Shown: positions 1-50,008 of the stretch, piece by piece | Layout: every line of letters begins with the position of its first letter | How positions within the stretch are numbered: position 1 is the first letter of the stretch | Sequence record: PX418923.1 | Length of the DNA stretch: 50,008 nucleotides | Strand: one strand, 5' to 3' | Origin: a phage | Made by a program: the position numbers and the translations under genes | The notes under the pieces: generated by a model | What the model was told of the DNA's origin: nothing | Seen by the model: the letters and a program-made list of their open reading frames with translations, nothing else | Database searches by the model: none

Positions 1-128
1 AGTAATGAAAGCATTGGTGAATGTCCTGATTGTGGACATGAAGCTGTAGTTACAACATATGTAAATGGTGAGCAAAGTTTTGCGGCCACTTATGGGTGCA
101 ATTACTCACCACTAGATTGCCCGACTTG
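1..128. repeat. Terminal duplication: bases 1-128 are identical to 49881-50008 (window wraps a circular or circularly permuted genome of about 49880 bp)
   Basis: Direct comparison of the first and last 128 nt of the window; the duplicated segment lies inside a small coding sequence. Confidence 0.9.
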
Positions 129-159
129 TGGCTCTAGACCATGTGACCTTAGCTGCTAA
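1..159 (+). CDS. 3' part of a small Cys-rich zinc-ribbon protein (duplicate of the gene starting at 49846)
   Basis: Open frame from position 1 to TAA at 157-159; CPDCGH and CPTCGS motifs; continues the ORF beginning at ATG 49846. Confidence 0.4.
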   Translation, partial: SNESIGECPDCGHEAVVTTYVNGEQSFAATYGCNYSPLDCPTCGSRPCDLSC

Positions 160-172
160 TAAAGGAGAATAA

Positions 173-655
173 ATGGGACAAACCCTAGTTAAGATTTTGG
201 AGGAGGCAAAACAAGTTGAAGATTTGCCTAACATATATGTAACTCCTGAGGGCAGAGTGTTTAAAGTCCAGGAGCTGGCTTATAGCGATAATGGCAACGG
301 CTATATAACTTTTAAACATATGGTAAATGGTAAACAATACACCAGATACGTACATAGAGAAGTTGCTAAACTATTCTGTGAAAATCGAGACGATTCAAAA
401 ACAGTGGATCATATAGACGGAAATAAGTCTAATAATCACTATAAGAATCTCAGATGGTTTACGTTAGCTCAGAACGTCAGAGCGTACTTTAAAAAAGATT
501 ACGCCATATTATCCCCAAGAGGAGTACCATATTACTTTAGTAACATAAGAGAGTTTGCTGAGAAAAATGAGTTAGATTCTTCTTCTCTAACAAAAGTTCT
601 AAAAGGAAAACTTAGACACACTAAAGGTTGGAGGGCCTTACCAAAAGATGAGTAA
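173..655 (+). CDS. HNH homing endonuclease
   Basis: VDHIDGNKSNNHYKNLRW HNH motif; AGGAG RBS before ATG; C-terminal region resembles nuclease-associated DNA-binding modules. Confidence 0.7.
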   Translation: MGQTLVKILEEAKQVEDLPNIYVTPEGRVFKVQELAYSDNGNGYITFKHMVNGKQYTRYVHREVAKLFCENRDDSKTVDHIDGNKSNNHYKNLRWFTLAQNVRAYFKKDYAILSPRGVPYYFSNIREFAEKNELDSSSLTKVLKGKLRHTKGWRALPKDE

Positions 656-2363
656 TACTCTTGTCAAGATCGGGCACGAATGTGGCACTCGTGATGGCCT
701 ACAAGTCTTTGAACGTGAAGACGGAGGCGTAGATGGGTATTGCTATTCGTGCAAAACTTATGTACGCCACCCGTTCGGAGACGAGCGAAATGTAAAAGAC
801 ATTCCTGTTAAGCAACGCATCAAGAAAACTAGGGAAGAAATCCAAGCAGAGATCAAAGAGATTGCTGACTATGGTGTTGTTGACCTAGTTGATCGTAGGC
901 TTCGTAAAGATGTACTAGAGCTTTACGGTATTAAAATTGGTGTTAGCGAAGAAGATGGTAAGACACCTAAGTTCCATTACTACCCATACTACAAGAATGG
1001 TGAACTAAGAGCCTACAAGGTACGCTTCGTAGAGAACAAGCGAATGTGGACTATTGGCGACCAGACAGATGTTGATTTGTTCGGCTGGGAAGTAGCTAAG
1101 AAGTCTGGAGCTAGGCGTCTGATCATTACTGAAGGTGAGCTTGATGCTGCTGCCCTTCATAAAATTTTGGAAATGTACACGCCAGAGCAATACAAGGACA
1201 ACACCCCAGCAGTGTGTTCTTTGCCTCATGGTGCTTCAGCCGCTGGTAAAGATATTGCCAGGCTGATGCCTGAGATTAGAAAATATTTTAAGGAAGTTAG
1301 TCTAGCTTTTGACAATGATGATGCTGGTCAGCGTGCTGTAGAAGATGTGTGTAAGATTTTCCCAGACGCTACAGTAATCAATCTCCCAGGTAAAGATGCT
1401 AACGAATGTCTCATGTCAGGCAAGGGGAAGGCAGCTCACAAGGCTTGCACCTTCAATCACCAAAAGGTTAAGAATACCAGACTAGTCTTTGGTGAAGACT
1501 TGCATGAAGAGGCTCGTAAGCCTGCCGCTTATGGTGAACTTACTTGGCCGTGGGAACACATCAATAAGAAGACTAGAGGCATTAGGTTCGGGGAAACTAT
1601 TTACATCGGCGCTGGTGTAAAGATGGGTAAGTCTGAGCTACTCAATATGTTGGGGGCTCACTTCGTAAAAGAGCATGGCGTTAAAGTATTCATGGCTAAG
1701 CCAGAAGAAGCTAACGCTAAGACATACAAACTCATGTGTGGCAAGATTGCCAAGAAGGTGTTCCATGACCCTGAGAGAGAGTTTGACTTTGACGCTTATG
1801 ATAGGGCTGGAGAAGTCCTTAAAGACAAGCTCGCAATGGTTAACCTCTACCAGCACCTTGGTTGGGAAACGCTCAAAGCAGACATTTATGCTGCTGCGGC
1901 GTGGGGTGCTAAGGTTGTATTCATTGACCCTATCACCAACCTTACGAACGGTATGGCAGCAGCAGACGCTAACGTCAAGTTGCAAGAGATCGCTCAAGAG
2001 ATTTCGGCTATGGCTCTTGATCTTAACATTGTCGTATTCCTCTTCGCTCACCTTAAAGCGCCTGAAGGTAACCTCAGTCTTGATCAACGCCAGAAAAAAT
2101 ATAAAGATGGCAAGTTCTATGGATTGGGCAACTGTCCTCATGAGCTTGGGGGTGACGTTGTTAGTTCTCAGTTTGCTGGTAGCCGTGCTATGATGCGTTC
2201 TTGTAACTTGATGCTTGGCTTGGAAGGTAACAAAGACCCAGAGCTTCCTGAGCATGTGCGTAATCTACGTAACCTACGTTTGTTGGAAGATCGTGAGTTT
2301 GGTGGTACAGGTAACTACCCGCTCTTTTGGAACAAAGAAACAACTATGTTTGAGGAAGTATAA
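648..2363 (+). CDS. T7 gp4-like bifunctional DNA primase/helicase
   Basis: N-terminal Cys-rich zinc-binding segment, TOPRIM-like EGELDAAA, Walker A GAGVKMGKSE, 571 aa; start overlaps upstream stop. Confidence 0.9.
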   Translation: MSNTLVKIGHECGTRDGLQVFEREDGGVDGYCYSCKTYVRHPFGDERNVKDIPVKQRIKKTREEIQAEIKEIADYGVVDLVDRRLRKDVLELYGIKIGVSEEDGKTPKFHYYPYYKNGELRAYKVRFVENKRMWTIGDQTDVDLFGWEVAKKSGARRLIITEGELDAAALHKILEMYTPEQYKDNTPAVCSLPHGASAAGKDIARLMPEIRKYFKEVSLAFDNDDAGQRAVEDVCKIFPDATVINLPGKDANECLMSGKGKAAHKACTFNHQKVKNTRLVFGEDLHEEARKPAAYGELTWPWEHINKKTRGIRFGETIYIGAGVKMGKSELLNMLGAHFVKEHGVKVFMAKPEEANAKTYKLMCGKIAKKVFHDPEREFDFDAYDRAGEVLKDKLAMVNLYQHLGWETLKADIYAAAAWGAKVVFIDPITNLTNGMAAADANVKLQEIAQEISAMALDLNIVVFLFAHLKAPEGNLSLDQRQKKYKDGKFYGLGNCPHELGGDVVSSQFAGSRAMMRSCNLMLGLEGNKDPELPEHVRNLRNLRLLEDREFGGTGNYPLFWNKETTMFEEV

Positions 2364-2863
2364 TGGTTGATGTGAAAGCTCGTAACCTGATTATGGACAG
2401 GTTCTTTAAGAACAACTACAATGAATTGGTAAAGCGTGTGTCGTTCCGTGCTGGTACTCCTGAGAACGCAGAAGACATTGTTCAAGAAGCTTTTGCCAGA
2501 GCATTGAAGTATTGGAACTCTTATGATCCAGAACGAAAAGAGTTGGGAGCTTGGTTCAATTCCATTCTCAATAATGCCCTTCGAGACTTTAAAAGGGACG
2601 AACGCCGGTATGGCATGTGTGAAGAATTCGATGAGGAAGAAATAGATGGAGTGGCACTCTCTCAAACTGAAAGTGGTCTACGAAAGTTTATTGACAGAGC
2701 TATCACCGAGCGTCCATCAAACGTTGCTGATATTCTCCATCTGTATTTTATCTTGGGCTATAAGCCTAGGGAAATTGTAGAAGTAACTGATGCTGACGCA
2801 GCTTTTGTTAGCCGCATGGTGTACAACTTTAGAGAAGAGTTGAAGGGACAAGTCAATGAGTAA
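2363..2863 (+). CDS. Sigma-70 family (ECF-like) sigma factor-like protein
   Basis: Region-2-like DIVQEAFARALKYW and C-terminal HTH-like region-4 segment (LGYKPREIVEVTDADAAFVSRMVYNFR); 166 aa. Confidence 0.5.
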   Translation: MVDVKARNLIMDRFFKNNYNELVKRVSFRAGTPENAEDIVQEAFARALKYWNSYDPERKELGAWFNSILNNALRDFKRDERRYGMCEEFDEEEIDGVALSQTESGLRKFIDRAITERPSNVADILHLYFILGYKPREIVEVTDADAAFVSRMVYNFREELKGQVNE

Positions 2864-3026
2864 GGTATATGTCCTATTTGAGGAAAGAGGGTTTGAATCT
2901 CCAGTCATAGTCGGTATTTATAAGAACAAAGATAAAGCCCAGGCAGAAGCTGATAAATGTAATGATAAAGCGCAATACCATTATGAACCGTATCAATATG
3001 TTAGGGAGCATGACCTAATTGATTGA
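2856..3026 (+). CDS. Small hypothetical protein (56 aa)
   Basis: ATG overlapping upstream stop; ends overlapping DNA polymerase start; below ORF-track size cutoff. Confidence 0.3.
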   Translation: MSKVYVLFEERGFESPVIVGIYKNKDKAQAEADKCNDKAQYHYEPYQYVREHDLID

Positions 3027-4875
3027 CATTTTTGACATTGAAGCTGATGGCTTGAAGCCTACTAAGATTCATTGTCTTTCTGTCATGAAGAATGGTAAAC
3101 TCTTTTCAACCACTGACTACGATAAGATGAGAGCGTTCTTTAGAAACGCTAAGATTATTGGTGGTCACAATATTTACAGGTATGACATTCCAAATATTGA
3201 GAGATTGTTAGGTATCAAAGTAAAGTGTAAACTTGTTGATACGCTACCACTCTCTTGGTATTTGGAGCCAGCTAGGAAGAGGCATGGCCTAGCTGAATGG
3301 GGTGAAGAGTTTGGTGTTCCTAAGCCGAAAGTCGATGATTGGGAAAACCTAGCCGTAGAGGAATATATACATCGATGTGAAGAAGACGTAAAGATTAACA
3401 CCAAACTGTGGGAACGCCAATGGAAACAACTCTTCAAGTTGTATGGTGAGCCAGATAAAGTTTGGAAGTTCATTGACTACATCATGTTCAAAATGGATTG
3501 TGCTGCTGAACAAGAGCGTAGTCGATGGAAGTTAGATGTAGTGCATTGTAAGACCACTTTAAAGAAACTAGAAAAGTTAAAAGAAGAAAAAGTAGAAGAG
3601 CTTAGATTGGCTATGCCTCCCGTGCCAGTAATGGCAAGTAAGGAAAAGCCTAAGAAGATGTATCTAAAGAATAAGCCAAACACTTTAAGCGAACAGGGGA
3701 AAGCTTGGGTTGCGTTGTTGAAAGAGCAGGGGCTGCCCGAAGATTACGAAGGAGTAGTTGAGTATATTAAGGATTGGAAGGAACCTAATCCTGGCTCACA
3801 CGAGCAAATTAAGTCTTGGTTGTACAGCCTAGGTTGGGTGCCAGAGACTTTTGCATATAAAAGAAACAAGGAAACTGGGGAAGTTAAGAAGATTGAACAA
3901 GTACAGCAAGATAAAACTCTTGGTCCTGGCTTGTGTGCTAGCGTTAAGAAGCTCTATGGTAAAGAGCCAAAGCTAGAAATTCTTGATGGACTCTCGATTC
4001 TAACTCACCGTATCTCCGTTCTAAACGGGTTCTTAAACAACGTGGATGATGAAGGTTATGTCCAAGCCAAAGTGCAAGGACTCACCAACACGTTGCGATT
4101 TAAGCATGAGGTGGTGGTCAACCTTCCGGGTGTTGACAAGCCTTATGGCGCTGATATACGTGGTTGCCTGGTTGCTCCTGAAGGTTATGAGCTGGTTGGT
4201 AGTGATATGAGCAGCTTGGAGGACAGATGTAAGCAACATTACATGTGGCCTTATGACCCTGAGTATGTCAAGGAGATGATGACTCCAGACTTTGATCCTC
4301 ACATTGACTTAGCGGTGTTTGCCAAAGCTCTAACTAAGCAACAAGCTGACGCTCATAAACGAGGGGAAGAAAACCACAAAGGCGTAAGGAAAACCTACAA
4401 GGCAGTTAACTACGCCGCCGTATATGGAGCTGGTGGTCCACGTGTGGCCATCACTGCTGGGGTAACCACGGATGAGGGGTACAAACTGGTAGATGCGTAT
4501 TGGCAACGTAACTGGTCAGTCAAACGTATTGCTGAAGACCAGATAGTTAAGGTGTGCAATGGAATGAAGTGGTTGTTCAATCCAGTTAGTGGATTCTGGT
4601 ACAGCTTACGTCATGAAAAAGATAGGTTCTCAACACTAAACCAAGGTACGGGAGTTTACTGTTTCGATACATGGATATGCAATTTTAGAAAGAAGCGACC
4701 TCAACTAACTGGTCAAATGCACGATGAAGTTATTTTGTGCATTAAGAAGGGTTACAGAAAGCAAGCTGAAAAGCTTCTTCGTGACGCAATTGAAGAGACA
4801 AACAAACAACTTAAATTAAACAGAGAGTTAGATATCTCCGTACAATTCGGTGATAGATACTCAGACATTCACTAA
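3019..4875 (+). CDS. Family A DNA polymerase (T7 gp5-like)
   Basis: N-terminus MIDIFDIEADG...KIHC resembles T7 DNA pol exonuclease motif I; polymerase motifs DMSSLEDR (A), RKTYKAVNYAAVYGAG (B), HDEV (C); TTG start directly after in-frame stop. Confidence 0.9.
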   Translation: MIDIFDIEADGLKPTKIHCLSVMKNGKLFSTTDYDKMRAFFRNAKIIGGHNIYRYDIPNIERLLGIKVKCKLVDTLPLSWYLEPARKRHGLAEWGEEFGVPKPKVDDWENLAVEEYIHRCEEDVKINTKLWERQWKQLFKLYGEPDKVWKFIDYIMFKMDCAAEQERSRWKLDVVHCKTTLKKLEKLKEEKVEELRLAMPPVPVMASKEKPKKMYLKNKPNTLSEQGKAWVALLKEQGLPEDYEGVVEYIKDWKEPNPGSHEQIKSWLYSLGWVPETFAYKRNKETGEVKKIEQVQQDKTLGPGLCASVKKLYGKEPKLEILDGLSILTHRISVLNGFLNNVDDEGYVQAKVQGLTNTLRFKHEVVVNLPGVDKPYGADIRGCLVAPEGYELVGSDMSSLEDRCKQHYMWPYDPEYVKEMMTPDFDPHIDLAVFAKALTKQQADAHKRGEENHKGVRKTYKAVNYAAVYGAGGPRVAITAGVTTDEGYKLVDAYWQRNWSVKRIAEDQIVKVCNGMKWLFNPVSGFWYSLRHEKDRFSTLNQGTGVYCFDTWICNFRKKRPQLTGQMHDEVILCIKKGYRKQAEKLLRDAIEETNKQLKLNRELDISVQFGDRYSDIH

Positions 4876-4886
4876 GGTGATATAGT

Positions 4887-5051
4887 ATGACAAAACTTAC
4901 TGAGGAAGATGTAGAGCTGCTTAGAGCTTATGAAAACGGAGAACTAGAATATTGGGACAGTGGTAACTATGATGACGGTTTCAAAATGGGAATTAATGTT
5001 GGCTATGCACTCGCACTAAGAGAAATGGAAGAAGAAGGAGAACAAAACTAA
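4887..5051 (+). CDS. Small acidic hypothetical protein (54 aa)
   Basis: AAGGTGA RBS then ATG; stop overlaps next start (TAATG). Confidence 0.35.
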   Translation: MTKLTEEDVELLRAYENGELEYWDSGNYDDGFKMGINVGYALALREMEEEGEQN

Positions 5052-5773
5052 TGGCACTTAAAGCACGTAACATTCCGAAAGCTGGTGGCAAGGGTAGTGG
5101 TATGCCCAAACAACCTACTATGGAGCCGGGAACTTATCCGTCCCGTGTAGTACAAGTAATTGATATGGGCCTGCAACCACAGCGTCCTTATAAAGGTGAG
5201 CCAAAGAATCCGGCTTATGAGCTGATGGTCACGTATGAATGTCTTGATGAGTTCTGCGTAGATGAGAACGGTGTTGAAATGGAAGATAAGCCTCGTTGGA
5301 TTAGTGAGACTTTCCCTCTTCATAACATCGAAGCGGACCTTGCTAAGTCCACTAAACGCTACAAAGCTCTTGACCCTGACATGGTATATGATGGCGATTG
5401 GGGTGAAGTAGTAGGCACTCCGTGCATGGTTACCACCGTTAACAATGTTAGTGGTGATAATGTATACACCAACGTAGCTTCTGTCACTAGCATGCGTGCT
5501 CGTGATGCAGCTAAAGCTCCTGAGCTTATTAACGAGCCCAAGGTGTTTAGTCTTGATGAACCTGATGTGGATGTGTTCCGTTCCTTCCCTCAATGGATTC
5601 AGGACAAAATCAAAGGCAACCTAGAGTATGATGGTAGTGCCCTTCAGAAAGCCCTGGAAGGGGCTCCTAAGCAAGAAGAGAAGAAGGGTAAGGCTAACCC
5701 TAGGGTGGAGGAAGAAAACGCTCAGGAAGACTTCGTAGACGACGTACAAGGGGACGAGGACGTACCATGGTGA
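5051..5773 (+). CDS. Putative ssDNA-binding protein (gp2.5-like, acidic C-terminal tail)
   Basis: Position between polymerase and exonuclease; strongly acidic C-terminus ending in an aromatic residue (EDFVDDVQGDEDVPW); function inferred. Confidence 0.4.
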   Translation: MALKARNIPKAGGKGSGMPKQPTMEPGTYPSRVVQVIDMGLQPQRPYKGEPKNPAYELMVTYECLDEFCVDENGVEMEDKPRWISETFPLHNIEADLAKSTKRYKALDPDMVYDGDWGEVVGTPCMVTTVNNVSGDNVYTNVASVTSMRARDAAKAPELINEPKVFSLDEPDVDVFRSFPQWIQDKIKGNLEYDGSALQKALEGAPKQEEKKGKANPRVEEENAQEDFVDDVQGDEDVPW

Positions 5774-5940
5774 TCTATGTATGGCCTGATGGCTATTGGT
5801 TGTACGAATGGGCAGTAGAGGATAATGCCAGTCTTGCGAGGCTGGCTAGTCCTCACAAGAAGATTGATCTAGACAATCATCTAGACTACAATCTCACTGT
5901 AGATGAAATTAACGCATGTATTGAGGCATTGGATGAGTAA
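5767..5940 (+). CDS. Small hypothetical protein (57 aa)
   Basis: ATGGTGA start-stop overlap with upstream gene; ends at TAA 5938-5940. Confidence 0.3.
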   Translation: MVIYVWPDGYWLYEWAVEDNASLARLASPHKKIDLDNHLDYNLTVDEINACIEALDE

Positions 5941-6244
5941 GAAAATTGTTAATGTTGGTGACTTCGTAGAGGTATTGGATAGCAGCTTTGTTGAACATGG
6001 CGTCAAGAAGGGTGACTTCATTTACATTGCTGGTGACAGTATCGTAGCTGTTAGTGAGAAAGACCCTTACCAACTTCGTCGGCTGTTCGTAGCTGCATTC
6101 ATGGAAGATGGTCACATCTTGGCAGATCGTAAACCTTTCCTTATTGATGGTAAGCGTTGTAAGCCTGTTTCTGAAGCTAAACAACAGAAGTTTGCAGAGA
6201 AGATGAAACAAGATTTCGGTGAAAAGAATGAAGCCTCTAATTGA
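5933..6244 (+). CDS. Hypothetical protein
   Basis: ORF-track ORF 5903-6244; internal ATG at 5933 has GAGG RBS. Confidence 0.45.
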   Translation: MSKKIVNVGDFVEVLDSSFVEHGVKKGDFIYIAGDSIVAVSEKDPYQLRRLFVAAFMEDGHILADRKPFLIDGKRCKPVSEAKQQKFAEKMKQDFGEKNEASN

Positions 6245-7100
6245 TGGTGACATTCTTCTATACGAAATTGGAAACAGTGCGGAGTATATTGATGAGAACG
6301 GTGAGAAAGTTATTCGTGACTTTGAGTTTGCTGGCAATCTTATCGATCAAAAGATCAAAGAAATTTGTGCCGAAGTGTGGGCTACTGAAGAGCCAACTAT
6401 CTTTATCACCAACAATCGTCGCATCCACAAGAAAGTCAATAGGCAACGTAAGTCTGAAGGAAAACCGCTTGTCGAATATGTTCCTAACTTTAGAGAAAGC
6501 ATAGCTAAGAAAAAGGAATATAAAGCAGGTCGTAACCCTGAGAAACCTTTTCACTATGACAATTTGTTAGTCTATCTATTGGCTAACTATGAATGTGAGA
6601 TGGCTTTCGGTATGGAAGCTGACGATCTAATGTCCATCAAGCAATGGGGGAGAGTAAAGGATGGTCATCTAGACACCATCATTTGTACCCGAGATAAGGA
6701 CCTACGGATCACCCCAGGTATGCACTTTGGATGGGAGTGTGGTCGTCAAGTCCAATATGGTCCAGCTCGTGTCACTGAGCTGGGTGAGATTAGAATTACC
6801 AAGGATAAGAAAAAGATAATTGGCAATGGACTTAAATTCTTCTATTCCCAACTTGTCACAGGAGATTCTACAGACAATATCCCCGGAGTACCAGGAGGTG
6901 GTCCTGTCACTGCTTTCGAATCCGTTCATGACGCCGAAAGCGAAGTTGAGTTGTTTGAGAGAGTGGGAGCACTATACAAAGATAAGTATGGGGACAACTG
7001 GGAAGCAGAAATGAGGGAGCAAGCTGACTTGCTTTGGATGGTAAGAGAGCTTAATGAAGACGGCTCTCCTGTAATGTATAAGTGGCCAGAGGTAAATTGA
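6228..7100 (+). CDS. 5'-3' exonuclease (T7 gp6-like, FEN/PIN fold)
   Basis: LIDGDILLYE, EADD, TRDKDL and GVPGGGPVTA motifs typical of flap/5'-3' exonucleases; ATG at 6228 with GGTGA RBS. Confidence 0.8.
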   Translation: MKPLIDGDILLYEIGNSAEYIDENGEKVIRDFEFAGNLIDQKIKEICAEVWATEEPTIFITNNRRIHKKVNRQRKSEGKPLVEYVPNFRESIAKKKEYKAGRNPEKPFHYDNLLVYLLANYECEMAFGMEADDLMSIKQWGRVKDGHLDTIICTRDKDLRITPGMHFGWECGRQVQYGPARVTELGEIRITKDKKKIIGNGLKFFYSQLVTGDSTDNIPGVPGGGPVTAFESVHDAESEVELFERVGALYKDKYGDNWEAEMREQADLLWMVRELNEDGSPVMYKWPEVN

Positions 7101-7525
7101 TGGCAGGAAGACCAAGCGGAGATAAAACTAGATGTGACGGTCAGTGGACAGAAGCGAAATTTCGATCATTCATTAAGAATAACCTAAGAGGTACGTCCAG
7201 AAAGTGGGCTCCTATTCAGAAGTGTAAGAAAAATGCTAATGTCTCTAGAGGTCTTTACGAGTGTGCTGAATGTAAAGAGCATGTACCTCCAACCGTATAT
7301 GATGAAGATAAACGTAAACGCGTAACCAACATCTTCGTAGATCACATCGAACCAATTATTGACCCAGCGGTGGGGTGGGTAAGTTGGGACAGCACAATCG
7401 ACCGCATGTTTTGTGACTCAAGTAACCTACAACTTCTTTGTAGGAAATGTCACAGTATTAAGTGTCAAGAAGAAATTGACATTACTAAAGAACGACGCCA
7501 AAAGGAAAAGAATAGTGAAGAATAG
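7100..7525 (+). CDS. HNH endonuclease
   Basis: VDHIEP...NLQLLCRKCHSIK HNH motif; ATG at 7100 overlaps exonuclease stop. Confidence 0.75.
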   Translation: MAGRPSGDKTRCDGQWTEAKFRSFIKNNLRGTSRKWAPIQKCKKNANVSRGLYECAECKEHVPPTVYDEDKRKRVTNIFVDHIEPIIDPAVGWVSWDSTIDRMFCDSSNLQLLCRKCHSIKCQEEIDITKERRQKEKNSEE

Positions 7526-7595
7526 TTTTAAAGGTAACAGTCTGTTTAATGATGTACAAGACCCAGCCCTGCGTACATGGAATCGTGCTGCTGTG

Positions 7596-7781
7596 ATGTT
7601 TAATCTAACTGCTGATCGTGGTGTGGAGGTAGCTCGTCAGTATATGGAAAAGCTTGATGATGTTAGTAAGAAACAAGTGTACGCTATGCTTAATGTTGTT
7701 GCTGCTCAAGGTTATGAAAAGACTAAACAGAAAGTAATCAATGGAGAGTACTCTAAGGTAGAGGGCAATATTAATGCCTAA
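7596..7781 (+). CDS. Small hypothetical protein
   Basis: First ATG after the HNH stop within ORF-track ORF 7413-7781. Confidence 0.25.
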   Translation: MFNLTADRGVEVARQYMEKLDDVSKKQVYAMLNVVAAQGYEKTKQKVINGEYSKVEGNINA

Positions 7782-8541
7782 TATCTACATCATTGACATT
7801 GAGACAGCACCTAAAGTAGCTTACGTCTGGCGTTTCTTCAAGGAAATGATTGGAGCTAAACAAGTTCTTGATCATGGTCATATCATGTCCTTCGCGGCTA
7901 AGAAGTTGGGGAGTGATGATATCATCTATGTCGAGAATAGGAAAGATGATGATAAGTACATCACCCAAGAACTGATTAGAGTACTGGACGACGCTGATAT
8001 TGTTGTTGCACATAATGGTGACAAGTTCGATCTTCCAACAATTAATGGCCGTGCTCTTGTACACGGCCTTAAGCCGCCGTCTCCATACAAGACCGTAGAC
8101 ACTCTCAAGGTAGCTCACAGAGAGTTTAAGTTTGAACGTAATAATCTGGAGTATCTGGCACACGTTCTTGGCTGTGCCCCTAAAGGAGGTCATGCTAAGT
8201 TCCCAGGGTTTGAGTTGTGGCTTGAGTGTCTTCGACAGAACGATGAAGCTTGGGCTGAAATGAAGGAATATAACATTCAAGACGTTCTAACTCTCGAAGA
8301 AGTATATCTTAAGATGAGACCTTGGATTCGTAACCATCCTAATGTAGGAGTGCTAGAAGAGAATGCTGCCCATACCTGCCCGAAATGTGGTTCAAAACAT
8401 CTTGTCAGCAGGGGTTATACCACAACTTCGGTTGGAAAATTCCAGCGATACAGGTGCTCAGATTGTGGCGGTTGGTCTAGAGCTCGATACACTGTCTACC
8501 CCAAAGACAAACGACAAGCTCTGCTCGTCAACGCGGTGTGA
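7774..8541 (+). CDS. DnaQ-like 3'-5' exonuclease with C-terminal zinc ribbon
   Basis: Exo motifs IIDIET, HNGDKFDLP, YNIQDV; C-terminal CPKCG...CSDCGG. Confidence 0.7.
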   Translation: MPNIYIIDIETAPKVAYVWRFFKEMIGAKQVLDHGHIMSFAAKKLGSDDIIYVENRKDDDKYITQELIRVLDDADIVVAHNGDKFDLPTINGRALVHGLKPPSPYKTVDTLKVAHREFKFERNNLEYLAHVLGCAPKGGHAKFPGFELWLECLRQNDEAWAEMKEYNIQDVLTLEEVYLKMRPWIRNHPNVGVLEENAAHTCPKCGSKHLVSRGYTTTSVGKFQRYRCSDCGGWSRARYTVYPKDKRQALLVNAV

Positions 8542-8542
8542 T

Positions 8543-8770
8543 ATGAATAACTTTGAACATTACTTTAAACGGTTGCCGACTGGACTCACACATGTTGATG
8601 TGTATTGGGTGCTAAGATTGTTTCGTGTAAATGACCCATGTATACAACATGCAATCAAAAAACTGTTAGTGCCAGGAAAGCGTGGATCTAAGAGTGAGCA
8701 CAAGGATGTTGAAGAAGCAATTGCTTCCTTGCAACGCTTCTTGCAAATGGAGAAGGAGGATGTGTTTTAA
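8543..8770 (+). CDS. Hypothetical protein (75 aa)
   Basis: ATG immediately after exonuclease stop, in frame with ORF-track ORF 8363-8770. Confidence 0.4.
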   Translation: MNNFEHYFKRLPTGLTHVDVYWVLRLFRVNDPCIQHAIKKLLVPGKRGSKSEHKDVEEAIASLQRFLQMEKEDVF

Positions 8771-9117
8771 TGAGGCTAATAATCGCCGGGAGTAGGGATA
8801 TAACCCCATTGCAATTCGAAGAGGCTTTGCAAGAAATCCGACAGGATTTTGAAATGGAAGTAACGGAGATTGTTTCAGGAAATGCCAGGGGAGTCGATAA
8901 ATATGGCGAACAAGTTGCTAAAGAGAATTCATTGGCGTTGACAGTTTTTAAGCCGGACTGGTCTAAAGGTAAGTCAGCAGGCATGATCAGGAATAAGGAA
9001 ATGGGTGATTATGCTGACGCACTGTTCGCAGTGTGGGATGGTCAGTCAAAAGGGACCAAGCACATGATTGATTATATGATTGGGTTGGGCAAACCTGTGC
9101 AGGTAGTAATCAAATGA
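8770..9117 (+). CDS. SLOG/DUF2493-family Rossmann-like protein (DprA/LOG-like)
   Basis: GSRD...SGNARGVD...RNKEM...AVWDG.SKGT pattern recalled for DUF2493; ATGA overlap with next gene. Confidence 0.55.
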   Translation: MRLIIAGSRDITPLQFEEALQEIRQDFEMEVTEIVSGNARGVDKYGEQVAKENSLALTVFKPDWSKGKSAGMIRNKEMGDYADALFAVWDGQSKGTKHMIDYMIGLGKPVQVVIK

Positions 9118-9788
9118 CACAGATTGAGGTTAAACTTGTAGATAGTATGGGGGACGATTTACGTGTCTGTAACGCTGCCCGCGTCTCCTTCAATAAATGG
9201 AAAGAAGAGCTAGACGAGGGTGATGTTGGTCTTATTAATTACCTTGCTCGTCATGAACATTCTAGTCCTTTCCGTCATACAGCAATTACCCTTAGTTGTA
9301 AGGCTCCGGTCTTTCTTGCTAGGCAACTCGGCAAGCACCAAGTTGGGCTCTCTTGGAACGAGGTATCACGTCGCTACGTCGATGCTGGTATTGAATTCTT
9401 TGTTCCTGATAATTGGCGTAGTCGCCCTGATGGTTCCGTAAAACAAGGTAGCGGTGATGCCATCATTGATGAGTACACTGGTACAGATCAGGACGGAGCA
9501 TATGCTGGTTCTGTTAAGCAAGACTATAGATATGTCTTAAGCTATTTGATGCAAGTGTATGATGAGTGGATTAAGCATGGTGTAGCTCCTGAAATGGCGC
9601 GTATGGTTCTTCCACAGTCTATGATGGTTGATTGGATTTGGACTGGAAGCCTACCTGCCTTCTTCCATGTATGGCGTCTACGTATTGATAGCCACGCTCA
9701 GAAAGAAGCTCAAGAGTTTGCACAGAAGCTGGAAGAAGTTGTTCAACCCATTTTCCCACATTCTTGGAAGGCCCTTAAAAATGCTTAA
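9114..9788 (+). CDS. thyX: Flavin-dependent thymidylate synthase ThyX-like protein (divergent active-site motif)
   Basis: AARVSF...RHEHSSPFRH...SWNEVSRRY matches ThyX core, but the canonical RHR motif position reads GKHQ. Confidence 0.7.
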   Translation: MTQIEVKLVDSMGDDLRVCNAARVSFNKWKEELDEGDVGLINYLARHEHSSPFRHTAITLSCKAPVFLARQLGKHQVGLSWNEVSRRYVDAGIEFFVPDNWRSRPDGSVKQGSGDAIIDEYTGTDQDGAYAGSVKQDYRYVLSYLMQVYDEWIKHGVAPEMARMVLPQSMMVDWIWTGSLPAFFHVWRLRIDSHAQKEAQEFAQKLEEVVQPIFPHSWKALKNA

Positions 9789-10428
9789 ACCAACTAAAAT
9801 GCACGAGTTGTATGACCTTGCTCTACATGACCGCAAGAACATGCCTGTAGTGGCGTATGGAAGCGCTGGGACAGGTAAGACATATGGTGCTATTGGTCGA
9901 GCTGTATCGTGGCTAGAAACTAACCGTAAGAGCCGTGTAGTGATTGCCAGACCTAACGTCTCCTTCGCTGATACTAACGGGTTTCTGCCTGGCACTGAGC
10001 GAGAGAAGTTGGAGCCTTGGATTAGGCCCCTGCAACAAAACTTTATTGAACATGGTATTGGCATCCGGCACCAAGAAGACCTTGAGAAAAACCATCGTCT
10101 TCAATACTACATGCTTGAACACATTCAAGGGCTTACCTGGGATGACTCTCTCATCATTGTAGATGAATGTCAGAACATGTCCTTCGAACAGATTAAAGTG
10201 TTGGTTACTCGTGTAGGTGAGTACAGCAAACTTGTATTGTGTGGGGACATTGCTCAAACCTCTCCACTGTTTAAAAACTCTGGACTTGCGAGATTTATTG
10301 ATATGGTCGGTAGATATAACTTGCCTGTCCATACTATTCACTTCACTGTAGATGATGTTCTTCGTAGTGAAACTTGCAAGATGTTCATCCAAGCTTTTGA
10401 GGAAGAAGAACATGATCGCGGCATTTAA
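9781..10428 (+). CDS. phoH: PhoH-like ATPase
   Basis: Walker A GSAGTGKT, Walker B IIVDECQN; ATG 9781 overlaps thyX stop. Confidence 0.85.
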   Translation: MLKPTKMHELYDLALHDRKNMPVVAYGSAGTGKTYGAIGRAVSWLETNRKSRVVIARPNVSFADTNGFLPGTEREKLEPWIRPLQQNFIEHGIGIRHQEDLEKNHRLQYYMLEHIQGLTWDDSLIIVDECQNMSFEQIKVLVTRVGEYSKLVLCGDIAQTSPLFKNSGLARFIDMVGRYNLPVHTIHFTVDDVLRSETCKMFIQAFEEEEHDRGI

Positions 10429-10537
10429 TGCACTGCTTGAGTGTTTCGTAACAGGCTTATTCACAGCCCTAATCTTGCTAAGGCAGCACGTCTAGGCTAT
10501 ATGCCTATGTTAATGGTTGTTCAACAAGAGGAAAAGA

Positions 10538-10786
10538 ATGAAGAAGATGACACTGTTGAGCGCTAATTGGTGTGGACCATGTGGCGTAATCAAAGAATGT
10601 ATTGGTCGTAACGAGTATCAAGTAGAGGTTATCGACATTGACAAAAACCCTGCGGCTGCAAGAGAGTTCGGTATCAGAGGTATACCTACTCTAGTAGTGT
10701 TCACTGATGAAAAACCTGAGCTTGTAACAGGCGTACATAACATCCTAGTTAAGATGAAAGAGGTAAGTAATGCCCAGACTGCTTGA
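10538..10786 (+). CDS. Thioredoxin
   Basis: WCGPC active site; AAGAGG RBS 6 nt before ATG 10538. Confidence 0.8.
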   Translation: MKKMTLLSANWCGPCGVIKECIGRNEYQVEVIDIDKNPAAAREFGIRGIPTLVVFTDEKPELVTGVHNILVKMKEVSNAQTA

Positions 10787-11085
10787 GCCTAAGTATAGTT
10801 ATACCTTTGACTATCCTGAAGCCATTCAGTTTGCTAAGGTACAGTCATCTATCTTCTGGACTGATGACGAGATTAACGTAGAAAAAGATATTCAAGACAT
10901 TCGTGTAAACATGACAGAGGCGGAGGCGCATGGAGTCATTACAACACTTCGTCTCTTTACTTTGTACGAACTGGTTGCTGGTCGTGACTATTGGCTTGGT
11001 CGTGTCCTCAAAACTTTCCCTCGTCCTGATATTGAGAGGATGGCAGCTACTTTTGGGTTCTTTGAACTTAATGTTCACGCTCCGT
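10770..11085 (+). CDS. nrdB: Ribonucleotide reductase small subunit NrdB, exon 1
   Basis: N-terminal R2 homology through the iron-ligand E..H region (FFELNVHAP); unspliced frame stops at 11093. Confidence 0.7.
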
Positions 11086-11900
11086 CAAAATAGGGCGGCC
11101 TTTTCAAGAGATTGAAATTGAATAACTAACCTAAAAACGGGGAAGGGTTACTGACCTAATCCCGTGCTAACTCGCTATGAGATGTGTAACGACTATGAAA
11201 ATTAAAGACAAAAAAGAACTAATTAAGCTCATTTCCTTCATCACCATGGGTGATGGGTCTGTCTATAGGAACCGTGGTGCAGGCAACTGTCTGTTCTCCT
11301 TTTCCCAAACTGAAGACCACAAAGACTTCGTAGATTATGTGGGTTCCATCATCTCCAATATCACGTCTTACAAGGTTGTGGTAGATGAGAGAGAGGCACC
11401 AAGGAAATCTCTGCTTAAGTTGTGCACTCCTGTACATCCATACTTCAACAAACTGCGTGACCGGATTTATGTAGACTCCTACAAATCCATTGATCCACAT
11501 GCGTTGAAGATGTTAGACTTTGAAGCGTTAGCTATTTTGTATATGTGCGACGGTTGTTTGGGTAAGAGTATGAATTCGAACGGCTCTGTTGCTCGAACAG
11601 TGACACTTAACTTGTGCAGACTCTCCTACGGAGACCAGCTTCTACTGAAGAAGGCTCTTAAAGAAAAGTTAGACCTGGAATGGAACGTCGTTAAAACTGG
11701 TGGTAAATACCTGACTTTGCGTTTGCGGATGAAAGATTTCGACAAATTCATGCATGGTATCGAGCCATATATGCAAGAAAGCTTCCGATATAAACTTGAA
11801 ATTCGTACGGTTAGCCCCGAGAAATCGGGTGGTGAGATAGTCTGATCTATGTGGCAACACATAGGAGCCTGGCAGAAATGTCCAGGACATGAACGATATG
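11086..11900 (+). mobile_element. Group I intron in nrdB carrying a LAGLIDADG homing endonuclease ORF
   Basis: 5' exon ends in U (11085), intron ends in G (11900); the splice restores frame (codon T+TC=Phe) giving a 322-aa NrdB; intron contains P3-P7-like AAACGGGGAA...AAUCCCGUGCUAA and 3' GAGAUAGUCUG plus GNRA hairpin. Confidence 0.6.
11177..11845 (+). CDS. LAGLIDADG homing endonuclease (intron-encoded)
   Basis: Two LAGLIDADG-type motifs (LISFITMGDGSV and LAILYMCDGCLG). Confidence 0.8.
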   Translation: MRCVTTMKIKDKKELIKLISFITMGDGSVYRNRGAGNCLFSFSQTEDHKDFVDYVGSIISNITSYKVVVDEREAPRKSLLKLCTPVHPYFNKLRDRIYVDSYKSIDPHALKMLDFEALAILYMCDGCLGKSMNSNGSVARTVTLNLCRLSYGDQLLLKKALKEKLDLEWNVVKTGGKYLTLRLRMKDFDKFMHGIEPYMQESFRYKLEIRTVSPEKSGGEIV

Positions 11901-12553
11901 TCTACAATAAGATTAATGAAGCGCTTATGCTCAATACGGACGAGTTTTATCTTGCTTATGTTAACGATCCCATTCTAAAAGAACGTATGGAGTTTGTTGA
12001 CAGTTTGGTTGAGAAAGATGACCCACTGTACAGTCTTGGCGCTTTCTCTATGGTAGAGGGTGCTGTTCTGTACTCAAGCTTTGCTTTCCTTAAGCACTTC
12101 CAAGCTAAAGGTAAGAACAAACTGATGAACGTAGTGAGGGGTATTAACTTCTCTGTACGTGATGAGAACCTGCACTGTGAAGGTGGGGCTTGGTTGTTTA
12201 ATACTTTGAAGCAAGAGATTAAAGCTGAGGGTGGATACATCAACCCAAACCTTGAGTATGACTTGGCTAACTGTGCCAGAACTATTGCAGAGCATGAGTT
12301 CCGTATTGTTGACATGATCTTTGAGAAGGGTGAAATGGAAGGCATCACTGCTGAACAAATGAAAACCTTTGTCAAGTCTCGCGTTAATATTTGTCTTGCT
12401 CAGCTTGGTATTGATCCGGTGTTTGATGTAAGTAACAACATCATTGCTGAATGGTTCTATGACGGAATTAACGGAGTTATGTTCCATGACTTCTTCTCTG
12501 GCATTGGTAATAGTTACAACCGCAGTTGGGATGAGAAAGGATTTAGTTGGTGA
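11901..12553 (+). CDS. nrdB: Ribonucleotide reductase small subunit NrdB, exon 2
   Basis: Continues R2 homology (YNKINEA..., second iron-ligand motif RDENLHCEG). Confidence 0.7.
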
Positions 12554-14241
12554 GTACAATTTACGAGAAACTTTCCCAAGAGAGGAAAGAACTTCAAGCA
12601 CAAGGTCTTGTACCTGAATGGATGACTACTGGTGGATGGCAACTCTTTAAAGAAAAATATTTGTGGGAGGCGAGAGGACTTAAAGACACATACGAGCGTA
12701 TCGCTAAAACTGCTGCACAACATACTGACGACCCTGACAAGTGGGCCGCTAAGTTTTTTGATGTTCTTTGGCGCGGCTGGCTTGCTGCCTCTACTCCTGT
12801 TCTTAGTAACATGGGTACAATCAAAGGTATGCCAGTAAGCTGCTCTGGTCAATATATTGAGGACAGCATTGATGGATTCTATTCAGCCTACCACGAAACG
12901 GCTATGCTTACAAAGAATGGCTTCGGCACGTCGGGCTATCTCGGCGATATCAGACCTCGTGGAAGCATCATCAGTACCGGAGGAAAAGCTTCAGGTACTC
13001 TGCCAATCTTTAAGCATTTTGTCCAAGACATGCGAGATGTTGCACAAGGAACTTCTCGGAGAGGAGCATGGGCAGGGTATCTGCCTATTGACCACGGAGA
13101 CTTCTACGAAATCGTAGACTATCTAAAGAACTTCCCAGACGACCTTAACATTGGCTGGAACCTAAGCCAAGCGTTTATCGACCGTCTAGAAGCAGGTGAT
13201 GTAGACGCTGTACAACGCTTCCAGAGAGCAATGTATGTTAAGGCTATCACTGGTAAGGGCTATTTCTTTAAGCCTGACACAGTGAACGCTATGAACCCAC
13301 AGGTGTATAAAGACAGGGGGCTTGAAGTTAAAGCCTCTAACCTTTGCACTGAGATTACATTGTTTAGTGACGAAGACCATACCTTCACTTGTGTGCTCTC
13401 GTCTATGAATCTGGAGAAGTATGATGAATGGAAAAACACAGATGCAGTGTTCGTGTCTACAGTGTTTCTTGACTGCGTTGCACAAGAGTTTATCCGACTC
13501 GCCAAGGGACAAAAGGGTTTTGAAAAGAGTGTTAGATTCACTGAGGCAAGCCGGGCTCTTGGGCTTGGAGCCCTTGGTTTCCACACCTATCTGCAAGCTA
13601 AGATGATCCCACTTGAGTCTTTCGAGGCTCATATGACCAACCTAGAAATCTTCCAACATCTACATGAGGAGGCCACTCGTGCTACAAAGTGGATGGCGAA
13701 AGCTTGGGGCGAGCCTGAGTGGTGTAAAGGTTATGGTGTTAGGAACACTCATCTACTTTCTATTGCCCCTAACACATCTTCTGCTCTTATCTGTGGGGGC
13801 GTCTCCCAAGGTATTGAACCGGTGGTTGCAAATCTGTACAATCAACCAACCTCCGCAGGGGAAATTTACAGAGTCAATCCTGTCTTTCTTAACCTGGCAA
13901 AGAAACGTGTTGGGTGGACTGACGAACTCGTTAAAGAACTGACTGAAACTGAAGGTAGCGTACAACATCTTGATTGGCTTAGTCCGAAAGAGAAAGCTGT
14001 ATTCAAGACGGCTTATGAGGTGGATCAAGCAGCTCTGGTTAGATTAGCAGCAGCTCGACAGCCTTACATCTGTCAAGCACAGTCACTTAATTTGTTCTTT
14101 GACGCTGATGAAAGTGAAACCTACATTGCTCAAATCCATAAAGAAGCTCTACTCAATCCACAAATCAAGTCCCTCTACTACATGCGAACCAAAGCAGGAG
14201 TGCAGGCAAGTAAGGGGGAGTGTGAAGCGTGCAGTGGATAA
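12547..14241 (+). CDS. nrdA: Ribonucleotide reductase large subunit NrdA (class I, no ATP cone)
   Basis: ASTPVLSNMGT, NLCTEITLF active-site region, C-terminal CEACSG; TTG/GTG start overlapping nrdB stop. Confidence 0.85.
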   Translation: MVSTIYEKLSQERKELQAQGLVPEWMTTGGWQLFKEKYLWEARGLKDTYERIAKTAAQHTDDPDKWAAKFFDVLWRGWLAASTPVLSNMGTIKGMPVSCSGQYIEDSIDGFYSAYHETAMLTKNGFGTSGYLGDIRPRGSIISTGGKASGTLPIFKHFVQDMRDVAQGTSRRGAWAGYLPIDHGDFYEIVDYLKNFPDDLNIGWNLSQAFIDRLEAGDVDAVQRFQRAMYVKAITGKGYFFKPDTVNAMNPQVYKDRGLEVKASNLCTEITLFSDEDHTFTCVLSSMNLEKYDEWKNTDAVFVSTVFLDCVAQEFIRLAKGQKGFEKSVRFTEASRALGLGALGFHTYLQAKMIPLESFEAHMTNLEIFQHLHEEATRATKWMAKAWGEPEWCKGYGVRNTHLLSIAPNTSSALICGGVSQGIEPVVANLYNQPTSAGEIYRVNPVFLNLAKKRVGWTDELVKELTETEGSVQHLDWLSPKEKAVFKTAYEVDQAALVRLAAARQPYICQAQSLNLFFDADESETYIAQIHKEALLNPQIKSLYYMRTKAGVQASKGECEACSG

Positions 14242-14282
14242 TGCAATGCTCAATGACGTGAATTTCTGCTAGAAAAATTTTT
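14242..14282 (+). promoter_or_regulatory. Conserved repeated element, copy 1 (AATGCAATG...GAATTTCTGCTAGAAAAATTTTT)
   Basis: One of four copies of a 21-bp core with a shared upstream AATGCRATGGGCAATGG-like half; lies just after nrdA stop. Confidence 0.4.
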
Positions 14283-14294
14283 GGCAAAAGAAAA

Positions 14295-14309
14295 GGGGCC
14301 TTTGGCCCC
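14295..14309 (-). terminator. Rho-independent terminator at the convergence of plus and minus gene blocks
   Basis: GGGGCC-TTT-GGCCCC hairpin; on the minus strand it is followed by TTTTCTTTTGCC and sits 6 nt after the last minus-strand stop. Confidence 0.5.
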
Positions 14310-14315
14310 TGCTCT

Positions 14316-14594
14316 TTATCTCTCTAACTTACCTTCCAGTCTAGCTACGTTCTTACTCAGACTATCTACGCTATCGGACAGTTTGCCTAACACTCTAATA
14401 GTTTCAGCTTGTGTCTTCTCAGCGTTCTCTAGCTTAGTTTCAAGCACTTGTGTTTGAACAACAAGCCCCTCACTTTTGGCGGCGCCATGTTTAATGTCTT
14501 GAACATCGGCGTACAATATCCCTCCGCCAAACACTAAACTCCCTACAGTAACTACGGTTTGAACACCAGTACCAATCTTATCTAATAGTGCCAT
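14316..14594 (-). CDS. Small membrane protein, lysis-associated (holin/spanin-like)
   Basis: N-terminal hydrophobic segment then coiled coil; last gene of late operon next to holin-like and lysozyme genes. Confidence 0.4.
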   Translation of the reverse strand: MALLDKIGTGVQTVVTVGSLVFGGGILYADVQDIKHGAAKSEGLVVQTQVLETKLENAEKTQAETIRVLGKLSDSVDSLSKNVARLEGKLER

Positions 14595-14953
14595 TAGCGC
14601 TTCCTCGTAGCGAAGATATCAGTCACCTTCTTGATACCGAAGGAGGCTGCGAAGACTACGCCAATAAGATATTGATACCACTCTGGACATTCGGACAGGT
14701 TCTTAAACCCAGCCTCGACAATACCATCAGCCCCAGGGATAAACGCCAGTACCATAGGTACAGAAATGAGGATGGTAAGCCACTCATCTTTCCAACTAGA
14801 CTTACTAGCCTCTGCTTGGATGTTATCCCAATTAGCATCATTATTAATCTGCGTGACTTGCTGATTAATCTGAGCCTCTTGAATCTTCTGCTTACCTTCC
14901 AACCAAGTCTTACCTAGCCCAGCTAGCCCTCCTATTACATCGACAATCCACAT
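14594..14953 (-). CDS. Putative holin-like membrane protein
   Basis: Two C-terminal hydrophobic segments; adjacent to lysozyme; purine-rich RBS. Confidence 0.4.
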   Translation of the reverse strand: MWIVDVIGGLAGLGKTWLEGKQKIQEAQINQQVTQINNDANWDNIQAEASKSSWKDEWLTILISVPMVLAFIPGADGIVEAGFKNLSECPEWYQYLIGVVFAASFGIKKVTDIFATRKR

Positions 14954-14982
14954 TTCATTTCTTCCCCTTCTTTAACGGCATG

Positions 14983-15420
14983 TCATTCTCCAAGGAATTG
15001 TTTACGTTCTTTGGCCCGCCTATTAGCAAGACCCTTAATCACAACAAGCTTCCCATCTACTCGGCCTTTGTTCCACACTAGGAACTGACCAGCCGCTCCA
15101 ATATAATCTCCAGCGTTAAGCTTCTTAAGCAACGTCGAGGTCTTGAAGTTAGTAGGACCAATGTTGTACACCAAACTCACCAGAGCGTCGAACTGATGCT
15201 GTTTGAGTGGAACCTTGACGTAGGTATTGACATACCCTTCAAACTCCACCAGACGCTTCCTAAGACGCTTCTCGGCCTCTTCTTTGGTGATGGTAAGGCC
15301 TTTAACTACATCAGGGCCAGTATCACCATAACCAATGGTCCATACACCTACAGAATCGAGGTAGGCTACAAGACGTAGCCCCTCGTGCTCTTTAATGGCG
15401 TCGATATTATTCGTTCGCAT
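14983..15420 (-). CDS. Lysozyme (T4 e-like, GH24)
   Basis: EGLRLVAYLDSVGVWTIGYGDT catalytic region; ATG at 15420 with GAGGAGGAG RBS. Confidence 0.8.
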   Translation of the reverse strand: MRTNNIDAIKEHEGLRLVAYLDSVGVWTIGYGDTGPDVVKGLTITKEEAEKRLRKRLVEFEGYVNTYVKVPLKQHQFDALVSLVYNIGPTNFKTSTLLKKLNAGDYIGAAGQFLVWNKGRVDGKLVVIKGLANRRAKERKQFLGE

Positions 15421-17185
15421 TATTCTCCTCCTCTCCAATACCAAACAAAGCTTCGTAATTCTTCTGCCAAGTAGACCGATAGTCAGTGTTACCATCCAAG
15501 TGAGCAGACATACGGATGAGCCTGTTCAGCACAGGAGAGACACTCTTGTTCAGGTTTTGAGCTTTCCTACGGATGGCGAGAGAAGCATCAGGCTTGGCTT
15601 GGAACACTACACCACTACCAGTAAACACAGGTTTGATAACATCAGTCGGATTGATAACAGTATAAGTAGCTTGACCTCTCAGTGCTCGACTAGGAGTAGC
15701 TTGAAGACCAATGATACGAGCTTGTTCATACTCCTTCTGAATGAGGGGGATGACAGCTTGTTCGTATTGTTGACTCAGTACGTTCTTAGCCGCTACTGCT
15801 GTGTCAGCAGGGACACCACCACGAGCACTGGTATACTTACCAAATTGAGGATCAGCCAGGAAGTCAACAATCTGGTTGAAGTCTTGAGGACGCTCAGTGG
15901 CAGGACCATAAGCATTAATACCTTTCAGCATTTGACTAACGTGTTGATCAAGCTCACGCTCAGCAAGCTGATCACCATTCATACGACCACCATTGAAAGC
16001 AGTCATACCTTCTTTAACCATAGACAGGTAGCTTTGATTGGACTGTTTCTCGTTGTCATTGTCTGGCATAACATCAACAGGCTTACCGCCAGTTTGGCTA
16101 GGCATGTTCTGACTAATCTTATCCACTACCTTCCTGTCAATTACTTGCAGGAGGTTAGGGGAAGCGTATTGGAACATACTGGAGGTAGCTACTACACGAG
16201 CCACTTCAGGGTCACCAAGTAGGTTGAGCTTCTGCTGAGCGAGGATGTTCTCGTTCTTATTCTTCAACACTTCGTTATCAATCTTACCACTTACATAGTC
16301 AAGAGCAGTTTGATAACGTAGCTTCATGGGGTTAGTGATGTTGTTAACGTACTCGGACGGTGCATCAGAGCCGATCTGAGAGACAGTCTGCTGAATGATG
16401 GCGTATTGTTGGTTGACCATCATAATGGCATCTTGCTCACTAATCTCACCACGATCCTTACGAGCCATAATCTCTTGCAGATCATTGTTGAACTTGTAGT
16501 TGTAACTATCAGCAAGATTGCCTACAGCCACTCTAGAACGCTCAGCACGCTCTCTTTGTACGAGGCCTAGCCTGGCACTATCCCTGGAGTAAACAGCCGT
16601 CTGTTGGTTAATCTTGGCCGTTTGCAGGGCTACTTGACGTTGTTGCATCTGCAAGTCTTCTTGTGCACGCTTGAAGTTCAGATAGTTCTGAGTGGCTTCA
16701 AGTCGTTCACCCTCTCCTTTAGCACTCGGTGGCACCCAACCATTCAGAGTAGCTTCCTTCTCGGCAGCCAGCCAAATCTTTTCCTTATCAGTACCATCAG
16801 CTACAACCTTACCAAGACCAGAAGTAGAGACAAGTTGTTTCTGCAACTCTGCGAAATCACCAACCAAAGCGGGGCTGTTAGCCACCGCCTCAGTATAGTT
16901 TTTACGCATACGCATACGTGCTTCTTGGCTGGAGATATCCCCCATGTCCACAGCGTCTGCTAGTTTAAGTTGGGTTTGTGCAAAGTTGCTAAGGGCTTGG
17001 TTCTTCATCTGCTCAAGTTCAGCTTTCTGTCTAGCAACTTGAACCTTGAGCAACCCAGGCACTACGGCCTGGGCTATGTCAGAGAATGCGTCAAGAGTCA
17101 CAGAAGAAGATCGGTCAACCACCGGAGGCATGGGAGTGGTTGCACTCCCAGCCAGAGGTTGGATACCAGTATTGAATTCAGCCAT
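15407..17185 (-). CDS. Internal virion/ejection protein
   Basis: 592 aa, Q- and A-rich, in late operon between large virion protein and lysozyme; function inferred from position. Confidence 0.45.
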   Translation of the reverse strand: MAEFNTGIQPLAGSATTPMPPVVDRSSSVTLDAFSDIAQAVVPGLLKVQVARQKAELEQMKNQALSNFAQTQLKLADAVDMGDISSQEARMRMRKNYTEAVANSPALVGDFAELQKQLVSTSGLGKVVADGTDKEKIWLAAEKEATLNGWVPPSAKGEGERLEATQNYLNFKRAQEDLQMQQRQVALQTAKINQQTAVYSRDSARLGLVQRERAERSRVAVGNLADSYNYKFNNDLQEIMARKDRGEISEQDAIMMVNQQYAIIQQTVSQIGSDAPSEYVNNITNPMKLRYQTALDYVSGKIDNEVLKNKNENILAQQKLNLLGDPEVARVVATSSMFQYASPNLLQVIDRKVVDKISQNMPSQTGGKPVDVMPDNDNEKQSNQSYLSMVKEGMTAFNGGRMNGDQLAERELDQHVSQMLKGINAYGPATERPQDFNQIVDFLADPQFGKYTSARGGVPADTAVAAKNVLSQQYEQAVIPLIQKEYEQARIIGLQATPSRALRGQATYTVINPTDVIKPVFTGSGVVFQAKPDASLAIRRKAQNLNKSVSPVLNRLIRMSAHLDGNTDYRSTWQKNYEALFGIGEEENNANE

Positions 17186-20100
17186 TAGGGCTCCTTATAA
17201 CTATCAATAAAATCAATGGTATTTTGGATTTGGCTGCGTTGCTCTTCTGTAATGTTAGGCATACCGTTAACCAAATTCTTAAGTTCATCTTTGCTCATAA
17301 TGCCAGTCATGTTGAGCAAGTTCTTGTACATACGATTGTCACCACTCTCAAGGTCCTTTCTCAGGAGTTGGTCGATAATCTGCTTGGCTTTGAAATTGTC
17401 ATTTCCCCACACACGCCAAGCTTCACTGTAAACCTGAAGGATGTTGTTGTACTCTTCAGTCGATTTACCAGAAGCGACCATGTGTTGTTTCAGACCCCTA
17501 TACCATTCAGTTACGTCCTTCTCGAAAGATTTAGATTTTTCGTAAGTAGTGTTGCTCACCCAATAACGTTGAGCTTCATCCAAGGTGCCGAAGCCAAGGG
17601 CTTGTGCCATAGCTTCAGGAGTGGACACACGACTATCAGTTACGCCACCAAGGGTGTTAACCTTGTTACCATACTCCATAGCATAAGCTGCTTTGTACGC
17701 GTTAGAGAAACCAGACGACAACTTACCAAACTGCAAAGCCACTTGGCTAAACGTAGTTGGGTCTTCATAATCATCAATCAAGTTGAAGTAACGAGCAGCA
17801 GTCTTAGCAAAGTTGGTAATACGAGGGTTGTTACCAAACAGGAGCTGACCACTAGGAGTGGAAGCCAGGATGGTGCCAACATCAGTAGTGAACAGGCTGT
17901 GAATGAAGTCCATAGTTCCATACAAATTAAAGGGACTCAATCCGCTCCAGTCAATACGAGTTTCCTCGCCAGTAGCCAAAGACAACAGCTTGTTGAGCAT
18001 AGCCCCTTCAAGACCGTTAACCACAGCATCCCGAGCTACAGGGTCATTAGGCAGAATACTACCAAACCAACTATACATAGCAGCCGGTGGTAGAGTATAC
18101 ATCACTGCGTTAAACCCTAGCAGTCTCAACTTCTGTTGAGGAGTGAGTACACGGTTAGTAGTCATAGTGGTCAATGCTTTATGCGGAACTTGCATAAACT
18201 GGAAGACAGCAGCCAAGAAGTTCTGGTTGTACGGCATGTCACCAGCAGCGTTCATGTTGTAGGTGTAGTTACGTGCCAAAGCTGAAATTTCTTCCAGAGT
18301 GTCTTTAGCGTGTACGTCCTTACCTGCACGAATAGCTGCGTCACGATGGGCTAACCAAGCAGTCTGCATGTTCACGTTTTCACCAGCATCAAAACCAACT
18401 CGACGGAAGAAGGTCAACGGAGCAAAGTCTTTCTTAGCGGCTTGGTCAGCCAGACTAGCCATAGCACCACGGATTAGGTTTTGCTTGTCAATGGAAGCTA
18501 CAAGACCAGAGGCGTCAAACTCTTTAAACATCTGACGAGCTTCATCCAAAGTCATACCTGCTGCTTTAAGCAGGGCTTTGTTTGGAGCAATGCCAAGTTG
18601 GAAAGAGGTGAGGATGGTAATCTGAGGAGTAGCCAGTCCACTCATAATCCAACGGGGAAAGTTAGCGAAGAGTTGCACAGCTTGGTGGCTCTGCACTACC
18701 AATTGACGAAGTGGGTTAAGAGCTAGATACAGGTTGAACGCAATGTTCTTACCCATAGCACTCAAACCTCTTGCTTCACCTAGCCAAGTAAATGCCTTCT
18801 CAGTTTTAGTCAGTCCAGCATTACCAGCAATGTCTGCAATGGTTTTCAACGTAACTTTAATGCCATCATCAATGTGATTGATATAACCATCTTCCATGTA
18901 ACGCAGATAGGAGAAGGTAGTTCTAGCGTCAGCCAGTCTCTTACTATCCGGGGTGTGACCACCATAGTAACGAACATCATCAACCTTGCTCGGGAAAGTA
19001 GGTCTACCAAATTGATCTTTAGGCAGATACTCTCTGAACTGATTGACAAAGCGCTCTTTAGTAACTTCCAGATAGTCACGCATGCTCACACGGTTAGCAA
19101 TGCTACGAGCAGACAAGATCATACTATCTACAGGACCAAGGATGTTAGCCTGACTAGGGCTGCTCAAAGTAGAGGTGGCATCTTCCAACCTCTTACCACG
19201 AATCTTCTGAGCGCTACGACCTCTAGCAGATTGCAGGTCCCAATGATCATCACCTCTAAACCCTTCCTTCTTAAGGTCAGGACGACGATAGAAACCACTG
19301 GCACTGTCTACCGCTTTCATCCTACGAACCATCAAGTCTGCGTCTTTGACGTTGCCAGCAGTCGCTACAGCCTTCTCATACAATACATTGCCACGCTTAT
19401 CCTTCACCACTTTAACAATGAATTGCGGGTCTTTGTAATGTACAGAGTAGTAACCTCTGCGGTAGTTCAAGACTTGACTACTATCATTCAAAGCTCTCAG
19501 GTAACCTCTACCTGCCGCTTGCTCAGAAACAATAAACTCAGCCGCATCATCGCCCCTTTGTACGGGCTGACGCAATTGTGCTATAGTTCCATTACGTTGG
19601 TACAGATCAGTCAACTCTTCATTACTGAGAACTCTAATCTCATCATTGATATGGTCATACACCTTAGCTGAACGACCAATACGTTGACGGCTAACAGGGC
19701 GGGCAAACAGCCTAGTGTCATAAGCTTCGTCTACAAACTCTTGATAACCACGAGCACGGAGGGTGCGTGCCATGTCTTTATTCTCAATCCAATAGGCCGT
19801 GTCCCAATAGTGTTTCCAACTACGAAGAGTATCCATCTCGGCTTTGGTCAAACCGTCGGCTGCCATCTTGGCATAATCAAAATTTAAGCCTTGATCATTA
19901 GCTTCCTTGATGATATTGTTCAGCAAAGCTTGTCTTTCTTTAGGCAGCTTAGTGAAGTTATCAGTGAAGGTTTTACCTACGTCCAATAGTTGCTTCTCAA
20001 GGCTCGCAGCTTTGTCTACAGCGACGTTTGCACCCTTAATAATGGTAGGGTGAAGGGTAGAGGCAAAATCGAGCACATGAGCTTGTAGAGAGCCTGCACC

Positions 20101-21849
20101 AGCAGCGCCATTGAAAGCAGGGATACGGTCGAAGATGTTGTACTTAACATCGGCCTCAGCCCACTGAGCTACATCCAGAGGGGAGAACTTATACTCATGA
20201 TCAACCATAACCAAGAAGTCTGGTTGAGTGCGAGTGATAGACATACCTCTAGCGCCACCTGGACCACCTACGATAACATCCTTAGCCAACCTAATATTAG
20301 CTTGCTCGTCAGTTACAGCGTAATAGTTAGGGCCATCACGTTGCATGAGAATAATATTTTTATCCTCAACACCATAATCTCTCAGCGCCCACTTAGCCAT
20401 TTCCCTAGCTTCTTCAGCCGAGCTAAAGCCACCCTGAGCAGGTCCGTACATAGCACGAATCTTAACGCCATCGGGCAGGTCTTCTACTTGGAACATTTCC
20501 TTGCGGGCATTCATGCCATGCACTTGTTCAAAGTCGTTAACTACGTCTGCACGAAGTTGACGCTTCTCAGCTTCCCAATAGTGGATGGCTCCGTTATTGT
20601 TAACGAAGTCCATTAGTTCTGCTGGAGGGGTGATTTGTTGGTCGTACATTGCACCAGCATTTCCCACTTTAGCTTTGACACTATTGTCTACACTGCCAAT
20701 CTGAGGGGCCAGATCGTGTACAATAGCTTCTTCTCTCGAAGCACCGTACAGGGCTTGAGAAGCTTCACCAGTGAGGTCAGATGCAGCAGCTTCGTGTACA
20801 GCTTGTGCTTTAGCTGGGTTGGTGTCTTTATAGTTCTGACTAATAGTGGTCGGCTGTACACGGTTAACAACAGACTCACGTCTAATGTTTCGTGCAGTGT
20901 CTTCACTAATCCTAGCAGCCCTAGTGACACCACGAGCCACACGACCTACAAAAGCACCAAGACCTACGATGTTCAGAATAGAGACTACGTTATCCACCCA
21001 CTTAAAAGTGTCATTGTAATAACCCTCTTCCAAGAACGAACGGAGATAGTCGACTTTAGCAAAATCATTCTCGTCCACCATAACGATATTCTTGTTAGCG
21101 TTAACGGCGTTTACAACGGCCTGTGTGAAGCCGATACGTTGCTCCGGTGGGATGCTATTGATCATGTCCTTAATATCCATCTTAGCGTTTCCCAGCATAG
21201 CTGTGGCTTGGATATAGGCATGACCATCACCATTCTTAAGATCATCTAGAATGGTGCCAGCAAATTTGCTCTCTACGAACGGGATGAAATACTGAAACAC
21301 ATCAGCAAAAGCTGTCATAGTCTCAGCGTCTACAGCAGCTACTTGACCATTGAGTATGGCTTGAGCTTCCCTCTTATACTCGTTTACAGCTTGAACACTA
21401 TCAGCAAGATTAACACGAGTAAACTCCATTTCACTGTTCTCTTTACCAGAGGGTGCAATGATGGCGTTAGTGGAGAGAGTGTTACGAATATTGTATCTAC
21501 TATCTTGCCAATCGAGAACTCCAAGAGCCGCTTTCTTTTTCTCTTCATCAGAAACATTAGGGTCCACCAGAAGATTTACAAGGGCTTGTTTTTGTTGATT
21601 GAAAGATTGTTGCTTAGCAGTGTCAAAGATTGCTTGGGCCGCTTGCGACTTACCCTCCAACGACATTTCAGAGAGAGAAGTGTTGTAAGCGTCCATTACT
21701 TGCTGTGGGTCTTGGACAAGTGCAGCAGAGTGAGCGGCTAGGTTCAAGTTGGATGCTTGGTTGCTAACCGGTGCTGTTTGATTCACCCCAACTTGGAACT
21801 CACCAAGCTCCGGGGTAGCAGTAGAATTAAATTCTTGAAGACTAGCCAT
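17185..21849 (-). CDS. Large internal virion protein (gp16-like, 1554 aa)
   Basis: Size and position in the T7-like late gene order; function inferred. Confidence 0.5.
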   Translation of the reverse strand: MASLQEFNSTATPELGEFQVGVNQTAPVSNQASNLNLAAHSAALVQDPQQVMDAYNTSLSEMSLEGKSQAAQAIFDTAKQQSFNQQKQALVNLLVDPNVSDEEKKKAALGVLDWQDSRYNIRNTLSTNAIIAPSGKENSEMEFTRVNLADSVQAVNEYKREAQAILNGQVAAVDAETMTAFADVFQYFIPFVESKFAGTILDDLKNGDGHAYIQATAMLGNAKMDIKDMINSIPPEQRIGFTQAVVNAVNANKNIVMVDENDFAKVDYLRSFLEEGYYNDTFKWVDNVVSILNIVGLGAFVGRVARGVTRAARISEDTARNIRRESVVNRVQPTTISQNYKDTNPAKAQAVHEAAASDLTGEASQALYGASREEAIVHDLAPQIGSVDNSVKAKVGNAGAMYDQQITPPAELMDFVNNNGAIHYWEAEKRQLRADVVNDFEQVHGMNARKEMFQVEDLPDGVKIRAMYGPAQGGFSSAEEAREMAKWALRDYGVEDKNIILMQRDGPNYYAVTDEQANIRLAKDVIVGGPGGARGMSITRTQPDFLVMVDHEYKFSPLDVAQWAEADVKYNIFDRIPAFNGAAGAGSLQAHVLDFASTLHPTIIKGANVAVDKAASLEKQLLDVGKTFTDNFTKLPKERQALLNNIIKEANDQGLNFDYAKMAADGLTKAEMDTLRSWKHYWDTAYWIENKDMARTLRARGYQEFVDEAYDTRLFARPVSRQRIGRSAKVYDHINDEIRVLSNEELTDLYQRNGTIAQLRQPVQRGDDAAEFIVSEQAAGRGYLRALNDSSQVLNYRRGYYSVHYKDPQFIVKVVKDKRGNVLYEKAVATAGNVKDADLMVRRMKAVDSASGFYRRPDLKKEGFRGDDHWDLQSARGRSAQKIRGKRLEDATSTLSSPSQANILGPVDSMILSARSIANRVSMRDYLEVTKERFVNQFREYLPKDQFGRPTFPSKVDDVRYYGGHTPDSKRLADARTTFSYLRYMEDGYINHIDDGIKVTLKTIADIAGNAGLTKTEKAFTWLGEARGLSAMGKNIAFNLYLALNPLRQLVVQSHQAVQLFANFPRWIMSGLATPQITILTSFQLGIAPNKALLKAAGMTLDEARQMFKEFDASGLVASIDKQNLIRGAMASLADQAAKKDFAPLTFFRRVGFDAGENVNMQTAWLAHRDAAIRAGKDVHAKDTLEEISALARNYTYNMNAAGDMPYNQNFLAAVFQFMQVPHKALTTMTTNRVLTPQQKLRLLGFNAVMYTLPPAAMYSWFGSILPNDPVARDAVVNGLEGAMLNKLLSLATGEETRIDWSGLSPFNLYGTMDFIHSLFTTDVGTILASTPSGQLLFGNNPRITNFAKTAARYFNLIDDYEDPTTFSQVALQFGKLSSGFSNAYKAAYAMEYGNKVNTLGGVTDSRVSTPEAMAQALGFGTLDEAQRYWVSNTTYEKSKSFEKDVTEWYRGLKQHMVASGKSTEEYNNILQVYSEAWRVWGNDNFKAKQIIDQLLRKDLESGDNRMYKNLLNMTGIMSKDELKNLVNGMPNITEEQRSQIQNTIDFIDSYKEP

Positions 21850-21859
21850 CTATTCCTCG

Positions 21860-22417
21860 TTATTGAAACAAATTAAGTGTATACGGATTTGATACAGTTG
21901 ACGGGGACATTGAGCCAGCAGCTACCCCAGCAGAACCAGTACCGATGCCAGGATTTGCTGCTGCTGCGCTGGCGGCCCCAAAGCCACTGTACAGACTCAA
22001 CCCGGTCATAGCCAATTGAGTAAATTGTTGACCGCTCTGCGCCCTTACCTGAGCGTCAGAGGCTTTCTGTTGGTAGTAACCAATGGCCAAGTTAGCCTGT
22101 TGTTCTGACGTAATGTTAGAAATGTTCTGGCCTACTTGAGTATTGATAGCTGATTCAGCCCCAATCTGGCCAGAACTGGCAGCTACGCCCGTGTTCTGAG
22201 AAGACTGCTGAATCTGTGCCCGCCTAACACGTTCTTGTCTAAGTTGTTGTCGTTTAGTTTCTAGGTCCCTATTCATCCGTTCGTTTTGAGCAGTGGAGGC
22301 TGCCTTCCTTTGCGCTTTGGCAGCATCTTCCATAGCATCTTTCTGAGTGATGATATCATTAGCTTTACTTGCTGCTGTTACGGCAGCGATAGTGATGGAG
22401 ATCGGATCAGCTCCCAT
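21860..22417 (-). CDS. Hypothetical virion protein (Gly/Ala/Gln-rich)
   Basis: GGAGG RBS before ATG 22417. Confidence 0.45.
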   Translation of the reverse strand: MGADPISITIAAVTAASKANDIITQKDAMEDAAKAQRKAASTAQNERMNRDLETKRQQLRQERVRRAQIQQSSQNTGVAASSGQIGAESAINTQVGQNISNITSEQQANLAIGYYQQKASDAQVRAQSGQQFTQLAMTGLSLYSGFGAASAAAANPGIGTGSAGVAAGSMSPSTVSNPYTLNLFQ

Positions 22418-22707
22418 CTAAGTACCTCCAATTTTTCTCCGTTAACCTCTATAGTATCTAGATGATCAAAAGAATTGTCTAGCACCCTACAGAATTTTAT
22501 ATTAGGTGTATATGTATGGATGTAATCAAAACCAGAAATATACGCTTCCTCTTTGATTATAGCCCACCAAGTTTTCAATTTTTTCATGAGGTAAATACTA
22601 GGCTCTGCTTTAATGTAGCAGTGACAGAACAAGAGGCCATCTCTGACCTCTGCCCCGACTTTTACTTCAGAGTCTTCACATACCACTACTTCATTAGACT
22701 GTTCCAT
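22378..22707 (-). CDS. Hypothetical protein
   Basis: ORF in late operon; 3' end overlaps next gene. Confidence 0.35.
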   Translation of the reverse strand: MEQSNEVVVCEDSEVKVGAEVRDGLLFCHCYIKAEPSIYLMKKLKTWWAIIKEEAYISGFDYIHTYTPNIKFCRVLDNSFDHLDTIEVNGEKLEVLRWELIRSPSLSLP

Positions 22708-25009
22708 TCACATCCACCAACATAGACCAACCATAAATGTGAAGATTCTTCTTAGGTTCTGTGGTGATATACAGAGACAAAACTTTACCACTCCCCCTTA
22801 GTTTACTCTTAGTCTCGACGACAGAGTTACCATCATCGAACCTATTCTCAATAGAGTCAGGGAAGAAGTGTCTTCTAAACCTGTACGCTTGCCACGTCCT
22901 ACCCCATTTGTTGGAGACAGGTGAGTTAGTCCAAGCCCATTGACTTTGTACTAAACAAGAAGACTGATTGGTTGGCACCCAATCACCTTCCCCATCTTCC
23001 AAAAATCCATCTTCAGTCTTTCTGAAATGGAACGTGATGTAGGGGACATACTTTTCTCTTTGATAATCAGCCCCGGATAAATAGCCAGTTAGCAAGTAAG
23101 CTGTTGCATCAACACCTACTCCATCTACTGTTCTCCAATCAGTAAAGGTGTCGTCTGTATACGAACCGAACGTGATTTTAATGGAGGGGTACAGATCAGT
23201 GACTATAATGTACTTAGTCTCCCTAATGGCTGTCGATCTGGTAGTGACGCTAACTGTTACATTATCGCCATCTACAGTAACGATCTCACCTTGTACGGTG
23301 ATGTCATCATCGATTTCCATAACCCTGTACGGCGGGATTTTTACTGATCCAACTGGCATAGGCAATCTGTTAGCTGCCACACTGCCAATTTTAGCTGGGT
23401 AGAAAGCTCCTAACGCTAAGTCAAAGACAAGCTCTACAACCGGTTCATCCCTGTTGTCCAGAACGGTGTTATACAACCACTTAACTTTCTTGTCATAACT
23501 GTCGTAAAATCCAGAAGCATTTATGATGGAATCGGATGGAATGCTTTCATAATACTTTTGAATGGTCTTTTCAGTTAAGTTGTTAGCAACATAATCACCA
23601 TATTGGTTCCTAGCCAAGTGGTAAATGCCATCTGCTCCCCAATACATGAAGGTGTTATCGATAACAACTACGGAGTTTGGAGAAGAACAACCTCTGTCAC
23701 TAATTTTGGTGACCAAATAGTTAGTAGCGGTAAATCCGTAGTCACTACCGCCTTGGATCATCCACACACCATTTGCTGCAACAACCATTACAGCACTGCC
23801 AACATTGACCAGTTTGATTATGTCATAGGCACCTTCAATTCGGATGAACCCGCCATCAGTATCTAACAGTTCAGGCTCTTCCTTGCTGGTAGGGTCTCCA
23901 TCTTGGTAGCAATTGACAATATCAGCAGGGCTATCAACAAGTTGGCTGAACAGTACATAAGAGACCATTCTTGGAGATTGATCATCACCACCAATGATTT
24001 GACCGGAGAACCCAGCGTACCAAACACGGCCTGCATACTCACACACCACAGAAGCCCCACCAGGGGTCTCATCTTGCGGCAGAGACGAGACGCCATACCC
24101 AAGGGAGGGGTACCGTTGTTTAAGCTTTGCAGCCTCTTCTAGGCGGCTTTTACCACGAGCCATAGCATCGATAATAAAGAATCCACGAGCCGTTTCAAAT
24201 GTGCCGACTGGGTTGAGCACAATGTCTTCAGCCCTAAATCTGTCAGTGGTGCTCGGCTCAACGTCTGCCCTCTTAGACAGGGCTAAGTTAACCGAGTCAG
24301 AGTTGGAGGGGAATTTGTTAGAAGCAGCCACCCTAAAAGTAGAGATAGGGTCAGATGGTTCGTTACTATGCCAAGTTGCCCTTGGTACGCCGAAAGTTTG
24401 GTTTCGTAGGTTATAGATATGGGCGTCAGTTTGAATGGTAGGTCTAGTGGCGATATCATTACCTTGCCTAAGATCAACTCCAGCAACTATGTCTTGAACG
24501 CCGAACAAATCTCTTACCAACAACTTCTTAGTAGATACAGATACCACCCCATTTTCATAATCGAAAATGTATATGTCTCTACCACCATTTACCACTACCA
24601 ACAGGCCATCTACTACAGCATAAGACAACTTTTGAGTTACGTCCATGCTAGAGAAGGTGTAAGTAAAGAAGTTACCAGTAGATACTTGTTGATTGTTAGT
24701 TTGGAAGAATTTCAACTCCCTACCAACTTGCACTACGCTAATCCACCTACCAACCTCACCTCCAGCGTTCTCCCAGTTCACAGATGTTATAGCGGTCAAC
24801 CCTTGATCAGAGACAGGAGTGTTGCAAGTTACTTTGACATAGCCTTCTTCAAAGTCCATGCCGTTTCTTCTGTTACGAGAGCCGTCCCTATTTAGTACGA
24901 AGTTAACTTCATCTAGAGACGCATTTTGAGGAAAAGTAAGGGGGCTAGCCTCAGTGATTAAGCCCCCGACAAAAGTATTGAACTCCGCTGCATTAGTCGT
25001 CTTTGCCAT
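22694..25009 (-). CDS. Tail tubular protein B-like (gp12-like, 771 aa)
   Basis: Size and position after the tail tubular A-like gene. Confidence 0.5.
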   Translation of the reverse strand: MAKTTNAAEFNTFVGGLITEASPLTFPQNASLDEVNFVLNRDGSRNRRNGMDFEEGYVKVTCNTPVSDQGLTAITSVNWENAGGEVGRWISVVQVGRELKFFQTNNQQVSTGNFFTYTFSSMDVTQKLSYAVVDGLLVVVNGGRDIYIFDYENGVVSVSTKKLLVRDLFGVQDIVAGVDLRQGNDIATRPTIQTDAHIYNLRNQTFGVPRATWHSNEPSDPISTFRVAASNKFPSNSDSVNLALSKRADVEPSTTDRFRAEDIVLNPVGTFETARGFFIIDAMARGKSRLEEAAKLKQRYPSLGYGVSSLPQDETPGGASVVCEYAGRVWYAGFSGQIIGGDDQSPRMVSYVLFSQLVDSPADIVNCYQDGDPTSKEEPELLDTDGGFIRIEGAYDIIKLVNVGSAVMVVAANGVWMIQGGSDYGFTATNYLVTKISDRGCSSPNSVVVIDNTFMYWGADGIYHLARNQYGDYVANNLTEKTIQKYYESIPSDSIINASGFYDSYDKKVKWLYNTVLDNRDEPVVELVFDLALGAFYPAKIGSVAANRLPMPVGSVKIPPYRVMEIDDDITVQGEIVTVDGDNVTVSVTTRSTAIRETKYIIVTDLYPSIKITFGSYTDDTFTDWRTVDGVGVDATAYLLTGYLSGADYQREKYVPYITFHFRKTEDGFLEDGEGDWVPTNQSSCLVQSQWAWTNSPVSNKWGRTWQAYRFRRHFFPDSIENRFDDGNSVVETKSKLRGSGKVLSLYITTEPKKNLHIYGWSMLVDVNGTV

Positions 25010-25181
25010 TAGAGTCTACCTTCTTGCTCAGGAAAGTATCAATAGCTACCTTAGCAATACGGTCATTAGTGAACTTACCCCGCAGGGACATGTGTACTGA
25101 ACCCTTGCCAAGAGGTTTAATTTCTTTGAAGCCATAAGTTCCGTCATTGACGATCTGATAGCCTTTGTATTCTACGCTCAT
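24993..25181 (-). CDS. Small hypothetical protein
   Basis: AAGGA RBS; 62 aa. Confidence 0.4.
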   Translation of the reverse strand: MSVEYKGYQIVNDGTYGFKEIKPLGKGSVHMSLRGKFTNDRIAKVAIDTFLSKKVDSNGKDD

Positions 25182-25190
25182 AATTTTTCC

Positions 25191-25994
25191 TTAAGGTGTG
25201 GGTTTCTTGTTGTGTTTATCGAAGTAGGGGGAGCTTTGATACTTCATGCTGTTCCTACCATAGTTGGGATATTTGATACCACCGTTCACTCTCCAAGCTT
25301 TTCGACTCAACCAAGCTTGCTGACGCTGTGCTTCTTGTTCAGCCTTCTGGTTAGCCATCTGCTTAATGGTGATAAATGCCCTGCTCTTGGCTTCTTCAAG
25401 AAGGGCAGCACGGGCCTCTTCTGGAATTTCTGGGATGAAATCATCATCCAGCAAGAACACAGGCATAACATACGCCATAGCTTGAATCTTGGATTTTTGC
25501 AGTGTATCATCCACTGCCTTATCATAAGAATCGAAAATAAGCGTAGTATCATCAAAAGAGGTGTAGTATGTCGGGGCTAAATCATTTCTAATCAACAGCT
25601 CTACACCAGAGGGATCAATAATAACATCAATGTTATCTTGATCATTGTTTCTCTTACTAATGGAGCGGAGGAAGTCATCAGGTTCAGCCCACTTCATAGT
25701 CCTGTATCTCTTACGGGTTTCCCCATCTTTAACACAGTCATAGTTAATGAAGCACATTTCCTTAATGGGAGTTTGCAACTTCATGTGGGTTGGATAAGCA
25801 TCATCACCAGACGGTTCAAGCTGAATAAGCTTTCTTTGATGTGGCCAATTCCTATTGCTCATCATAGACATGTAGACAGATTTTACAATCTGGGCTACTT
25901 GCATAGACTCAATAGTGTCGTTGATGCTGTTGACTTCATCACTGCTCATTTCAGAGAGTATGTCTTGCACAATATCGAGCAGTGTCTTAATCAT
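25191..25994 (-). CDS. Tail tubular protein A-like
   Basis: Position upstream of tail tubular B-like gene; AGGAAG RBS. Confidence 0.4.
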   Translation of the reverse strand: MIKTLLDIVQDILSEMSSDEVNSINDTIESMQVAQIVKSVYMSMMSNRNWPHQRKLIQLEPSGDDAYPTHMKLQTPIKEMCFINYDCVKDGETRKRYRTMKWAEPDDFLRSISKRNNDQDNIDVIIDPSGVELLIRNDLAPTYYTSFDDTTLIFDSYDKAVDDTLQKSKIQAMAYVMPVFLLDDDFIPEIPEEARAALLEEAKSRAFITIKQMANQKAEQEAQRQQAWLSRKAWRVNGGIKYPNYGRNSMKYQSSPYFDKHNKKPTP

Positions 25995-25995
25995 A

Positions 25996-26646
25996 TTAAC
26001 TTCCTGAGAATTTGCTCACAATGATAGTTGCAGAAGGGCTGATATTCCAACCAGATAAGATTGGGGTTGCAGCTAGCAGGCCACCACTGTTATTTCCAGA
26101 GCTGTCCCTCATAATCTCCATCGCCAGTGTGGTGCCAGGTGTGACATTAAAACCTAACGTTGCAGAGAAGGGTATAGTAATACTAGTATTGTCAAAACTG
26201 CAAGTGTTAGTATTCAACCCTTGCAAACCGTTAAGCAAAATTCTATTCAAAATGACTGAGGTGCCAGCACCACCAGTACGTCCAAATCGTAGGAAAAACG
26301 TGACAATATAATTACCAGCAGTGTTAAATGTTACTGTGCCATTGCTGGCTAAGTCCACGTCAGTAGTGGTTTGAGCACTGCCAAAAGTAACTTGAAGAGG
26401 TGTGTCTACTGATGCTGGCTGTTGGTTAGCTCCACTAAAGGACGACAGTACAAACTCATATCCATCAATGACAGGTACGTTAGCGATGTTAGAGTAGTCC
26501 ACAAATTTAAAAGTGGTAGTTCCATCGCCATCAGAGTGCAAAACAGTGTTCAACGTAGCGGTACTGGCACCCTTAACTTCATGGCGTTGGCTATCGGGAA
26601 TGCTTACGTGTTCCAATATAATTCTCCAATAAAAAGGGCCGGCCAT
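25996..26646 (-). CDS. Hypothetical virion protein (Thr/Ser-rich)
   Basis: ORF-track ORF 25996-26751 trimmed to internal ATG (MAGPFYW) downstream of the preceding gene. Confidence 0.4.
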   Translation of the reverse strand: MAGPFYWRIILEHVSIPDSQRHEVKGASTATLNTVLHSDGDGTTTFKFVDYSNIANVPVIDGYEFVLSSFSGANQQPASVDTPLQVTFGSAQTTTDVDLASNGTVTFNTAGNYIVTFFLRFGRTGGAGTSVILNRILLNGLQGLNTNTCSFDNTSITIPFSATLGFNVTPGTTLAMEIMRDSSGNNSGGLLAATPILSGWNISPSATIIVSKFSGS

Positions 26647-26668
26647 TTCTGACCAGCCCTTAGCCCAG

Positions 26669-26935
26669 TTAGGTAACAATAGTACCTGCTGCCCGAAGGC
26701 TAGCGAGGAGGGCATTGAGTTGAGTGACAGCAGAAGCTTCGTCAGTAGCATTAGCTACAGCAACGCCTTTCTTAACGCCACCTACAACAGAGGTGGTTGC
26801 AGCCGGGACAGGATCACCAGCACCACCCTCTAGTTTTTGTTCATAGTAAATTGCTTCCAAGTCTGCAATGGCGGCAGTGTCGCTGCCAGTTACAGATTGG
26901 AGATACGCACGTTTAGCATCAACTACGGAAGTCAT
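26669..26935 (-). CDS. Hypothetical protein (88 aa)
   Basis: Strong AAGGAGG RBS. Confidence 0.45.
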   Translation of the reverse strand: MTSVVDAKRAYLQSVTGSDTAAIADLEAIYYEQKLEGGAGDPVPAATTSVVGGVKKGVAVANATDEASAVTQLNALLASLRAAGTIVT

Positions 26936-26944
26936 ACAACCTCC

Positions 26945-27301
26945 TTAGACTGCTACGTTTCGGAAACGAATTACCAGAACACCACCAGTACCACCAGTTT
27001 GAGCAAGCACGCCAGTGTTGTTAGCAGCAAGCATAACCGGGGAGGCTTCAGTGGCAGCGAAAACAGCTACACCACCAATGGTCACAGCAGAGACAGTACC
27101 TTCAGCGAAGGAGTCATCTACAGCAACTACCTCTACACCGCCCGGATAAATCGGGAATTTAAACGGCAGGCCGGTGTCTTCAAGGTTCCATACGAACTCG
27201 TATTGATAACCTTCGGTCTTGAACACGCCACGAGTACCACCCGTGCCACGAGGGCCGTAGTGGTTACTGACGTTCAGACCAGTGTTGGATTCATAACCCA
27301 T
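26945..27301 (-). CDS. Hypothetical virion protein, possible capsid decoration
   Basis: ATG at 27301 preceded by AGGAG, directly after capsid gene. Confidence 0.45.
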   Translation of the reverse strand: MGYESNTGLNVSNHYGPRGTGGTRGVFKTEGYQYEFVWNLEDTGLPFKFPIYPGGVEVVAVDDSFAEGTVSAVTIGGVAVFAATEASPVMLAANNTGVLAQTGGTGGVLVIRFRNVAV

Positions 27302-27314
27302 TATTATTCTCCTA

Positions 27315-28256
27315 TTAGTAAGCGGTTGCAGAAGTAGCCAGGAGACCCAGAGTATCCAGACGTTGGATACCAAAGCCATAGCGGCAACGAACTACGTGTT
27401 CATCACGAGCACGATCTTTGTTACGCTCACCTTCGGATTTGGGCATACGACGCCATGCACCCATGATCGGCTTGGTTTGGTCGTCCAGAATACACATGAA
27501 CAGGTTACCAACATAACCATTGCCAGTGGTGGTGCCATCGTTGTAGTTAGCTACATGCAGACGGTTGGAAGTGAGGATATCCCAGCCGTACAGGTTCATG
27601 ATGAAGCGTTGACCACGAGCCATACCGCTTTCGAGAATCATCTTACCGAACTCGGTTACGTCGTGGGTGATGGTTACCAGACCATTCAGAGTGGCCTCAG
27701 CTACCGGGTCAACAATGAAGACACGGCCTTCAGCCGGAACGTTAGCCTTATCGAAGGCTAGACGCATAGCGATGAGGTGCTTCAGTGCAAAGACGCCATT
27801 GGTCTCAGCGGAGACAATAACGTGCGGGAAACCGTTAACATTGTGAGGACCAGGGTTAGCTGCGAAGTACTCAGCACCAGTCTTCAGGAAGTCGGTTTCG
27901 AAGGTTTCTTGGATAGCACGAGTGGACTCAGCAGCACGCTCTGCCATCAGACGGTCAATATCAGTACCATCTTCACGCAGGTCGTCAGTCACATACCAAG
28001 CATCGCCTTTGTATTCGGTGATTTGGAAAGTGATCTCGCCAGTCTCAATCGGGTTGTAAATCAGCGGGGTATCTTCTTCTGCTTCTTGCAGAGTTACCGA
28101 GCCGATGGTTTTGATATGCAGGGTCTCGCCCGAGCCGAAATCAGAAACGTTGCGATAGAAAGTTTCCGGCAGCAGACCATCATGCAGGTTCAGAAGAATG
28201 AACTTGCTATATTGTTCACTCTCGATAAACGCACGGGTATTAGAAGTAAGTTGCAT
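27315..28256 (-). CDS. Major capsid protein
   Basis: 313 aa, directly after scaffold-like gene; AAGGA RBS; call by position and composition. Confidence 0.6.
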   Translation of the reverse strand: MQLTSNTRAFIESEQYSKFILLNLHDGLLPETFYRNVSDFGSGETLHIKTIGSVTLQEAEEDTPLIYNPIETGEITFQITEYKGDAWYVTDDLREDGTDIDRLMAERAAESTRAIQETFETDFLKTGAEYFAANPGPHNVNGFPHVIVSAETNGVFALKHLIAMRLAFDKANVPAEGRVFIVDPVAEATLNGLVTITHDVTEFGKMILESGMARGQRFIMNLYGWDILTSNRLHVANYNDGTTTGNGYVGNLFMCILDDQTKPIMGAWRRMPKSEGERNKDRARDEHVVRCRYGFGIQRLDTLGLLATSATAY

Positions 28257-28266
28257 TTCCTATTCC

Positions 28267-29025
28267 TTATTGTGTAATGCCATGCTGTGCGTACACTTCT
28301 TCTCGAATCCTACGCATGAACTCAGCCTGTTCTTTAGACGTGGCCCCTTTCAGTAGAGACTTCTCGGGACGCTGTAGAGGCGGACGCTCAGGAGCATTGA
28401 GTTGAGTGTTATAGCTAGTGGCAGTGTTAAGTTTGACCGAAGTGGTCGAGGTATTGAAAAGTGCCAGTACCATTGCTGGATTCCGGCTAGCAAGTTCTCC
28501 TAGTTCTTTAGGAGTAGTCCCAAGTTCTTTAGCTTTCGCTGCCATAACTTCAGGAGCCTTCTCGCCAAATTTCTGGAGGAGAGTATTATTTACTTGTGCC
28601 TTGTTTTGTTCAGCAGTCATTTGGACCTTCTCTTGAACAAGAAGATTACGCACAAGTTCAGTAACTGCTTGCTGATCAAGACCACTAGCTGGAGATGGTG
28701 TTTCTGCTGCCGGAGGTTGATTCTGGTTTTGCAGTCGTTCAATGATTTCTTCTACCGATTGAGTTTGCTGAAGCTTCGCTTGGAGTTCGGCAAGAGCCGC
28801 TTCCTTCTCTTGCAGTTGCTGCTTGAGTTGAGGAATGTATTGTTGAGCGTTAGCCAGCCCTTCGAGAGCTTTAGGCAGAGAATCATATTTCGGTTGGCCT
28901 TGCTCATTCTTGATAGACGCCAGCAGGTCCGCATAAGACGCATCAGGAGCAGAAGCCGGATTGGAAGCCTCCGGGGTTACCGGAGTAGGTTGTTGTTCAC
29001 TAAATACATCAGGCTGGTCAGCCAT
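28267..29025 (-). CDS. Scaffolding protein
   Basis: Q/A/E-rich predicted coiled coil, between portal and capsid genes. Confidence 0.55.
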   Translation of the reverse strand: MADQPDVFSEQQPTPVTPEASNPASAPDASYADLLASIKNEQGQPKYDSLPKALEGLANAQQYIPQLKQQLQEKEAALAELQAKLQQTQSVEEIIERLQNQNQPPAAETPSPASGLDQQAVTELVRNLLVQEKVQMTAEQNKAQVNNTLLQKFGEKAPEVMAAKAKELGTTPKELGELASRNPAMVLALFNTSTTSVKLNTATSYNTQLNAPERPPLQRPEKSLLKGATSKEQAEFMRRIREEVYAQHGITQ

Positions 29026-29147
29026 AGTATACCTCTAAGTAATTAATGTTAATTAATATATAATAATATTATTAATTATAATATTACTAATATATATATA
29101 TAAATATATTATACACATAGTATATACTTTTTTTAGAAGATAATCTC
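29026..29147. promoter_or_regulatory. AT-rich intergenic tract with TA repeats upstream of scaffold/capsid genes
   Basis: About 120 bp of almost pure A/T including (TA)n and TAGTATATACT, inside the late operon. Confidence 0.35.
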
Positions 29148-29405
29148 CTAACTATCGGTAGATTTATCATTCAAAAGATCTAATACTTCTTGTATAGCGC
29201 GTTCGTAACCTCTAGCGTCCGCTTGAAGCAGAGCCCAGTTAGGATTATCGTAGGATGTGATAGAGCGTCCGTTTCTTACAGAGGCGTCAATCTTCTTCTC
29301 AAGAAGTTCAAGAAGCCTCCGTCTCATAACCAGAGACTCCTTGAAGTTAGCTCTAACATCCTTGGCACGTTCTGGCTCTAAGCCTTGAGTCCAAGATTGT
29401 CTCAT
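29148..29405 (-). CDS. Hypothetical protein
   Basis: ORF between portal and scaffold genes; start overlaps portal stop. Confidence 0.45.
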   Translation of the reverse strand: MRQSWTQGLEPERAKDVRANFKESLVMRRRLLELLEKKIDASVRNGRSITSYDNPNWALLQADARGYERAIQEVLDLLNDKSTDS

Positions 29406-31159
29406 TAGATAGCACCCTCAGCAGGCATTTGAGCTTGAAGTTGCAGGTCTTCTTGTGCTTGTGCAACAAGCGATTGAGTCTCTGCTTGCTCTGCTACTGC
29501 CACGTTAGGTCTAAAGATTTCGTAACCTTGCAATCCAGTTACATCATCTACGAAAGTAGCCAATGCCTTGCCACTAGTATGAGGAAGAATCATCTGTCCG
29601 ATTTGACTATTGAAGATTCCTACTAAGTTCTGCAAGTCTTGTGCCTGCTTACCGAAGTGCCTAGCGCCAATGGGTCTAATCTTTCCATTAGCAGTAATGT
29701 CTTCACGAGTAACAGACATGAACTCTTTAACGCCAAGATCAGTATCCATAACTCGAATAACATCACTACCATCCATGTTACGAGTAGCGGTTTCCAACAT
29801 AGCGTTCAGCACAGGCTCCAGCAGTTCTACTTCGAACGTAGTGACCTTCTCTTGGAAGATTCGACCAGCAGCATTACCGAGCTGTTGTACTTCAAATGCA
29901 GTCTTTTCACCAGGAGTACGAATGCCCATAGCCTCACGAGGAGCGCCAGCATATAGCTCCATACGATCTTCTAGCATTTGAATTTGGTTGTCTGCGTTGA
30001 TGATGTAGTTAACGTTCTTGGCAACCTCTTGTACATCACCACCTTGGTCCAGATGAATCTCCGCACCAGGACCCCATACAAACTCCTCTACCTCACCAAG
30101 AATCTTCAGCGGGGGTTGAATGATAAGATCGACAGCATCAGCCTTGGCATTCTCAAGATGGTCAATTCGATATTGCATACCTACCAGATTGTCCAGAGGC
30201 CCCATGGCCCACAGATTGTCTGGGCGGAATCTCCAGCCTACATGATAAATTGGGGCAGAGCCGAACCAAGTTGGAATGGACTCATTACGAACTTCGGTTG
30301 ATCTATCTACTACAGTAATAATTCTATTGGTTTGAAGTTCACCAGTTTCTTTATCGTGGTAGTCTCCGTAGAACTCCAGGATTTCTACCCAGTCGCTCAT
30401 GTAGTATTCGTACAAGTTACCGAACCCATCTACATCGAATCCAGCAGCCTTATCGAAGTCCTCTACAGAATAACCCCCTAGATGCCTGCAAATCTCTTCT
30501 CTACGCTTCAAAGCCTCTAGCCAATAGGATTGCTCGGGCTCATCTTGAGCGAGCCTCATAAGCTCTCCTTTGGTCTTTACAGAGCGTACAATTTTAAAGG
30601 TATCAGAGATAGAGGTTGCAAGTGGATTAAACACAATGTCCAGTGGACTAATGCGTACAAGTCGTGGACCAATGTAGTCAGGTACCAGAGTGCCATCAGG
30701 CATTTCTTTGTACTTAGCTTCGAAACTTACAGTGGCAAACGCATTACCGTAATCAATATAATCATAGATTAGTTTACTAACCTCAGTGCGGAAATGACTC
30801 TCTCTGCACTTATTGCTCATGTAAGCTTGGATGGCTTTGGCTTTAGTCTTAGTGCTATCACCTTTACCATAACCTACCCAACGAAGCCAATCGTCATTAG
30901 GGAACAGAGATGAGAAATAGTTAGAGTGAAGGTTGTCCCTAATCTGACAAAGCTTGGGTAGGGTAGTAGAGTTCTTCCACGGAAGACCTTGGTTAGAAGT
31001 GGTAGTAGTGTCTGTTGCGAATACATAGTTACGCAACTCTTTCCACTCTTCAATTTTCTGGCGTCGTTGATTATTAAAACGATCCCAGAGATAGGCTACC
31101 CATTGGGCAGAACTATCACGTACCAGCAAGCTATTAAGCTCAGCTACTTTAGTTGACAT
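29405..31159 (-). CDS. Portal protein
   Basis: 584 aa directly downstream of terminase large subunit; GGAG RBS. Confidence 0.65.
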   Translation of the reverse strand: MSTKVAELNSLLVRDSSAQWVAYLWDRFNNQRRQKIEEWKELRNYVFATDTTTTSNQGLPWKNSTTLPKLCQIRDNLHSNYFSSLFPNDDWLRWVGYGKGDSTKTKAKAIQAYMSNKCRESHFRTEVSKLIYDYIDYGNAFATVSFEAKYKEMPDGTLVPDYIGPRLVRISPLDIVFNPLATSISDTFKIVRSVKTKGELMRLAQDEPEQSYWLEALKRREEICRHLGGYSVEDFDKAAGFDVDGFGNLYEYYMSDWVEILEFYGDYHDKETGELQTNRIITVVDRSTEVRNESIPTWFGSAPIYHVGWRFRPDNLWAMGPLDNLVGMQYRIDHLENAKADAVDLIIQPPLKILGEVEEFVWGPGAEIHLDQGGDVQEVAKNVNYIINADNQIQMLEDRMELYAGAPREAMGIRTPGEKTAFEVQQLGNAAGRIFQEKVTTFEVELLEPVLNAMLETATRNMDGSDVIRVMDTDLGVKEFMSVTREDITANGKIRPIGARHFGKQAQDLQNLVGIFNSQIGQMILPHTSGKALATFVDDVTGLQGYEIFRPNVAVAEQAETQSLVAQAQEDLQLQAQMPAEGAI

Positions 31160-31171
31160 TATATCTCCAAA

Positions 31172-32779
31172 TTATCTGTAAGCGACGCCACCAAAACGAG
31201 AACGTTTGGAGTTGTCAAAAAGAAAGTCTTGAATACCACTGTTGAAGCTTTTTGCAGGAGGAGTGGCAATAGAAACAGCACTAGCCAGGGCGTCTTTGAT
31301 ATCGTCATGAGGTGGCCTAGAAAGCACCAACTCTTCTTCTAGGACGCTTGTCCAACCACCCTCGTGGTGCCATACCTCTAGGTTATCATATCGATGTTCT
31401 AGGGCCGCTGCAATGCGTTCTTCCTTAGAACCTTCAGCCCTGCTCGGCCTATACTCTTCTACTGACAACCTCAACCCATCTTTCTTCACATAGTCCTTAA
31501 TCCCATTCACAATAACTTTCTGAGCTACTGTTACTTCAGCCTGGAGTTTGTTGAACACCCATTTGGAATGTAGAGCTTTAATGTGCTGGAAATACTCCAG
31601 AGTTTTATCTGACTTGAATCTGTCGATATCGACGACATAGATATTACTATCACAATCTATGCCAATGACGACAATAGCTGTGTAGTCCGCTTGCCTAGAA
31701 AGGCTAAACGCAAAGTCCACAGCAGCATAGATATTAAGCCTACGACCATTATACGTCCACCTAGAGCCTTCCTTCTTCAACAGTCTGGGATTGTAATATT
31801 GGAACTTGTCTCTAGAGATTCGATCACTACCTGGATCGTTAGGGTCATTGTAATACTGAGCAAAGAACTGCACCCTGTCAGAGTATTCTGCCTTAATCCT
31901 AGCCAACACCCTAATGTCAAACCCAAACGCCTTACCGTCCTCTCGAATAGTTCTGGGCCACAAGAAGATGTTATCTTTCTCTACAGCATACTCCTTAATC
32001 TCCCAAACTGGATGCTCATCAATCTTCATACCTTCATCATCGAAGATATCGTATTTCTGACTACGCCAAGTAGCATAAATATCAGACGGATGGTAACGAG
32101 TACCGCAGGCCATAGTAAATCCACCAGCGTTACGAATAGAGGTGAACTGAGAGGATTTCTTCTGCACGCTCTCACGGCCATCTTCAGTGTAGGCGTTCTC
32201 AGGAACTACTAAGTCGTCCGCCACAATAATGTCAGCGTGCCATCCAGTGGTGTTAGTAGTTAGGCCGGCAGTGGCAATGGTAGCATCTCGAATACCCTCT
32301 TTCTTACGCTGTACGTGGTCAATCGACATTGCGTTAGATGACCACTTCTCCCTCTTACCTTCTTGAGGATGGATGTATTCCGGGAAGTATCTATTGTAGA
32401 CACTAGAGGCCAGAATGTTCTTTACAGCATATAGCTGCGTCTCGGCCAATGTTGCAGTTGCAGAAATATAGAGGATAGTTACTTCTGGATGCTTAGTGAT
32501 AATCCATGCACACCATGTAGCTACCATGTGGGATTTAAGGTGAGCACGAGGTAGCATAATAAGTTTGTTACTAGTGAGATCACTACCCCTGCCAAACAGC
32601 GTATAGTCTTGCATCCAGGCAAAAATTTCTCTATGTACCTCACCGTACACATACCCAGGGTTCACAAGCTTAGCGAAGAAATAGAGGTCTTCTAGGGCAC
32701 GCTCTCTTACTTCCTTAGCCTTTTCAGGCATTCGCTTAAGCTTTTTCTCTGCCTCTATCAGCCAATCTTCTTCTTGCAT
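31172..32779 (-). CDS. Terminase large subunit
   Basis: 535 aa, N-terminal ATPase-like region, position upstream of portal. Confidence 0.7.
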   Translation of the reverse strand: MQEEDWLIEAEKKLKRMPEKAKEVRERALEDLYFFAKLVNPGYVYGEVHREIFAWMQDYTLFGRGSDLTSNKLIMLPRAHLKSHMVATWCAWIITKHPEVTILYISATATLAETQLYAVKNILASSVYNRYFPEYIHPQEGKREKWSSNAMSIDHVQRKKEGIRDATIATAGLTTNTTGWHADIIVADDLVVPENAYTEDGRESVQKKSSQFTSIRNAGGFTMACGTRYHPSDIYATWRSQKYDIFDDEGMKIDEHPVWEIKEYAVEKDNIFLWPRTIREDGKAFGFDIRVLARIKAEYSDRVQFFAQYYNDPNDPGSDRISRDKFQYYNPRLLKKEGSRWTYNGRRLNIYAAVDFAFSLSRQADYTAIVVIGIDCDSNIYVVDIDRFKSDKTLEYFQHIKALHSKWVFNKLQAEVTVAQKVIVNGIKDYVKKDGLRLSVEEYRPSRAEGSKEERIAAALEHRYDNLEVWHHEGGWTSVLEEELVLSRPPHDDIKDALASAVSIATPPAKSFNSGIQDFLFDNSKRSRFGGVAYR

Positions 32780-32782
32780 TAC

Positions 32783-33286
32783 TTATTTCCTAAAGTCGTC
32801 TAGTCGAGCGATATCAGCACTGAACTCGTCTTGTAGTTTTTCTTCAATAGCTTGATATCGTTCTTTCTCAGCTTTGCTGGGGCGTCCAGCAGCTCGTTTC
32901 TCCCAACCCCTATCCGCCAGATATTTAGCCGCACTGAAGTTACCAGTTTCGCTAGCACAAAGGTTAAGCATCTCTCTTACACCCTGTGAGCGCAGTTTAA
33001 GTTCCAACTCTTCACGCCACTGATCAATCTGTTTACGGATGATTTTATTCTCTTGTAGTCGCTTCCAATGTTGCCACCCAAGTAGGTGTTTTTCAGCGAA
33101 GGTGTATTCAATTGGGTCTTCCTCCTCCAAGTACAATCTCTTTAGAGAAGGGTAATGACTGCCTTTATAAGCGTAATCCCTATCTTTAAAAGTATAAACG
33201 GCAAACTCACTATAGCCAATTTCTAAAAACAAACTTTGAGTGAGCGGCCTGCCCATACTATCTACTAATCTAGATTTGTCAATCAT
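32783..33286 (-). CDS. Putative terminase small subunit
   Basis: Immediately upstream of terminase large subunit; ATG at 33286 with GGAG RBS; function by position only. Confidence 0.35.
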   Translation of the reverse strand: MIDKSRLVDSMGRPLTQSLFLEIGYSEFAVYTFKDRDYAYKGSHYPSLKRLYLEEEDPIEYTFAEKHLLGWQHWKRLQENKIIRKQIDQWREELELKLRSQGVREMLNLCASETGNFSAAKYLADRGWEKRAAGRPSKAEKERYQAIEEKLQDEFSADIARLDDFRK

Positions 33287-33335
33287 ATAATATTCTCCAA
33301 CCCTTCCTTCCTTGGAGGGGTATAAAATTATCTTG

Positions 33336-35099
33336 TTAAGATACAGTAACAATCGAGCCTGCTTTGTTCGTGACCCGGATTTTCACATTGATTGGCGATG
33401 CAGTCCCGTTATTGAATGTAACGGTGAAAGCCGCACCAGACGGTCCGTCCCCGTAGGTCGCAGATAGACCAGCAGAAATGATCGTCCCTGTGACGTCCCG
33501 CGCCTTTGAGCCAGTAGGGTTGCCATACGCAACTACATTCTGGTGCCCGCCAAACCCGTCGTCATATGCAACGTCAGCATTCAACACAAACGATCCGCTC
33601 ACGTTGAAAGTTTTTGTCAGGCTGCCAGATGCTGGAATCGTTCCGCTAAAGTCAACGACGTTGACATATTCTGGCGACCCAACTTGACCGCCATTCATGA
33701 GAACATCCACGTACCTACTAGCGAAAATAACAGCACCAGAATCAATTGCAGGTAAAGCAGTTTCCCCAAATGCCTGACCCCTCTCCCAATTTCCATTGAT
33801 CATTACATCGGTGTGCCCTACATATCCAAGCGGACTTCCAGCGAAGTTTCCACCGCCACCAGTAGGGCCGTACAGCCCGCAGAATTCTCTATTGCAAGAA
33901 TTGAAAACTGCCGTGTTACGTTTCGTGGAAGATGTCAACCCATTGGCCGTATTCATAATCCCCCAAATCGATTCGAACACACAATTGCTGAACGTTACAT
34001 CTACGTTACCGCCAGTCCCACTAACCGTCTTTGTCAGGAAGATGGCTTGCGACGAGAGATCAAAGAGGAGACATTCATTCAGGAATAGATGATTGTACGT
34101 GCAATCCTGAAGATGCATAGCGGTCCCACACTTATAGAAGTACACACGATTCAACGAAGTTGGACCAACGTAGTTATAGGTCGGCAACCCTGTTGCAACC
34201 CCAATAGTTTTCACAGCGTCTTGATAGCTAACGAAAGCAACATCTTCAAGAACGTTGCCAGTTATGTATCTGTTACTGCTCGCATCAGGATTGCCTTTCC
34301 TGATTAGGATTGCAGGATTTGGATTCACAGGAGTACCGGCTGGATAGAACGAAGTATCTACGAATGCCACCCCACGGATATCAAAGTTTTCGTTCCTAAA
34401 GTCGTTGAACGAAATATCCAGGGCACTGTTTCCATTGGTGTAGATCAGGCTTCCAACTCTACTAACCACATAACCAGCAGCTACAGCACCTGTCTTAAAA
34501 GTACCTCGAATTTTCACAGACGAAAAAAGTGTATCAGCTCCATCAAGGACGGCAGTGGAATTAATCCTAACTACGCCATCAGGAAGTTGAAGCTCTTTAT
34601 TTGCTGACAAGCAATACTCAAGTGCTGCTTTAAACGAAGCGGAAGAGTCCACAGATTCACTTACAACACCACCGAAGTCTTCCAACCTTACTTCGTCGGA
34701 GACACGTACCCAACAACCACTGACCCCAGGAGAGGTTTCTCCAGCTCCAGATAGGTACGCATTCAGGGTGCTATAAAGCCCATCCCAGGGGACAGTGGGG
34801 CTAATGATAGTCCCGCCATTGTGGTTAGAACGTGCCACTGTGGGGTCAAATTTAAAAAACCCACCACCTTGTTTGGTTCCAATCGTATGTTCTTTAGCAT
34901 AGAACAGTTGGTTATAATTTTGTCTAGCAGAACTTAGCTCTGACAAATTATTAATTACAACAGCACCCCTACCAATTAACCCAGCCCCATTTTGAGGAGA
35001 GCTAGTGTCGCTTAGGTTGACGCTAGTGAGGATATCTTCTAGATTAATAGTAAAGCTATTATCTGGTTTTTGTAGAGTGTCTACTCTCAACGTACTCAT
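33336..35099 (-). CDS. Tailspike/tail fiber protein (possible beta-helix depolymerase)
   Basis: 587 aa, Gly/Asn/Thr/Ser-rich repetitive composition; adjacent to tail fiber-like gene. Confidence 0.5.
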   Translation of the reverse strand: MSTLRVDTLQKPDNSFTINLEDILTSVNLSDTSSPQNGAGLIGRGAVVINNLSELSSARQNYNQLFYAKEHTIGTKQGGGFFKFDPTVARSNHNGGTIISPTVPWDGLYSTLNAYLSGAGETSPGVSGCWVRVSDEVRLEDFGGVVSESVDSSASFKAALEYCLSANKELQLPDGVVRINSTAVLDGADTLFSSVKIRGTFKTGAVAAGYVVSRVGSLIYTNGNSALDISFNDFRNENFDIRGVAFVDTSFYPAGTPVNPNPAILIRKGNPDASSNRYITGNVLEDVAFVSYQDAVKTIGVATGLPTYNYVGPTSLNRVYFYKCGTAMHLQDCTYNHLFLNECLLFDLSSQAIFLTKTVSGTGGNVDVTFSNCVFESIWGIMNTANGLTSSTKRNTAVFNSCNREFCGLYGPTGGGGNFAGSPLGYVGHTDVMINGNWERGQAFGETALPAIDSGAVIFASRYVDVLMNGGQVGSPEYVNVVDFSGTIPASGSLTKTFNVSGSFVLNADVAYDDGFGGHQNVVAYGNPTGSKARDVTGTIISAGLSATYGDGPSGAAFTVTFNNGTASPINVKIRVTNKAGSIVTVS

Positions 35100-35689
35100 G
35101 GTTGTACTTCTCCGTTAGCAATAGTCCAGAACGAATTGTCGCCAATAGTAACTACTTGACCCGCATCAATAGTCATCGTAGGTCCAAAAGACCAAGCGTT
35201 AACATTGTCTGGTATGTCAATACTATTTGTTACATGCTGTCCGTGCCAACTAATAACTGAGAAAGCACTTCCCATTGGTGGGTTGGTTCCATTAAGTTGT
35301 TCTTGTAAAGAAGCATCACCGGCTGCTCTAGCAGCAGCTTCTTCATCAAGCTCTTGTTTACGTACTGCTTCAGTAGGAGCTGTAGCCTTACGTAGGTTAG
35401 TCATACGCTGTTGCCCAGCGTTAAAGGTTCCCTCTAATGTATCCCCCTTAATGTTGTAATAGCGTACATCACCATCAGCAACAGTAAGAAGACTATCAGG
35501 GTTGGTTACATCTGTCTTAACATTAAGCAAAGCATAAGAGTTCATGTCCAAATCTTGGAGCATGGTGTTGTTACCACCCTTCAAGTGAAGAACATCCTCA
35601 TTAATACTTTGCTCAATAACATCGAAGTTATAATTAATCTTCGTGACATTGTAACCAGACGTAATGTTTTGTAACGTTATGTCGGTCAT
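35096..35689 (-). CDS. Tail fiber/adaptor protein (first gene of late operon)
   Basis: ATG at 35689 with AAGAG RBS after a structured 5' leader. Confidence 0.4.
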   Translation of the reverse strand: MTDITLQNITSGYNVTKINYNFDVIEQSINEDVLHLKGGNNTMLQDLDMNSYALLNVKTDVTNPDSLLTVADGDVRYYNIKGDTLEGTFNAGQQRMTNLRKATAPTEAVRKQELDEEAAARAAGDASLQEQLNGTNPPMGSAFSVISWHGQHVTNSIDIPDNVNAWSFGPTMTIDAGQVVTIGDNSFWTIANGEVQP

Positions 35690-35870
35690 AAGAGTCTCTT
35701 ATTATTCTTAACGCTCACTTGCGTGAGCAACAATACCTTTAGCATTAAGTGCCGAAGGCGTATAGTCCTCTCACATGTTAGTATGTTCTCCTCTTCATGA
35801 GAAGAACACCTACATAGCAACTCCCTGTCACTACATGAGGAGAACCTTAAGGCCCACTTTTTAGTGGGAG

Positions 35871-35891
35871 GAATTTCTGCTAGAAAATTTT
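35871..35891 (+). promoter_or_regulatory. Conserved repeated element, copy 4 (GAATTTCTGCTAGAAAATTTT), coordinates approximate
   Basis: Same core as copies at 14260, 39131 and 43232; preceded by CCCACT-TTTT-AGTGGG hairpin and followed by GGGTCAATGCAACTAATG. Confidence 0.4.
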
Positions 35892-36293
35892 AAGGGTCAA
35901 TGCAACTAATGAACCCCCTCCACTAACCCCCTGGCCTACCCCTATAGGCAAAATCTATGAGGAGGTGGGGTGTAATATACTCCCACTATCACCACCACAT
36001 TTTGCCTCACATGTAAATAGGCCTCTAAGCCTAGTGGCACTAGGGGTACAGGCTTATACGCTGGCAAGCCAGCACATGTGCTTATGTGTATGTGCGACTA
36101 CCGTCGCGTATAGGCTTATAAAACGTGCTAACAGCACACTCATACCTGGCATGCATCATGCTACGCATACAGGTACGCTTCTATGCACGTGAACAAGCTG
36201 TATAAATAACCAGTTGACTGTCACCGACACCCCATGGTTGAATGGCCCCACTGTTTGATATCGCCCAGCAACATGGCCAGTATCAAACAGGGG

Positions 36294-36322
36294 TTGACAA
36301 GCTAAGTCGAAAGGCATAGCAT
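36294..36322 (+). promoter_or_regulatory. Sigma70-like promoter P1 (TTGACA-17-TAGCAT), coordinates approximate
   Basis: Perfect -35 TTGACA, 17-bp spacer, -10 TAGCAT; preceded by inverted repeat CTGTTTGATA/TATCAAACAG. Confidence 0.45.
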
Positions 36323-36476
36323 GTGAATCGTAAGTCGGAGCCGACAATAATCGTTGGTTCTGATGTAACGGAGCCAACAATCTTGTTCTCCAGTCTACGG
36401 ACACAATGGGGAATGACACGATAGGTTCTAGGGCATGAGCCAGTTAGTGTAAGGCCGGCAGGCATCTAGTTGGGGA

Positions 36477-36505
36477 TTGACAAGAGTTAGCGAAGTATGT
36501 AACAT
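36477..36505 (+). promoter_or_regulatory. Sigma70-like promoter P2 (TTGACA-17-TAACAT), coordinates approximate
   Basis: Perfect -35 TTGACA, 17-bp spacer, -10 TAACAT; flanks GGGGATTGACAAG...ATGTAAGTC conserved with P1. Confidence 0.45.
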
Positions 36506-36726
36506 GTAAGTCAGTCGGGAAGTAAGGGACTAGGACAAACCTAGCATTGCTAACCTAACTCGCCAGCTACGGGGCTGGACTAGCCGGGATACCGACCGGG
36601 AGACGAAGGCAGTGTAACGTTAGCCTCAATAGCGTTACTGACCGGCTGAAAGCAGCCACAATGTAACAAACGTTCTTTAACAATATGTCTAGTGTGCTGT
36701 AGTGTATCCACATAGGAGGCACTACC

Positions 36727-36948
36727 ATGCGAATCAATCCGAACGACTATGCTATCAATCCGGCAATCATCCTGGCTGGGGTAGCTTGCAGCAATGGTAT
36801 GCGTATGCTAGCTAACGAAATCTTGAAGGCTAGTCCGGCAGCTAAAAGAGAGATTGAACACTTTCAACAAGTGGACAGTTCTCTAAGAGGCATGCTTAGT
36901 ATCCATGTAGCTGCTACAATAGTCTATCGCATGAATGTCGCGTATTGA
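36727..36948 (+). CDS. Hypothetical early protein (73 aa)
   Basis: Strong AGGAGG RBS; flanked by about 35-bp repeats. Confidence 0.5.
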   Translation: MRINPNDYAINPAIILAGVACSNGMRMLANEILKASPAAKREIEHFQQVDSSLRGMLSIHVAATIVYRMNVAY

Positions 36949-37043
36949 AAAATACGCTACACTACAGCACATTAGACATATGTTCTTTAACAATGTGGAT
37001 CAGTAGGCATTAGTAGACCCTCATCTTATACGGGAGAACTACT

Positions 37044-37193
37044 ATGCGTAATGAACGTCAAGCCTACCTTGCCCTTAAGAGCCAGGAAACTGTAGCTCAA
37101 AAAGTGGAACGTATCAGCAAGATGGACAAGCCTTTTGCTTTCAGACTGGCAGCCATCATTGCATGTGACACTAACAAAGGTAAGGTTTGGTGA
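37044..37193 (+). CDS. Small hypothetical protein (49 aa)
   Basis: GGGAG RBS then ATG; below ORF-track size cutoff. Confidence 0.3.
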   Translation: MRNERQAYLALKSQETVAQKVERISKMDKPFAFRLAAIIACDTNKGKVW

Positions 37194-37774
37194 GGCACTC
37201 GAAAGAGTGTCTACTAATGTCTACTGGTCTACATAGCCTAGCCACTCAGGCGTCGATAACGGGAAATGCGATGCTGGCCGGCTTGAGATTCCCTAAGAAA
37301 ATTTTAGGGCTTGACAAAGCGACAGAAAGTGGTAATATGGCTCCCAACAAAGGCAAACGGGCCTGGAGGCTTACAAAGCTCAAACAGTACGTCCCGACAG
37401 GGGGCGGCCTAAGTAAGTAAAGCGCTAGCTGGCTTCGGCCTCAAGGTGAGCGCATGAAAGCGGACGGTACAAAGCGTGGAAGGTTTGTAGAACACGCCAG
37501 TAATGCCTACTATACAGGCATCCGTATCGGGCTCTAGGATAGTTAGAGACGGGCTGTAGCTTGCAGCCATAGCAGGGGAGGATTAGTAGCGTCTGACAAA
37601 CGTGAACCGCCAGAACTGTAAGCCGGAGCAGCTAGCAGGGTGCTACCCTCCGAAGTCCCGCGAAGGGCAAAGTCTTTTTAGACTTAGGTGAACGTTCTGT
37701 ATTACCAATGCAGCGCACTGATAAAGCGTATAGTGCAGAGCAGAACGTTCAACCTAAACCTAGGAGGAACTAAT

Positions 37775-38047
37775 ATGGCCTTCCAAGCTAAGAATCACAA
37801 GCGTCAGCCTGACACTAGAATGAGCAACAAAGCCAAAATTGCACGGCGCGAAGATAAGATAGCTGCACTTGCTGCTGAGAAAACACCAGAGGCACGGAAA
37901 GTGCGGAAGGAAATGAACGATGTTGTATATCGTGGGACCCGTACCAACCTTAATGATTTTTGGAACCCAAAAGGAAAACGTCTCGCTAAAGGTAGTGGCG
38001 TAAAAGCTACCAAAATTAATCGAGCACTCAAAGCAAAAACCAACTGA
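37775..38047 (+). CDS. Small highly basic protein (possible nucleic-acid-binding)
   Basis: TAGGAGG RBS then ATG; Lys/Arg-rich 90 aa. Confidence 0.5.
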   Translation: MAFQAKNHKRQPDTRMSNKAKIARREDKIAALAAEKTPEARKVRKEMNDVVYRGTRTNLNDFWNPKGKRLAKGSGVKATKINRALKAKTN

Positions 38048-38128
38048 GGAAACACAATGTTGGCGCTCGATGAGTACCCGCATTCTACGTTTCAACCGTA
38101 AAACCCTTGAGTTTGTAGGAGTAGTGAA

Positions 38129-38674
38129 ATGAAAGCTATCAAATACATCACCGCTAAAGATGCTGCTGAGCTGGAAAAGATTCAGGCCACCGCTATTAAG
38201 TCGGTACAGAAAGCACGTGTGTTGGTACAAATCGCGGCAGTAGCAACCATTATGCACGCTCACAAGCATGGTGACTGGACGTACGCTCAGAAGCTCGTCG
38301 ATGGTTTGGGTAACACTGTTAATGGTACTGCCCTTGTCGAATGGTTCAAGTTGTATGGTGGACTGAACACTGATGACAACGGATTCATCGGCTGGTCCGG
38401 AAAGGATTATATTGAGAAACACTTTGAGGAAGCTAAAGCCACTATGTGGTGGGAACTCAAAGTTAAATCTCCTTTCAAGGGGTTTGATCTCGAGGCAGCC
38501 TTGCAAAAAGTGATCAAGGATCATAACGCCATGAAAGAGAAAGTGGCTGGCCTTACGCAGGGAGATCAAGAGAAAGTTAACTTCAAAGTTAACGATGCTA
38601 CTATCCAAGCCGTGTTGAAGTTGTGTAACTTCGAAGCAATCATTGAAGAGCCTGTTGTCGAGGAAGCTGCTTAA
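38129..38674 (+). CDS. Hypothetical protein
   Basis: AGGAG RBS; 181 aa. Confidence 0.55.
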   Translation: MKAIKYITAKDAAELEKIQATAIKSVQKARVLVQIAAVATIMHAHKHGDWTYAQKLVDGLGNTVNGTALVEWFKLYGGLNTDDNGFIGWSGKDYIEKHFEEAKATMWWELKVKSPFKGFDLEAALQKVIKDHNAMKEKVAGLTQGDQEKVNFKVNDATIQAVLKLCNFEAIIEEPVVEEAA

Positions 38675-38817
38675 TATATATATATATATATTACTAAGGG
38701 TCGGAGTTGGTTGGTTTACTTCGTACCCCAACTCCTCCCTCTTAGTATATATACTAATAGTTATACGTTAGTATACTACTTAAAATAAAGACGTTTCTCC
38801 TAAATCGGAGCGTAATC

Positions 38818-39009
38818 ATGAGCGTACAGGCAGTGACTATTGGGGACGATAGCGTCCAATACCGTGTCATCGTAGGGCAAGGGACACTAACCGTCGCTGT
38901 CAAGCACATAGAGATGTTGACCACTCTTGTGTGGCGTAATGGTAAGCACGAGTTCGCGTCTCAACCACACGAAGTGGTAACTCACATTGAAGGTAGGGAC
39001 TGGCGGTGA
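38818..39009 (+). CDS. Hypothetical protein
   Basis: GGAG RBS; 63 aa. Confidence 0.45.
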   Translation: MSVQAVTIGDDSVQYRVIVGQGTLTVAVKHIEMLTTLVWRNGKHEFASQPHEVVTHIEGRDWR

Positions 39010-39090
39010 ACAGTGATGTTTTCTTTATGCGTATGCTGGTAGTAGTGTACGCTATTTTTATTGTCTGCAAAATGGCAGACCTAGCCAGCT

Positions 39091-39142
39091 AAGCTCGAAT
39101 AATGCAATGGGCAATGGCTGGCTTTTATATTAGAAAAATTTT
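39091..39142 (+). promoter_or_regulatory. Conserved repeated element, copy 2 (AAGCTCGAATAATGCAATGGGCAATGG...TTAGAAAAATTTT)
   Basis: About 80 percent identical over roughly 60 bp to copy 3 at 43202; immediately precedes RBS and ATG 39156. Confidence 0.4.
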
Positions 39143-39155
39143 CGAGGGTTTGGCT

Positions 39156-39464
39156 ATGCGTAAACCATATTTTCATGTTGGTGAAGAAGTCATTCTACAA
39201 AGTGTTGATCGACCAGACTTGAATGGTGAATACACTGTAAGACAAGTTTTAGTTGGCAGAGAAACTTACATTTGTCGAGCTACTGGGGAGAAGGTTCGCA
39301 CATACCCAGAAGGTTTTTATTACATCTTAGAAGAAGTGATCCTACTCACCCATGACGGATTTGAAATGAATTGGAATGAAAGTGCCTTAAGGAAGAAGCA
39401 TAAACCTTCCGATGACAGCTTTGAGCAAATTATGAACAAATTGAAGGAGAAAGAGCATGTTTAA
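39156..39464 (+). CDS. Hypothetical protein
   Basis: GAGGG RBS 7 nt before ATG 39156. Confidence 0.5.
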   Translation: MRKPYFHVGEEVILQSVDRPDLNGEYTVRQVLVGRETYICRATGEKVRTYPEGFYYILEEVILLTHDGFEMNWNESALRKKHKPSDDSFEQIMNKLKEKEHV

Positions 39465-39852
39465 ACTCCCTAAAGCAAAAGCTGGTAATGAGTGGACGGA
39501 ATGGAAAGGTGGTGCATGCCCCGTCCCCAAAGGAACTAAAGTAGATGTTATCTATCGTGATGGCTATAGAACACAGTGGAAAGTAGGCAATATTGATTTT
39601 ATGTATGATGACCTCGCCGATGGCGTATGGGGTCATCTAGGTGATGAGAGTGATATTGTAGCCTATCGCCTTTCATGGGTACGCCATCGTGGCGGTAAAC
39701 ATCCTGGTGAACCAGGTGACAAGTTTGTTGTGCGCTTTCGTGATGGCAGGGTAGTGGGAGTGATCATCATGGATAATGACAGAGACAACAATATTACATG
39801 GCGACACTTCAACAACCGATACGATATTATGGCATACAAGCCCGTCCTGTAA
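39457..39852 (+). CDS. Hypothetical protein
   Basis: ORF with start overlapping upstream stop. Confidence 0.5.
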   Translation: MFKLPKAKAGNEWTEWKGGACPVPKGTKVDVIYRDGYRTQWKVGNIDFMYDDLADGVWGHLGDESDIVAYRLSWVRHRGGKHPGEPGDKFVVRFRDGRVVGVIIMDNDRDNNITWRHFNNRYDIMAYKPVL

Positions 39853-39922
39853 CTACCCTATAGGGTGGCCTAGGGTATAGGTCAAACGTGCGTTATACGT
39901 CAAATCTGGAGGTTATAGAGGC

Positions 39923-40207
39923 ATGATTAGGCTCAACATGGACTTTCTTCTGCTCACTAGAGCAGCACAACAAGTTAAAAACTTTTGTAAACACACTGGA
40001 CTTGACGAAGGCGTCATTATGGAGACGCTCAGAATGCGTTGCGAAAGTCAATGGATTAAGCGGGAAGAAGATGGGAAGACTGTCACCTATGATGGTGAAG
40101 GTTGGATAGTTGATGACGATCCACACTTCATTGACATCGACAAGGCTTTAATCTGGGACAATACGCCAGAGGGCCACAACTATTGGTCTACTATCAGTCT
40201 TTATTAA
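39923..40207 (+). CDS. Hypothetical protein
   Basis: GGAGG RBS. Confidence 0.5.
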   Translation: MIRLNMDFLLLTRAAQQVKNFCKHTGLDEGVIMETLRMRCESQWIKREEDGKTVTYDGEGWIVDDDPHFIDIDKALIWDNTPEGHNYWSTISLY

Positions 40208-40215
40208 ATGAATGA

Positions 40216-40298
40216 GCGGGAGTAGCCCCGTCAGTCTTCTAAACTGATAAGGGTAATTGGAGCTGAAAATGTGAGTTCGAATCTCACCTCCCGCGCCA
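40216..40298 (+). tRNA. tRNA-like element with canonical T-arm, acceptor stem and encoded CCA but no recognisable D-arm
   Basis: 5' GCGGGAG pairs with 3' CTCCCGC; T-arm GTGAG-TTCGAAT-CTCAC; discriminator G and CCA at 40296-40298; internal hairpin TCAGT-CTTCTAA-ACTGA could be an anticodon arm (TCT). Confidence 0.4.
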
Positions 40299-40319
40299 CC
40301 CTACAAAATGGAGAACAGA

Positions 40320-40547
40320 ATGAGCGACTTCAAGAACTGGATAGAGGATGTAGGTATCGGCAAGTGCGGTAACGGATATTTTGTCCGAATTGATGGATGT
40401 GACATCTTTGAAAGTGTCAACCAGTACGGATGCAAGGCCCGCAGAAGCCTATCTATCGCAGAGTGTCTTGGTAGTAAGGAAGAAGCTAAAGCATCTGCCA
40501 TCGAATGGCTGGAGAAACAGCTAGCAAAGGTAAAGGCCACCGACTAA
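40320..40547 (+). CDS. Hypothetical protein
   Basis: Second ATG preceded by GGAGAA; the same AAATGGAGAACA..ATG cassette recurs at 40557. Confidence 0.45.
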   Translation: MSDFKNWIEDVGIGKCGNGYFVRIDGCDIFESVNQYGCKARRSLSIAECLGSKEEAKASAIEWLEKQLAKVKATD

Positions 40548-40568
40548 TCGGTATAAATGGAGAACAAC

Positions 40569-40769
40569 ATGAAATTTCTTGTATGCTTTTTCGTCTTTAT
40601 CTTTAGCATGCTAATGCTAACTGCCTTCTTAGTAGAAGGTAGGACAGAAGCTATGGAGGCTGAGGGTGAACACGTAGGTGGCAATATCTTTCGATACAAC
40701 GATAAGGAAATGGGTATTGTCTGCTACAAAGTTCGTGGAGAAGCCCTTAGTTGTGTACGAAATAGGTGA
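40569..40769 (+). CDS. Small membrane protein
   Basis: N-terminal hydrophobic segment FLVCFFVFIFSMLMLTAFLV. Confidence 0.45.
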   Translation: MKFLVCFFVFIFSMLMLTAFLVEGRTEAMEAEGEHVGGNIFRYNDKEMGIVCYKVRGEALSCVRNR

Positions 40770-40848
40770 GTCAACATGATTGCACTGATGTGCGTCTTCG
40801 TCATTGGCCCATACATCGCGTAGAAGCGCAAAGATTGGAAGGTGTAGT

Positions 40849-41121
40849 ATGCTTATCAAAGAACATTCCATACATGGCGGGATACAAAAAATATACCGCT
40901 TCGATAACAATCGTGGCGCCAGCGTAACCAAGCACGATGGTTCTTATGGAGGAGATATAGATTTGTGGGAACTCGGGGTTATCAGGTTCTATGATGATAC
41001 CCAAGATTGGCATCTAGACTACACCACCCCAATTACGGAGGATGTACTAGGGTATCTGACCTGGGAAGATGTAGAAGAGCTATTGGCTAGGATCTCTAAG
41101 TTAGAGAAAGTAGAGGTGTAG
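40849..41121 (+). CDS. Hypothetical protein
   Basis: GGAAGG RBS before ATG 40849. Confidence 0.45.
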   Translation: MLIKEHSIHGGIQKIYRFDNNRGASVTKHDGSYGGDIDLWELGVIRFYDDTQDWHLDYTTPITEDVLGYLTWEDVEELLARISKLEKVEV

Positions 41122-41122
41122 T

Positions 41123-41251
41123 ATGCTCATCCTCACTGGTCTTATCCGCCATGGTTGGAAGATGGACAGGCAAGAGATTAGTCTTATTGCTTGGTTTGGT
41201 TTCTTCGAACTGGCAATAGAGGTGGCAATCATCAATCTTATTCTGGATTAA
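41123..41251 (+). CDS. Small hydrophobic hypothetical protein (42 aa)
   Basis: Same AGGTGTAGTATGCT initiation sequence as the gene at 40849. Confidence 0.25.
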   Translation: MLILTGLIRHGWKMDRQEISLIAWFGFFELAIEVAIINLILD

Positions 41252-41255
41252 TTAG

Positions 41256-41423
41256 ATGAAACAATATCAAGTGAAGTTTGTTTGGTTGCTTCAACCAGAC
41301 TATAGCACTCGTGTCTACGCAAAGGACAAGAGTCATGCTTATAAAATTGCCCTTCTTAATGCTGAGGCTGATGGTTGGCGCTATGAAGGCCCGTCTGAAA
41401 CTAAAATTGAGGAACTCAAATAA
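41256..41423 (+). CDS. Small hypothetical protein (55 aa)
   Basis: ATG to TAA overlapping next start. Confidence 0.3.
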   Translation: MKQYQVKFVWLLQPDYSTRVYAKDKSHAYKIALLNAEADGWRYEGPSETKIEELK

Positions 41424-41653
41424 TGCGTGGGACCAAAGCTAAACTTTTTCGTAAGATTGCATACAACGATACCTTTGCCACTCAAACAACCTACACTAGT
41501 AAGTTGCACAAGCCCAAGGAAATTTGGACTGGTAAGCTGAATGATGATGGCACTAAGAAGATGACTGTCATTCAAATGTCCACCATCAAGCTTGATGAGA
41601 ACTGTGCTCGTAAAGTTTATAAAGAACTGAAGACTATTTGGAAAGGGAAGTAG
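41423..41653 (+). CDS. Hypothetical protein
   Basis: ORF with overlapping start/stop. Confidence 0.45.
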   Translation: MRGTKAKLFRKIAYNDTFATQTTYTSKLHKPKEIWTGKLNDDGTKKMTVIQMSTIKLDENCARKVYKELKTIWKGK

Positions 41654-41654
41654 C

Positions 41655-42590
41655 ATGAAACGGGAACACTACCAAATTGCCCTTAAGGCTCGTAAAGTCT
41701 TTCGTGAAATTCTTGTAAAAAAGAAAAAATATAATGGCCTGTGCTGTGTCCGTGACGGCGCGATGGCTTCTGTAGCTGCCGTATACCTAAATGATGAGGC
41801 GTACAAGAATCACTTGTTGATTAGCACTAACCAAGCTTGTCATGCTGGTCTACAATCACTACACACCGGCTCTGTCGCTGTAATTAGTGGCCTGCAACCA
41901 AAATACAAAGGCAACTTGATTGATAAAGAAGAGGGTGTAGCGTTCCTTGATTGGCTGCTTAATCGTAGCCCGTATAGCGAGGTGTTTGTCACTAAGTCTG
42001 CTAAAGACGCAATCAAGAACAGTTGTATCATTGCAGACTCTAACTATCCATCTAATCTACTGGCGGCTGGTCTTGTCGCTTCCCGTCGTCTTTGGGAGTA
42101 CAGCGAGATTGTTATTGTATGGTATGACTTGGTGAAGGCTGGTATGAATGAAGACCTAGCCTACTGGGTTGCGCATAAAGCTCAATGCAGAAGCAACAGA
42201 ACAGGAAACATTAGTTTCACTGGTTGCCAGTCTGGCCACTGCTCTATGAATCCGAACCTTTTTGATAGAGAAGCACTTAAAGCATGGCTCAATCATAAAG
42301 TAGTAAATCCCAATCAGACTTACAGTCAATCAACACATTACAATTACTATGATAGGATGTACTCTAATCTTGGTAAGTTGAAAGGTGCGGGCTATTGGAT
42401 GGGGACACCTGAAGACAGCATTGGTTATTGGTTAGATAACGATTTTGATCCAAAGAAAAAAGATGGTGTGAATAACAACCCGTTTATTAAGGCACTTCCG
42501 AAAGTTAAAGGTGCTTGTAAATACGCCGATGGCATTAAAGCTATGGCTGAATTTGAAAAGAAAATTATGGAGGAAGTAAATCGTGCCTAA
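41655..42590 (+). CDS. Hypothetical protein (311 aa), possibly part of the downstream amidoligase cluster
   Basis: Stop overlaps the start of the class-I amidotransferase-like gene. Confidence 0.5.
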   Translation: MKREHYQIALKARKVFREILVKKKKYNGLCCVRDGAMASVAAVYLNDEAYKNHLLISTNQACHAGLQSLHTGSVAVISGLQPKYKGNLIDKEEGVAFLDWLLNRSPYSEVFVTKSAKDAIKNSCIIADSNYPSNLLAAGLVASRRLWEYSEIVIVWYDLVKAGMNEDLAYWVAHKAQCRSNRTGNISFTGCQSGHCSMNPNLFDREALKAWLNHKVVNPNQTYSQSTHYNYYDRMYSNLGKLKGAGYWMGTPEDSIGYWLDNDFDPKKKDGVNNNPFIKALPKVKGACKYADGIKAMAEFEKKIMEEVNRA

Positions 42591-43203
42591 AGTACATATC
42601 ATCAACAGTAGTGACGAATACGTGCACATGTTTGGTAAGATGGGTTGGGAAGTTGTTGGCATCAAAGACTTCTTCAATGCTGATCTCATCCAATTTACTG
42701 GCGGTTCCGACGTAACTCCCATGCTGTATGGGGAAAGCCTGCACCCCAAGACTTATTGCAGCCAACGTCGTGATTTGGAAGAAGCAGGCTACTTTGCATT
42801 TGCTCAACGTTGCTCCATTCCTATGGCTGGCCTCTGTCGAGGCGGTCAGTTCCTTAACGTTATGAATGGTGGTAAGATGTTCCAACATGTTGATGGGCAT
42901 GCCACTGGTCGAAACCACATTCTGTTTGATCGGTTCACTAACAAGTCTTGTAATGTAACCTCTACTCACCATCAAATGATGATCCCACATTATAGTGGTG
43001 AAGTCATTGCAATCGCACATGAGGCTAAAGTCAAGGAAAGTTATGGCACTACCTTCCCCAGCGGTGGTGATGATGTAGAGGTAGTATATTATGACAAAAC
43101 CAAATCGTTGTGCTTCCAACCACACCCCGAGTTTTATCACGCTGACAGTACTCGTGACTATTACTTTGAACTTCTCGAACGTTATTTGGGGCTGTCCGCA
43201 TAA
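42583..43203 (+). CDS. Class-I glutamine amidotransferase-like / peptidase C26 (gamma-glutamyl hydrolase-like) protein
   Basis: Catalytic Cys motif G-L-C-R-G-G-Q and C-terminal HPE; GTG start with GGAGGAAG RBS. Confidence 0.6.
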   Translation: MPKVHIINSSDEYVHMFGKMGWEVVGIKDFFNADLIQFTGGSDVTPMLYGESLHPKTYCSQRRDLEEAGYFAFAQRCSIPMAGLCRGGQFLNVMNGGKMFQHVDGHATGRNHILFDRFTNKSCNVTSTHHQMMIPHYSGEVIAIAHEAKVKESYGTTFPSGGDDVEVVYYDKTKSLCFQPHPEFYHADSTRDYYFELLERYLGLSA

Positions 43204-43254
43204 GCTCGAATAATGCGATGGGCAATGGTTTGAATTTCTGCTAGAAAAATTTTT
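43202..43254 (+). promoter_or_regulatory. Conserved repeated element, copy 3 (AAGCTCGAATAATGCGATGGGCAATGG...GAATTTCTGCTAGAAAAATTTTT)
   Basis: Lies between the C26-like gene stop and the GGAGG RBS of the next gene. Confidence 0.4.
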
Positions 43255-43266
43255 GGAGGTTTATTT

Positions 43267-43458
43267 ATGCACAGTGGTTGTGATGGGGAACACACCCTAT
43301 TACTATTGTGTAGGCAATGTCAGTGCAAGTTTTATTGGGGCACTGTCTATCATGGAATCAGTGAGCTAACTAAATGTCCAAACATTGTTTGCAAAGCGAG
43401 CGGAAGTAAATCTTTCATAATTCAACAGAGAATCCATAACGGAACTTTGGTTAAATAA
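43267..43458 (+). CDS. Small Cys-rich zinc-ribbon protein
   Basis: CDGEH...CRQCQC...CPNIVC; GGAGG RBS. Confidence 0.45.
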   Translation: MHSGCDGEHTLLLLCRQCQCKFYWGTVYHGISELTKCPNIVCKASGSKSFIIQQRIHNGTLVK

Positions 43459-43493
43459 CTAAGCAACCTCGTCGAGGTTCGGAGGATAAAATT

Positions 43494-44825
43494 ATTTGCG
43501 GTCTAGTTGGCGTTGCTGGCGGTATTACTTTTAACTTGGAAAAGGTTTTTAAGAACCTTCTTCAACTCGATACTATTCGTGGTCCTCATAGCACTGGTGT
43601 GGCTATGGTTCGAACTAATGGTGACAATAAAACTGTAAAGAAGTTGGGCACCCCTTGGGAAGGGCTGTTCGACAGTAAGGATTTTGAAGAGTATCTGAAA
43701 GGTGGCTCTTTTAACGTATTGCTTGGACACAATCGGTGGGCGACTAAAGGTAAAATCAATGCCAAGAACGCTCACCCGTTTGACTTCGATACTTTGGTAG
43801 GCGCTCATAACGGTACTCTTCGATCTGTTCGTGATCTGGACGATCATGAGAAGTTTGAGGTAGATAGTGAAAATATCTATCATCATATGGAACGTAATGG
43901 TGTTGCAGACACTATCAAACTCCTTGATGGTGCGTTCGCACTAACTTGGTATAACAAAGAAGAGAGTACGATTAATTTCATTCGCAACAATGAACGTCCT
44001 CTTTACTATTGCTTGACCGAGGATAGGAAAGCCATCATCTGGGCAAGTGAAGATTGGATGATTGAAGTTGCTTGTGGTATGGCTGGTCAGAAGTTTGGTG
44101 AAATTTTCTCTCTTCCGATTGGTGTTCACTTCACTTTCGACATTACACTTGGCTCACCTTACCAGTACAAACCTCTGGAAAAATGCCGTACTCGAAAGTT
44201 GGAGCTGCGTCAAAATTTTCAGAAAGCCGTAGTGGCATCTACTACCTCTACGGCTACTAACAACGTATTCAAGTCGTCCGAGTCTTCGGTGGGAAAGTCC
44301 GTCCCGGCAGCAGGTTTCATGGAGTACCAGAGGTTTGTAGGAAAGTCGTGCGACTTTTACGTCGACAGGGTAGCGACTAACAACTATAACCAAAAGTATC
44401 TGCAATGCTGGGCTTGTGACAACGACTTGGTCTCTATTCGTTGTTATGCCGGTGAAGGTAGTGAGCTTTGGATGAAGATGGTTAACTCTGCTAACTTCTT
44501 CAGAGCGCATGTTAAATCTTTCAGCACTTCTGAAAAAGGTTATTTGACTATTGATCTTCGCACAGTAGAAGAGCTAGCGGAGAAGGAAGAAGAGGAACCT
44601 ACAGAACAAACTGATGATACTCCGCCTGAAATGTATGTTGTGTATGGGGGAGAAGTGGTAAGTCGTGTTGTCTACGAGCAACGCACGGAGAAATGTTGTT
44701 CATGGTGCAGCAGTCCTGTAGATGAGACAGACGCAAATGATCTTGTGTGGCTTGATAAACACACTTTTGTTTGCGGTAGTTGTAAAGAGTTTTCTGAAGT
44801 TAAACAATATCTTAAACTTGCATAG
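43494..44825 (+). CDS. Class-II glutamine amidotransferase (Ntn-hydrolase) domain protein with Cys-rich C-terminal domain; probable ATT start
   Basis: (M)CGLVGVAGG N-terminus, HNRWATKG, GAHNGTL, DSE, LDGAFAL; GGAGGA RBS 7 nt before ATT 43494; no synthetase domain. Confidence 0.65.
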   Translation: MCGLVGVAGGITFNLEKVFKNLLQLDTIRGPHSTGVAMVRTNGDNKTVKKLGTPWEGLFDSKDFEEYLKGGSFNVLLGHNRWATKGKINAKNAHPFDFDTLVGAHNGTLRSVRDLDDHEKFEVDSENIYHHMERNGVADTIKLLDGAFALTWYNKEESTINFIRNNERPLYYCLTEDRKAIIWASEDWMIEVACGMAGQKFGEIFSLPIGVHFTFDITLGSPYQYKPLEKCRTRKLELRQNFQKAVVASTTSTATNNVFKSSESSVGKSVPAAGFMEYQRFVGKSCDFYVDRVATNNYNQKYLQCWACDNDLVSIRCYAGEGSELWMKMVNSANFFRAHVKSFSTSEKGYLTIDLRTVEELAEKEEEEPTEQTDDTPPEMYVVYGGEVVSRVVYEQRTEKCCSWCSSPVDETDANDLVWLDKHTFVCGSCKEFSEVKQYLKLA

Positions 44826-44834
44826 GTAAATAAA

Positions 44835-45698
44835 ATGAGTCTGAACATTCTGGTTGGCGCTGATCCGGAAATCTTCATGATGAAAGACGGCAAATACGTA
44901 TCAGCACACGGTGCTATTCCTGGCAATAAGAAGGAACCTTTCAAAGTTGAGAAAGGTGCTGTCCAAGTAGATGGCATGGCATTGGAGTTTAACATTGATC
45001 CTGCTAAAAACGAAAAAGAGTTCGTACGTAACCTCACTACGGTAATGTCTACCCTCAAGGGTATGGTGCCTGGATTCGAATTGAATCCCTCTCCGGTTGC
45101 TGAATTCGGTTTCGATTATATCAAGGGTCAACCTGATGAAGCGAAGGAGCTTGGGTGTGAGCCTGACTTCAACGCTTATGAAAACGGTGCAGCTAATCCT
45201 CGTCCCAATGCTGAAGTAGACTTCCGTACTGGTGCTGGTCACGTACACATTGGTTGGGGAAATGACATTGATATCAGTGATCCTGACCACATTGAGGCGT
45301 GCTGCATGGCAGCAAAACAACTCGACTATTACCTTGGGTTGCCCAGCCTTCTTTATGATAAGCAAGTTAAGCGTCGTACTCTTTATGGTGCTATGGGAGC
45401 ATTCCGTCCTAAGCCGTATGGTGTCGAGTACCGAGTGTTGTCCAACGCTTGGTTGAAAGATGAAGCACTTATGAAGTGGGTATTTAAAAACACTGTGCTT
45501 GGCATCAAAAAACTCCTTGAGGGTAAGCCTGCTTACGATAAGGACTATGATACCACTGTTAGGGAGCTTGGCGTGTCAGCTAAACCTAATGAATACCACC
45601 TAGCGTGGCTCCTTGGTAAAAACAAAATCCCTATGCCGCCTGGATTTGTATTGGTTGAAGGATGCTTCCCTGGGGATTATGTTATCAAGCAGGTGTAA
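44835..45698 (+). CDS. Amidoligase-like protein (glutamine synthetase-like COOH-NH2 ligase), paralog A
   Basis: GADPEIF, GAGHVHIGWG and R...YGAMGAFRPKPYGVEYR motifs, parallel to the protein at 46245. Confidence 0.5.
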   Translation: MSLNILVGADPEIFMMKDGKYVSAHGAIPGNKKEPFKVEKGAVQVDGMALEFNIDPAKNEKEFVRNLTTVMSTLKGMVPGFELNPSPVAEFGFDYIKGQPDEAKELGCEPDFNAYENGAANPRPNAEVDFRTGAGHVHIGWGNDIDISDPDHIEACCMAAKQLDYYLGLPSLLYDKQVKRRTLYGAMGAFRPKPYGVEYRVLSNAWLKDEALMKWVFKNTVLGIKKLLEGKPAYDKDYDTTVRELGVSAKPNEYHLAWLLGKNKIPMPPGFVLVEGCFPGDYVIKQV

Positions 45699-45699
45699 C

Positions 45700-46248
45700 A
45701 TGAATATGTATGGTGATGATTGGCAATATGCAGACTCCCGACTTAACAATACTATTGTTAGGCATGAAGGTAAGGGAGTCCTTGTTAACAAGGTGATGAA
45801 GAAAGGAGCCCTGATCACTTCTCTTCGAGGTGGTGACGGTAATGTTGTTAACCTTGATGACCTAGACTTGACTCCTGTAAAGCTAGGTTTTGCCAATATT
45901 GGCAATACAATCTCTTACCTTACTCGTATGCCAATGCGTAGGGATTGGAGACAAGGGCTCCGAGTTGGGAACTTCACTTCAGTATACGGCACTCCTGCCG
46001 GTCTAGTTAACTACAATGCGTTAGCAGATACTATTGAAGGCATCTACCCAACTTTGCAAGAGTGTGTTGATTCGTCAGCTAGAGTATTGAAAGCTTGGTG
46101 TAGGGAGTGGGCTGTCGGTAATAGTAAGTTGAAAAATAACAGACCACTCATTTACAAAAACCTAATTGTTGGTTGTGTGAGAGACGGTAATCCAGAACTG
46201 AGCGGTGAGTTCATGTTTCTTCGAGAAGCACTACAGGAGGTGCTATGA
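45700..46248 (+). CDS. Hypothetical protein within the amidoligase cluster
   Basis: ATG right after upstream stop; overlaps next start. Confidence 0.45.
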
Positions 46249-47192
46249 AAACTGTAATGCAGTGGTTCGGCATTCAACTACCTACCAAGGGTGACGTTGG
46301 TGTCGAGATTGAGGTGGAGGGCAAGAATTTGCCCAAAGCTTTTGATAGATATTGGCGAGTAGAGGCTGACGGTTCTCTTCGTGGTGAAGATAACGCAGAG
46401 TATGTCCTAGAGAAGCCTATGACTCTTCGTCAAGTTAAGCTTGCCCTAAGTCACCTTAACATGCAATACAAGAAGAACAATTCAGTTGTTGATGACACGG
46501 TACGTGCTGGTGTTCATGTACATATCAACGTTCAACAACTGAACATTGTAGAGCTTTATAACTTTATGACGCTCTACCTTACTCTTGAGGAACTTTTGGT
46601 TAAGTTCTGTGGTCCATATCGAGAAGGTAATTTGTTCTGCCTCCGTGCTTGTGATGCAGAATGGTTGTTGTTCAGACTGTCAGAGGCAGCACGGACTCGA
46701 CAGTTTAGACGCATTCTGACTGATGATAATCTTCGCTACGGCTCTATGAACGTTAAGGCTTTGGGTACGTATGGTAGTCTTGAGTTCCGTGCTATGCGTG
46801 GCACTCGTGATTTAAACCTCATTCATAAGTGGGCTAATATTCTTGTTGATCTTCGTGAAGCTGCTAAGAAGTTTACTGATCCTAAAGATATTATCAACAG
46901 CTATTCTGAGGGTGATTATGTAGCGTTCCTTAATAAATGTCTTGGTGAGCATGTAGAGTTGTTTAAGGACTACGACAACGTACCCAAGATGTTGAACGAT
47001 GGTATGCGACGAGCACAGGACATTGCTTTCTGTTGTGATTGGCAACAGTTCTTCCAAGAAGAAATTGTTCCGCCTGCCCCAGCACCGAGAAAGAAAGTTC
47101 TTAACTATGATTTTGATCCCATTGCGTTCTTTGGTGAAGTACCAAAAGAAATCTTCCCACCGATTTGGGTTGAAGAAGGAGTGCCGTTCTAA
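46245..47192 (+). CDS. Amidoligase (glutamine synthetase-like COOH-NH2 ligase), paralog B
   Basis: [42 protein letters not shown] motifs; GGAGG RBS. Confidence 0.55.
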
Positions 47193-47944
47193 TGTTTATC
47201 TATGCGTACAATAATGCCAGCAAGGCTGGTAAGCAAATCAGGGACATGCTTAATGTAAAATTTATTAAGCATAAAAACTCTAAGTTCAAAGGCTCCCCAG
47301 ATAAAGTGGTGATTAACTGGGGTAGTAGCAATCTTCCAGAAGAAGTTCTTAAGTGTACGGTTGTTAATGCCTCTGTAGCCGTCTCCAGGGCCGCTAACAA
47401 GCGTTCTTTCTTCGAGGCAATGGTAGGGCATGCCCGTACACCAGAATTCACTACAGACAAAGCTGAGGCCCTTAAATGGGTGGATGGTGGAAACACTGTA
47501 GTGTGTCGTACTTTGCTAAATGCAAACAGTGGTAAGGGTATTGTACTTGTAGGGCCAGGTGATGGTGAGCTTGTCGATGCACCTCTGTACACTAAGTATG
47601 TGCCCAAGAAACAAGAGTGGCGAATCCATGTGTTCCGTGGTGAGTGTGTAGACATTCAAAGAAAAGCACGTAAGAAAGATGTTCCTGATGAAGAAGTGAA
47701 CTGGAAGATTAGGAACATTGGTGGTGGTTTTATCTTTGCACGCAACGAAGGAATTAAACCTCATGAAGACATTATTGAACAAGCTATTAAGGCTGTTGAA
47801 GCCTGTGGACTTGACTTCGGCGCAGCAGACGTCATCTTCAATGAGAAAGAACAGAAAGCCTACGTGTTGGAAGTCAATACAGCTCCGGGAGTTGATGGCA
47901 CAACGCTCGAAGGTTATGTCAAAAGATTTAAGGAGTTGAAATGA
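47192..47944 (+). CDS. ATP-grasp ligase (RimK-like)
   Basis: WRIHVFRGE and C-terminal YVLEVNTAPG motifs. Confidence 0.65.
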   Translation: MFIYAYNNASKAGKQIRDMLNVKFIKHKNSKFKGSPDKVVINWGSSNLPEEVLKCTVVNASVAVSRAANKRSFFEAMVGHARTPEFTTDKAEALKWVDGGNTVVCRTLLNANSGKGIVLVGPGDGELVDAPLYTKYVPKKQEWRIHVFRGECVDIQRKARKKDVPDEEVNWKIRNIGGGFIFARNEGIKPHEDIIEQAIKAVEACGLDFGAADVIFNEKEQKAYVLEVNTAPGVDGTTLEGYVKRFKELK

Positions 47945-48198
47945 GCAAGCACATTAACAGCACTAAACTCACAGAAACTCTAACACTCTCGGAGTGCAGA
48001 GACGGATTTTGGCTATATGACTATACTCGCGGCATGAACCTAAGCATGCGAGCAAAAACGCCACAGGATGCCTTCGTAGAGTGCATTTCCTACTACCAGA
48101 AACGACTCGCCGAAGTAGAAAGTGAATACCGTGAACTAACGGCCAAGGTAGACGCCTTTGTAGGCCAGTTTGTTGAAGACTGTGAGGAGTGGAGATGA
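47941..48198 (+). CDS. Hypothetical protein
   Basis: ATGA overlap with ATP-grasp stop. Confidence 0.45.
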   Translation: MSKHINSTKLTETLTLSECRDGFWLYDYTRGMNLSMRAKTPQDAFVECISYYQKRLAEVESEYRELTAKVDAFVGQFVEDCEEWR

Positions 48199-49112
48199 GC
48201 AAGGAACTGGACAAGGCACCGGTAAGGCAGGCAGGCGGAGATGCGCGCAAACTGTCAGACCTCGGTAACGAATTGCACAACCTTTCGTGCTCGATCATTC
48301 ACGAAAACGAGGAATGGGCTGAACAGATCGGCGGCACTGGCGAAGCCGATTCCGGTGGCGTCCGCCCATGGGGAGAGCCGGTCTTGATCCCCTGTGACTG
48401 CGAGACAGAGCAGGCAGAGCCGGAACTGGAGCCGCATATACCTGCACAGAACATCGCTGAGGCCGCAATAGAGCAGTTGATTAAGTCTGGCGCCAAACAC
48501 TATCAGGAATTCCATTTCGACCTCCACCTTGATGGTCAGGAAGGGGCACGCCCTGTTGTCGTGACAGTAGCGTTTTCTGATGGGCCGTCTGCGCACGAAC
48601 TACGCATGAAAGCAGAGCAAGAGCGCGACGCCGCTCTGGCCGAAGTCGAGCGCCTGCGTGAGTCAAAAGGTGACCCTGTTGGCAGCCTCGAAAAGTGCAT
48701 GAAAGTGATGTACGAGCGCGACGAAAACGCTAAGCGGCTGGAAGTCGCCCTGGCCATGGCCGAGGCCGCAGCAGCAAAGGGAGATGCTGCTCGCCAGCAA
48801 TGCGGCGGAATGGAGAGGGAGATCGAGGAACTTCGCGCCGAGGCCCAGGCGCTGGGGCGCATCGTCGACAAGCTGACGCAGTACAACGAGAGTCTTTACG
48901 AAGAAAATACACGACTGCTTGCGGATTGTGAGAAGATCGACAGGGAAGTCGCAGCACTGCGCGCAAAGTTATCAGACCTGCCCGGATGGTTACGGGTTGC
49001 TTACTCGTGGGGTTACATAGGTGGGCAGAACAACCCTAACGGGTACCTTGACGAGGAGAATCGTGATAATTGTGTCAATGAAATCCTTGTTCGTAACCAC
49101 ATCATTACATAA
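48195..49112 (+). CDS. Coiled-coil protein in a compositionally foreign high-GC segment
   Basis: GC-rich codons (GCC, CTG, CGC) unlike the rest of the genome; Ala/Glu/Arg-rich heptad-like sequence; ATGA overlap at start. Confidence 0.5.
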   Translation: MSKELDKAPVRQAGGDARKLSDLGNELHNLSCSIIHENEEWAEQIGGTGEADSGGVRPWGEPVLIPCDCETEQAEPELEPHIPAQNIAEAAIEQLIKSGAKHYQEFHFDLHLDGQEGARPVVVTVAFSDGPSAHELRMKAEQERDAALAEVERLRESKGDPVGSLEKCMKVMYERDENAKRLEVALAMAEAAAAKGDAARQQCGGMEREIEELRAEAQALGRIVDKLTQYNESLYEENTRLLADCEKIDREVAALRAKLSDLPGWLRVAYSWGYIGGQNNPNGYLDEENRDNCVNEILVRNHIIT

Positions 49113-49164
49113 GGAGATTGTATGAGAAACAACAGTAGTAATAAGTCCCAACATAAGGAGAGTT

Positions 49165-49464
49165 ATGAAAGTATTGATTGAGAGTATCAAACGCTGGGCT
49201 AGTGACAGAAATTTGGTTGAAGGCAGCACGCCTAAAGATCAATGCCTTAAACTCATTCAAGAAGTTGGAGAGCTTAGTGACAGTTTGTGTAAAGGTAAAC
49301 CAGCCATTGACGACATTGGCGATTGTATGGTGGTACTAATCATTCTAGCTGAGCAACTTGGATTGTCTGTAGAGGATTGTCTGTATCATTCCTATCAAGA
49401 AATTAAAGACCGTAAAGGTCGAATGATTGATGGCGTATTTGTCAAGGAGCAAGATTATGTATGA
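49165..49464 (+). CDS. mazG: MazG-like nucleotide pyrophosphohydrolase
   Basis: EVGEL and DIGD acidic motifs of the small MazG-like all-alpha NTP-PPase family; GGAGAG RBS. Confidence 0.6.
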   Translation: MKVLIESIKRWASDRNLVEGSTPKDQCLKLIQEVGELSDSLCKGKPAIDDIGDCMVVLIILAEQLGLSVEDCLYHSYQEIKDRKGRMIDGVFVKEQDYV

Positions 49465-49563
49465 AGTGTATCGTGAAAACCACGGAGAGTCTAAGAAAGT
49501 AGTTGGCTATACTTCTAAAAAGACGCAGAAGAGTGTGTACAACTTCTGAATGAAGCTTGGGAG

Positions 49564-49782
49564 TTGATTAACAGACCTGATATTACATACAAAATTAAAT
49601 ATGTAAAGCCAGATTATATTTACGTTGTCGAAGGCGACGGTAAGTATCTACTTACAACTAAAACTAGGCAGTTCGCTCGTAGGTATGTTTCGATGGTCAA
49701 GAAGTTTGGTGCAGATATCAATAAAAAATACACTATCACTCAGATTAATTTGAATAATGTTGAAGGGAAAATTGTACGATGA
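49564..49782 (+). CDS. Hypothetical protein
   Basis: ORF-track ORF with TTG start; start codon uncertain. Confidence 0.3.
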   Translation: MINRPDITYKIKYVKPDYIYVVEGDGKYLLTTKTRQFARRYVSMVKKFGADINKKYTITQINLNNVEGKIVR

Positions 49783-49845
49783 AACTCCCTAAATATGTAT
49801 ACCTCATTTATGTTAATGGCCTATATGAAGAATTCGGAGAATAAT

Positions 49846-50008
49846 ATGTGCTGTGATGGCTGGTTGATAGGTCCAGAAGACAGTAATGAAAGCATTGGTG
49901 AATGTCCTGATTGTGGACATGAAGCTGTAGTTACAACATATGTAAATGGTGAGCAAAGTTTTGCGGCCACTTATGGGTGCAATTACTCACCACTAGATTG
50001 CCCGACTT
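49846..50008 (+). CDS. Small Cys-rich zinc-ribbon protein, 5' part (runs off the window end; continues at 1-159)
   Basis: GGAG RBS 9 nt before ATG 49846; CDGW...CPDCGH; the reading frame continues into the duplicated first bases of the window. Confidence 0.4.
   Translation, partial: MCCDGWLIGPEDSNESIGECPDCGHEAVVTTYVNGEQSFAATYGCNYSPLDCPT

Follow-up and report, generated by a model that had tools for sequence, protein, structure and literature searches.

K-H-Q in place of R-H-R in a phage ThyX: a conserved subfamily variant of a probably active flavin-dependent thymidylate synthase

The window, meaning the whole 50,008-nt stretch of DNA that was analyzed (PX418923.1), is in essence a complete ~50 kb genome of a P. 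aeruginosa (Pseudomonas aeruginosa) podovirus of the PA11/TC6/O4 type. At the DNA level it shares 90-97% identity with phages HHBS10_2, PPAY, PPAT, FBPa8, TC6, PA11 and O4, and its closest relatives were isolated on P. aeruginosa. The gene under study corresponds to exactly one ORF in the ORF listing, 9114-9788 (+), with an ATG start. The genes surrounding it were identified as follows.

8770..9117, + strand: SLOG/YspA-like small protein, upstream of thyX (PF10686 YAcAr, E 6.7e-10; phrog_289 'GTP-binding domain', E 3e-27)
9114..9788, + strand: thyX CDS, 224 aa plus TAA stop, putative flavin-dependent thymidylate synthase of the K-H-x / S-R-R-Y subfamily
9781..10428, + strand: phoH-like ATPase, downstream of thyX (PF02562 PhoH, E 7.6e-43)
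10517-10786: thioredoxin, after phoH (Thioredoxin, E 1.3e-8)

The stop codon of the SLOG/YspA gene overlaps the thyX start (ATGA), while the phoH ATG lies 8 nt before the thyX stop and overlaps the last thyX codons. thyX is translationally coupled to both neighbors. Class Ia ribonucleotide reductase (RNR) genes, recognized by Ribonuc_red_sm and Ribonuc_red_lgC matches, follow the thioredoxin gene. Together thyX, phoH, thioredoxin and the class Ia RNR genes form a nucleotide-supply operon of the classic kind, and the annotation of phage HHBS10_2 shows these genes in the same order. The GC content of the phage is 44.6% and that of P. aeruginosa is ~66%, so dTMP beyond the dTTP released by host DNA breakdown would be useful. 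The same argument about GC content and dTTP supply has been made for PBCV-1 (PMC10142491).

Both profile matches and fold place the ORF in the Thy1/ThyX family, as a full-length member. Pfam PF02511 Thy1 matched it over profile positions 1-191/191 (E 9e-44, 150 bits, cutoff 24.8), the TIGR02170 thyX equivalog over positions 1-209/211 (141.1 bits, cutoff 87.9), and phrog_85 thymidylate synthase with E 5.6e-69. Among PDB ThyX chains, Thermus thermophilus 6j61 (E 2.6e-32) and Thermotoga maritima ThyX (E 8e-30) were matched. An AlphaFold2 model of the ORF built from 47 homologues had a pLDDT of 86.2 and a pTM of 0.81. The best 50 Foldseek matches of this model in the PDB were all ThyX/FDTS chains (TM 0.74-0.80, probability 1.00), with TM 0.77-0.80 to the T. 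maritima and T. thermophilus enzymes. The phage protein shares the fold of these canonical enzymes (T. maritima TM0449, 1O26/1KQ4; T. thermophilus 6J61) at ~30-32% identity, and they presumably catalyze the same reaction.

A first-pass annotation had aligned the protein with ThyX and pointed to an apparently degenerate substrate-binding motif. The segments it named are all present: A21-A-R-V-S25, H49-S-S-P-F-R-H55, N82-E-V-S-R-R-Y88 and G73-K-H-Q76. Its reading of G-K-H-Q where R-H-R is expected was borne out by alignment with T. maritima ThyX, which places K-H-Q there. HMMER paired T. maritima ARQWFRHRIA-SYNELSGRY with ARQLGKHQVGLSWNEVSRRY of the phage protein, so that R78 is replaced by K74, H79 corresponds to H75, R80 is replaced by Q76, a one-residue insertion follows and G89 becomes R86. 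HMMER and MAFFT agree on both the +1 insertion and K-H-Q. Residues R70 to Y88 thus equal T. maritima R74...R78-H79-R80...S88-G89-R90-Y91 with one extra residue. R-H-R conserved at a shifted position, the case the annotation itself had allowed for, was looked for and is absent throughout the protein. The segments that carry the argument are listed below.

9321..9377, + strand: variant motif R70-Y88, R-Q-L-G-K74-H75-Q76-V-G-L-S-W-N82-E83-V-S85-R86-R87-Y88, from the HMMER alignment to 1kq4/1o26
9333-9335, + strand: K74 codon, aag
9336-9338, + strand: H75 codon, cac
9339-9341, + strand: Q76 codon, caa
9441..9452, + strand: K110-Q-G-S113 loop, counterpart of NKQxS / NRQxS in the Thermus and cyanophage enzymes
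9591..9701, + strand: C-terminal active-site segment, E160 to Q196, from column mapping to T. maritima

In reading K74-H75-Q76-X8-S85 the phage protein departs from the historical R-H-R-X7-S signature of Myllykallio 2002 (quoted in PMC2826268), which is also the textbook form of the motif. Review literature calls R-H-R 'highly conserved'. Ulmer et al. in 2008 reportedly placed R95-H-R97 in an essential extended motif by mutagenesis of M. tuberculosis ThyX, and a plain Arg-to-Gln substitution of the third residue should impair a canonical enzyme. The same authors are said to write the motif as RHRX7-8S, which would make the X8 spacing a known variation.

Outside the variant positions the catalytic and substrate contacts that were checked are retained. 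The phage protein keeps Ser-x-Arg-Tyr of the substrate-recognition peptide (S85, R87, Y88). It also keeps the ligands of the dUMP phosphate and uracil (T. maritima R74, Q75, E86, R147 and R174) as R70, Q71, E83, R163 and R190, as well as the folate-stacking His, H49 (T. maritima H53), and E160 (T. maritima E144). By equivalence R70, Q71, S85, R87 and R163 would contact the dUMP phosphate, E83 the ribose O3' and R190 the uracil. Column mapping of the C-terminal segment paired E160 with E144, R163 with R147, R190 with R174, H194 with H178 and Q196 with Q180. With these, T. maritima H53, R74, Q75, E86, S88, R90, Y91, E144, R147, R174, H178 and Q180 all have equivalents in the phage protein. The differences from the T. 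maritima enzyme are G89 to R86, R165 to P181 (the Arg is lost), N169 to H185 and E58 to R54; the C-terminal segment also contains S179. Unlike that of T. maritima ThyX, the central segment is longer and variable and contains the K-Q-G-S loop, which pairs with Thermus 'NKQAS' and cyanophage 'NRQNS'. K110, Q111 and G112 are nearly invariant in subfamily alignments.

The variant was found in 120/120 nearest homologues (58-96% identity), many of them on ~50 kb contigs, with the pattern K-H-[Q/T/C/A/V]-x-G-[L/M]-[S/T/A]-W-N-E-x-S-R-R-Y. A private mutation or a sequencing artefact was ruled out, since all 120 share it. A word-index-free HMMER search of a library of 1.84 billion cluster representatives returned 7,248 ThyX-like clusters. 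All of the best 150 of these 7,248 representatives (50%-identity clusters) carry the variant in the form [K/R]-[H/S]-x, usually with X8 spacing and almost always with S-R-R-Y. The description of the motif as degenerate is at odds with this conservation in both the 120 nearest homologues and the best 150 representatives. The canonical PDB ThyX chains score at most 116 bits against the phage protein. Since 715 clusters scored better than E 1e-30 (~123 bits), and so outscored any canonical PDB ThyX, the subfamily probably accounts for about one tenth of the diversity of ThyX clusters.

Among bacterial and archaeal genome matches 76/80 have the variant; three Chloroflexi-type loci keep S-G-R-Y and one match was unparsed. 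Cultured phages with the variant include Sinorhizobium phage phiM6 (K-H-S), Kuravirus CHD5UKE1 (K-H-Q) and Roseophage SIO1 (K-H-K, S-R-R-Y), and a K-Y-x version whose insert is longer occurs in phages of Geobacillus, Streptomyces and Bacillus. R-H-R with S-G/Q-R-Y is kept in mycobacteriophage Catera, Gordonia phage Aflac and a cyanophage. We defined the subfamily by the replacement of R-H-R with [K/R]-[H/S]-x, an Arg where T. maritima has G89 and the lack of an Arg where it has R165. The phage protein has all three features (K74-H75-Q76, R86 and P181). On these sequence features it is best placed in a K-H-x / S-R-R-Y subfamily and should not be called an 'R-H-R-type' ThyX.

The functional residues of T. 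maritima ThyX were mapped on 172 diverse members, comprising 92 representatives (≤270 aa) and 80 genome matches. The equivalents of S88, R90, Y91, E144, R147, R174 and Q180 were identical in 172/172. Those of H53 and E86 were conserved in 170/172 each, R74 in 156/172 and Q75 in 157/172. Across the subfamily, conservation at the dUMP and folate contacts that were checked is therefore 91-100%. The first motif position (R78) is Lys in 148 members and Arg in 24, and the second (H79) is His in 153 and Ser in 19. The third (R80) is free: Q 92, T 20, K 17, V 13, M 5 and R 5. At the G89 position Arg is found in 163/172 members and Gly in 7, versus Arg in 0/7 canonical enzymes, which have Gly, Ala or Gln there. 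The seven comparators were the T. maritima, Thermus, Catera, Aflac and cyanophage enzymes, PolB (Ala97) and PBCV-1 ThyX (Gln89). The R165 position is occupied by A/Y/L/M/Q/F and is never Arg-dominated, and at the N169 position most members have Arg (R 122, H 29). In alignments of relatives K74, H75, G78 and R86 are invariant.

The gene is under purifying selection, with dN/dS of 0.14 against the phage HHBS10_2 copy and 0.19 against a 63%-identical MAG copy. In some relatives, annotated as Thy1 + Intein_splicing + Thy1, inteins sit inside the motif itself, as in ...VVHN|SWNE..., and some contain HNH endonucleases. Inteins characteristically lodge in essential active-site motifs. Cellular copies are found in chromosomal surroundings. 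A Spirochaetia chromosome (OZ251568.1, 1.79 Mb) encodes a K-H-Q / S-R-R-Y ThyX 49% identical to the phage protein, flanked by genes for citrate synthase, aldo-keto reductase (AKR) and SDR and by that for dihydroorotate dehydrogenase. An R-H-T / S-R-R-Y ThyX is encoded both in a genome of TM6 (Dependentiae; LBTE01) and on a Pseudomonadota contig of 1.08 Mb; in each case the gene directly downstream is that for dCTP deaminase, which supplies the dUMP precursor, and a gene for a class II aminoacyl-tRNA synthetase or for EF-P also adjoins.

We consider the ORF to encode an active flavin-dependent thymidylate synthase of a mainly phage-borne K-H-x-X8-S-R-R-Y subfamily, with a probability of about 0.85. 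The first-pass annotation had offered a divergent active enzyme as one of two options, and the conserved contacts, the dN/dS of 0.14 and the cellular dTMP-pathway and housekeeping contexts favor it. The enzyme would convert dUMP, CH2-H4folate and NADPH to dTMP via a reduced-flavin methylene relay. R78 has been described as facing the flavin N1/C2=O of FADH- and H53 as stacking on the folate (PMC11940539), and K74 falls at the R78 position by alignment rather than by coordinates, a Lys for an Arg that keeps the charge. K74 could therefore stand in for the first Arg, giving a positive charge at the flavin N1/C2=O and a contact with the ribose O3', which in PolB is bound by the R78 equivalent (PMC5003785). 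H75 would keep the flavin ribityl/phosphate contact, as the RHR motif and M. tuberculosis R190 are H-bonding ligands of the FAD phosphate and ribityl groups (PMC6514825). R78, R80, S88 and R90 also H-bond dUMP (PMC3498832). The charge lost by the change of R80 to Q76 is probably supplied by R86 of S-R-R-Y, which would take over from the third Arg. This compensation is suggested by the covariation at the G89 position and by published contacts of the homologous residue: PBCV-1 Gln89 can occupy the dUMP-phosphate pocket (PMC3498832), and the residue that follows the serine in PolB makes a phosphate contact (PMC5003785).

The nucleotide/flavin phosphate site of an active synthase might be rewired, with weaker or exchangeable FAD, use of FMN, or altered dUMP affinity or inhibitor sensitivity. 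This refines the reading as an active synthase and is not an alternative function; we regard it as possible yet unlikely. Across the 172 members the third Arg and the R165 equivalent are lost while Arg is gained at G89 and Arg/His at N169, and the residues affected include the published FAD ligands (PMC6514825). PDB sequence and fold searches returned R-H-R enzymes only, with no crystallized K-H-x member, and no published enzymology for any K-H-x member was found in the searchable literature. However, the first Arg is conservatively replaced by Lys, the His is kept and flavin identity is not readable from sequence. Pro181 occupies the position of T. maritima R165 / M. tuberculosis R190, a second FAD-phosphate ligand. 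Thermus ThyX, a canonical FAD enzyme, also has no R165 equivalent (His instead), which makes the absence here less telling. An inactive remnant, a pseudo-enzyme that has lost substrate or cofactor binding, would explain the literal absence of R-H-R and is barely credible given the intact full-length ORF, the dN/dS of 0.14-0.19 and the confidently predicted fold. Seven active-site residues are 100% conserved in 172 members down to ~40% identity, and the variant motif is itself invariant at K74, H75, G78 and R86.

The other option in the first-pass annotation was a repurposed ThyX fold, which might make another C5-modified pyrimidine nucleotide or use UMP or dCMP as substrate. One example would be 5-hydroxymethyl-dUMP, which would arise if water captured the exocyclic-methylene intermediate and might feed DNA hypermodification. 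The altered motif touches both flavin and dUMP, and the window contains an amidoligase / GATase / COOH-NH2 ligase / ATP-grasp cluster at 42.6-47.9 kb that could serve such a pathway; in viral metagenomes such genes occur near thymidine-hypermodification genes (PMC8989533). Kuravirus likewise combines a K-H-Q ThyX with a COOH-NH2 ligase, the latter judged from its Pfam family name. Nevertheless, we consider repurposing very improbable, and the option found no support. The uracil-recognizing R190, the folate-stacking H49 and the other dUMP contacts checked are conserved, and the TIGR02170 equivalog cutoff is passed. The variant also occurs in cellular chromosomes beside dCTP deaminase or core metabolic genes, where a dTMP synthase is needed. 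Neither the annotated relative nor Pfam/PHROG scans of the window's unknown ORFs yielded a second thymidylate synthase, a 5-hmdU DNA kinase or an aGPT-Pplase, and the papers on TC6 and PPAY/PPAT report neither restriction digests nor base compositions that bear on DNA modification. The ThyA-family dUMP hydroxymethylases of SPO1, M6, ViI and phiW-14 (PMC8989533) would be functional analogues under a repurposed fold only; they have an unrelated fold, and those phages encode the 5-hmdU DNA kinase and aGPT-Pplase not found here.

PolB, the polyoxin UMP/dUMP C5-methylase (PDB 4P5A-C), is a ThyX-fold paralogue with a changed substrate range (PMC5003785) and so lends the repurposing idea a precedent. 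It matched the phage protein more weakly than canonical ThyX did (4p5a, E 1.1e-22). From published contacts it keeps Arg86 at the first motif position and has Ser-Ala-Arg-Tyr 96-99 versus S-R-R-Y here. It thus appears canonical in the motif, and tyrosines of Loop 1 and Loop 2 (Y124, Y126) determine its specificity (PMC5003785), so the known case of repurposing apparently did not proceed through motif change. PolB belongs to a polyoxin-type cluster, whereas the phage gene lies in a replication module. With the third motif Arg and the R165 equivalent missing from its active site, the whole subfamily might be more than a plain dTMP synthase, either releasing another C5 product such as 5-hydroxymethyl-dUMP or handling the flavin in a way without precedent; this likewise seems highly doubtful. 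If true, ThyX of PA11-like phages and Kuravirus could build modified thymidine together with the amidoligase / GATase / COOH-NH2 ligase / ATP-grasp genes of the same phages.

With the reading as an active synthase, the gene is best regarded as a normal phage thymidylate synthase and K-H-Q as a conserved subfamily signature, not decay. R-H-R-X7-S is not matched by at least 270 homologues, SIO1 ThyX and the cellular genes adjoining dcd among them, and the historical signature is therefore too narrow for the family. Counted as clusters at 50% identity, the textbook motif fails for at least 150 and probably ~700, mostly phage-borne. A 2004 paper by Liu and Yang, reportedly on '...distinctive ThyX motifs' by its title, may already describe variant motifs. 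The signature has been used as a filter in an evolutionary study (PMC2826268). Tolerance of the loss of a supposedly essential Arg has some relevance to ThyX inhibitor design and to the annotation of phage nucleotide metabolism.

In GenBank near-identical phage genes are annotated as (flavin-dependent) thymidylate synthase, and the SIO1 gene has been so annotated since 2000. The ThyX proteins of SIO1 (gp11, NP_064749), PA11/TC6/O4/PPAY/PSA11, Kuravirus and phiM6 belong to the same K-H-x plus S-R-R-Y subfamily, with differences in detail: in SIO1 the motif is K-H-K at X7 spacing, in phiM6 it is K-H-S. The PSA11 copy and metagenome cluster P0001 each share 96% identity with the phage protein. 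PPAY and PPAT thyX are 675 nt long, as here, and lie in 96-97% identical DNA. PA11-like phages have the same operon with phoH, trx and RNR genes. The PA11 and HHBS10_2 copies are 213 aa and differ from the present protein in the central segment (~residues 114-150).

The thyX product has 224 aa in this phage versus 213 aa in the related Pseudomonas phages PA11 and HHBS10_2. Over ∼35 residues in its centre (residues ∼114–150, window about 9450–9565), the sequence is unrelated to the PA11 and HHBS10_2 copies, while the flanks on either side share >90% identity with them. A divergent centre between such similar flanks indicates mosaic recombination inside the gene. The AlphaFold2 model predicts a β-hairpin at residues 120–133, within the differing segment.

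The start codon of thyX is overlapped by a small upstream gene.

8770–9117 (+), SLOG/YspA-like small protein (PF10686, E = 6.7e-10; phrog_289 'GTP-binding domain')

HHBS10_2 and PA11 carry another small gene here, with the annotation 'nucleotide kinase', and in phage O4 the annotation is a 'DprA-like' protein. The position directly 5' of thyX looks like a swappable slot.

Downstream of thyX, the coding region of nrdB (10770–12553, +), which encodes the RNR small subunit, is in two pieces separated by another ORF.

10770–11093 (+), nrdB exon 1, Pfam Ribonuc_red_sm profile positions 5–96
11177–11845, LAGLIDADG_2 homing endonuclease ORF, between the nrdB exons
11849–12553 (+), nrdB exon 2, Pfam Ribonuc_red_sm profile positions 98–279

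The full Rfam Intron_gpI model matches 11076–11864, but its score of 30 bits falls short of the 50-bit gathering threshold; the E-value in a targeted search was 1.7e-5. The interruption is probably a group I intron with a homing endonuclease inside. The nrdB gene of the relative HHBS10_2 is annotated as two separate CDSs.

Inteins were found in the ThyX relatives of two metagenomic phage contigs.

L082, 4001–5215, intein-bearing ThyX
L085, 2162–3604, intein-bearing ThyX

Both are interrupted within the ThyX motif, directly before the [S/T]-W/R-N-E residues, and an HNH endonuclease domain is present in one of the two. Inteins also account for the length of 330–640 aa seen in many of the best 150 ThyX cluster representatives.

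ThyX proteins with R-H-T and S-R-R-Y are also encoded in two cellular sequences. In each, the dCTP deaminase gene comes directly after thyX and overlaps it, so that the two make a compact thyX-dcd pair.

L080, 2896–4271, thyX and dCTP deaminase, TM6/Dependentiae genome
L065, 2962–4216, thyX and dCTP deaminase, 1.08 Mb Pseudomonadota contig

Elsewhere in the window, 40216–40295 (+) matches the full Rfam tRNA model (RF00005) with 44.3 bits, where the gathering score is 29; ARAGORN predicted 0 tRNAs in the entire window. A tRNA-like element of the phage that has diverged or degenerated is one possible reading.

A larger group of genes lies near the end of the window.

42583–47944 (+), plus 49165–49464, amidoligase cluster with a MazG-like gene after it

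The cluster at 42583–47944 is a phage 'amidoligase' system containing a class I GATase (Peptidase_C26), a class II GATase, a phiEco32-like COOH-NH2 ligase type 2, Amidoligase_2 and an R2K ATP-grasp protein, with unknown ORFs scattered among these genes. PhiEco32 belongs to Kuravirus, and Kuravirus phages likewise carry a K-H-Q-type ThyX; this shared presence may reflect common ancestry rather than a functional link with the amidoligase genes.

Follow-up and report, generated by a model that had tools for sequence, protein, structure and literature searches.

How does a phage express a class I R2 gene that is broken between a metal ligand and the neighbouring conserved Tyr? The window, by which we mean the whole 50,008-nucleotide stretch (50 kb) of record PX418923.1, comes from a PA11/O4-like Pseudomonas podophage (Paundecimvirus) in which nrdB appears as two ORFs, whereas the gene is uninterrupted and 969 nt long in 13 relatives; the interrupting element is carried by 3 of the 16 related genomes. 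In the GenBank records of the sister phages FBPa8 and HHBS10_2, nrdB is entered as two separate CDSs, and its pieces are labelled as hypothetical or as separate subunits. A sequence-only reading of this locus had proposed that a group I intron, with a LAGLIDADG homing endonuclease encoded inside it, splits nrdB, and had named a non-spliced gene producing two polypeptides as the alternative. As set out below, comparative, structural and protein evidence together support the intron.

An 815-nt insert inside a Phe codon of nrdB

The two nrdB ORFs match consecutive parts of the Pfam profile Ribonuc_red_sm (positions 5-96 for the ORF at 10770-11093 and positions 98-279 for the ORF at 11849-12553) and are therefore neighbouring halves of a single domain. 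Comparison with the intron-less alleles of the 13 relatives places the insert at exactly 11086-11900 (815 nt; this and all other features lie on the + strand), preceded by U11085 and ending in G11900 (omega-G), in agreement with the length and terminal G first read from the sequence. The boundary is fixed by the alleles of PP21 and O4, in which GCTCCGT is followed directly by TCTACAAT, and the match with these alleles is lost when it is moved by one base either way. With both edges taken from these alleles, exon 1 (10770..11085) consists of codons 1-105 and the first base of a Phe codon, its 3' end reading CAC GCU CCG U (His104-Ala-Pro), and exon 2 (11901..12553) completes the Phe codon with its first two bases and continues from Tyr108 to the stop. 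Joining U11085 to U11901 gives the codon TTC (Phe) and restores HAPFY, as anticipated, in a spliced frame of 969 nt whose 322-aa product is identical to the NrdB of phage PP21. The earlier estimate that R2 homology resumes at about 11901 proved exact, and its stop at 11093 is that of the reading frame: homology itself ends at U11085, past which the exon 1 frame contains two further codons and then TAG at 11091-11093.

Class Id R2 structures align with the spliced NrdB over its full length, their His and Tyr coinciding with H104 and Y108, and conceptual splicing restores the metal ligands and the conserved Tyr of the class I R2 ferritin-like domain. The insertion lies inside the Phe codon, at about codon 106-108, between metal-ligand His104 and Tyr108; this point between a metal ligand and its neighbouring conserved Tyr is new as an insertion site in R2. 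Annotation as join(10770..11085,11901..12553) regains the full enzyme. As a separate observation, the first motif of this NrdB is E-x-x-x-H and that of the class Id R2 references is E-x-x-H.

A covarying group I core on both sides of the ORF

Core-like sequence had been noticed 5' of the endonuclease ORF, and group I core sequence is indeed found there, at 11087-11197. A covariance model of the 5' half (111 positions), built from eight relatives without the window, gave one match in 50 kb, at 11087-11197 (115 bits, E=2e-25), and this single match to a window-blind model excludes a core match by chance. The outcome with Rfam was divided. In a local permissive scan the full Intron_gpI model (RF00028) matched over 11076-11864 with 30 bits (E=1.7e-5), but this does not reach the gathering score of 50 bits, and a scan of the whole 50-kb window at the gathering threshold reported no intron. 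We attribute the low score to the inserted ORF of ~610 nt, because ORF-less relatives with a like core score 54-66 bits and pass, whereas every ORF-bearing relative fails. The default Rfam threshold will overlook ORF-bearing phage introns of this class.

Without guidance, RNAalifold recovered P10, P2, P3, P4, P6, P7.1, P8, P9 and P9.1, with compensatory changes in 34 of 50 pairs. When P7 was added, 94.2% of cells were paired across nine introns, compared with 74% in shuffles and 31-44% when the partners were slid; compensatory double changes occurred in 32 pairs, which none of 500 shuffles equalled. MAFFT scrambled P1 in the introns of other genes and misregistered P5, so both were read by hand and kept out of the pair counts. 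A 2-bp helix that RNAalifold placed at alignment columns 168-169/176-177 was dropped, as it clashes with P7.

The core helices P3-P8 stand in canonical order, with the P3/P7 pseudoknot and with compensatory changes in P3, P4, P6 and P8. P1 (11082..11098, read by hand from the sequence) pairs exon bases C11082-U11085 with the internal guide G11095-G11098 (CCGU/GCGG) and places the wobble U11085-G11095 at the 5' splice site; it is only 4-5 bp long, its loop holds the in-frame TAG of exon 1, and in sister introns of other genes the guide varies to fit the exon (GUGU/GCAC, CCCU/GGGG, GAGCCU/GGGCUC). The P10 guide strand UAGG (11091..11094), independently predicted by RNAalifold with compensatory changes in four of five pairs, is partnered by U11901-A11904, the four bases with which exon 2 begins, and the guide covaries with a synonymous exon change (UCUAC/AUAGG here, UUUAC/GUAAG in relatives). 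P2 (11102..11117, UUUCAA-GAGA-UUGAAA) covaries in all six pairs across the nine introns. P3 joins CUAACC (11126..11131) to GGUUAG (11809..11814) beyond the ORF, a pairing found by RNAalifold and by covariation, with five of six pairs compensatory. P4, with J4/5 (AA) and P5 inside, spans 11137..11165: P4 itself (11137-42/11160-65) is 100% paired with one compensatory change, and P5 (11146-48/11154-56) was placed by hand alignment only, its string being identical in T4 td. In P6 (11171..11181, CUC-GCUAU-GAG), which contains an alternative in-frame ATG at 11177, two of three pairs covary.

P7 pairs GACUA (11191..11195) with UAGUC (11838-11842), aligned to the Rfam consensus GACUA/UAGUC, and is uninformative for covariation because it is invariant in 9/9 introns. 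Between P7 and P3', ORF-less relatives have 40-55 nt of hairpins (P7.1/P7.2), whereas here the ORF is looped out. At the P7.1 position the ORF loop is closed by UUCG (11802..11805) with U11196-A11199, a helix from RNAalifold that includes the UG of the start codon (three pairs, two of them compensatory, 100% paired). Three of four pairs are compensatory in the P8 hairpin (11816..11829, CCCG-AGAAAU-CGGG), beyond which J8/7 UGGUGAGA and the P7 3' strand (11830..11842) match the Rfam consensus AGAUAUAGUC. The predicted GNRA-capped 3' hairpin is P9 (11847..11864), with 7 bp, five of them compensatory, and a GCAA tetraloop, and P2 has a GNRA loop as well (GAGA). P9.1 (11868..11886) has the conserved loop CAGAAAUGU and compensatory changes in four of five pairs.

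Judged from its core strings and the helix at the P7.1 position, the intron delimited by the indel, Rfam, the window-blind model and covariation (11086..11900) appears to belong to subgroup IA (T4 td-like, IA2). The proposed resemblance to T4 td/nrdB-type introns is borne out for td and not for nrdB. With the td intron (IA2, I-TevI) the core agrees almost string for string, including AAACGGGGAA...CAAUCCCGUGC (P4-P5-P4'), GAGAUAUAGUCUG (J8/7-P7') and the GNRA-capped P9, and both elements sit in a phage nucleotide-metabolism gene with a homing-endonuclease ORF inside. The two differ in the host gene (td versus nrdB) and in the nuclease family (GIY-YIG for I-TevI, LAGLIDADG here), and whereas the T4 td ORF loops out of P6, the present one occupies the stretch from P7 to P3', its AUG falling within P7. 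The T4 nrdB intron, with its I-TevIII remnant, likewise belongs to group I and interrupts the class I R2 gene of a phage, but its exon 1 ends near codon 220, within the EAIRFYVSFA helix, and not at the His/Tyr site; its nuclease is of the HNH and not the LAGLIDADG family, and the td-type P4-P5-P4' string was absent from that intron in a regex search.

A predicted I-SceI-like endonuclease between P7 and P3'

The ORF at 11195..11845 encodes 216 aa, or 222 aa from the ATG at 11177, and was analysed with Pfam, PHROG, AF2 and Foldseek. It matches LAGLIDADG_2 (PF03161) with 88.5 bits (E=6.5e-25), where the cut-off is 25 bits, falls in PHROG 11023 and has two motifs, ...ITMGDGSV... and ...LYMCDGCLG..., which bears out the double-motif LAGLIDADG protein of the sequence-only reading. 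D20-G21 and D119-G120 do not vary among 33 homologues with identity down to 40%, and D119 is aligned with the second-motif Asp of I-SceI. The AF2 model (pLDDT 90.6, pTM 0.86) contains H-EE-H-EE-H twice over, and its best PDB matches in Foldseek are I-SceI and I-WcaI (TM 0.71-0.74, E about 1e-12). From its motifs and modelled fold, the ORF product is predicted to be an I-SceI-like double-motif monomeric LAGLIDADG enzyme that keeps both catalytic Asp. I-SceI and I-WcaI are LAGLIDADG_2 enzymes too, monomeric with two motifs and likewise encoded in a group I intron; they differ in having only ~20% sequence identity to it, in residing in an organellar rRNA (the yeast mitochondrial LSU rRNA omega-intron) and not in a phage protein gene, and in an unrelated target sequence. 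The candidate target of the phage enzyme, CACGCTCCGT/TCTACAAT, is intact in PP21 and O4.

A group I intron with its own homing endonuclease is a well-known kind of selfish element, and LAGLIDADG is the least reported nuclease family among those of phage introns: the usual families are, according to a 2014 review, GIY-YIG, HNH, PD-(D/E)xK and EDxHD, and only one LAGLIDADG case appears in a survey of 2025. A Bastillevirinae phage group I intron encodes a LAGLIDADG_2 protein of PHROG 11023, as here, but resides inside the gene for DNA polymerase in Bacillus phages (PMC11878797).

The ORF is closely interlocked with the ribozyme. A11195 is both a P7 base and the A of AUG, and the final ~12 codons, with the stop UGA at 11843-11845, overlap P3', P8, J8/7 and P7'; no Shine-Dalgarno sequence is evident ahead of ATG 11177 or AUG 11195. 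Since base-pairing in P7 and in the ORF-closing helix takes up the start codon, and the 3' end of the ORF is shared with P3'-P8-P7', folding of the ribozyme and translation of the endonuclease should be mutually exclusive.

Distribution and relatives of the element

A blastn search of the insert against 50,697 phage records matched nothing beyond the two sister phages, apart from 133 nt of the core in SPA01, and exact core-motif scans of IMG/VR yielded far more relatives than blastn; GAGATAGTCTGATCT, from the J8/7-P7' region, is present in >120 viral contigs. About 300 endonuclease homologues occur in metagenomes, and each genomic context examined is an RNR gene. In four diverged metagenomic phages the element interrupts nrdB at this same codon; their endonucleases are 65-76% and their NrdB proteins 38-69% identical, and in all four, splicing gives back ORFs of 318-335 aa. 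Across metagenomic carriers the endonuclease is better conserved than its host NrdB. Sister elements lie in nrdA and in class II reductase genes. The SPA01 (Pakpunavirus) nrdA insert is of the same intron lineage (5' core 77% identity) and has a homologous endonuclease (44% identity) at the same ribozyme position, but splits nrdA at the SNLC active-site codons, whereas metagenomic sister introns split class II RNR-like genes at NP/C and GEP/YG, with guides that fit each exon. Outside this lineage, IVS6 of the Bacillus cereus group (I-BthII) is also a group IA intron in an R2-type gene, differing in its position, at nt 579 of nrdF, and in its GIY-YIG enzyme (PMC2248736). In the literature on Paundecimvirus, FBPa8, HHBS10 and PA11, of which our coverage was partial, no description of the present intron was found.

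The intron copies are 99.3% identical, compared with 87-92% for the adjacent backbone in HHBS10_2. In that phage, window-like sequence gives way to O4-like sequence no more than 64 nt 3' of the insertion site (block 11965-12526), and this breakpoint adjoining the site could reflect homing or ordinary phage recombination. We had considered HHBS10_2 as an O4-like backbone with a window-like intron patch, but its informative sites map as a backbone of window-like type that carries an O4-like block in exon 2. Exon 1 was likewise rejected as a co-conversion tract: it is 96.5-99.4% conserved in all relatives, the intron-less ones included, and the 5' side is uninformative.

Intact intron, dead intron or gene in pieces

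The viability of the phage is no proof of splicing, because phage RNR may be dispensable in the laboratory. It is on this ground that the insert could be a group I intron by descent that is now immobile and unspliced, a recent and undecayed insertion inactivating a dispensable, non-essential nrdB; decay would have had little time to show, because the three Paundecimvirus copies are 99.3% identical. We regard this as very improbable. All core elements are intact, and the six differences among the three copies comprise four synonymous changes and one missense change in the ORF and one change in the unpaired 3' tail, with none in helices. Moreover, the guide change in P10 compensates for the codon of its own exon in this lineage, and diverged phages have far older copies at this site in which ribozyme, endonuclease and both exons are all preserved.

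The two CDSs of the FBPa8 and HHBS10_2 records would fit a gene in pieces, in which the insert would be an endonuclease cassette only and NrdB would assemble, unspliced, from a polypeptide of residues 1-107 and a fragment started at ATG 11849. This ATG is in frame, 52 nt before exon 2, and a stop at 11091-11093 closes the exon 1 frame. There is also a precedent, as the nrdA gene of Aeromonas phage Aeh1 is broken by the homing-endonuclease gene mobE and, with ribozyme absent, its two polypeptides assemble (PMC3045599). Unlike Aeh1, however, the present gene has a complete covarying group I core on both sides of the ORF, and the ATG at 11849 falls within P9, in its covarying 5' strand, and is missing from relatives. 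In the four diverged phages, an in-frame stop lies 22-55 nt before the splice site with no start codon thereafter, and the next in-frame ATG, at +86 to +317, is 3' of the essential Tyr, so that exon 2 is without its own start codon in four of five lineages. Exon 2 is nevertheless under purifying selection, with raw pN of 0.27-0.46 and saturated pS; we give raw pN and pS, as dN/dS is not computable where synonymous sites are saturated, which they are in most pairs. The break would also fall inside a single helix, between a metal ligand and its neighbouring conserved Tyr. The unspliced two-polypeptide alternative is thus disfavoured, and we consider it very improbable.

LAGLIDADG domains are common in inteins, including those of RNR genes (CB7 phage, PMC7344957), but an intein is refuted by the stop codons between the endonuclease ORF and both exons and by its frame being discontinuous with nrdB, a free-standing endonuclease gene between paralogous nrdB fragments is at odds with pieces that are adjacent halves of one domain, and the RNA core speaks against both, which makes this last possibility scarcely credible.

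Proposed mechanism and significance

What the analysis shows is where precisely the insert starts and stops, a ribozyme structure that is conserved and covaries, an endonuclease fold whose catalytic residues are intact, and a patchy distribution. We consider it about 90% probable that 11086-11900 is a mobile, td-like subgroup IA group I intron with an I-SceI-like endonuclease, and from these features we infer its splicing, cleavage, homing and translation/folding switch. In the proposed splicing pathway, the exon end CCGU would pair with the internal guide GCGG as P1, its U-G wobble lying at the splice site, and an external guanosine bound in P7 would attack 3' of U11085. The guide would then hold exon 2 through P10, the exons would be joined after G11900, and ligation would regain the 322-aa class I R2 reading frame. 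The endonuclease most likely cuts the intron-less nrdB of co-infecting relatives across CACGCTCCGT/TCTAC, and repair of the cut allele would copy the intron in.

The position in nrdB accords with the rule by which homing elements are directed at catalytic codons that do not vary. More tentatively, and with more doubt than confidence, we propose that the element represents an unrecognised, widespread lineage of td-like introns that has an I-SceI-like enzyme at P7.1 and is specialised on the catalytic codons of RNR genes. If so, the lineage would target the catalytic-site codons of nrdB (His/Tyr), nrdA (SNLC) and class II genes (NPC), and the AUG in P7 would be a built-in either/or switch between ribozyme folding and nuclease translation. 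Under the same proposal, the element may act as a weapon on intron-less relatives during Paundecimvirus co-infection. Because Paundecimvirus phages are used in therapy cocktails, an active nuclease could matter there, and could affect competition and recombination among the phages of a cocktail.

Results

Fifteen of 50,697 phage records were matched by megablast of positions 10400-13000 of the window; all are PA11/O4-like podophages of Pseudomonas aeruginosa (Zobellviridae, Paundecimvirus) with genomes of 45-50.5 kb. In this part of the window, the genes run in the order thyX, phoH, a small ORF, thioredoxin (10517-10786), nrdB and nrdA (12547-14241). Because the nrdB ORFs at 10770-11093 (N-terminal) and 11849-12553 (C-terminal) match positions 5-96 and 98-279 of the Pfam R2 profile, they are neighbouring halves of a single R2 domain, and between them lies a LAGLIDADG_2 ORF (11177-11845; Pfam E=6.5e-25). 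Thirteen related records covered exactly 69% of the query, that is, the query less ~815 nt. In the intron-less relatives PP21 and O4, nrdB is unbroken (969 nt), with the junction ...GCTCCGT|TCTACAAT..., which places the insert at 11086-11900 with zero positional ambiguity. Its removal from the window yields a 322-aa NrdB identical to that of PP21 and alignable with class Id R2 structures. The boundaries, TTC junction codon, protein length and HAPFY motif proposed in the sequence-only reading were all correct. That reading had R2 homology stopping at 11093; the true end is 11085, and the frame does continue two codons into the intron, to a TAG at 11091-11093.

Nine ORF-deleted mini-introns were compared: the window, four metagenomic nrdB copies, the nrdA copy of Pseudomonas phage SPA01 and three copies from class II ribonucleotide reductase (RNR)-like genes. 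Unaided, RNAalifold recovered P10, P2, P3, P4, P6, an ORF-closing helix, P8, P9 and P9.1, with compensatory changes in 34 of 50 pairs. In the final structure, to which the P7 pseudoknot was added and from which one spurious 2-bp helix was removed, paired cells reached 94.2%, versus 74.1% in column shuffles and 31-44% with partners slid by 1-3 columns. Double-sided changes occurred in 32 pairs, the covariation score was 0.616 versus 0.208, and none of the measures was reached in 500 shuffles. P7 is uninformative for covariation because GACUA/UAGUC is invariant; P1 and P5 were assigned by eye.

In the window, P1 joins C11082-U11085 to G11095-G11098 through a U11085-G11095 wobble, and P10 joins U11091-G11094 to U11901-A11904. 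The remaining elements are P2 (11102-07/11112-17, GAGA loop), P3 (11126-31/11809-14), P4 (11137-42/11160-65), P5 (11146-48/11154-56), P6 (11171-73/11179-81), P7 (11191-95/11838-42), the ORF-closing helix (11196-99/11802-05), P8 (11816-19/11826-29), P9 (11847-53/11858-64, GCAA loop), P9.1 (11868-72/11882-86) and omega-G (11900). Of the features noticed earlier, the core-like sequence 5' of the ORF lies at 11087-11197, the GNRA-capped 3' hairpin is P9 and the terminal G is G11900. Exon 2 begins UCUAC in the window and UUUAC in the four other nrdB carriers, a synonymous change in a Phe codon, and the guide reads AUAGG and GUAAG, respectively; because exon and guide differ together, a U-A pair of P10 has become C-G in the window. 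The P1 guide likewise tracks the local exon in sister introns (GUGU/GCAC in SPA01; CCCU/GGGG and GAGCCU/GGGCUC in the IMG/VR contigs L013 and L087).

An Rfam scan at the gathering threshold gave no match at the nrdB locus; in a permissive local scan, the full Intron_gpI model covered 11076-11864 with a score of 30 bits (E=1.7e-5; threshold 50). More than 120 IMG/VR contigs contain the core string AAACGGGGAA...ATCCCGTGCTAA, and more than 120 contain GAGATAGTCTGATCT. ORF-less introns with this core exceed the Rfam threshold (contigs L029, 65.6 bits; L050, 63.7; L022, 53.9), whereas all ORF-bearing ones tested (SPA01, L013, L075 and L087) fall below it; the score deficit is therefore the cost of the ~610-nt insertion. 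When a covariance model was trained on the 5' half (P1-P7) of eight relatives, leaving the window out, its only match in the 50-kb window was at 11087-11197 on the plus strand (115 bits, E=2e-25). The covariance-model check suggested earlier thus fell short with Intron_gpI but succeeded with the relatives-only model.

The endonuclease most likely starts at ATG 11195 (216 aa), since this start is annotated in SPA01 and is the first position conserved across homologues; an alternative in-frame ATG at 11177 would give 222 aa. The double-motif LAGLIDADG assignment was upheld by Pfam and by membership of PHROG 11023 ('homing endonuclease with LAGLIDADG motif'). The only PDB relative by sequence was I-SceI (E=0.008). 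An AlphaFold model from 30 homologues (pLDDT 90.6, pTM 0.86) has a doubled alpha-beta-beta-alpha-beta-beta-alpha layout, and its top Foldseek matches were I-SceI and I-WcaI (TM 0.71-0.74, E ~1e-12), followed by other LAGLIDADG enzymes. The enzyme appears to be active, as the acidic residues at the motif ends, D20 and D119, are invariant in 33 homologues with identities down to 40%. The ORF is located between the 5' strand of P7 and P3', a position taken up in ORF-less relatives by 40-55 nt of hairpins of the P7.1/P7.2 type. A11195 of its AUG is the final base of the P7 5' strand, U11196-A11199 pair with 11802-05, and the last ~12 codons overlap P3', P8, J8/7 and P7', the conserved C-terminal GG(D/E)IV being the translation of GGUGAGAUAGUC. 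No Shine-Dalgarno sequence is apparent for this ORF. We infer that ribozyme folding and nuclease translation would be mutually exclusive.

Among 16 related genomes, counting the window with the 15 matched records, only three have the intron, namely the window, FBPa8 and HHBS10_2. The three copies differ at six positions, comprising four synonymous changes and one missense change in the ORF and one change in the unpaired 3' tail. Between the window and HHBS10_2, identity is 99.3% for the intron, 91.8% for the upstream sequence and 87.4% for most of exon 2. At sites where the window and O4 differ, HHBS10_2 is window-like on both sides of an O4-like block (11965-12526), which starts ≤64 nt 3' of the insertion site, covers most of exon 2 and ends at the nrdB/nrdA boundary. 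A breakpoint beside the cut site would be the trace expected of nuclease-stimulated exchange, and the presumptive target is intact in PP21 and O4; the same breakpoint may have arisen from ordinary phage mosaicism. Exon 1 is uninformative on mobility because it is conserved in all relatives. FBPa8, whose genome is 45.2 kb versus about 50 kb, is missing ~680 nt of the window's nrdA (a blastn gap at 13462-14140 of the window) and has a 984-nt 'hypothetical' CDS (FBPa8 8152-9135) in place of the 1.69-kb nrdA of its relatives; its NrdA large subunit may be truncated. The records of FBPa8 (3395-3820) and HHBS10_2 (3097-3522) also annotate a free-standing HNH homing endonuclease gene among the replication genes, roughly 3 kb upstream of nrdB.

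Among ~300 metagenomic homologues of the endonuclease, the four placed in context (65-76% identical) all interrupt nrdB, and do so at exactly the same position, CAYGCUCCGU|...G|UYUAC; the NrdB proteins of their phages share only 38-69% identity with that of the window. In all four, conceptual joining restores a 318-335-aa ORF with HAP|FY; the 3' splice site is preceded, at 22-55 nt, by an in-frame stop, and no start codon falls between the two, the next in-frame ATG being at +86 to +317, past the conserved Tyr. Because pN for exon 2 (0.27-0.46) is well under the saturated pS (0.68-1.0), exon 2 is translated and under selection, which, with no start codon of its own, would require splicing. It is conceivable that nrdB stays unspliced and yields two polypeptides, the second from ATG 11849, which in the window could serve such a fragment, but this ATG, which is confined to the window's lineage, forms part of the covarying 5' strand of P9, and exon 2 is selected in the four diverged carriers although they have no usable start codon. 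Comparative, covariation and protein evidence thus supports the original interpretation of nrdB as split by a group I intron with a LAGLIDADG homing endonuclease.

The same ribozyme-plus-nuclease design occurs in three further settings. In SPA01 (Pakpunavirus; OP875100), an unannotated 865-nt intron with a LAGLIDADG ORF (2935-3799) directly follows the SNLC codons of nrdA, which the record gives as three 'hypothetical proteins' and which encodes 582 aa after conceptual splicing. Class II RNR-like genes have copies at NP|C (L075 and L013), and a further copy lies at GEP|YG (L087). Conceptual splicing gave long open frames in every case, and the host gene was a ribonucleotide reductase in every context examined. 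In contigs L022 (7336-7598 and 8311-8570) and L059 (6842-7073 and ~7998 onward), a pair of group I introns lies about 1 kb or less apart, the second in L059 containing a 156-aa ORF at the P7 position used by LAGLIDADG ORFs.

Class Id R2 structures are the nearest match to the spliced NrdB. The alignment puts its His104 and Tyr108 on the reference His and Tyr, so the intron interrupts the gene between a metal ligand and the neighbouring conserved Tyr. The first metal-binding motif of the NrdB clade is E-L-N-V-H (E-x-x-x-H; window 11067-11096, residues 100-108), whereas the aligned class Id structures have the canonical R2 motif, E-x-x-H, and HMMER adds a one-residue gap. The extra residue is present in all five intron-bearing lineages (the window, L244, L245, L247 and L249; FELNVH, FELGVH, FETNVH, VELGIH). 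Glu occupies the first ligand position (YELVAG), which agrees with the class Id references.

Elsewhere in the window, the thyX-like ORF (9114-9788, 224 aa) shares 160 nt, in a different frame, with the longest phoH-like ORF (9628-10428, TTG start); as annotated in relatives (for example, HHBS10_2 5382-6029), the phoH-like gene overlaps the preceding gene by only ~8 nt. A tRNA-like intergenic element (40216-40295, plus strand) between ORFs 39923-40207 and 40308-40547 scores 44.3 bits with the Rfam tRNA model (threshold 29; fold z = -4.1) and has a 7-bp acceptor stem and a canonical T-arm; its D-arm region is shortened and it has an extra arm of ~20 nt. ARAGORN called no tRNA across the whole window.

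Discussion

The nrdB intron is real and is a new example of a familiar class of element. In its core, the ribozyme is essentially the same as the T4 td intron, which supports assignment to subgroup IA, td type. The likeness to T4 introns noted earlier holds for td but not for nrdB: the T4 nrdB intron differs in site, exon 1 reading to about codon 220, and in nuclease, having an HNH remnant. In the Bacillus cereus nrdF gene, the intron is inserted at nt 579 and codes for a GIY-YIG enzyme (PMC2248736). Within these comparisons, the site of the window's intron would be new for R2 genes.

A 2014 review of bacterial group I introns gives GIY-YIG, HNH, PD-(D/E)xK and EDxHD as the usual enzymes of phage introns (PMC3984707), and a 2025 survey of Bastillevirinae reported one LAGLIDADG_2 case, of PHROG 11023, in a DNA polymerase gene (PMC11878797). 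We found no description of the nrdB intron in the literature searched; the GenBank records of FBPa8 and HHBS10_2 have no intron annotation, and the HHBS10_2 paper does not mention one. Beyond this annotation gap, the added interest of the intron lies in its rare nuclease family, its apparently new target site and its membership of a broad, RNR-specialised lineage.

Follow-up and report, generated by a model that had tools for sequence, protein, structure and literature searches.

Genome Organization Around the Cassette

The DNA analyzed here (sequence record PX418923.1, 50,008 nucleotides; "the window" denotes this whole stretch) repeats its first 127 bases exactly at its end and therefore represents a single genome, complete and circularly assembled, of 49,881 bp; the 127-base overlap is probably an assembly artifact. 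The genome is 94–96% identical to those of the Pseudomonas aeruginosa podophages PA11, TC6, and O4 (Zobellviridae, Paundecimvirus). The plus-strand block runs from about position 35965 across the window end and start to position 14241; it carries small early genes together with an amidoligase cluster, the genes for replication, and nrdA. Structure and lysis are encoded on the minus strand, from 35689 down to 14316. Both convergent blocks are separated by a bidirectional intrinsic terminator (Table 1), which is annotated on both strands at the counterpart position in PA11. A second, predicted terminator closes the early gene block. Two sigma70-type promoters resembling P3 of Table 1, namely P1 (36294) and P2 (36477), appeared in a consensus scan of positions 35000–50008. 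An Rfam search of the window returned a tRNA (40216–40295) as its sole match.

Table 1. Positions of the cassette copies and of neighboring predicted features in the window.
Feature	Position	Strand	Description
ECF-type sigma factor gene	2363–2863	+	166 aa; between primase/helicase and DNA polymerase
c1	14238–14284	+	All three blocks (A, M, B), right behind the nrdA stop codon
Bidirectional intrinsic terminator	14295–14317	both	GGGGCC TTT GGCCCC plus T-tract; fold z = -2.7
c2	35849–35918	+	Variant without block A; blocks M+B GGAATTTCTGCTAGAAAATTTT at 35870–35891
c5	37263–37309	+	Block A AATGCGATG at 37265–37273; block B TAAGAAAATTTT at 37294–37305
Sigma70-type promoter P3	37311–37338	+	Near-consensus TTGACA-16-TAATAT, with TG; in tandem with c5
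Predicted intrinsic terminator	39029–39062	+	10-pair stem, then TATTTTTATT
c3	39099–39145	+	Block A AATGCAATGGGCAATGG at 39101–39117; block M CTTTTAT; block B TTAGAAAAATTTT at 39130–39142
c4	43210–43256	+	Block A at 43212–43228; blocks M+B GAATTTCTGCTAGAAAAATTTTT at 43232–43254

Copy Number and Anatomy

The conserved motif reported in a preliminary description of this DNA is present: the 22-mer GAATTTCTGCTAGAAAAATTTT is matched at 14260 and 43232 without mismatches and at 35871 with two mismatches, and shuffles of the window gave no match. At 39131, only the 3′ half (TTAGAAAAATTTT) is found, as that description had implied. The motif belongs to a cassette of 45 bases with five copies on the plus strand, starting at 14238 (c1), 35849 (c2), 39099 (c3), 43210 (c4), and 37263 (c5). 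Four copies had been reported before and all four are confirmed, but the fifth (37263–37309) had been missed. A genome-wide search, which had been proposed as a check, found the sequence AGAAAAWTTT exactly five times in the window, always on the plus strand and within the motif; shuffled sequences contain it 0.46 times on average and 3 times at most. The common plus-strand orientation noted earlier thus applies to all five copies, and every copy is intergenic.

Three of the copies had been described as preceded by a related upstream sequence. The bipartite pattern AATGCRATG-N22-AGAAAAWTTT occurs four times (14240, 37265, 39101, and 43212; none in 100 shuffles), so that the upstream block is in fact present in four copies at an invariant offset of 31 nt, and of the five copies only the one at 35849 lacks it. 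We distinguish three blocks. Block A is AATGCRATG(G) and forms a tandem heptamer (GCAATGG GCAATGG) in most copies of the PA11-like phages, among which the second heptamer varies freely. Block M is a short ATTT-centered block located 6–9 nt 5′ of block B, which reads CTAGAAAA(A)TTTT. The three blocks keep a fixed register in four of the five copies. The partial palindrome described previously corresponds to a weak TTTCT/AGAAA pairing that does exist but is not conserved in the copies at 37263 and 39099.

The positions assigned earlier to numbered copies are all correct if the order is 14260, 39131, 43232, 35871, and do not fit otherwise. The first of these (c1) lies past the nrdA stop codon (14239–14241) and ahead of the bidirectional terminator, into which it runs straight; no gene follows it here and it is thus an orphan. 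The second and third (c3 and c4) precede a ribosome binding site (RBS) and a start codon, GAGGG-N7-ATG in c3 (GAGGG at 39144–39148, ATG at 39156) and GGAGG-N7-ATG in c4 (GGAGG at 43255–43259, ATG of a 63-aa ORF at 43267), and the 70-nt stretches 39090–39159 and 43201–43270 share 80% identity, close to the roughly 60 bp stated before. The fourth (c2) opens the divergent control region. It has a hairpin (35853–35868) where block A would be, and its 3′ part contains an A-like sequence, TCAATGCAACTAATGA (35897–35912), followed by a C-run. It faces away from the first late gene, at a distance of about 165 bp. Copy c3 lies about 45 nt 3′ of the predicted terminator behind the early genes (39029–39052) and probably acts as the main promoter of the middle operon. 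Copy c4 is a chimera with a c3-like 5′ half and a c1/c2-like 3′ half. Copy c5 is located immediately 5′ of P3, which follows 5 nt later.

Cassette Copies at Gene-Content Boundaries in Close Relatives

All copies are kept in phages TC6, PA11, O4, DMTU_1, and HHBS10_2 with differing adjoining genes, and the homology breakpoints with these phages coincide with c1, c3, and c4. In TC6 and HHBS10_2, GGAGG-N6-ATG behind c1 begins a 73-aa gene (TC6_023) that is absent here. This difference amounts to a 229-bp indel between flanking 9-bp repeats (AATTTTTGG). Phage DMTU_1 carries an endonuclease gene between nrdA and c1. At c3, homology to PA11 and TC6 ends at position 39149, right past the motif. Copy c4 marks a mosaic junction: of the relatives, O4 alone has the 63-aa ORF behind it, and in most of them the counterpart of c4 stands directly before the amidotransferase gene (a search with the amidotransferase protein for related loci returned only PA11 and O4). 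Copy c2 is duplicated in tandem in HHBS10_2, and in O4 it is interrupted by an HNH endonuclease gene with an inverted duplication of the core on its flanks. Given these breakpoints, indel repeats, duplication, and insertion at the copies, the cassette is therefore a recombination junction.

Conservation in Distant Zobellviridae

Remote Zobellviridae were recovered by tblastn with the sigma protein. Phage GP100 (sigma 45% identical) has six plus-strand copies of the form ATAGCGGAATGC-N-GATTAAC-GCTAGAAAAT, and the oyster phage T2S2 (sigma 38% identical) has the form TAATTATGAGATGG-N-TTTTTT-GTTAGAAAATATTTTGGAGG. In an ungapped alignment on AGAAA that includes both phages, the register of blocks A, M, and B is maintained within 1 nt. 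A motif profile was built from the copies of the window group, GP100, and T2S2, and was then run on sequences outside this training set. It found further copies in Vibrio phage 1.253.O (sigma 30% identical) and in eight out of ten IMG/VR contigs that had been recovered only through their sigma gene. All 38 model matches at E ≤ 0.5 (seven complete genomes and ten loci) lie on the early/middle-gene strand. Regions upstream of late genes gave no model match even at E ≤ 10, and similarities seen there by eye were dropped, as the model gave them no support. We also set aside scans of IMG/VR for exact patterns, which gave mostly chance A/T-rich matches without block A, plus sigma-gene contigs that were already known. 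Outside the PA11 group the consensus reads TTAWGGRAATGC(TAG)-N9-10-GATTTAAC-NN-CTAGAAAATAATTT, and many relatives have two CTAG tetramers in the cassette. Between lineages, block B stays constant and block A varies. The preliminary description had considered that the motif might be a remnant of a recent duplication; this is excluded because the cassette is conserved in phages whose sigma factors are only 30–45% identical.

Across these distant phages (GP100, T2S2, 1.253.O, and the IMG/VR contigs) the cassette co-occurs with the sigma gene, and in ICP2 and VpV262 neither a sigma homolog was detected nor a full cassette copy found. The sigma-negative control set has two genomes only, and co-occurrence is confounded with phylogeny. 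Phage CW02 is a counter-case: it has the sigma gene, yet only a c2-type copy (41250, E ~0.03–0.07) and one weak copy (46601, E ~5–14).

The c2-type module consists of blocks M and B, then CAATGCA..TAATG and a C-run, about 165–190 bp from the first late gene. It occupies the equivalent place in the window, T2S2, CW02, Vibrio phage 1.253.O, and phage Klyazma, and is perhaps present in the sigma-less ICP2 (E ~3). It is the most deeply conserved form of the cassette. In Klyazma, the c2-type copy is the only one, with no full A+M+B copy found; it faces into the experimentally determined terminal repeat of 711 bp, about 60 bp away. The repeated sequence of Klyazma itself is an RBS/start-codon motif. 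A very divergent sigma is present in Klyazma, so this phage is unusable as a negative control.

The Phage-Encoded Sigma Factor and Late-Gene Signals

Phages of this group encode no RNA polymerase but do carry a full ECF sigma. In the window, the product of ORF 2363–2863 matches Pfam Sigma70_r2 (E = 3.8e-14) and, over residues 12–162, the sigma70-ECF family TIGR02937 (58 bits vs. a cut-off of 42.9), and its profile matches the SigW, SigE, and RpoE structures over both domains (2 and 4). By these matches, the ORF encodes a complete, full-length ECF sigma. The domain-2 segment of this sigma and block B are well conserved across lineages, and the domain-4 helix and block A are variable. This parallel is suggestive only, but would favor the sigma as the reader of the cassette.

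The late genes appear to be served by a different signal. Sigma-bearing phages have an A-tract plus GTATATAC upstream of the scaffold gene, and at the same position ICP2 has an annotated sigma70 promoter (TTGACT-N16-TAGAAT). The late signal upstream of the scaffold gene thus looks rather sigma70-like in all lineages, and since it differs from the cassette, the missing late-gene copies may reflect another type of late promoter.

A Probable Transcription-Start Signal of a Phage-Specific Class

We consider it likely that the cassette is a transcription-start signal of a phage-specific class, because its copies have a strict orientation, are intergenic, stand before RBSs, a tRNA gene, or a sigma70 promoter (and, in one case, behind a predicted terminator), and have no consistent RNA structure. 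In GP100, copy g1 adjoins a tRNA gene whose 5′ end lies 8 nt past TAGAAA, and the copy at position 895 is followed by TTGACA-N17-TAAGAT, the arrangement seen at c5; c5 and GP100 copy g0 both precede sigma70 promoters. The earlier suggestion of a promoter for the phage sigma-like factor or an operator therefore stands in part: a transcription-start signal best fits the anatomy, the link to the sigma is circumstantial, and the upstream block might still be an operator.

Whether the phage ECF sigma (ORF 2363–2863) reads the cassette is a serious possibility that we hold tentatively. The wider reading, in which the cassette is a phage-specific promoter of the early/middle (middle-class) unit, read via this sigma, seems to us evenly balanced. 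The upstream block resembles the GGAAC/GAAAC type of ECF −35 element, reading GGAATGC, GAAATGC, or CAAATAC in relatives, GGGGTGC in 1.253.O, and GCAATGG or GCGATGG in the window, but the hallmark C is missing. The downstream block (CTAGA/TCAGA) resembles a short ECF −10 element, with a −10-like CTAGAA that differs from the usual CGT type. These likenesses were judged against the RpoE/AlgU and SigW consensus sequences (GAACTT-N16-17-TCTGA and TGAAAC-N16-CGTA, respectively). The spacer to CTAGAA measures 19 nt in PA11-like and 18 nt in GP100-like phages, constant within ±1 nt and longer than the 16–17 nt of typical ECF promoters. Several observations speak against the link to the sigma. A phage sigma usually targets the late genes, yet no copy precedes them. 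The sigma gene itself lies downstream of nearly all copies, so that its product would first have to come from read-through from P1–P3. Copy c2 has no −35-like block, and its type is conserved in Klyazma and perhaps in ICP2; the M+B core may thus have a reader other than the sigma. In addition, the predicted mRNA would have hardly any leader before the Shine-Dalgarno sequence, an unusual arrangement.

The cassette could instead be a promoter for host RNA polymerase, with sigma70 or an RpoE/AlgU-type ECF sigma, on which an early phage activator binds the upstream block as in MotA/AsiA-style activation in T4, leaving the phage sigma to another class such as the late genes. We regard this as unlikely. 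It would agree with the clustering of the copies in early/middle genes upstream of the sigma gene, with a block A that differs between lineages next to a block B that does not, and with a c2-type copy that persists where the sigma is very divergent or absent. Within block B there are also weak −10-like hexamers whose second letter is A and whose sixth is T (AAAAAT and GAAAAT; AATAAT in relatives), and the −10-like TCAGA/CTAGA of GP100 resembles the TCTGA of RpoE/AlgU-type promoters. However, on inspection no −35-like hexamer lies 16–18 nt 5′ of any −10-like hexamer in block B, nor is there a TGn extension. The motif had been called not sigma70-like, and consensus scanning agrees: no sigma70-type site falls on any copy, the scan of 35000–50008 covering c2–c5. 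Hexamer pairings examined by eye on both strands were discarded, none being consistent across copies; the opposite strand of c2 alone gives a TTGACC-N17-GAAATT, which is weak. Readings as sigma54, sigma32, or AlgU sites were likewise rejected as isolated resemblances of single copies, not common to the others. Moreover, the full cassette is missing in the sigma-less ICP2 and VpV262 with their similar hosts, no candidate activator was identified, and the sigma70-like late scaffold promoters would leave the phage sigma without another obvious target.

Improbable, in our judgment, is an explanation in which the blocks have no promoter activity of their own and are either operators for a phage regulator or boundary sequences kept for gene exchange (recombination linkers or targets of mobile endonucleases). 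The tandem heptamer of block A in PA11-like phages and the paired CTAG tetramers of many relatives would suit an operator, and exchange sequences would account for the breakpoints exactly at the motif in c1, c3, and c4, the c1 indel between the AATTTTTGG repeats, the tandem duplication in HHBS10_2, and the HNH endonuclease gene inside c2 of O4 with the core inversely duplicated around it. Nevertheless, a linker leaves unexplained the strict orientation and fixed three-block spacing across genera, the placement before RBSs, a tRNA gene, and promoters, and the absence from the late block. An operator sits poorly with a freely variable second heptamer and needs a nearby promoter, whereas none of sigma70 type exists at c3 or c4.

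An element acting at the RNA level (an intercistronic processing site, an mRNA stabilizer, or an A/U-rich translational enhancer tied to the RBS) is very improbable: block B does lie a constant 7 nt before GGAGG/GAGGG in PA11-like phages (in c3 and c4 the RBS starts 7 nt past TAGAAA), and some copies have short stems beside block A in which three substitutions in relatives keep G-U pairing, but these stems and compatible changes are too few and too inconsistent, folding is no better than in shuffles (z-scores of 0.12 in c3 and 0.26 in c4; z = -0.85 on average for 26 copies from relatives, whose hairpins fall at differing positions), no consistent structure emerges when c2 is folded as well, no Rfam family is found at the motif, block B lies 0 to about 20 nt from the RBS in other lineages, some copies precede a tRNA gene or promoter and no ORF, and c2 cannot act as RNA, located where plus-strand transcription from upstream is not expected. 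A DNA-level transcription-start signal thus gives the best fit.

Comparison With Known Systems

A precedent is offered by phage phiEco32, whose sigma gp36, with the co-factor gp79, recognizes the motif AATGTA at middle and late promoters; the motif is a single −10 element centered at −11.5 that serves the late genes as well (PMC12276001). Like the phage studied here, phiEco32 is a podophage without its own RNA polymerase, with two opposed gene blocks, early genes transcribed from sigma70 promoters, and a small phage-encoded sigma. The phiEco32 sigma steers the host core polymerase to a short phage-specific motif, as is proposed for the sigma studied here. Its AATGTA motif resembles the AATGCA/AATGCG of block A at five or four of six positions. 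In contrast, the present cassette has three blocks over about 45 bp and none of its copies precedes late genes. Block A is located about 25 nt 5′ of the likely −10 and about 45 nt before the RBS, with nothing conserved upstream, which departs from the gp36-type arrangement. Because of this lack of upstream conservation, and because the sigma is of the regular ECF type, we rejected block A as a phiEco32-type −10 element. Moreover, gp36 is not detectably homologous to this sigma and is absent from the PDB matches of the sigma or its profile, and no gp79-like partner was identified here.

The cassette shares with bacterial ECF promoters a bipartite structure with strict spacing, a candidate cognate sigma encoded nearby in the same transcription unit, a GGAAT/GAAAT-type upstream element in relatives, and a TCAGA/CTAGA-type downstream element in GP100. 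It differs from them by its 18–19-nt spacer, by a T where the AAC carries C, by a downstream element extending into a 13-nt conserved A/T-rich stretch, by the third conserved block (ATTT/ATTAAC) in the spacer, and by the lack of an evident anti-sigma gene.

T4 middle promoters (MotA box plus sigma70 −10) likewise have a phage-specific upstream box in place of the −35 and may stand in tandem with early sigma70 promoters. Unlike them, the cassette has no TAnnnT 12 bp past the box, the sequence 12 nt past block A being ATTTCT, ATTAAC, or ATTTAC with a last T that is not conserved, and the phage encodes its own sigma. T4-type PeSLs are mobile regulatory cassettes composed of sigma70 early promoters with a defined stem-loop. 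As in PeSLs and moron boundaries, repeated intergenic cassettes are found here at the borders of variable genes with apparent modular shuffling; however, the sigma70 promoter and the defined stem-loop of a true PeSL are both lacking in the cassette. Promoters for phage-encoded sigma factors are a known kind, but this cassette appears undescribed so far. For PA11-like phages, as for the promoters and sigma factors of Zobellviridae, our literature search yielded neither transcript 5′ ends nor data on binding or in vitro transcription.

Proposed Mode of Action

In the preferred reading, the cassette as a promoter read via the phage ECF sigma, this sigma would join the host core RNA polymerase. 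Its domain 4 would read the upstream block at about −39 to −33 (GCRATGG here, GGAATGC/GAAATGC in relatives), and its domain 2 would open the DNA at CTAGAA, at about −12 to −7. The A/T-rich tail (AAATTTTT) would then serve as discriminator and start region, so that transcripts would begin about 7 nt past TAGAAA, which in PA11-like phages is 0–3 nt before the Shine-Dalgarno sequence. The ATTT block within the 18–19-nt spacer may aid bending.

The individual copies presumably act at different points of the program. Copy c3 would restart transcription past the early terminator. Copy c4 would boost the amidoligase and replication operon, which includes the sigma gene, and would thereby provide positive feedback on the sigma following read-through from the sigma70 promoters P1–P3. 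Copy c5 may be a back-up for P3, c1 may have lost its gene, and c2 may be an older variant without block A that adjoins the probable terminal-repeat region. Because the copies are alike in sequence, they may also serve as recombination points for gene swapping. The position of the c2-type copy beside the terminal repeat of Klyazma means that c2 may have a partly different role. The boldest version of this model combines a three-block promoter for a phage ECF sigma, belonging to a hitherto uncharacterized promoter class with an unusually long, bent spacer, and a shuffling module, whose c2 type may fire into the terminal repeat for concatemer processing or genome-end formation, a role comparable to that of the T7 promoter phiOR. 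We consider this version distinctly unlikely.

Significance

Zobellviridae podophages have no RNA polymerase of their own. For the timing of genes in those with an ECF sigma, the cassette offers a concrete target of this sigma, with five short DNA fragments and one protein of 166 aa. If the sigma is not the reader, the phage must carry some other activator, which would be of equal interest. If the proposed reading is true, it would define the middle promoter class of the PA11-like therapeutic Pseudomonas phages and their marine relatives, provide Pseudomonas and Vibrio with a compact, orthogonal pair of sigma and promoter, and explain why gene content changes exactly at the cassette sites.

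Putative late promoter and early transcripts

The 120 bp upstream of the scaffold gene (29026-29147, minus strand) are extremely A/T-rich, and we consider this region a candidate late promoter. An A-tract together with GTATATAC is found upstream of the scaffold gene in the window and in GP100, T2S2, CW02, Vibrio phage 1.253.O, and Klyazma, which are distant relatives encoding a sigma factor. At the equivalent site, T2S2 contains 11-bp periodic repeats, while a sigma70 promoter is annotated in ICP2, a relative without the sigma gene. The tetraloop hairpin preceding the first late gene is also kept in O4, a close relative.

Each of the three early sigma70 promoters is followed by long tracts without convincing ORFs (35965-36700, 37340-37690), which may correspond to early-region leaders with secondary structure or to small RNAs. 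In the RNA of the two early inverted repeats, long stems would enclose whole cistrons, an organization that recalls the RNase III processing sites of T7 early mRNA.

Features of the early region, the first late gene and the ribonucleotide reductase locus
Feature	Position	Strand	Remark
Ribonucleotide reductase small subunit, N-terminal part	10770-11093	+	
LAGLIDADG endonuclease ORF	11177-11845		Between the two small-subunit parts
Ribonucleotide reductase small subunit, C-terminal part	11849-12553	+	
Perfect 6-bp hairpin, GCAA tetraloop (GCTCAC GCAA GTGAGC)	35712-35727	-	About 25 nt 5' of first late gene
Near-consensus sigma70 promoter, perfect TTGACA	36294-36322	+	
Near-consensus sigma70 promoter, perfect TTGACA	36477-36505	+	
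Inverted repeat, 24 nt, 96%	36683-36706/36958-36981		Encloses small early ORF 36727-36948
Inverted repeat, 30 nt, 87%	36993-37022/37205-37234		Encloses small early ORF 37044-37193
Near-consensus sigma70 promoter, perfect TTGACA	37311-37338	+	

Genome ends and tRNA genes

The 127-bp exact repeat at the window ends (1-127 = 49882-50008) is located within a coding region; rather than a physical terminal repeat, it most likely reflects an overlap left by assembly at k=127. In Klyazma and VpV262, relatives with mapped ends, the terminal repeats lie in the divergent region close to c2, the motif copy without block A.

Rfam called a tRNA at 40216-40295 (plus strand, 44.3 bits), a position at which tRNA-Arg(TCT) is annotated in both O4 and DMTU_1. 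ARAGORN found no tRNA in the window, including at this site, and the gene seems to contain an insertion or an unusual arm. GP100 encodes a tRNA with anticodon TTA (2020-2106; ‘tRNA-Stop’ in ARAGORN) with a motif copy immediately 5'; this tRNA of a Pseudomonas phage may act as an ochre suppressor.

Endonuclease insertions

The ribonucleotide reductase small-subunit gene is present in two pieces (10770-12553, plus strand), and that of HHBS10_2 is likewise interrupted by a LAGLIDADG endonuclease ORF. The break may be intronic or due to the insertion of a homing endonuclease; no intron was detected with Rfam. In O4 (1-620), the c2 element itself is interrupted by an HNH endonuclease gene (gp01), which is flanked by AATTTTTGCTAGAAAT in inverted duplication. 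The endonuclease gene is thereby supplied with a core motif of its own.

Follow-up and report, generated by a model that had tools for sequence, protein, structure and literature searches.

Probable joined genome ends and a T7-style early region with predicted host promoters, boxA motifs and ORF-enclosing duplexes in a PA11-like podophage of Pseudomonas aeruginosa

Sequence record PX418923.1 represents a PA11-like P. aeruginosa podophage (Zobellviridae, Paundecimvirus). The window, i.e. the whole analysed stretch of 50,008 nt, is a circularly closed contig. A gene-free interval at 35690-36726 is bounded by the ATG of a minus-strand gene (35096-35689) and by the ATG of ORF 36727-36948. An Rfam scan of the region, using gathering and E-value thresholds, returned nothing credible (best hit gyrA RNA, 17 bits, E = 0.8). 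The features assigned to this interval and to the adjoining early genes are the following:

35690-35900, minus strand: 5' leader with RNA structure, belonging to the late operon (tail-fibre/terminase) of the right end; identity of about 95% across 10 relatives
TTGACC at 35900-35895, 17 nt, GAAATT, minus strand: weak candidate late promoter at the far end of this leader, our own reading
35901-35974, no strand assigned: probable direct terminal repeat and junction of the genome ends, with a C-rich tract at 35913-35941; ends of the K4 and O4 records
36005-36190, no strand assigned: near-invariant block of short palindromes with long invariant runs in 11 phages
36248-36293, no strand assigned: dyad adjoining the P1 -35 element (TGTTTGA ... 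TCAAACA), putative operator, retained in K4, FBPa8 and DMTU_1
36294-36322, plus strand: predicted early promoter P1, TTGACA-17-TAGCAT, score 10/12, -35 element conserved in all relatives
36367-36470, plus strand: structured element between P1 and P2, predicted to be transcribed from P1 only, conserved in all PA11-like phages
36477-36505, plus strand: predicted early promoter P2, TTGACA-17-TAACAT, score 10/12, homologous to a LUZ19 site
36506-36671, plus strand: untranslated leader downstream of P2, the first ~100 nt phage-unique
36672-36684, plus strand: boxA-1 (GTTCTTTAACAAT), putative rrn-type NusB/NusE binding motif, exact consensus match
36683-36981, plus strand: early gene cassette 1, 24-bp duplex
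36982-36994, plus strand: boxA-2 (GTTCTTTAACAAT), exact consensus match
36993-37234, plus strand: early gene cassette 2, 25-bp duplex
37311-37338, plus strand: P3, the third predicted early promoter, TTGACA-16-TAATAT, score 10/12, its -10 element preceded by TG

Exact TTGACA-N17-TARCAT arrangements occur twice in the 50 kb when both strands are considered, against 0.019 expected from base composition. These are P1 and P2, and both have the perfect -35 hexamer and 17-bp spacer ascribed to them in an earlier, sequence-only reading of this DNA. The same reading called the two promoters near-identical, which holds for the hexamers and the common GGGG(A)TTGACAAG but is overstated, since the spacers differ; the downstream GTAAGTC lies 6 nt farther from the -10 element in P1 than in P2. 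The third promoter is located outside 35690-36726 and is preceded by the A/T-rich AGAAAATTTTAGGG. With at most one mismatch, GGGNTTGACAAG has three occurrences, at P1, P2 and P3 (37307). Together these promoters make up three of the eight strong σ70 matches of the whole 50 kb, and all of them face the plus-strand early genes. The positions of P1 and P2 are kept in 10-12 PA11-like relatives, and about 90 phiKMV-like phages have a site that shares 80-87% identity with P2 and its 54 upstream nt. In LUZ19, the site homologous to P2 (1147-1182) is annotated as a σ70 promoter and belongs to the early host-promoter cluster mapped by ONT-cappable-seq; four of the LUZ19 left-end promoters were active in reporters (PMC10914365). 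A P1-type promoter with GACAACCAA at the transcript start was also found in the T7-like phage HHBS14_1. The share of strong matches, the conservation and the homology of P2 to an annotated LUZ19 promoter support the earlier proposal of an early promoter cluster, with σ70-type transcription starts predicted at P1, P2 and P3.

Upstream of P1, the 10-bp inverted repeat of the earlier reading was recovered, with CTGTTTGATA (36251-36260) pairing with TATCAAACAG (36281-36290). Its arms belong to a longer pair of 20 nt with 80% complementarity, which extends up to the P1 -35 element; the spacer of the dyad is 11 nt shorter in K4, FBPa8 and DMTU_1. The dyad is a possible operator.

The segment between P1 and P2 contains hairpins at about 36384-36415, 36416-36450 and 36454-36463, and phiKMV-like phages have a homologous stretch between their promoters. 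Pairing extends to 99% of cells in the consensus fold, with 7 compensated pairs; most of the compensation is seen on comparing the two phage groups, which are effectively two data points. Two imperfect direct repeats previously noticed between the promoters are indeed present (36336-36357 and 36369-36388), but they are not iterons: only a single copy is found in relatives, and the repeat is therefore a lineage-specific, partial duplication of ~32 nt in the window. An attenuator built on two CGGAGCC repeats, with alternative hairpins and a terminator-like structure at 36353-36378, was discarded because the first copy exists only in the window. A role of the P1-P2 RNA as an RsmA/CsrA sponge was likewise dismissed, as there is no clear enrichment of its five GGA motifs and the conserved ACGGA is part of a stem and not of a loop.

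Downstream of P2, positions 36500-36615 gave no match in 50,697 phage records. The leader at 36506-36671 is mosaic in relatives, with an extra gene there in TC6, and its fold, including hairpins at 36613-36637 and 36644-36657, is weakly better than that of shuffled sequences (z = -1.85). The second of these hairpins lies 14 nt upstream of boxA-1, and one might guess that it is boxB-like.

The γ-proteobacterial boxA consensus is GYTCTTTAANA (PMC5725501). It is matched exactly at 36672-36682 and 36982-36992, in two copies 310 nt apart on the early strand, and the window contains three consensus matches versus 0.45 expected. The first copy is situated 160 nt downstream of P2 and upstream of the first ATG. 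Every PA11-like locus examined that spans the boxA position has an exact match; the boxA-2 sequence is G[T/C]TCTTTAACAAT in each of the 12 aligned PA11-like sequences. In K4, O4 and IME180 the first copy carries one mismatch (GCTCATTAACA), and therefore boxA copy 1 is not always a consensus match. At the equivalent position boxA is also present in phiPLS27, HHBS14_1, LKA1 and phiNV3, which represent four other lineages, and T7 has an exact CGCTCTTTAACAAT at 813-823, between A3 and the R0.3 region. A boxC is not definable downstream of boxA-1, and its place is occupied by the 5' arm of a duplex. The earlier description of 35690-36726 had omitted the boxA elements and the long-range RNA stems, which begin inside this interval at 36672-36706.

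Immediately after each boxA copy comes the 5' arm of a long-range duplex, 24-25 bp in length, with one small early ORF inside it. Cassette 1 consists of the 5' arm (36683-36706), a Shine-Dalgarno sequence and ATG, ORF 36727-36948 (73 aa), a hairpin (36940-36957) whose loop contains the TGA stop, and the 3' arm (36958-36981). In cassette 2, the 5' arm (36993-37017) is followed by ORF 37044-37193, which encodes a 49-aa homologue of LKA1 ORF1, by a GAAA hairpin (37196-37209) and by the 3' arm (37210-37234). Across nine sequences from four lineages, 97% of cells of the cassette 1 duplex are paired and 15 of its 30 pairs are compensated; none of 500 shuffles was as good, and slid controls gave at most 3 pairs. 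The cassette 2 duplex is 100% paired in 11 distinct sequences, and all four substitutions preserve the pair. Arm mismatches comprise 53 G.U cells on the plus strand (41 in cassette 2, 12 in cassette 1) and no A.C cells, which indicates that pairing is maintained in plus-strand RNA rather than in DNA. Both long-range stems form in the minimum-free-energy fold of 36666-37250 (z = -8.8). The cassette 1 arms frame at least four unrelated ORFs, including ones of 73, 71 and 57 aa. This cassette is missing in PP21, FBPa8, DMTU_1 and Ty, where a single GTTCTTTAACAAT remains, and HHBS10_2 has a different sequence at its position. In type, the duplexes correspond to the RNase III processing stems of rrn 16S/23S, and cleavage is predicted. 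They do not have the form of a T7-type R site, a local intergenic hairpin, as the arms are 182-251 nt apart with an ORF inside; the duplex works, in our reading, like an R site and is not one.

On the other side of the gene-free interval, the minus-strand leader contains two capped hairpins, with GCAA at 35713-35728 and UUCG at 35751-35759, and the 214-nt leader RNA folds with z = -4.06. The -35 element of the candidate late promoter is TTGACA in PA11, K4, O4 and TC6 and degenerate in PP21 and FBPa8. No shared late-promoter motif was evident among the minus-strand intergenic gaps, since most of these gaps contain small ORFs.

The adjoining segment 35901-35974 coincides with the ends of deposited genomes. 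The K4 and O4 records carry these 74 bp, 100% identical, at both ends; in neither record is the segment annotated as a repeat. The ends of the TC6 record, 35918 and 35957, both miss the K4/O4 ends by 56 nt; the IME180 record is cut at 35958/35960 and the Ty record at 36001/36002. Logan contigs end at 35925, 35930 and 35954 and start at 35946 and 35960, and split PPAT contigs also break at the junction. Besides K4 and O4, eight further record or contig breaks fall within 35918-36002, and all non-K4/O4 breaks within 35918-36028. The shared 74-bp repeat and the clustered assembly breaks suggest that the right end is here joined to the left end, and that 35690-36726 probably consists of the right end (late leader, to ~35974) and the left end, brought together by circular assembly. 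The papers found that name Paundecimvirus are host-range studies; none was found that reports termini for this genus or a transcriptome of a PA11-like phage, and the TC6 paper is silent on ends and promoters. An earlier guess that the region may hold the packaging site or the physical ends gains support, as an inference, from the clustering of independent assembly ends at 35901-36002; this support does not extend to the origin of replication proposed alongside. The late operon had further been described as diverging from the same control region behind a leader with hairpins. The hairpins are present, but the single shared control region is not upheld: if the assembly breaks are ends, virion DNA has the late leader (35690-35900) at one end and the early promoters at the other, and the two would be adjacent only in the circular assembly or in concatemers.

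Between the putative terminal repeat and P1, the block at 36005-36190 contains CTAGTG-G-CACTAG, GCTGGC-AA-GCCAGC, GCACAT-N12-ATGTGC, GCGAC-TACC-GTCGC, GTGCT-AAC-AGCAC and GCATG-CAT-CATGC, as well as two copies of AGGCTTATA. Among 11 phages, variation in the block is confined to loops and centres. It contains no conserved ORF and no match was found beyond PA11-like phages; an IMG/VR scan with a conserved 21-mer recovered O4, Ab05 and PA11 only. From their position, the palindromes are probably packaging or end-processing signals. N4-style hairpin promoters were considered for this block and rejected, as no virion RNA polymerase was found and the 1554-aa protein belongs to an internal virion protein family.

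Several other explanations of these data were weighed. Automated annotations call ORFs of 30-87 aa in the 35690-36726 region (K4 gp01; ORF rows in the HHBS10_2 and DMTU_1 GenBank records), and a plausible 41-aa gene (ORF053) exists in PA11, PSA11, TC6 and Ty, which have their own variant of 36191-36290. That the interval hides small protein-coding genes is nevertheless hardly credible. Nine ORFs of 32-87 aa overlap it; in ten relatives most of them carry frameshifts or stops or have lost their start, none of the four largest belongs to a PHROG family, and the few that are still open sit in a nearly invariant block of DNA and have no Shine-Dalgarno sequence. The original statement that no credible ORF exists for about 1 kb can thus be kept, no ORF being conserved across relatives. 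For 36367-36470, it is conceivable, though we doubt it, that the segment acts as DNA, i.e. as an UP element or factor-binding site that boosts P2, and not as structured P1 RNA. It lies directly upstream of the P2 -35 element, and its most conserved part (36423-36476) is the part common to phiKMV-like phages and always promoter-attached. The compensated pairs of the consensus fold argue for RNA, however, as they include a C-G to U-A switch within PA11-like phages, and in both phage groups a promoter upstream reads into the element from a similar distance.

The inverted repeats of the cassettes and their 13-nt direct repeats could be read as terminal inverted repeats and target-site duplication of a small mobile element carrying a moron ORF, instead of as RNA signals. 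This would accommodate the patchy occurrence of cassette 1 in close relatives, those lacking it retaining one GTTCTTTAACAAT, and the unrelated ORFs between the same arms. We judge it quite improbable: the supposed duplication is a fixed boxA motif, found in the same place in four other lineages and T7 and also where there is no insertion polymorphism, unlike the target-site duplication of a MITE- or IS-like element. It is likewise found before cassette 2, a cassette that is never missing. The arms covary, unlike a conserved transposase site, with mismatches only of the G.U type on the plus strand and none of the A.C type; no transposase or integrase was seen in or beside the cassettes; and recombination between the two boxA copies explains the loss of cassette 1 equally well. 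Concerning the genome ends, the window closes through 35901-35974 with 127-nt k-mers and two long Logan contigs also read across, so that junction-spanning molecules must exist, either as concatemers or because there are no fixed ends. The contig breaks could alternatively stem from poor sequencing of the C-rich/G-rich tract, in which case the genome would be circularly permuted or of the cos type and the interval a single, uninterrupted divergent control region. The contig ends resemble a coverage hole, with right-arm contigs ending within the C tract (35918-35930) and left-arm contigs beginning just beyond it (35946-35960); homopolymer errors occur at one contig end, and IME180 was deposited as circular. 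We nevertheless regard this arrangement as unlikely, since K4 and O4 have the entire 74 bp including the C tract at both ends, the TC6 ends are symmetric with respect to the K4/O4 ends, and the overlap of a right-arm contig (ending at 35954) with a left-arm contig (starting at 35946) needs terminal redundancy. Exactly such a pattern is expected if a short direct terminal repeat is present and tagmented libraries lose the extreme ends.

Altogether, the locus is probably best explained as joined genome ends followed by a T7-style early region with host promoters, boxA and ORF-enclosing duplexes. The motifs, their conservation, the duplex covariation and the rrn/T7 parallel are direct observations, and from these we infer transcription starts, Nus loading, RNase III cleavage and physical ends. 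The left end would then run from the terminal repeat through the palindrome block, with a role in end processing or packaging, to the tandem σ70 promoters. Host σ70 RNA polymerase would initiate at P1 and P2 and, further along, at P3. Transcripts from P1 would carry the conserved structured leader that is common to phiKMV-like phages, and transcripts from P1 and P2 would both extend over 215-400 nt of untranslated RNA up to boxA. NusB/NusE and other Nus factors may load on boxA as they do on rRNA operons, and the polymerase so equipped would resist Rho in the untranslated leader. The Nus complex could hold the 5' arm that follows boxA until its complement, 250 nt downstream, is transcribed; the resulting 24-25-bp duplex around one small early gene would be cut by RNase III, giving a monocistronic mRNA whose ends are base-paired. 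The unit of boxA, 5' arm, Shine-Dalgarno sequence with ORF and 3' arm would act again for the second gene, and the conserved frames would allow ORFs to be swapped by recombination between co-infecting phages.

More tentatively, and without leaning towards it, we consider that the unit may be a portable 'rRNA-operon mimic' common to virulent Pseudomonas podophages of the Zobellviridae (PA11-like) and Autographiviridae (LKA1, phiNV3, phiPLS27-like), which would recruit the host antitermination complex and frame interchangeable early ORFs. The details of such a mimic, namely Rho protection of leaders, faster early transcription, delivery of the 5' arm and swapping of morons between unrelated phages, belong to the same joint reading and are likewise put forward with reserve, as possible but not favoured.

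In a podophage, tandem σ70 promoters at the left end are to be expected and, taken alone, ordinary; the repeated unit of boxA and ORF-enclosing duplex is less so. Processive antitermination in phages is known mainly from the lambdoid N and Q proteins and the put RNA of HK022. To our knowledge, N-independent, rrn-style use of boxA by strictly lytic phages is undescribed for PA11-like or LKA1-type Pseudomonas phages, and a literature search found no paper naming boxA together with phiKMV, LKA1, LUZ19 or LUZ24. If true, the proposed mechanism explains how a polymerase-less phage drives the host polymerase through an untranslated leader of several hundred nt and why the first early genes are freely exchanged, and the mimic might speed up transcription-driven genome entry. 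The strong promoters, antitermination tag and processing stems would provide parts for Pseudomonas synthetic biology and the engineering of therapeutic phages, and for annotation the junction indicates the proper genome start for Paundecimvirus.

Among known systems, exchange of early ORFs recalls the PeSL (promoter-early stem-loop) elements, mobile regulatory cassettes of T4-type phages that Arbiol et al. reportedly described in 2010. In both cases conserved regulatory flanks surround unrelated small early ORFs in a hyperplastic region and can serve as recombination sites for ORF gain, loss and swap; an overlap of the 3' arm with the next early promoter is found in HHBS14_1, LKA1 and phiNV3. 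Unlike in PeSL, to which there is no sequence relation, the flanks described here pair across the ORF and have boxA upstream. The phiKMV-like phages (LUZ19 P002-P006) share P2, its upstream 54 nt and, more loosely, the whole inter-promoter segment by homology, in a common layout of promoter, ~110 nt and promoter at ~1.1 kb from the left end. They belong to the Autographiviridae and not to the Zobellviridae, encode their own RNA polymerase and, although they have P2, show neither a consensus boxA nor stems around an ORF in their first 2.2 kb.

The resemblance to T7 is one of arrangement, there being no sequence homology to this phage apart from boxA. T7 likewise has a short terminal repeat (160 bp), followed a few hundred bp further in by three tandem host σ70 promoters (A1, A2, A3) that face small early genes (gene 0.3), with boxA between the last promoter and the structure preceding the first gene. 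RNase III processing of T7 early mRNA is established. The T7 sites are local intergenic hairpins, whereas the duplexes of the PX418923.1 phage are long-range and enclose a whole ORF, and its boxA is repeated per gene. The phage also apparently differs from T7 in the lack of an RNA polymerase, none being found among its ten largest ORFs, and host polymerase would therefore carry all transcription.

Compared with rRNA operons, the enclosed entities differ, as rrn stems surround structural RNAs of 1.5-2.9 kb and the phage duplexes translated ORFs of 49-73 aa; boxC is not recognisable in the phage, and the function in phage mRNA is putative. The organisation is otherwise shared. Promoters are arranged in tandem, with P1 and P2 119 bp apart in E. 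coli and 183 bp in the PX418923.1 phage. The boxA consensus is the same. The 5' arm of a long-range duplex starts only a few nt from boxA, with the complement located beyond the enclosed gene: in E. coli rrn, boxA occupies 2205-2215, the 16S stem has a 5' arm that begins 4-5 nt after it, and the complement of this arm follows 16S. The unit of boxA and duplex is also repeated for a second gene, as by the second boxA before 23S, and in rrn the Nus factors deliver the 5' strand to its downstream complement (PMC8632103).

The region 35690-36726, which extends between the ATG start codons of a 197-aa gene on the minus strand and of ORF 36727-36948, contains the beginning of what appear to be cassettes of a boxA and an enclosing duplex, common to two phage families. 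Nine ORFs of 32-87 aa overlap it, none of them conserved; in the ten relatives compared, most are broken by indels of non-multiples of three, stops or lost start codons. No PHROG family fits the four largest, whereas each of the small early ORFs on the flanks belongs to one. The sequence-only reading, which saw no credible ORF for about 1 kb, is thus supported.

The best DNA matches of the window are Pseudomonas phages PA11 (96%), PSA11, PP21, TC6, K4 and O4, all Zobellviridae of the genus Paundecimvirus. The first and last 127 nt are identical (1-127 = 49882-50008), which makes the window a closed circular contig of ~49.9 kb; the identity is the k-mer closure of a circular assembly, so that the true genome measures ~49,881 bp and the window has an arbitrary starting point.

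Gene layout
~36.7 kb, across the contig closure, to ~14.9 kb, plus strand: early and replication genes (primase-helicase, DNA polymerase, ribonucleotide reductase)
35689 down to 14983, minus strand: structural genes (tail-fibre proteins, terminase, portal, internal virion protein)

Since no RNA polymerase was found among the ten largest ORFs of the window, the whole genome is probably transcribed by the host polymerase. Upstream of structural gene 28267-29025, on the minus strand, ~110 nt of nearly pure A/T with TATA-type repeats (29026-29135) may serve as a strong late promoter, as an UP region or as a bent-DNA element. In a tRNA-like element on the plus strand (40216-40295), which scores 44.3 bits with Rfam tRNA, the D-arm has shrunk to 3 nt, the variable region measures ~20 nt and the anticodon loop reads CUUCUAA; ARAGORN makes no call for it, and the TC6 paper describes phage TC6 as without intact tRNA.

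The K4 and O4 records carry the same 74 bp at start and end, which map to 35901-35974. The TC6 record, with ends at 35918 and 35957, lacks exactly 56 nt on either side relative to the K4/O4 ends; IME180 opens at 35958/35960 and Ty at 36001/36002. Among public run assemblies, three short late-side contigs stop at 35925, 35930 and 35954, two long early-side contigs start at 35946 and 35960, and one right-arm and one left-arm contig overlap by 9 nt. A 74-bp direct terminal repeat with under-sampled extreme ends would explain both the breaks and this overlap. Alternatively, the assemblies could break at a coverage hole over the C-rich tract 35913-35941, whose minus strand has a G-quadruplex-type pattern in relatives (GGGG-N7-GGGGG-N3-GGGG-N1-GGGGG, within the probable terminal repeat; in the window one run is interrupted by a substitution); this reading stays plausible because the window and two long contigs cross the site unbroken. 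On balance, we regard it as fairly probable that 35901-35974 is a direct terminal repeat and 35690-36726 two joined genome ends. If 35901-35974 is such a repeat, the late leader 35690-35900 (~95% conserved; fold z = -4.1) and the early promoters each occupy a different end of the virion DNA and are therefore not a divergent pair, against the earlier proposal that the late operon diverges from a shared control region. The GNRA-capped (here GCAA) and UUCG-capped hairpins of the late leader are both present on the minus strand. Between late leader and terminal repeat, 35892/35893 is an insertion hot spot (loci L006 105-559, L034 978-1445, L009, L010, L030, L031 and L033), occupied by an annotated endonuclease gene in O4, by a 155-aa ORF in one Logan contig and by a ~45-nt duplication of GAATTTCTGCTAGAAAATTTTAAGGG in several other phages.

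According to alignment of 10-12 relatives, conserved blocks alternate with mosaic blocks at the left end.

Elements of the left end
36005-36190: near-invariant block after the terminal repeat, with six short palindromes of different sequences and two copies of AGGCTTATA
36294-36322, plus strand: P1, predicted early sigma70 promoter TTGACA-17-TAGCAT, from the promoter scan
36477-36505, plus strand: P2, predicted early sigma70 promoter TTGACA-17-TAACAT, from the promoter scan
37311-37338, plus strand: P3, predicted early sigma70 promoter TTGACA-16-TAATAT, from the promoter scan, outside 35690-36726

Variation within 36005-36190 is restricted to loops and centres, and no match was found outside the genus; judged by its position, the block may carry signals for packaging or for processing of the ends. 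Next to it, PA11, TC6 and Ty carry different sequence, with a small ORF in it, in place of 36191-36290. P1 is conserved, and every relative keeps the stretch 36367-36470 that lies between it and P2. Just 3' of P2 the sequence is mosaic: among 50,697 phage records none matches the initial 100 transcribed nt (36506-36605), although both flanks of this stretch are common to relatives.

Across 50 kb, no site other than P1 and P2 has the exact pattern common to them (two occurrences against 0.019 expected); of the window's eight matches to 10/12 consensus positions, three are P1, P2 and P3, all on the early strand. The two promoters had been called near-identical; both motifs are present, but only the hexamers and GGGG(A)TTGACAAG are common and the spacers differ. 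Likewise, the two direct repeats between them are there as CGGAGCC copies but belong to a ~32-nt partial duplication found in this phage only. The 10-bp inverted repeat upstream of P1 was found. The core of the interpretation, that early promoters cluster close to the packaging end, stands. As promoters they are ordinary and of known kind. An A/T-rich 14-mer, AGAAAATTTTA(A)GGG, adjoins the terminal repeat (35882-35895) and recurs directly upstream of the P3 -35 (37296-37309), where it may be an UP element. P3 sits within a 77-aa TTG-start ORF (37187-37420), annotated in PA11 (ORF056) and unannotated in K4; this ORF may be spurious and 37235-37690 a second untranslated leader.

P1 plus the start of its predicted transcript recurs in the T7-like phage HHBS14_1, and P2 plus 54 nt upstream is 80-87% identical to a site in ~90 phiKMV-like phages, ~1.1 kb from the left end. 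The counterpart in LUZ19 is annotated as a sigma70 promoter; ONT-cappable-seq mapped five strong promoters to the left end of LUZ19, and four sigma70-like ones were active in a reporter (PMC10914365). The whole ~110-nt segment from the upstream promoter to P2 can be aligned between PA11-like and phiKMV-like phages, with a common fold in which 99% of cells are paired and 7 pairs are compensated. Since most of the compensation signal lies between the two phage groups, a structured P1 leader is no more than likely, and the segment could instead be a DNA site acting on P2.

The 13-mer GTTCTTTAACAAT occurs at 36672 (boxA-1) and 36982 (boxA-2) and exactly matches GYTCTTTAANA, the derived gamma-proteobacterial boxA consensus and RNA site of NusB-NusE binding (PMC5725501). 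These are two of three consensus matches in the window, versus 0.45 expected. boxA-2 reads G[T/C]TCTTTAACAAT in 12/12 PA11-like sequences, and the same motif (CCGCTCTTTAACAA) occupies the equivalent place in phiPLS27, HHBS14_1, LKA1 and phiNV3. Directly 3' of each boxA lies the 5' arm of an inverted repeat whose partner lies beyond a small ORF.

Long-range duplexes
36683-36706 with 36958-36981, plus strand: cassette 1, 24 bp around a 73-aa ORF
36993-37017 with 37210-37234, plus strand: cassette 2, 25 bp around a 49-aa ORF

In cassette 2 every position is paired in 11/11 distinct sequences, 4/4 substitutions keep the pair, and all DNA 'mismatches' are G.U on the plus strand. For cassette 1, nine versions from four lineages were aligned: 97% of cells are paired and 15/30 pairs changed on both sides, a pairing reached by 0/500 shuffles; slid controls never exceed 3 pairs of this kind. 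Within the genus, contig L028 shows compensated changes from A-U to G-C and C-G to U-A. Together the arms of the two alignments hold 53 G.U cells and no A.C cell, which favours plus-strand RNA over a DNA-level repeat. These comparisons are evidence that arm pairing is selected and would act as RNA. The 585-nt stretch folds with both long-range stems (z = -8.8), and a 6-bp hairpin upstream of the 3' arm, with the TGA stop in its loop, covaries (GCGTAT/ATACGC, GCCCCT/AGGGGC, GCGCCT/AGGCGC).

Unrelated ORFs share one frame of arms, SD leader (TCCACAnAGGAGGCACTACC-ATG) and stop hairpin.

ORFs enclosed
73 aa: this window, PA11, TC6
71 aa: K4, O4, IME180
57 aa: HHBS14_1
further ORFs: phiNV3, L028

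In LKA1, a homologue of the window's second ORF stands between arms of the first type. PP21, FBPa8, DMTU_1 and Ty lack cassette 1 and retain one boxA; HHBS10_2 has other sequence at this position. The cassette frames thus appear to be ORF swap sites, and the presence or absence of cassette 1 fits loss or gain by recombination between boxA copies. The boxA repeat as a target-site duplication is disfavoured because it is a fixed functional motif.

The phage early layout copies that of the rRNA operon. In E. coli, P1 and P2 are 119 bp apart (sequence checked), the 5' strand of the 16S processing stem starts 4-5 nt after boxA (locus L047, 2205-2215), its complement follows just after 16S, and the spacer before 23S holds a second boxA. 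On boxA the Nus-factor complex resists Rho; it is also believed to retain the 5' element and pass it on to the downstream complement, creating an RNase III site (PMC8632103). From this layout and behaviour we propose that Nus factors load at the boxA of phage early transcripts, whose untranslated leaders measure 215-400 nt from predicted starts. Loading would make transcription Rho-resistant and possibly faster and would help each long-range duplex form; RNase III would then cut the duplex, yielding stable monocistronic mRNAs.

Among phages the closest precedent is T7, where A1-A3 and boxA are followed by the R0.3 site. The exact T7 boxA consensus CGCTCTTTAACAAT (L046, 813-823) lies between promoter A3 (750) and gene 0.3 (925) and is unannotated in the RefSeq record; the E. 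coli rrn spacer boxA has a similar AATCTGG on its 3' side. Unlike in T7, the duplex here spans a gene and the unit is iterated, a new variation on known rrn and T7 logic that merits experiment.

Follow-up and report, generated by a model that had tools for sequence, protein, structure and literature searches.

A conserved, structured leader RNA very likely precedes a small basic-protein gene in PA11-like Pseudomonas phages

The DNA considered here, a stretch of 50,008 nucleotides (sequence record PX418923.1; hereafter the window), is that of a PA11-like Pseudomonas phage of the family Zobellviridae, genus Paundecimvirus. Over positions 36600-38200 it shares 97.5% identity with the Pseudomonas phages PA11 and PSA11 and 95% with TC6, and it aligns in patches at 88-91% identity to O4, K4, IME180, PP21, Ty and others, all of them Zobellviridae of the genus Paundecimvirus. 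Between the homolog of PA11 ORF055 (37044-37193) and ORF057 (37775-38047) lies a gap for which a first-pass annotation, made without database searches, had proposed a candidate non-coding RNA at 37194-37774, flanked by a small ORF ending at 37193 and by the ribosome-binding site of a basic-protein gene. Both landmarks held: the small ORF is the ORF055 homolog, and the ATG of ORF057 at 37775 is preceded by AGGAGG at 37762-37767. ORF057 encodes a 90-aa basic protein (phrog_5722; 37775-38047) and ORF059 a 181-aa protein (phrog_1448; 38129-38674), the third conserved member of the RNA-ORF057-ORF059 module described below; these genes and the parts of the stretch described below are on the + strand. 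The gap between ORF055 and ORF057 measures ~580-640 nt in all ten relatives except FBPa8, where an insertion makes it longer. Its claimed GC enrichment also held, but the rise is modest (0.49-0.54 across 37200-37700 vs 0.40-0.47 in the flanks). The region lies ~1 kb from the start or end of several deposited genomes.

An alignment of the flagged region in 11 phages of Paundecimvirus (A1) shows an uneven pattern of conservation. The ~117 nt after ORF055 are almost invariant and the ~55 nt 3' of a promoter are nearly identical across all phages, while the next 270-310 nt are strongly different between the PA11 clade and the O4 clade, and a 3' block at 37647-37690 is again invariant. The stretch can be divided into the 3' end of the upstream ORF055 unit (37194-37310), the promoter (37311-37338) and a leader RNA (37344-37774). 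The combination of a promoter, conserved ends, a diverged interior and a hairpin that preserves its structure indicates a transcribed, structured leader. The extent first proposed for the RNA was therefore only partly correct, since its first ~117 nt lie upstream of the promoter and outside the RNA.

That first segment, 37194-37310, is inferred to be the 3' end of the preceding ORF055 transcription unit rather than leader RNA, the promoter lying 3' of it. Directly 3' of the ORF055 stop codon a hairpin, GGCACUC-GAAA-GAGUGUC (37194-37211), can be read from the sequence; its stem is invariant in the 11 relatives and its loop is either GAAA or UUUU. A repeat search found the right arm of a 30-nt long-range inverted repeat at 37205-37234, 87% complementary to a left arm at 36993-37022, so that the two arms bracket ORF055. 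By RNAduplex the pairing of the arms is worth -47 kcal/mol in the window, K4 and PP21 come out close to this, and the repeat may represent a processing stalk of the upstream transcript, although this remains a possibility drawn from sequence alone. A second pair of arms (36683-36706 and 36958-36981) brackets ORF054, and both K4 and PP21 retain the long-range duplexes around ORF054 and ORF055 (-46 to -70 kcal/mol). Downstream of the right arm, A1 and sequence inspection reveal an irregular hairpin, AGCCUAGCCA...GCGUCG-loop-CGAUGC...UGGCCGGCU (37235-37283), which is invariant in all 11 relatives and hence offers no covariation evidence. Further upstream in the same early region, rrn-type boxA-like motifs (GUUCUUUAACAA) occur at 36672-36683 and 36982-36993.

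A promoter scan identified three tandem strong sigma-70 promoters, at 36294, 36477 and 37311. The last, P3 (37311-37338), consists of TTGACA, a 16-nt spacer and TG-n-TAATAT, an extended -10 element, with 10/12 matches plus the TG. Both hexamers are invariant in the 11 relatives of A1, and equivalent TTGACA-N17 promoters stand in many distant loci at the same distance from the first helix of the leader, H1. The consensus match and the conservation of this promoter are thus shown; the transcription start at ~37344-37346 is inferred, without end mapping, and the leader RNA is taken to comprise 37344-37774, ~430 nt, running into ORF057. No terminator is predicted between P3 and ORF057, and the RNA is consequently best described as the leader (5' UTR) of the ORF057 operon and not as a demonstrably free-standing non-coding RNA. 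In this refined form, with a start at ~37344-37346, the original candidate held. Immediate-early expression by host RNA polymerase is likewise an inference from promoter sequence and position and is not backed by expression data. A literature search returned no transcriptome or non-coding RNA report for Paundecimvirus and no expression data for any member; a bulk catalogue of ~10,000 viral structured-RNA candidates (PMC10690425) could include fragments of the leader.

It must be considered whether the stretch is instead protein-coding or acts as DNA. On the coding reading it would contain ORF056 (37187/37217-37420), which is annotated in three GenBank records (PA11, TC6 and PSA11) and has its own PHROG, phrog_29349; on the DNA-level reading it would be an origin, a pac site or an operator array, and several deposited genomes begin or end ~1 kb from it. 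The first-pass annotation had seen no convincing coding frame here, and this held: the ORF at 37187-37420 exists but is unconserved and straddles the invariant promoter. Only three near-identical phages, namely the window, PA11 and TC6, keep its frame open, for 67-77 codons (the ATG version being 37217-37420), and it stops at 24 codons in 8 of 11 phages (FBPa8, PP21, K4, O4, IME180, Ty, HHBS10_2 and DMTU_1). Furthermore, ORF056 spans not only the promoter but also helices H1-H3, which vary by compensatory change and not by codon, and the match to phrog_29349 carries no independent weight, as it consists of the same few near-identical annotated ORFs. A DNA element is disfavoured by the G-U pairs and the compensated stems, which suggest that selection acts on the + strand RNA rather than on duplex DNA. 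Both alternatives are highly improbable, and in all probability PA11 ORF056 and its PHROG do not represent a gene.

The case for structure does not rest on the folding of a single sequence, where the signal is moderate (z = -2.75 for the + strand and -2.17 for the - strand), nor on the 11-nt inverted repeat, which alone is not rare. The decisive evidence is comparative and comes from conservation and compensatory base changes across ~30 loci. Two covariance models were used, which together cover 43 pairs in 7 helices. R1 describes the 5' domain (H1, H3, H4) and was built from nine Zobellviridae leaders; it recovered loci outside its building set at E 1e-9 to 1e-18. In its alignment 89.4% of cells are paired, vs 36-48% with the partner slid, both sides change in 14 of 22 pairs, and the covariation score is 0.314 vs 0.04-0.09 in controls. 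The corresponding values for R2, which describes helices H5-H8, are 83.7% paired (27-46% in controls), both-side changes in 16 of 21 pairs, and a covariation score of 0.51 (0.04-0.14). A referee might object that alignments fitted to models inflate pairing, and this is somewhat the case; the slid and shuffled controls and the recovery of unseen sequences argue that the covariation signal is real. Tabulated by hand and checked by script, helices P11 and P13 each occur in 13 sequence versions, with canonical pairing at 223 of 226 pairs. Invariant G-U pairs (UG in 12/12 rows, GU in 13/13 rows) would be C-A mismatches on the other strand, which identifies the + RNA as the functional strand. Covariation with related phages, one of the checks that the first-pass annotation had named for its candidate, is thus passed (R1, R2, P11 and P13). 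Covarying structure, strand specificity and absence of coding are shown, and there is little doubt that 37344-37774 is a conserved, structured, non-coding leader RNA.

In window coordinates the leader fold comprises H1-H8, P10-P12, an extra hairpin, P13 and P14, that is, at least 12 helices. H1 (37351-37364; AGGC-AAACGG-GCCU, from R1) has a nearly invariant loop, and its stem is replaced in a compensatory manner by GGGC/GCCC in L152, CGGC/GCCG in L154 and GUC/GAC in L026. The short, variable hairpin H2 (37368-37380; GGCUU-ACA-AAGCU) was read by eye from sequences and alignment and has weaker support than the other helices; its equivalents have 3-5 bp (GUC/GAC, GCU/AGC, GCC/GGC, GGU/ACC), and the C171 loop carries an insertion. 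H3 (37390-37406; CGUCCC-GACAG-GGGGCG), helix 2 of alignment A5, is 87.5% paired, with both sides changing in 4 of 6 pairs. H4 (37422-37453; GCGCUAGCU...GGUGAGCGC), helix 3 of A5, changes on both sides in 8 of 12 pairs. The GGC-UUCG-GCC hairpin singled out at first pass (GGCTTCGGCC, 37431-37440) is present but forms only the tip of H4, and relatives have a CCUUGAAUG loop in its place.

The helices of R2 follow. H5 (37474-37497; GCGUG-GAAGGUUUGUAGAA-CACGC; R2 helix 1) presents a conserved 14-nt loop on a stem that by eye reads GCCGC/GUGGC in C171, GCCGA/UCGGC in L021 and GCGAG/CUCGC in L154. In H6 (37503-37521; AUGCCU-ACUAUAC-AGGCAU; helix 2) both sides change in 6 of 6 pairs. H7 (37532-37548; CUCUA-GGAUAGU-UAGAG, with a conserved loop; helix 3) is paired in 100% of cells, 4 of 6 pairs being compensatory, and H8 (37552-37568; GGCUG-UAGCUUG-CAGCC, followed by a conserved AUAG; helix 4) is 90% paired with 3 of 5 pairs compensatory. 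Several hairpins thus combine a nearly invariant loop with fully exchanged stems, among them H5 (loop GAAGGUUUGUAGAA), H7 (GGAUAGU) and H8 (UAGCUUG). P10 (37589-37603; GCGU-CUGACAA-ACGU), which has a conserved UAGCAA-type loop, rests on cross-locus sequence comparison only, without a formal test.

Towards the 3' end, P11 (37624-37652) closes with CGGAG/CUCCG (37624-37628 with 37648-37652) around hairpin P12 (37633-37645); its 13 compensated versions are distributed over 20 lineages and include CGUAG/CUACG in TC6 and CGCAG/CUGCG in K4. The extra hairpin (37655-37668; GUCCC-GCGAA-GGGC), found by regular expression and alignment, has a 3-bp stem, changed from CCC/GGG to CUC/GAG in GP100 and L023, and a pentaloop of the form G-N-R-M-A. 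P13 (37670-37685; AAGUCU-UUUU-AGACUU) is supported by its 13 distinct compensated versions and overlaps a U-rich anti-Shine-Dalgarno sequence, UCUUUUUAG (37673-37681). Last comes P14 (37684-37757), a long hairpin with the base UUAGGU/ACCUAA and arms GAACGUUCUG/CAGAACGUUC found by inverted-repeat search. In Paundecimvirus its site is occupied by three unrelated sequences, all hairpin-forming, two of them in the O4 clade and the third shared with the PA11 clade, and perfect 10-19 bp stems stand at this position in every distant locus. The P14 arms correspond to what the first-pass annotation had noted as a 10-bp inverted repeat before the ribosome-binding site; it is confirmed as 11 nt (37689-37699 and 37741-37751, 100% complementary) and is part of a ~30-bp interrupted helix predicted to sequester the ORF057 Shine-Dalgarno. 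The UUCG hairpin and the inverted repeat are accordingly minor parts of a much larger fold.

Some other elements were considered and set aside. A long-range helix proposed by RNAalifold (5' GGCUU with 3' AAGUC) was discounted as unreliable, since its competitor, P13, has much stronger support. Pseudoknot or kissing-loop contacts, of the H5 loop with J6/7 or with the P10 loop, found inconsistent support in a check made by eye only. An Rsm/CsrA GGA-motif sponge, an Hfq A-rich sponge and a CRISPR-repeat mimic (H6 against a type I-F repeat) were also dropped, as their motifs, inspected by eye only, were unconserved across the family or unenriched.

The Rfam/Infernal scan, the other check named at first pass, was run, and no family matches the leader. 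Rfam 15 gave no match in the window at gathering thresholds; at E<=10 only chance-level snoRNA and Ysr matches appeared in 35600-38100, and at E<=1 in twelve relatives nothing was found on the leader except miRNA-precursor-like matches on P14. ARAGORN reported nothing in the window. The leader fails the defining sequence or model tests of the known systems with which it is compared below, and we class it as an RNA family in its own right, new in itself but of a general kind already known.

The RNA is not confined to Paundecimvirus. All of the ~30 loci examined have it, in each case with homologs of ORF057 and ORF059 downstream, and this fixed RNA-ORF057-ORF059 synteny is shown in two families, Zobellviridae and Autographiviridae. 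Homologs of ORF057 were detected by tblastn in GP100 (Zobellviridae), in Kantovirus C171 (Autographiviridae) and in KBC54, which we take to be C171-like, the taxonomy line of its record being unresolved. All three have 1.0-1.6 kb of unannotated DNA ahead of the ORF057 homolog, and in each the Paundecimvirus leader profile identified the 5' block (AGGCAAACGGGCCU) and the 3' block upstream of the gene. The same leader blocks occur in further IMG/VR and metagenome loci reached via the ORF057 protein. ORF059 (phrog_1448) has 144 homologs at E<=0.001, many on ~50 kb contigs, and all twelve contigs that were fetched carry a 65-81-aa ORF057-like gene with the RNA upstream. Among cultured GenBank phages the module was found in Pseudomonas phages only. 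When IMG/VR was scanned for exact motifs from the 5' and 3' blocks, nothing came up beyond O4, PA11 and two chance matches, and a scan of genome contigs with a 14-base degenerate motif, which gave only chance-level matches in unrelated bacteria, was uninformative. In GP100 and L159, ~90-175 nt of extra leader precede the domain, and at the equivalent intercistronic position both have a type II hammerhead ribozyme (Rfam RF02276; 39.8 and 45.1 bits, respectively, against a gathering threshold of 37 bits), which at that threshold is absent from the window.

Searches with the ORF057 protein against Pfam and PHROGs matched only a family of unknown function and no RNA-binding, N or antiterminator family, and a profile search against the PDB gave nothing relevant and no Ffh match. 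Its AF2 model is helical but of low confidence (pLDDT 69). A reading as an SRP54/Ffh M-domain-like RNA-binding protein was rejected, as the Pfam SRP_SPB match (E 0.041) is below its cutoff and the matching tail is missing in members of 72-73 aa. The gene does vary together with the RNA: the ORF057 region diverges as sharply as the RNA interior does, with 55% identity left between the PA11 and O4 clades, against ~88-90% in the flanking DNA. In addition, the hairpin at 37655-37668 with its GNRMA loop occurs mostly in lineages whose ORF057 has a basic C-terminal tail (...GKRxAKGSGxKxxxINR...), a pattern seen in ~5 clades (alignment A7), and the 72-73-aa proteins mostly lack the tail as well as the hairpin. 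C171/L021, L154, L156 and L159 are exceptions, and the loci concerned are closely linked, both of which count against the co-occurrence as evidence. The tail-hairpin pattern and the joint divergence suggest that the protein binds the leader, without proving it.

Immediately ahead of ORF057, the leader is predicted to have two pairings that exclude each other. The Shine-Dalgarno CUAGGAGGA (37760-37768) is complementary to 37673-37681, and in the minimum-free-energy folds of all five Paundecimvirus versions CUAGGAGGA or CUAAGAGGA is paired with UCUUUUUAG. The predicted probability that the Shine-Dalgarno is paired reaches 0.99 in the window; for the O4 clade, in which a G-to-A substitution preserves the pair, it is 0.93-0.94, and across the five versions it stays at 0.93-0.99 despite the three unrelated P14 sequences. 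The pairing is predicted to stack below UUAGGU/ACCUAA and P14 (9 bp, a 2x2 loop, 6 bp, then 10-11 bp) into the ~30-bp interrupted helix. Enforcing P13 costs only ~2 kcal/mol vs the Shine-Dalgarno-paired state. The anti-Shine-Dalgarno region is invariant in Paundecimvirus, and the one pair-preserving change is the sole comparative support for this helix. Outside the genus the pairing probability ranges from 0.30 to 0.97, strong sequestration being found in Paundecimvirus only. In several of these other lineages P14 is followed by a sequence that nearly repeats the 5' strand of P13, such as UAAACC in the L150 type or CAAACA in GP100, which again offers two partners for the P13 3' strand. A switch at the Shine-Dalgarno is therefore a reasonable model-based inference for this phage and not a family-wide fact.

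These observations can be combined into a cis-acting mechanism. Host RNA polymerase would make an immediate-early transcript from P3, with 37344-37774 as its 5' leader. The first ~320 nt would fold into the conserved multi-helix domain (H1-H8, P10-P12) with its invariant loops, and the last ~110 nt would serve as the expression platform. With UCUUUUUAG held inside P13 the Shine-Dalgarno would be free, and with UCUUUUUAG paired to CUAGGAGGA under P14, an arrangement mutually exclusive with P13, translation would be off; the leader would in this way set in cis the timing and level of ORF057 translation. The basic ORF057 protein would bind its own leader, and RNase III would cut the long helix and separate the leader from the mRNA. 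As regards this last step, an RNase III site is expected to be a mostly Watson-Crick helix of about two turns or more between cistrons, often with an internal loop, and the P14 stack meets this description; the site is nevertheless proposed from predicted structure, without cleavage data. Taken jointly, the claim of a new cis-acting leader that controls ORF057 translation and is probably bound by ORF057 and cut by RNase III is the best reading at hand, although it could go either way. One argument against it is that a ~320-nt domain with at least 10 helices and invariant loops goes far beyond known protein-autoregulatory operators, and this size and complexity hint at another or an additional function, although any function of the large domain is a matter of inference. 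Variable Shine-Dalgarno pairing in other lineages, the low-confidence ORF057 model and the lack of a match to an RNA-binding family add to the doubt.

Among the systems that come functionally closest are protein-binding autoregulatory leaders (those of ribosomal-protein genes, T4 gene 32 and regA) and translational riboswitches and T-boxes, with which the leader shares a structured 5' UTR, exclusive pairings able to occlude the Shine-Dalgarno, and genetic linkage of the RNA to the gene it precedes. It differs from them in being much larger than known protein operators, in having no known ligand and in matching no riboswitch or T-box model.

A second parallel is the pL leader of phage lambda, which combines an early promoter, nutL and an RNase III-sensitive hairpin before the ribosome-binding site, with the basic N gene coming first. 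Here too an early host-RNA-polymerase promoter is followed by a leader RNA signal and a large hairpin adjoining the ribosome-binding site and able to limit translation, and the first gene product is small, very basic and probably disordered. This invites the reading that the leader is a processive antitermination element, either of the lambda nut plus N type or of the HK022 put RNA type. ORF057 would then be the N analogue and the GNRMA hairpin the boxB, and host RNA polymerase would be made terminator-resistant in the early operon. Besides the layout (promoter, RNA signal, large hairpin before the ribosome-binding site, small basic first gene), this reading is supported by the pentaloop GCGAA of hairpin 37655-37668, which resembles a GNRA fold, by the boxA-like GUUCUUUAACAA in the same early region and by GCUCUUUAG in GP100 ~70 nt before H1. 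However, there is no adjacent boxA-boxB pair: no boxA (CGCUCUUA-like) stands beside the hairpin, which is preceded by CCCUCCGAA, and the boxA-like motifs lie 670 and 980 nt upstream of it. The hairpin is also missing in about half of the lineages, and ORF057 has no detectable N homology and no match to an N, antiterminator or arginine-rich motif family in Pfam, PHROGs or the PDB profile search. Moreover, nut and put sites measure 50-70 nt (nut ~50 nt), in contrast to the >300 nt seen here, where a domain of ~320 nt has at least 10 helices; no terminators needing suppression were identified, and the phage at hand is a virulent podophage. Antitermination is for these reasons an unlikely explanation.

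The early region of T7, with its promoters A1-A3 and RNase III sites such as R0.3, offers a third comparison. Likewise, three tandem strong sigma-70 promoters are found here, long helices resembling RNase III substrates lie between early cistrons, and a leader of several hundred nt precedes an early gene. T7 leaders are not known to contain a conserved, covarying multi-helix domain, and the two upstream stalks differ from the T7 arrangement in being long-range and bracketing whole ORFs, as in rRNA operons.

The strongest rival is that the structured domain is a stable RNA acting in trans, either by itself or in a particle that includes ORF057, ORF059 or both. A cut in the long helix would free it from the leader, and as the earliest product of infection it would then target the host. 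It might, for instance, be a decoy or sponge that captures some host or defence protein, or form a large ornate assembly of the ROOL/GOLLD/OLE kind. Its size and complexity, seen in the 12 or more helices and the large number of invariant loops and junctions, speak for this, as do the movement of the module between two phage families as a unit and always in the first-expressed position, and the presence in all lineages of a long perfect hairpin suited to excision at the 3' end of the domain. In several relatives (GP100, L159) the domain is furthermore not at the transcript 5' end, which suggests the behaviour of an independent module. On the other side, the RNA has neither a terminator nor a mapped 3' end, no particular target suggests itself, and the domain was never found without ORF057, a linkage that a cis element would show equally. 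Like ROOL, GOLLD, OLE, HEARO and raiA, it is a large RNA of unknown function with many helices and invariant loops that occurs in phages; unlike them, it invariably forms the leader of one particular protein gene and occurs in lytic Pseudomonas-type podophages, it is smaller than ROOL and GOLLD, and it has no Rfam similarity to any of them or to 6S. On balance we lean mildly against the trans-acting RNA. In its boldest form, which is less likely than not but tenable, the ~320-nt domain would be a new class of large ornate phage RNA that forms an RNP with ORF057 and perhaps ORF059. Once excised from the immediate-early transcript, this RNA would affect the host in trans within minutes of the onset of infection, for instance through sequestration of a host or defence factor or through a higher-order RNA assembly. 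If true, this would amount to an RNA-based host-takeover or anti-defence module exchanged between phage families.

Whichever reading applies, it is uncommon for a new large RNA to have such dense support from covariation, and several known ones proved to be ribozymes or unusual assemblies. This one occupies the very first transcribed position, as inferred from its promoter, in lytic Pseudomonas phages and is linked with two conserved proteins whose function is unknown, and the module constitutes a defined RNA-protein system in which early phage gene control or host takeover can be studied. A correction to database annotation also follows, PA11 ORF056 and its PHROG very likely being no gene. 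As a minor observation, the host group of the leader, lytic Pseudomonas phages, includes relatives of therapeutic candidates.

Upstream of the leader RNA, the structured ~430-nt 5' leader that precedes the basic-protein gene ORF057, the window carries two copies of a boxA-like motif, GTTCTTTAACAA, at 36672-36683 and 36982-36993, which match the rRNA-operon boxA at 11/12 positions. The boxA of rRNA operons reads UGCUCUUUAACAA. After each copy comes a left arm belonging to a long-range inverted repeat, the first pair of arms (36683-36706/36958-36981) lying around the small ORF054 and the second (36993-37022/37205-37234) around ORF055; the arms measure 24-30 nt and each pair encloses the next small ORF. 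In rRNA operons boxA is combined with an RNase III stalk, and the GTTCTTTAACAA copies with their long-range arms show the same arrangement. The 60 nt comprising boxA, arm and RBS recur with an 86-88% match in the unrelated Pseudomonas phages phiPLS27, HHBS51_1 and HHBS14_1.

In two relatives the junction after ORF055 is occupied by a type II hammerhead ribozyme scoring above the Rfam gathering threshold, in GP100 (L017, 573-644; 39.8 bits) and in the metagenomic locus L159 (1314-1384; 45.1 bits). Both begin exactly at the ORF055 homolog's stop codon, and this intercistronic site corresponds to the long-range stalk arm in the window, where an Rfam scan detected no hammerhead. It is conceivable that the same junction is served by different RNA-processing devices, a hammerhead in one case and a stalk in the other.

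L159 additionally contains, between a consensus promoter and H1 (the first helix of the leader RNA), a tRNA-like element of ~70 nt (about 1552-1621) that consists, in order, of an acceptor-like GGGGUUA/UAACCCC, a T-arm-like GCAGG-UUCAAGC-CCUGC and an A. It has no Rfam tRNA score at E<=1; tRNA-processing enzymes might define the RNA 5' end in L159 through this element. In GP100 a pseudo-tRNA is annotated between the homologs of ORF057 and ORF059, and relatives have ordinary tRNAs downstream of the module formed by leader RNA, ORF057 and ORF059, at a distance of a few kb. In the window, Rfam matches a tRNA at 40216-40295 (44.3 bits) whose variable region contains an insertion of ~20 nt; ARAGORN calls none there.

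Between the ORF055 stalk arm and P3, the sigma-70 promoter inferred to drive the leader RNA, lies an irregular hairpin (37235-37283) that is invariant in 11/11 relatives. The 20-30 nt immediately 5' of the P3 -35 are clade-specific, with a small hairpin in both clades (CCCUAA...UUAGGG versus AUUUGC-UGGU-GCAAAU). In FBPa8 (L003, about 2380-2710) P3 is present twice, the copies being separated by a ~330-nt insertion that harbors a 68-aa ORF (2473-2679) and lies directly 5' of the leader RNA.

Further upstream, about 1 kb (35690-36726) between a divergent late gene (minus strand, ending at 35689) and ORF054 lacks a convincing ORF. Besides P3, two further strong sigma-70 promoters lie here, at 36294-36322 and at 36477-36505; a terminator-like hairpin (36353-36378) follows the former on its 3' side, and several deposited genomes end or start near this stretch.
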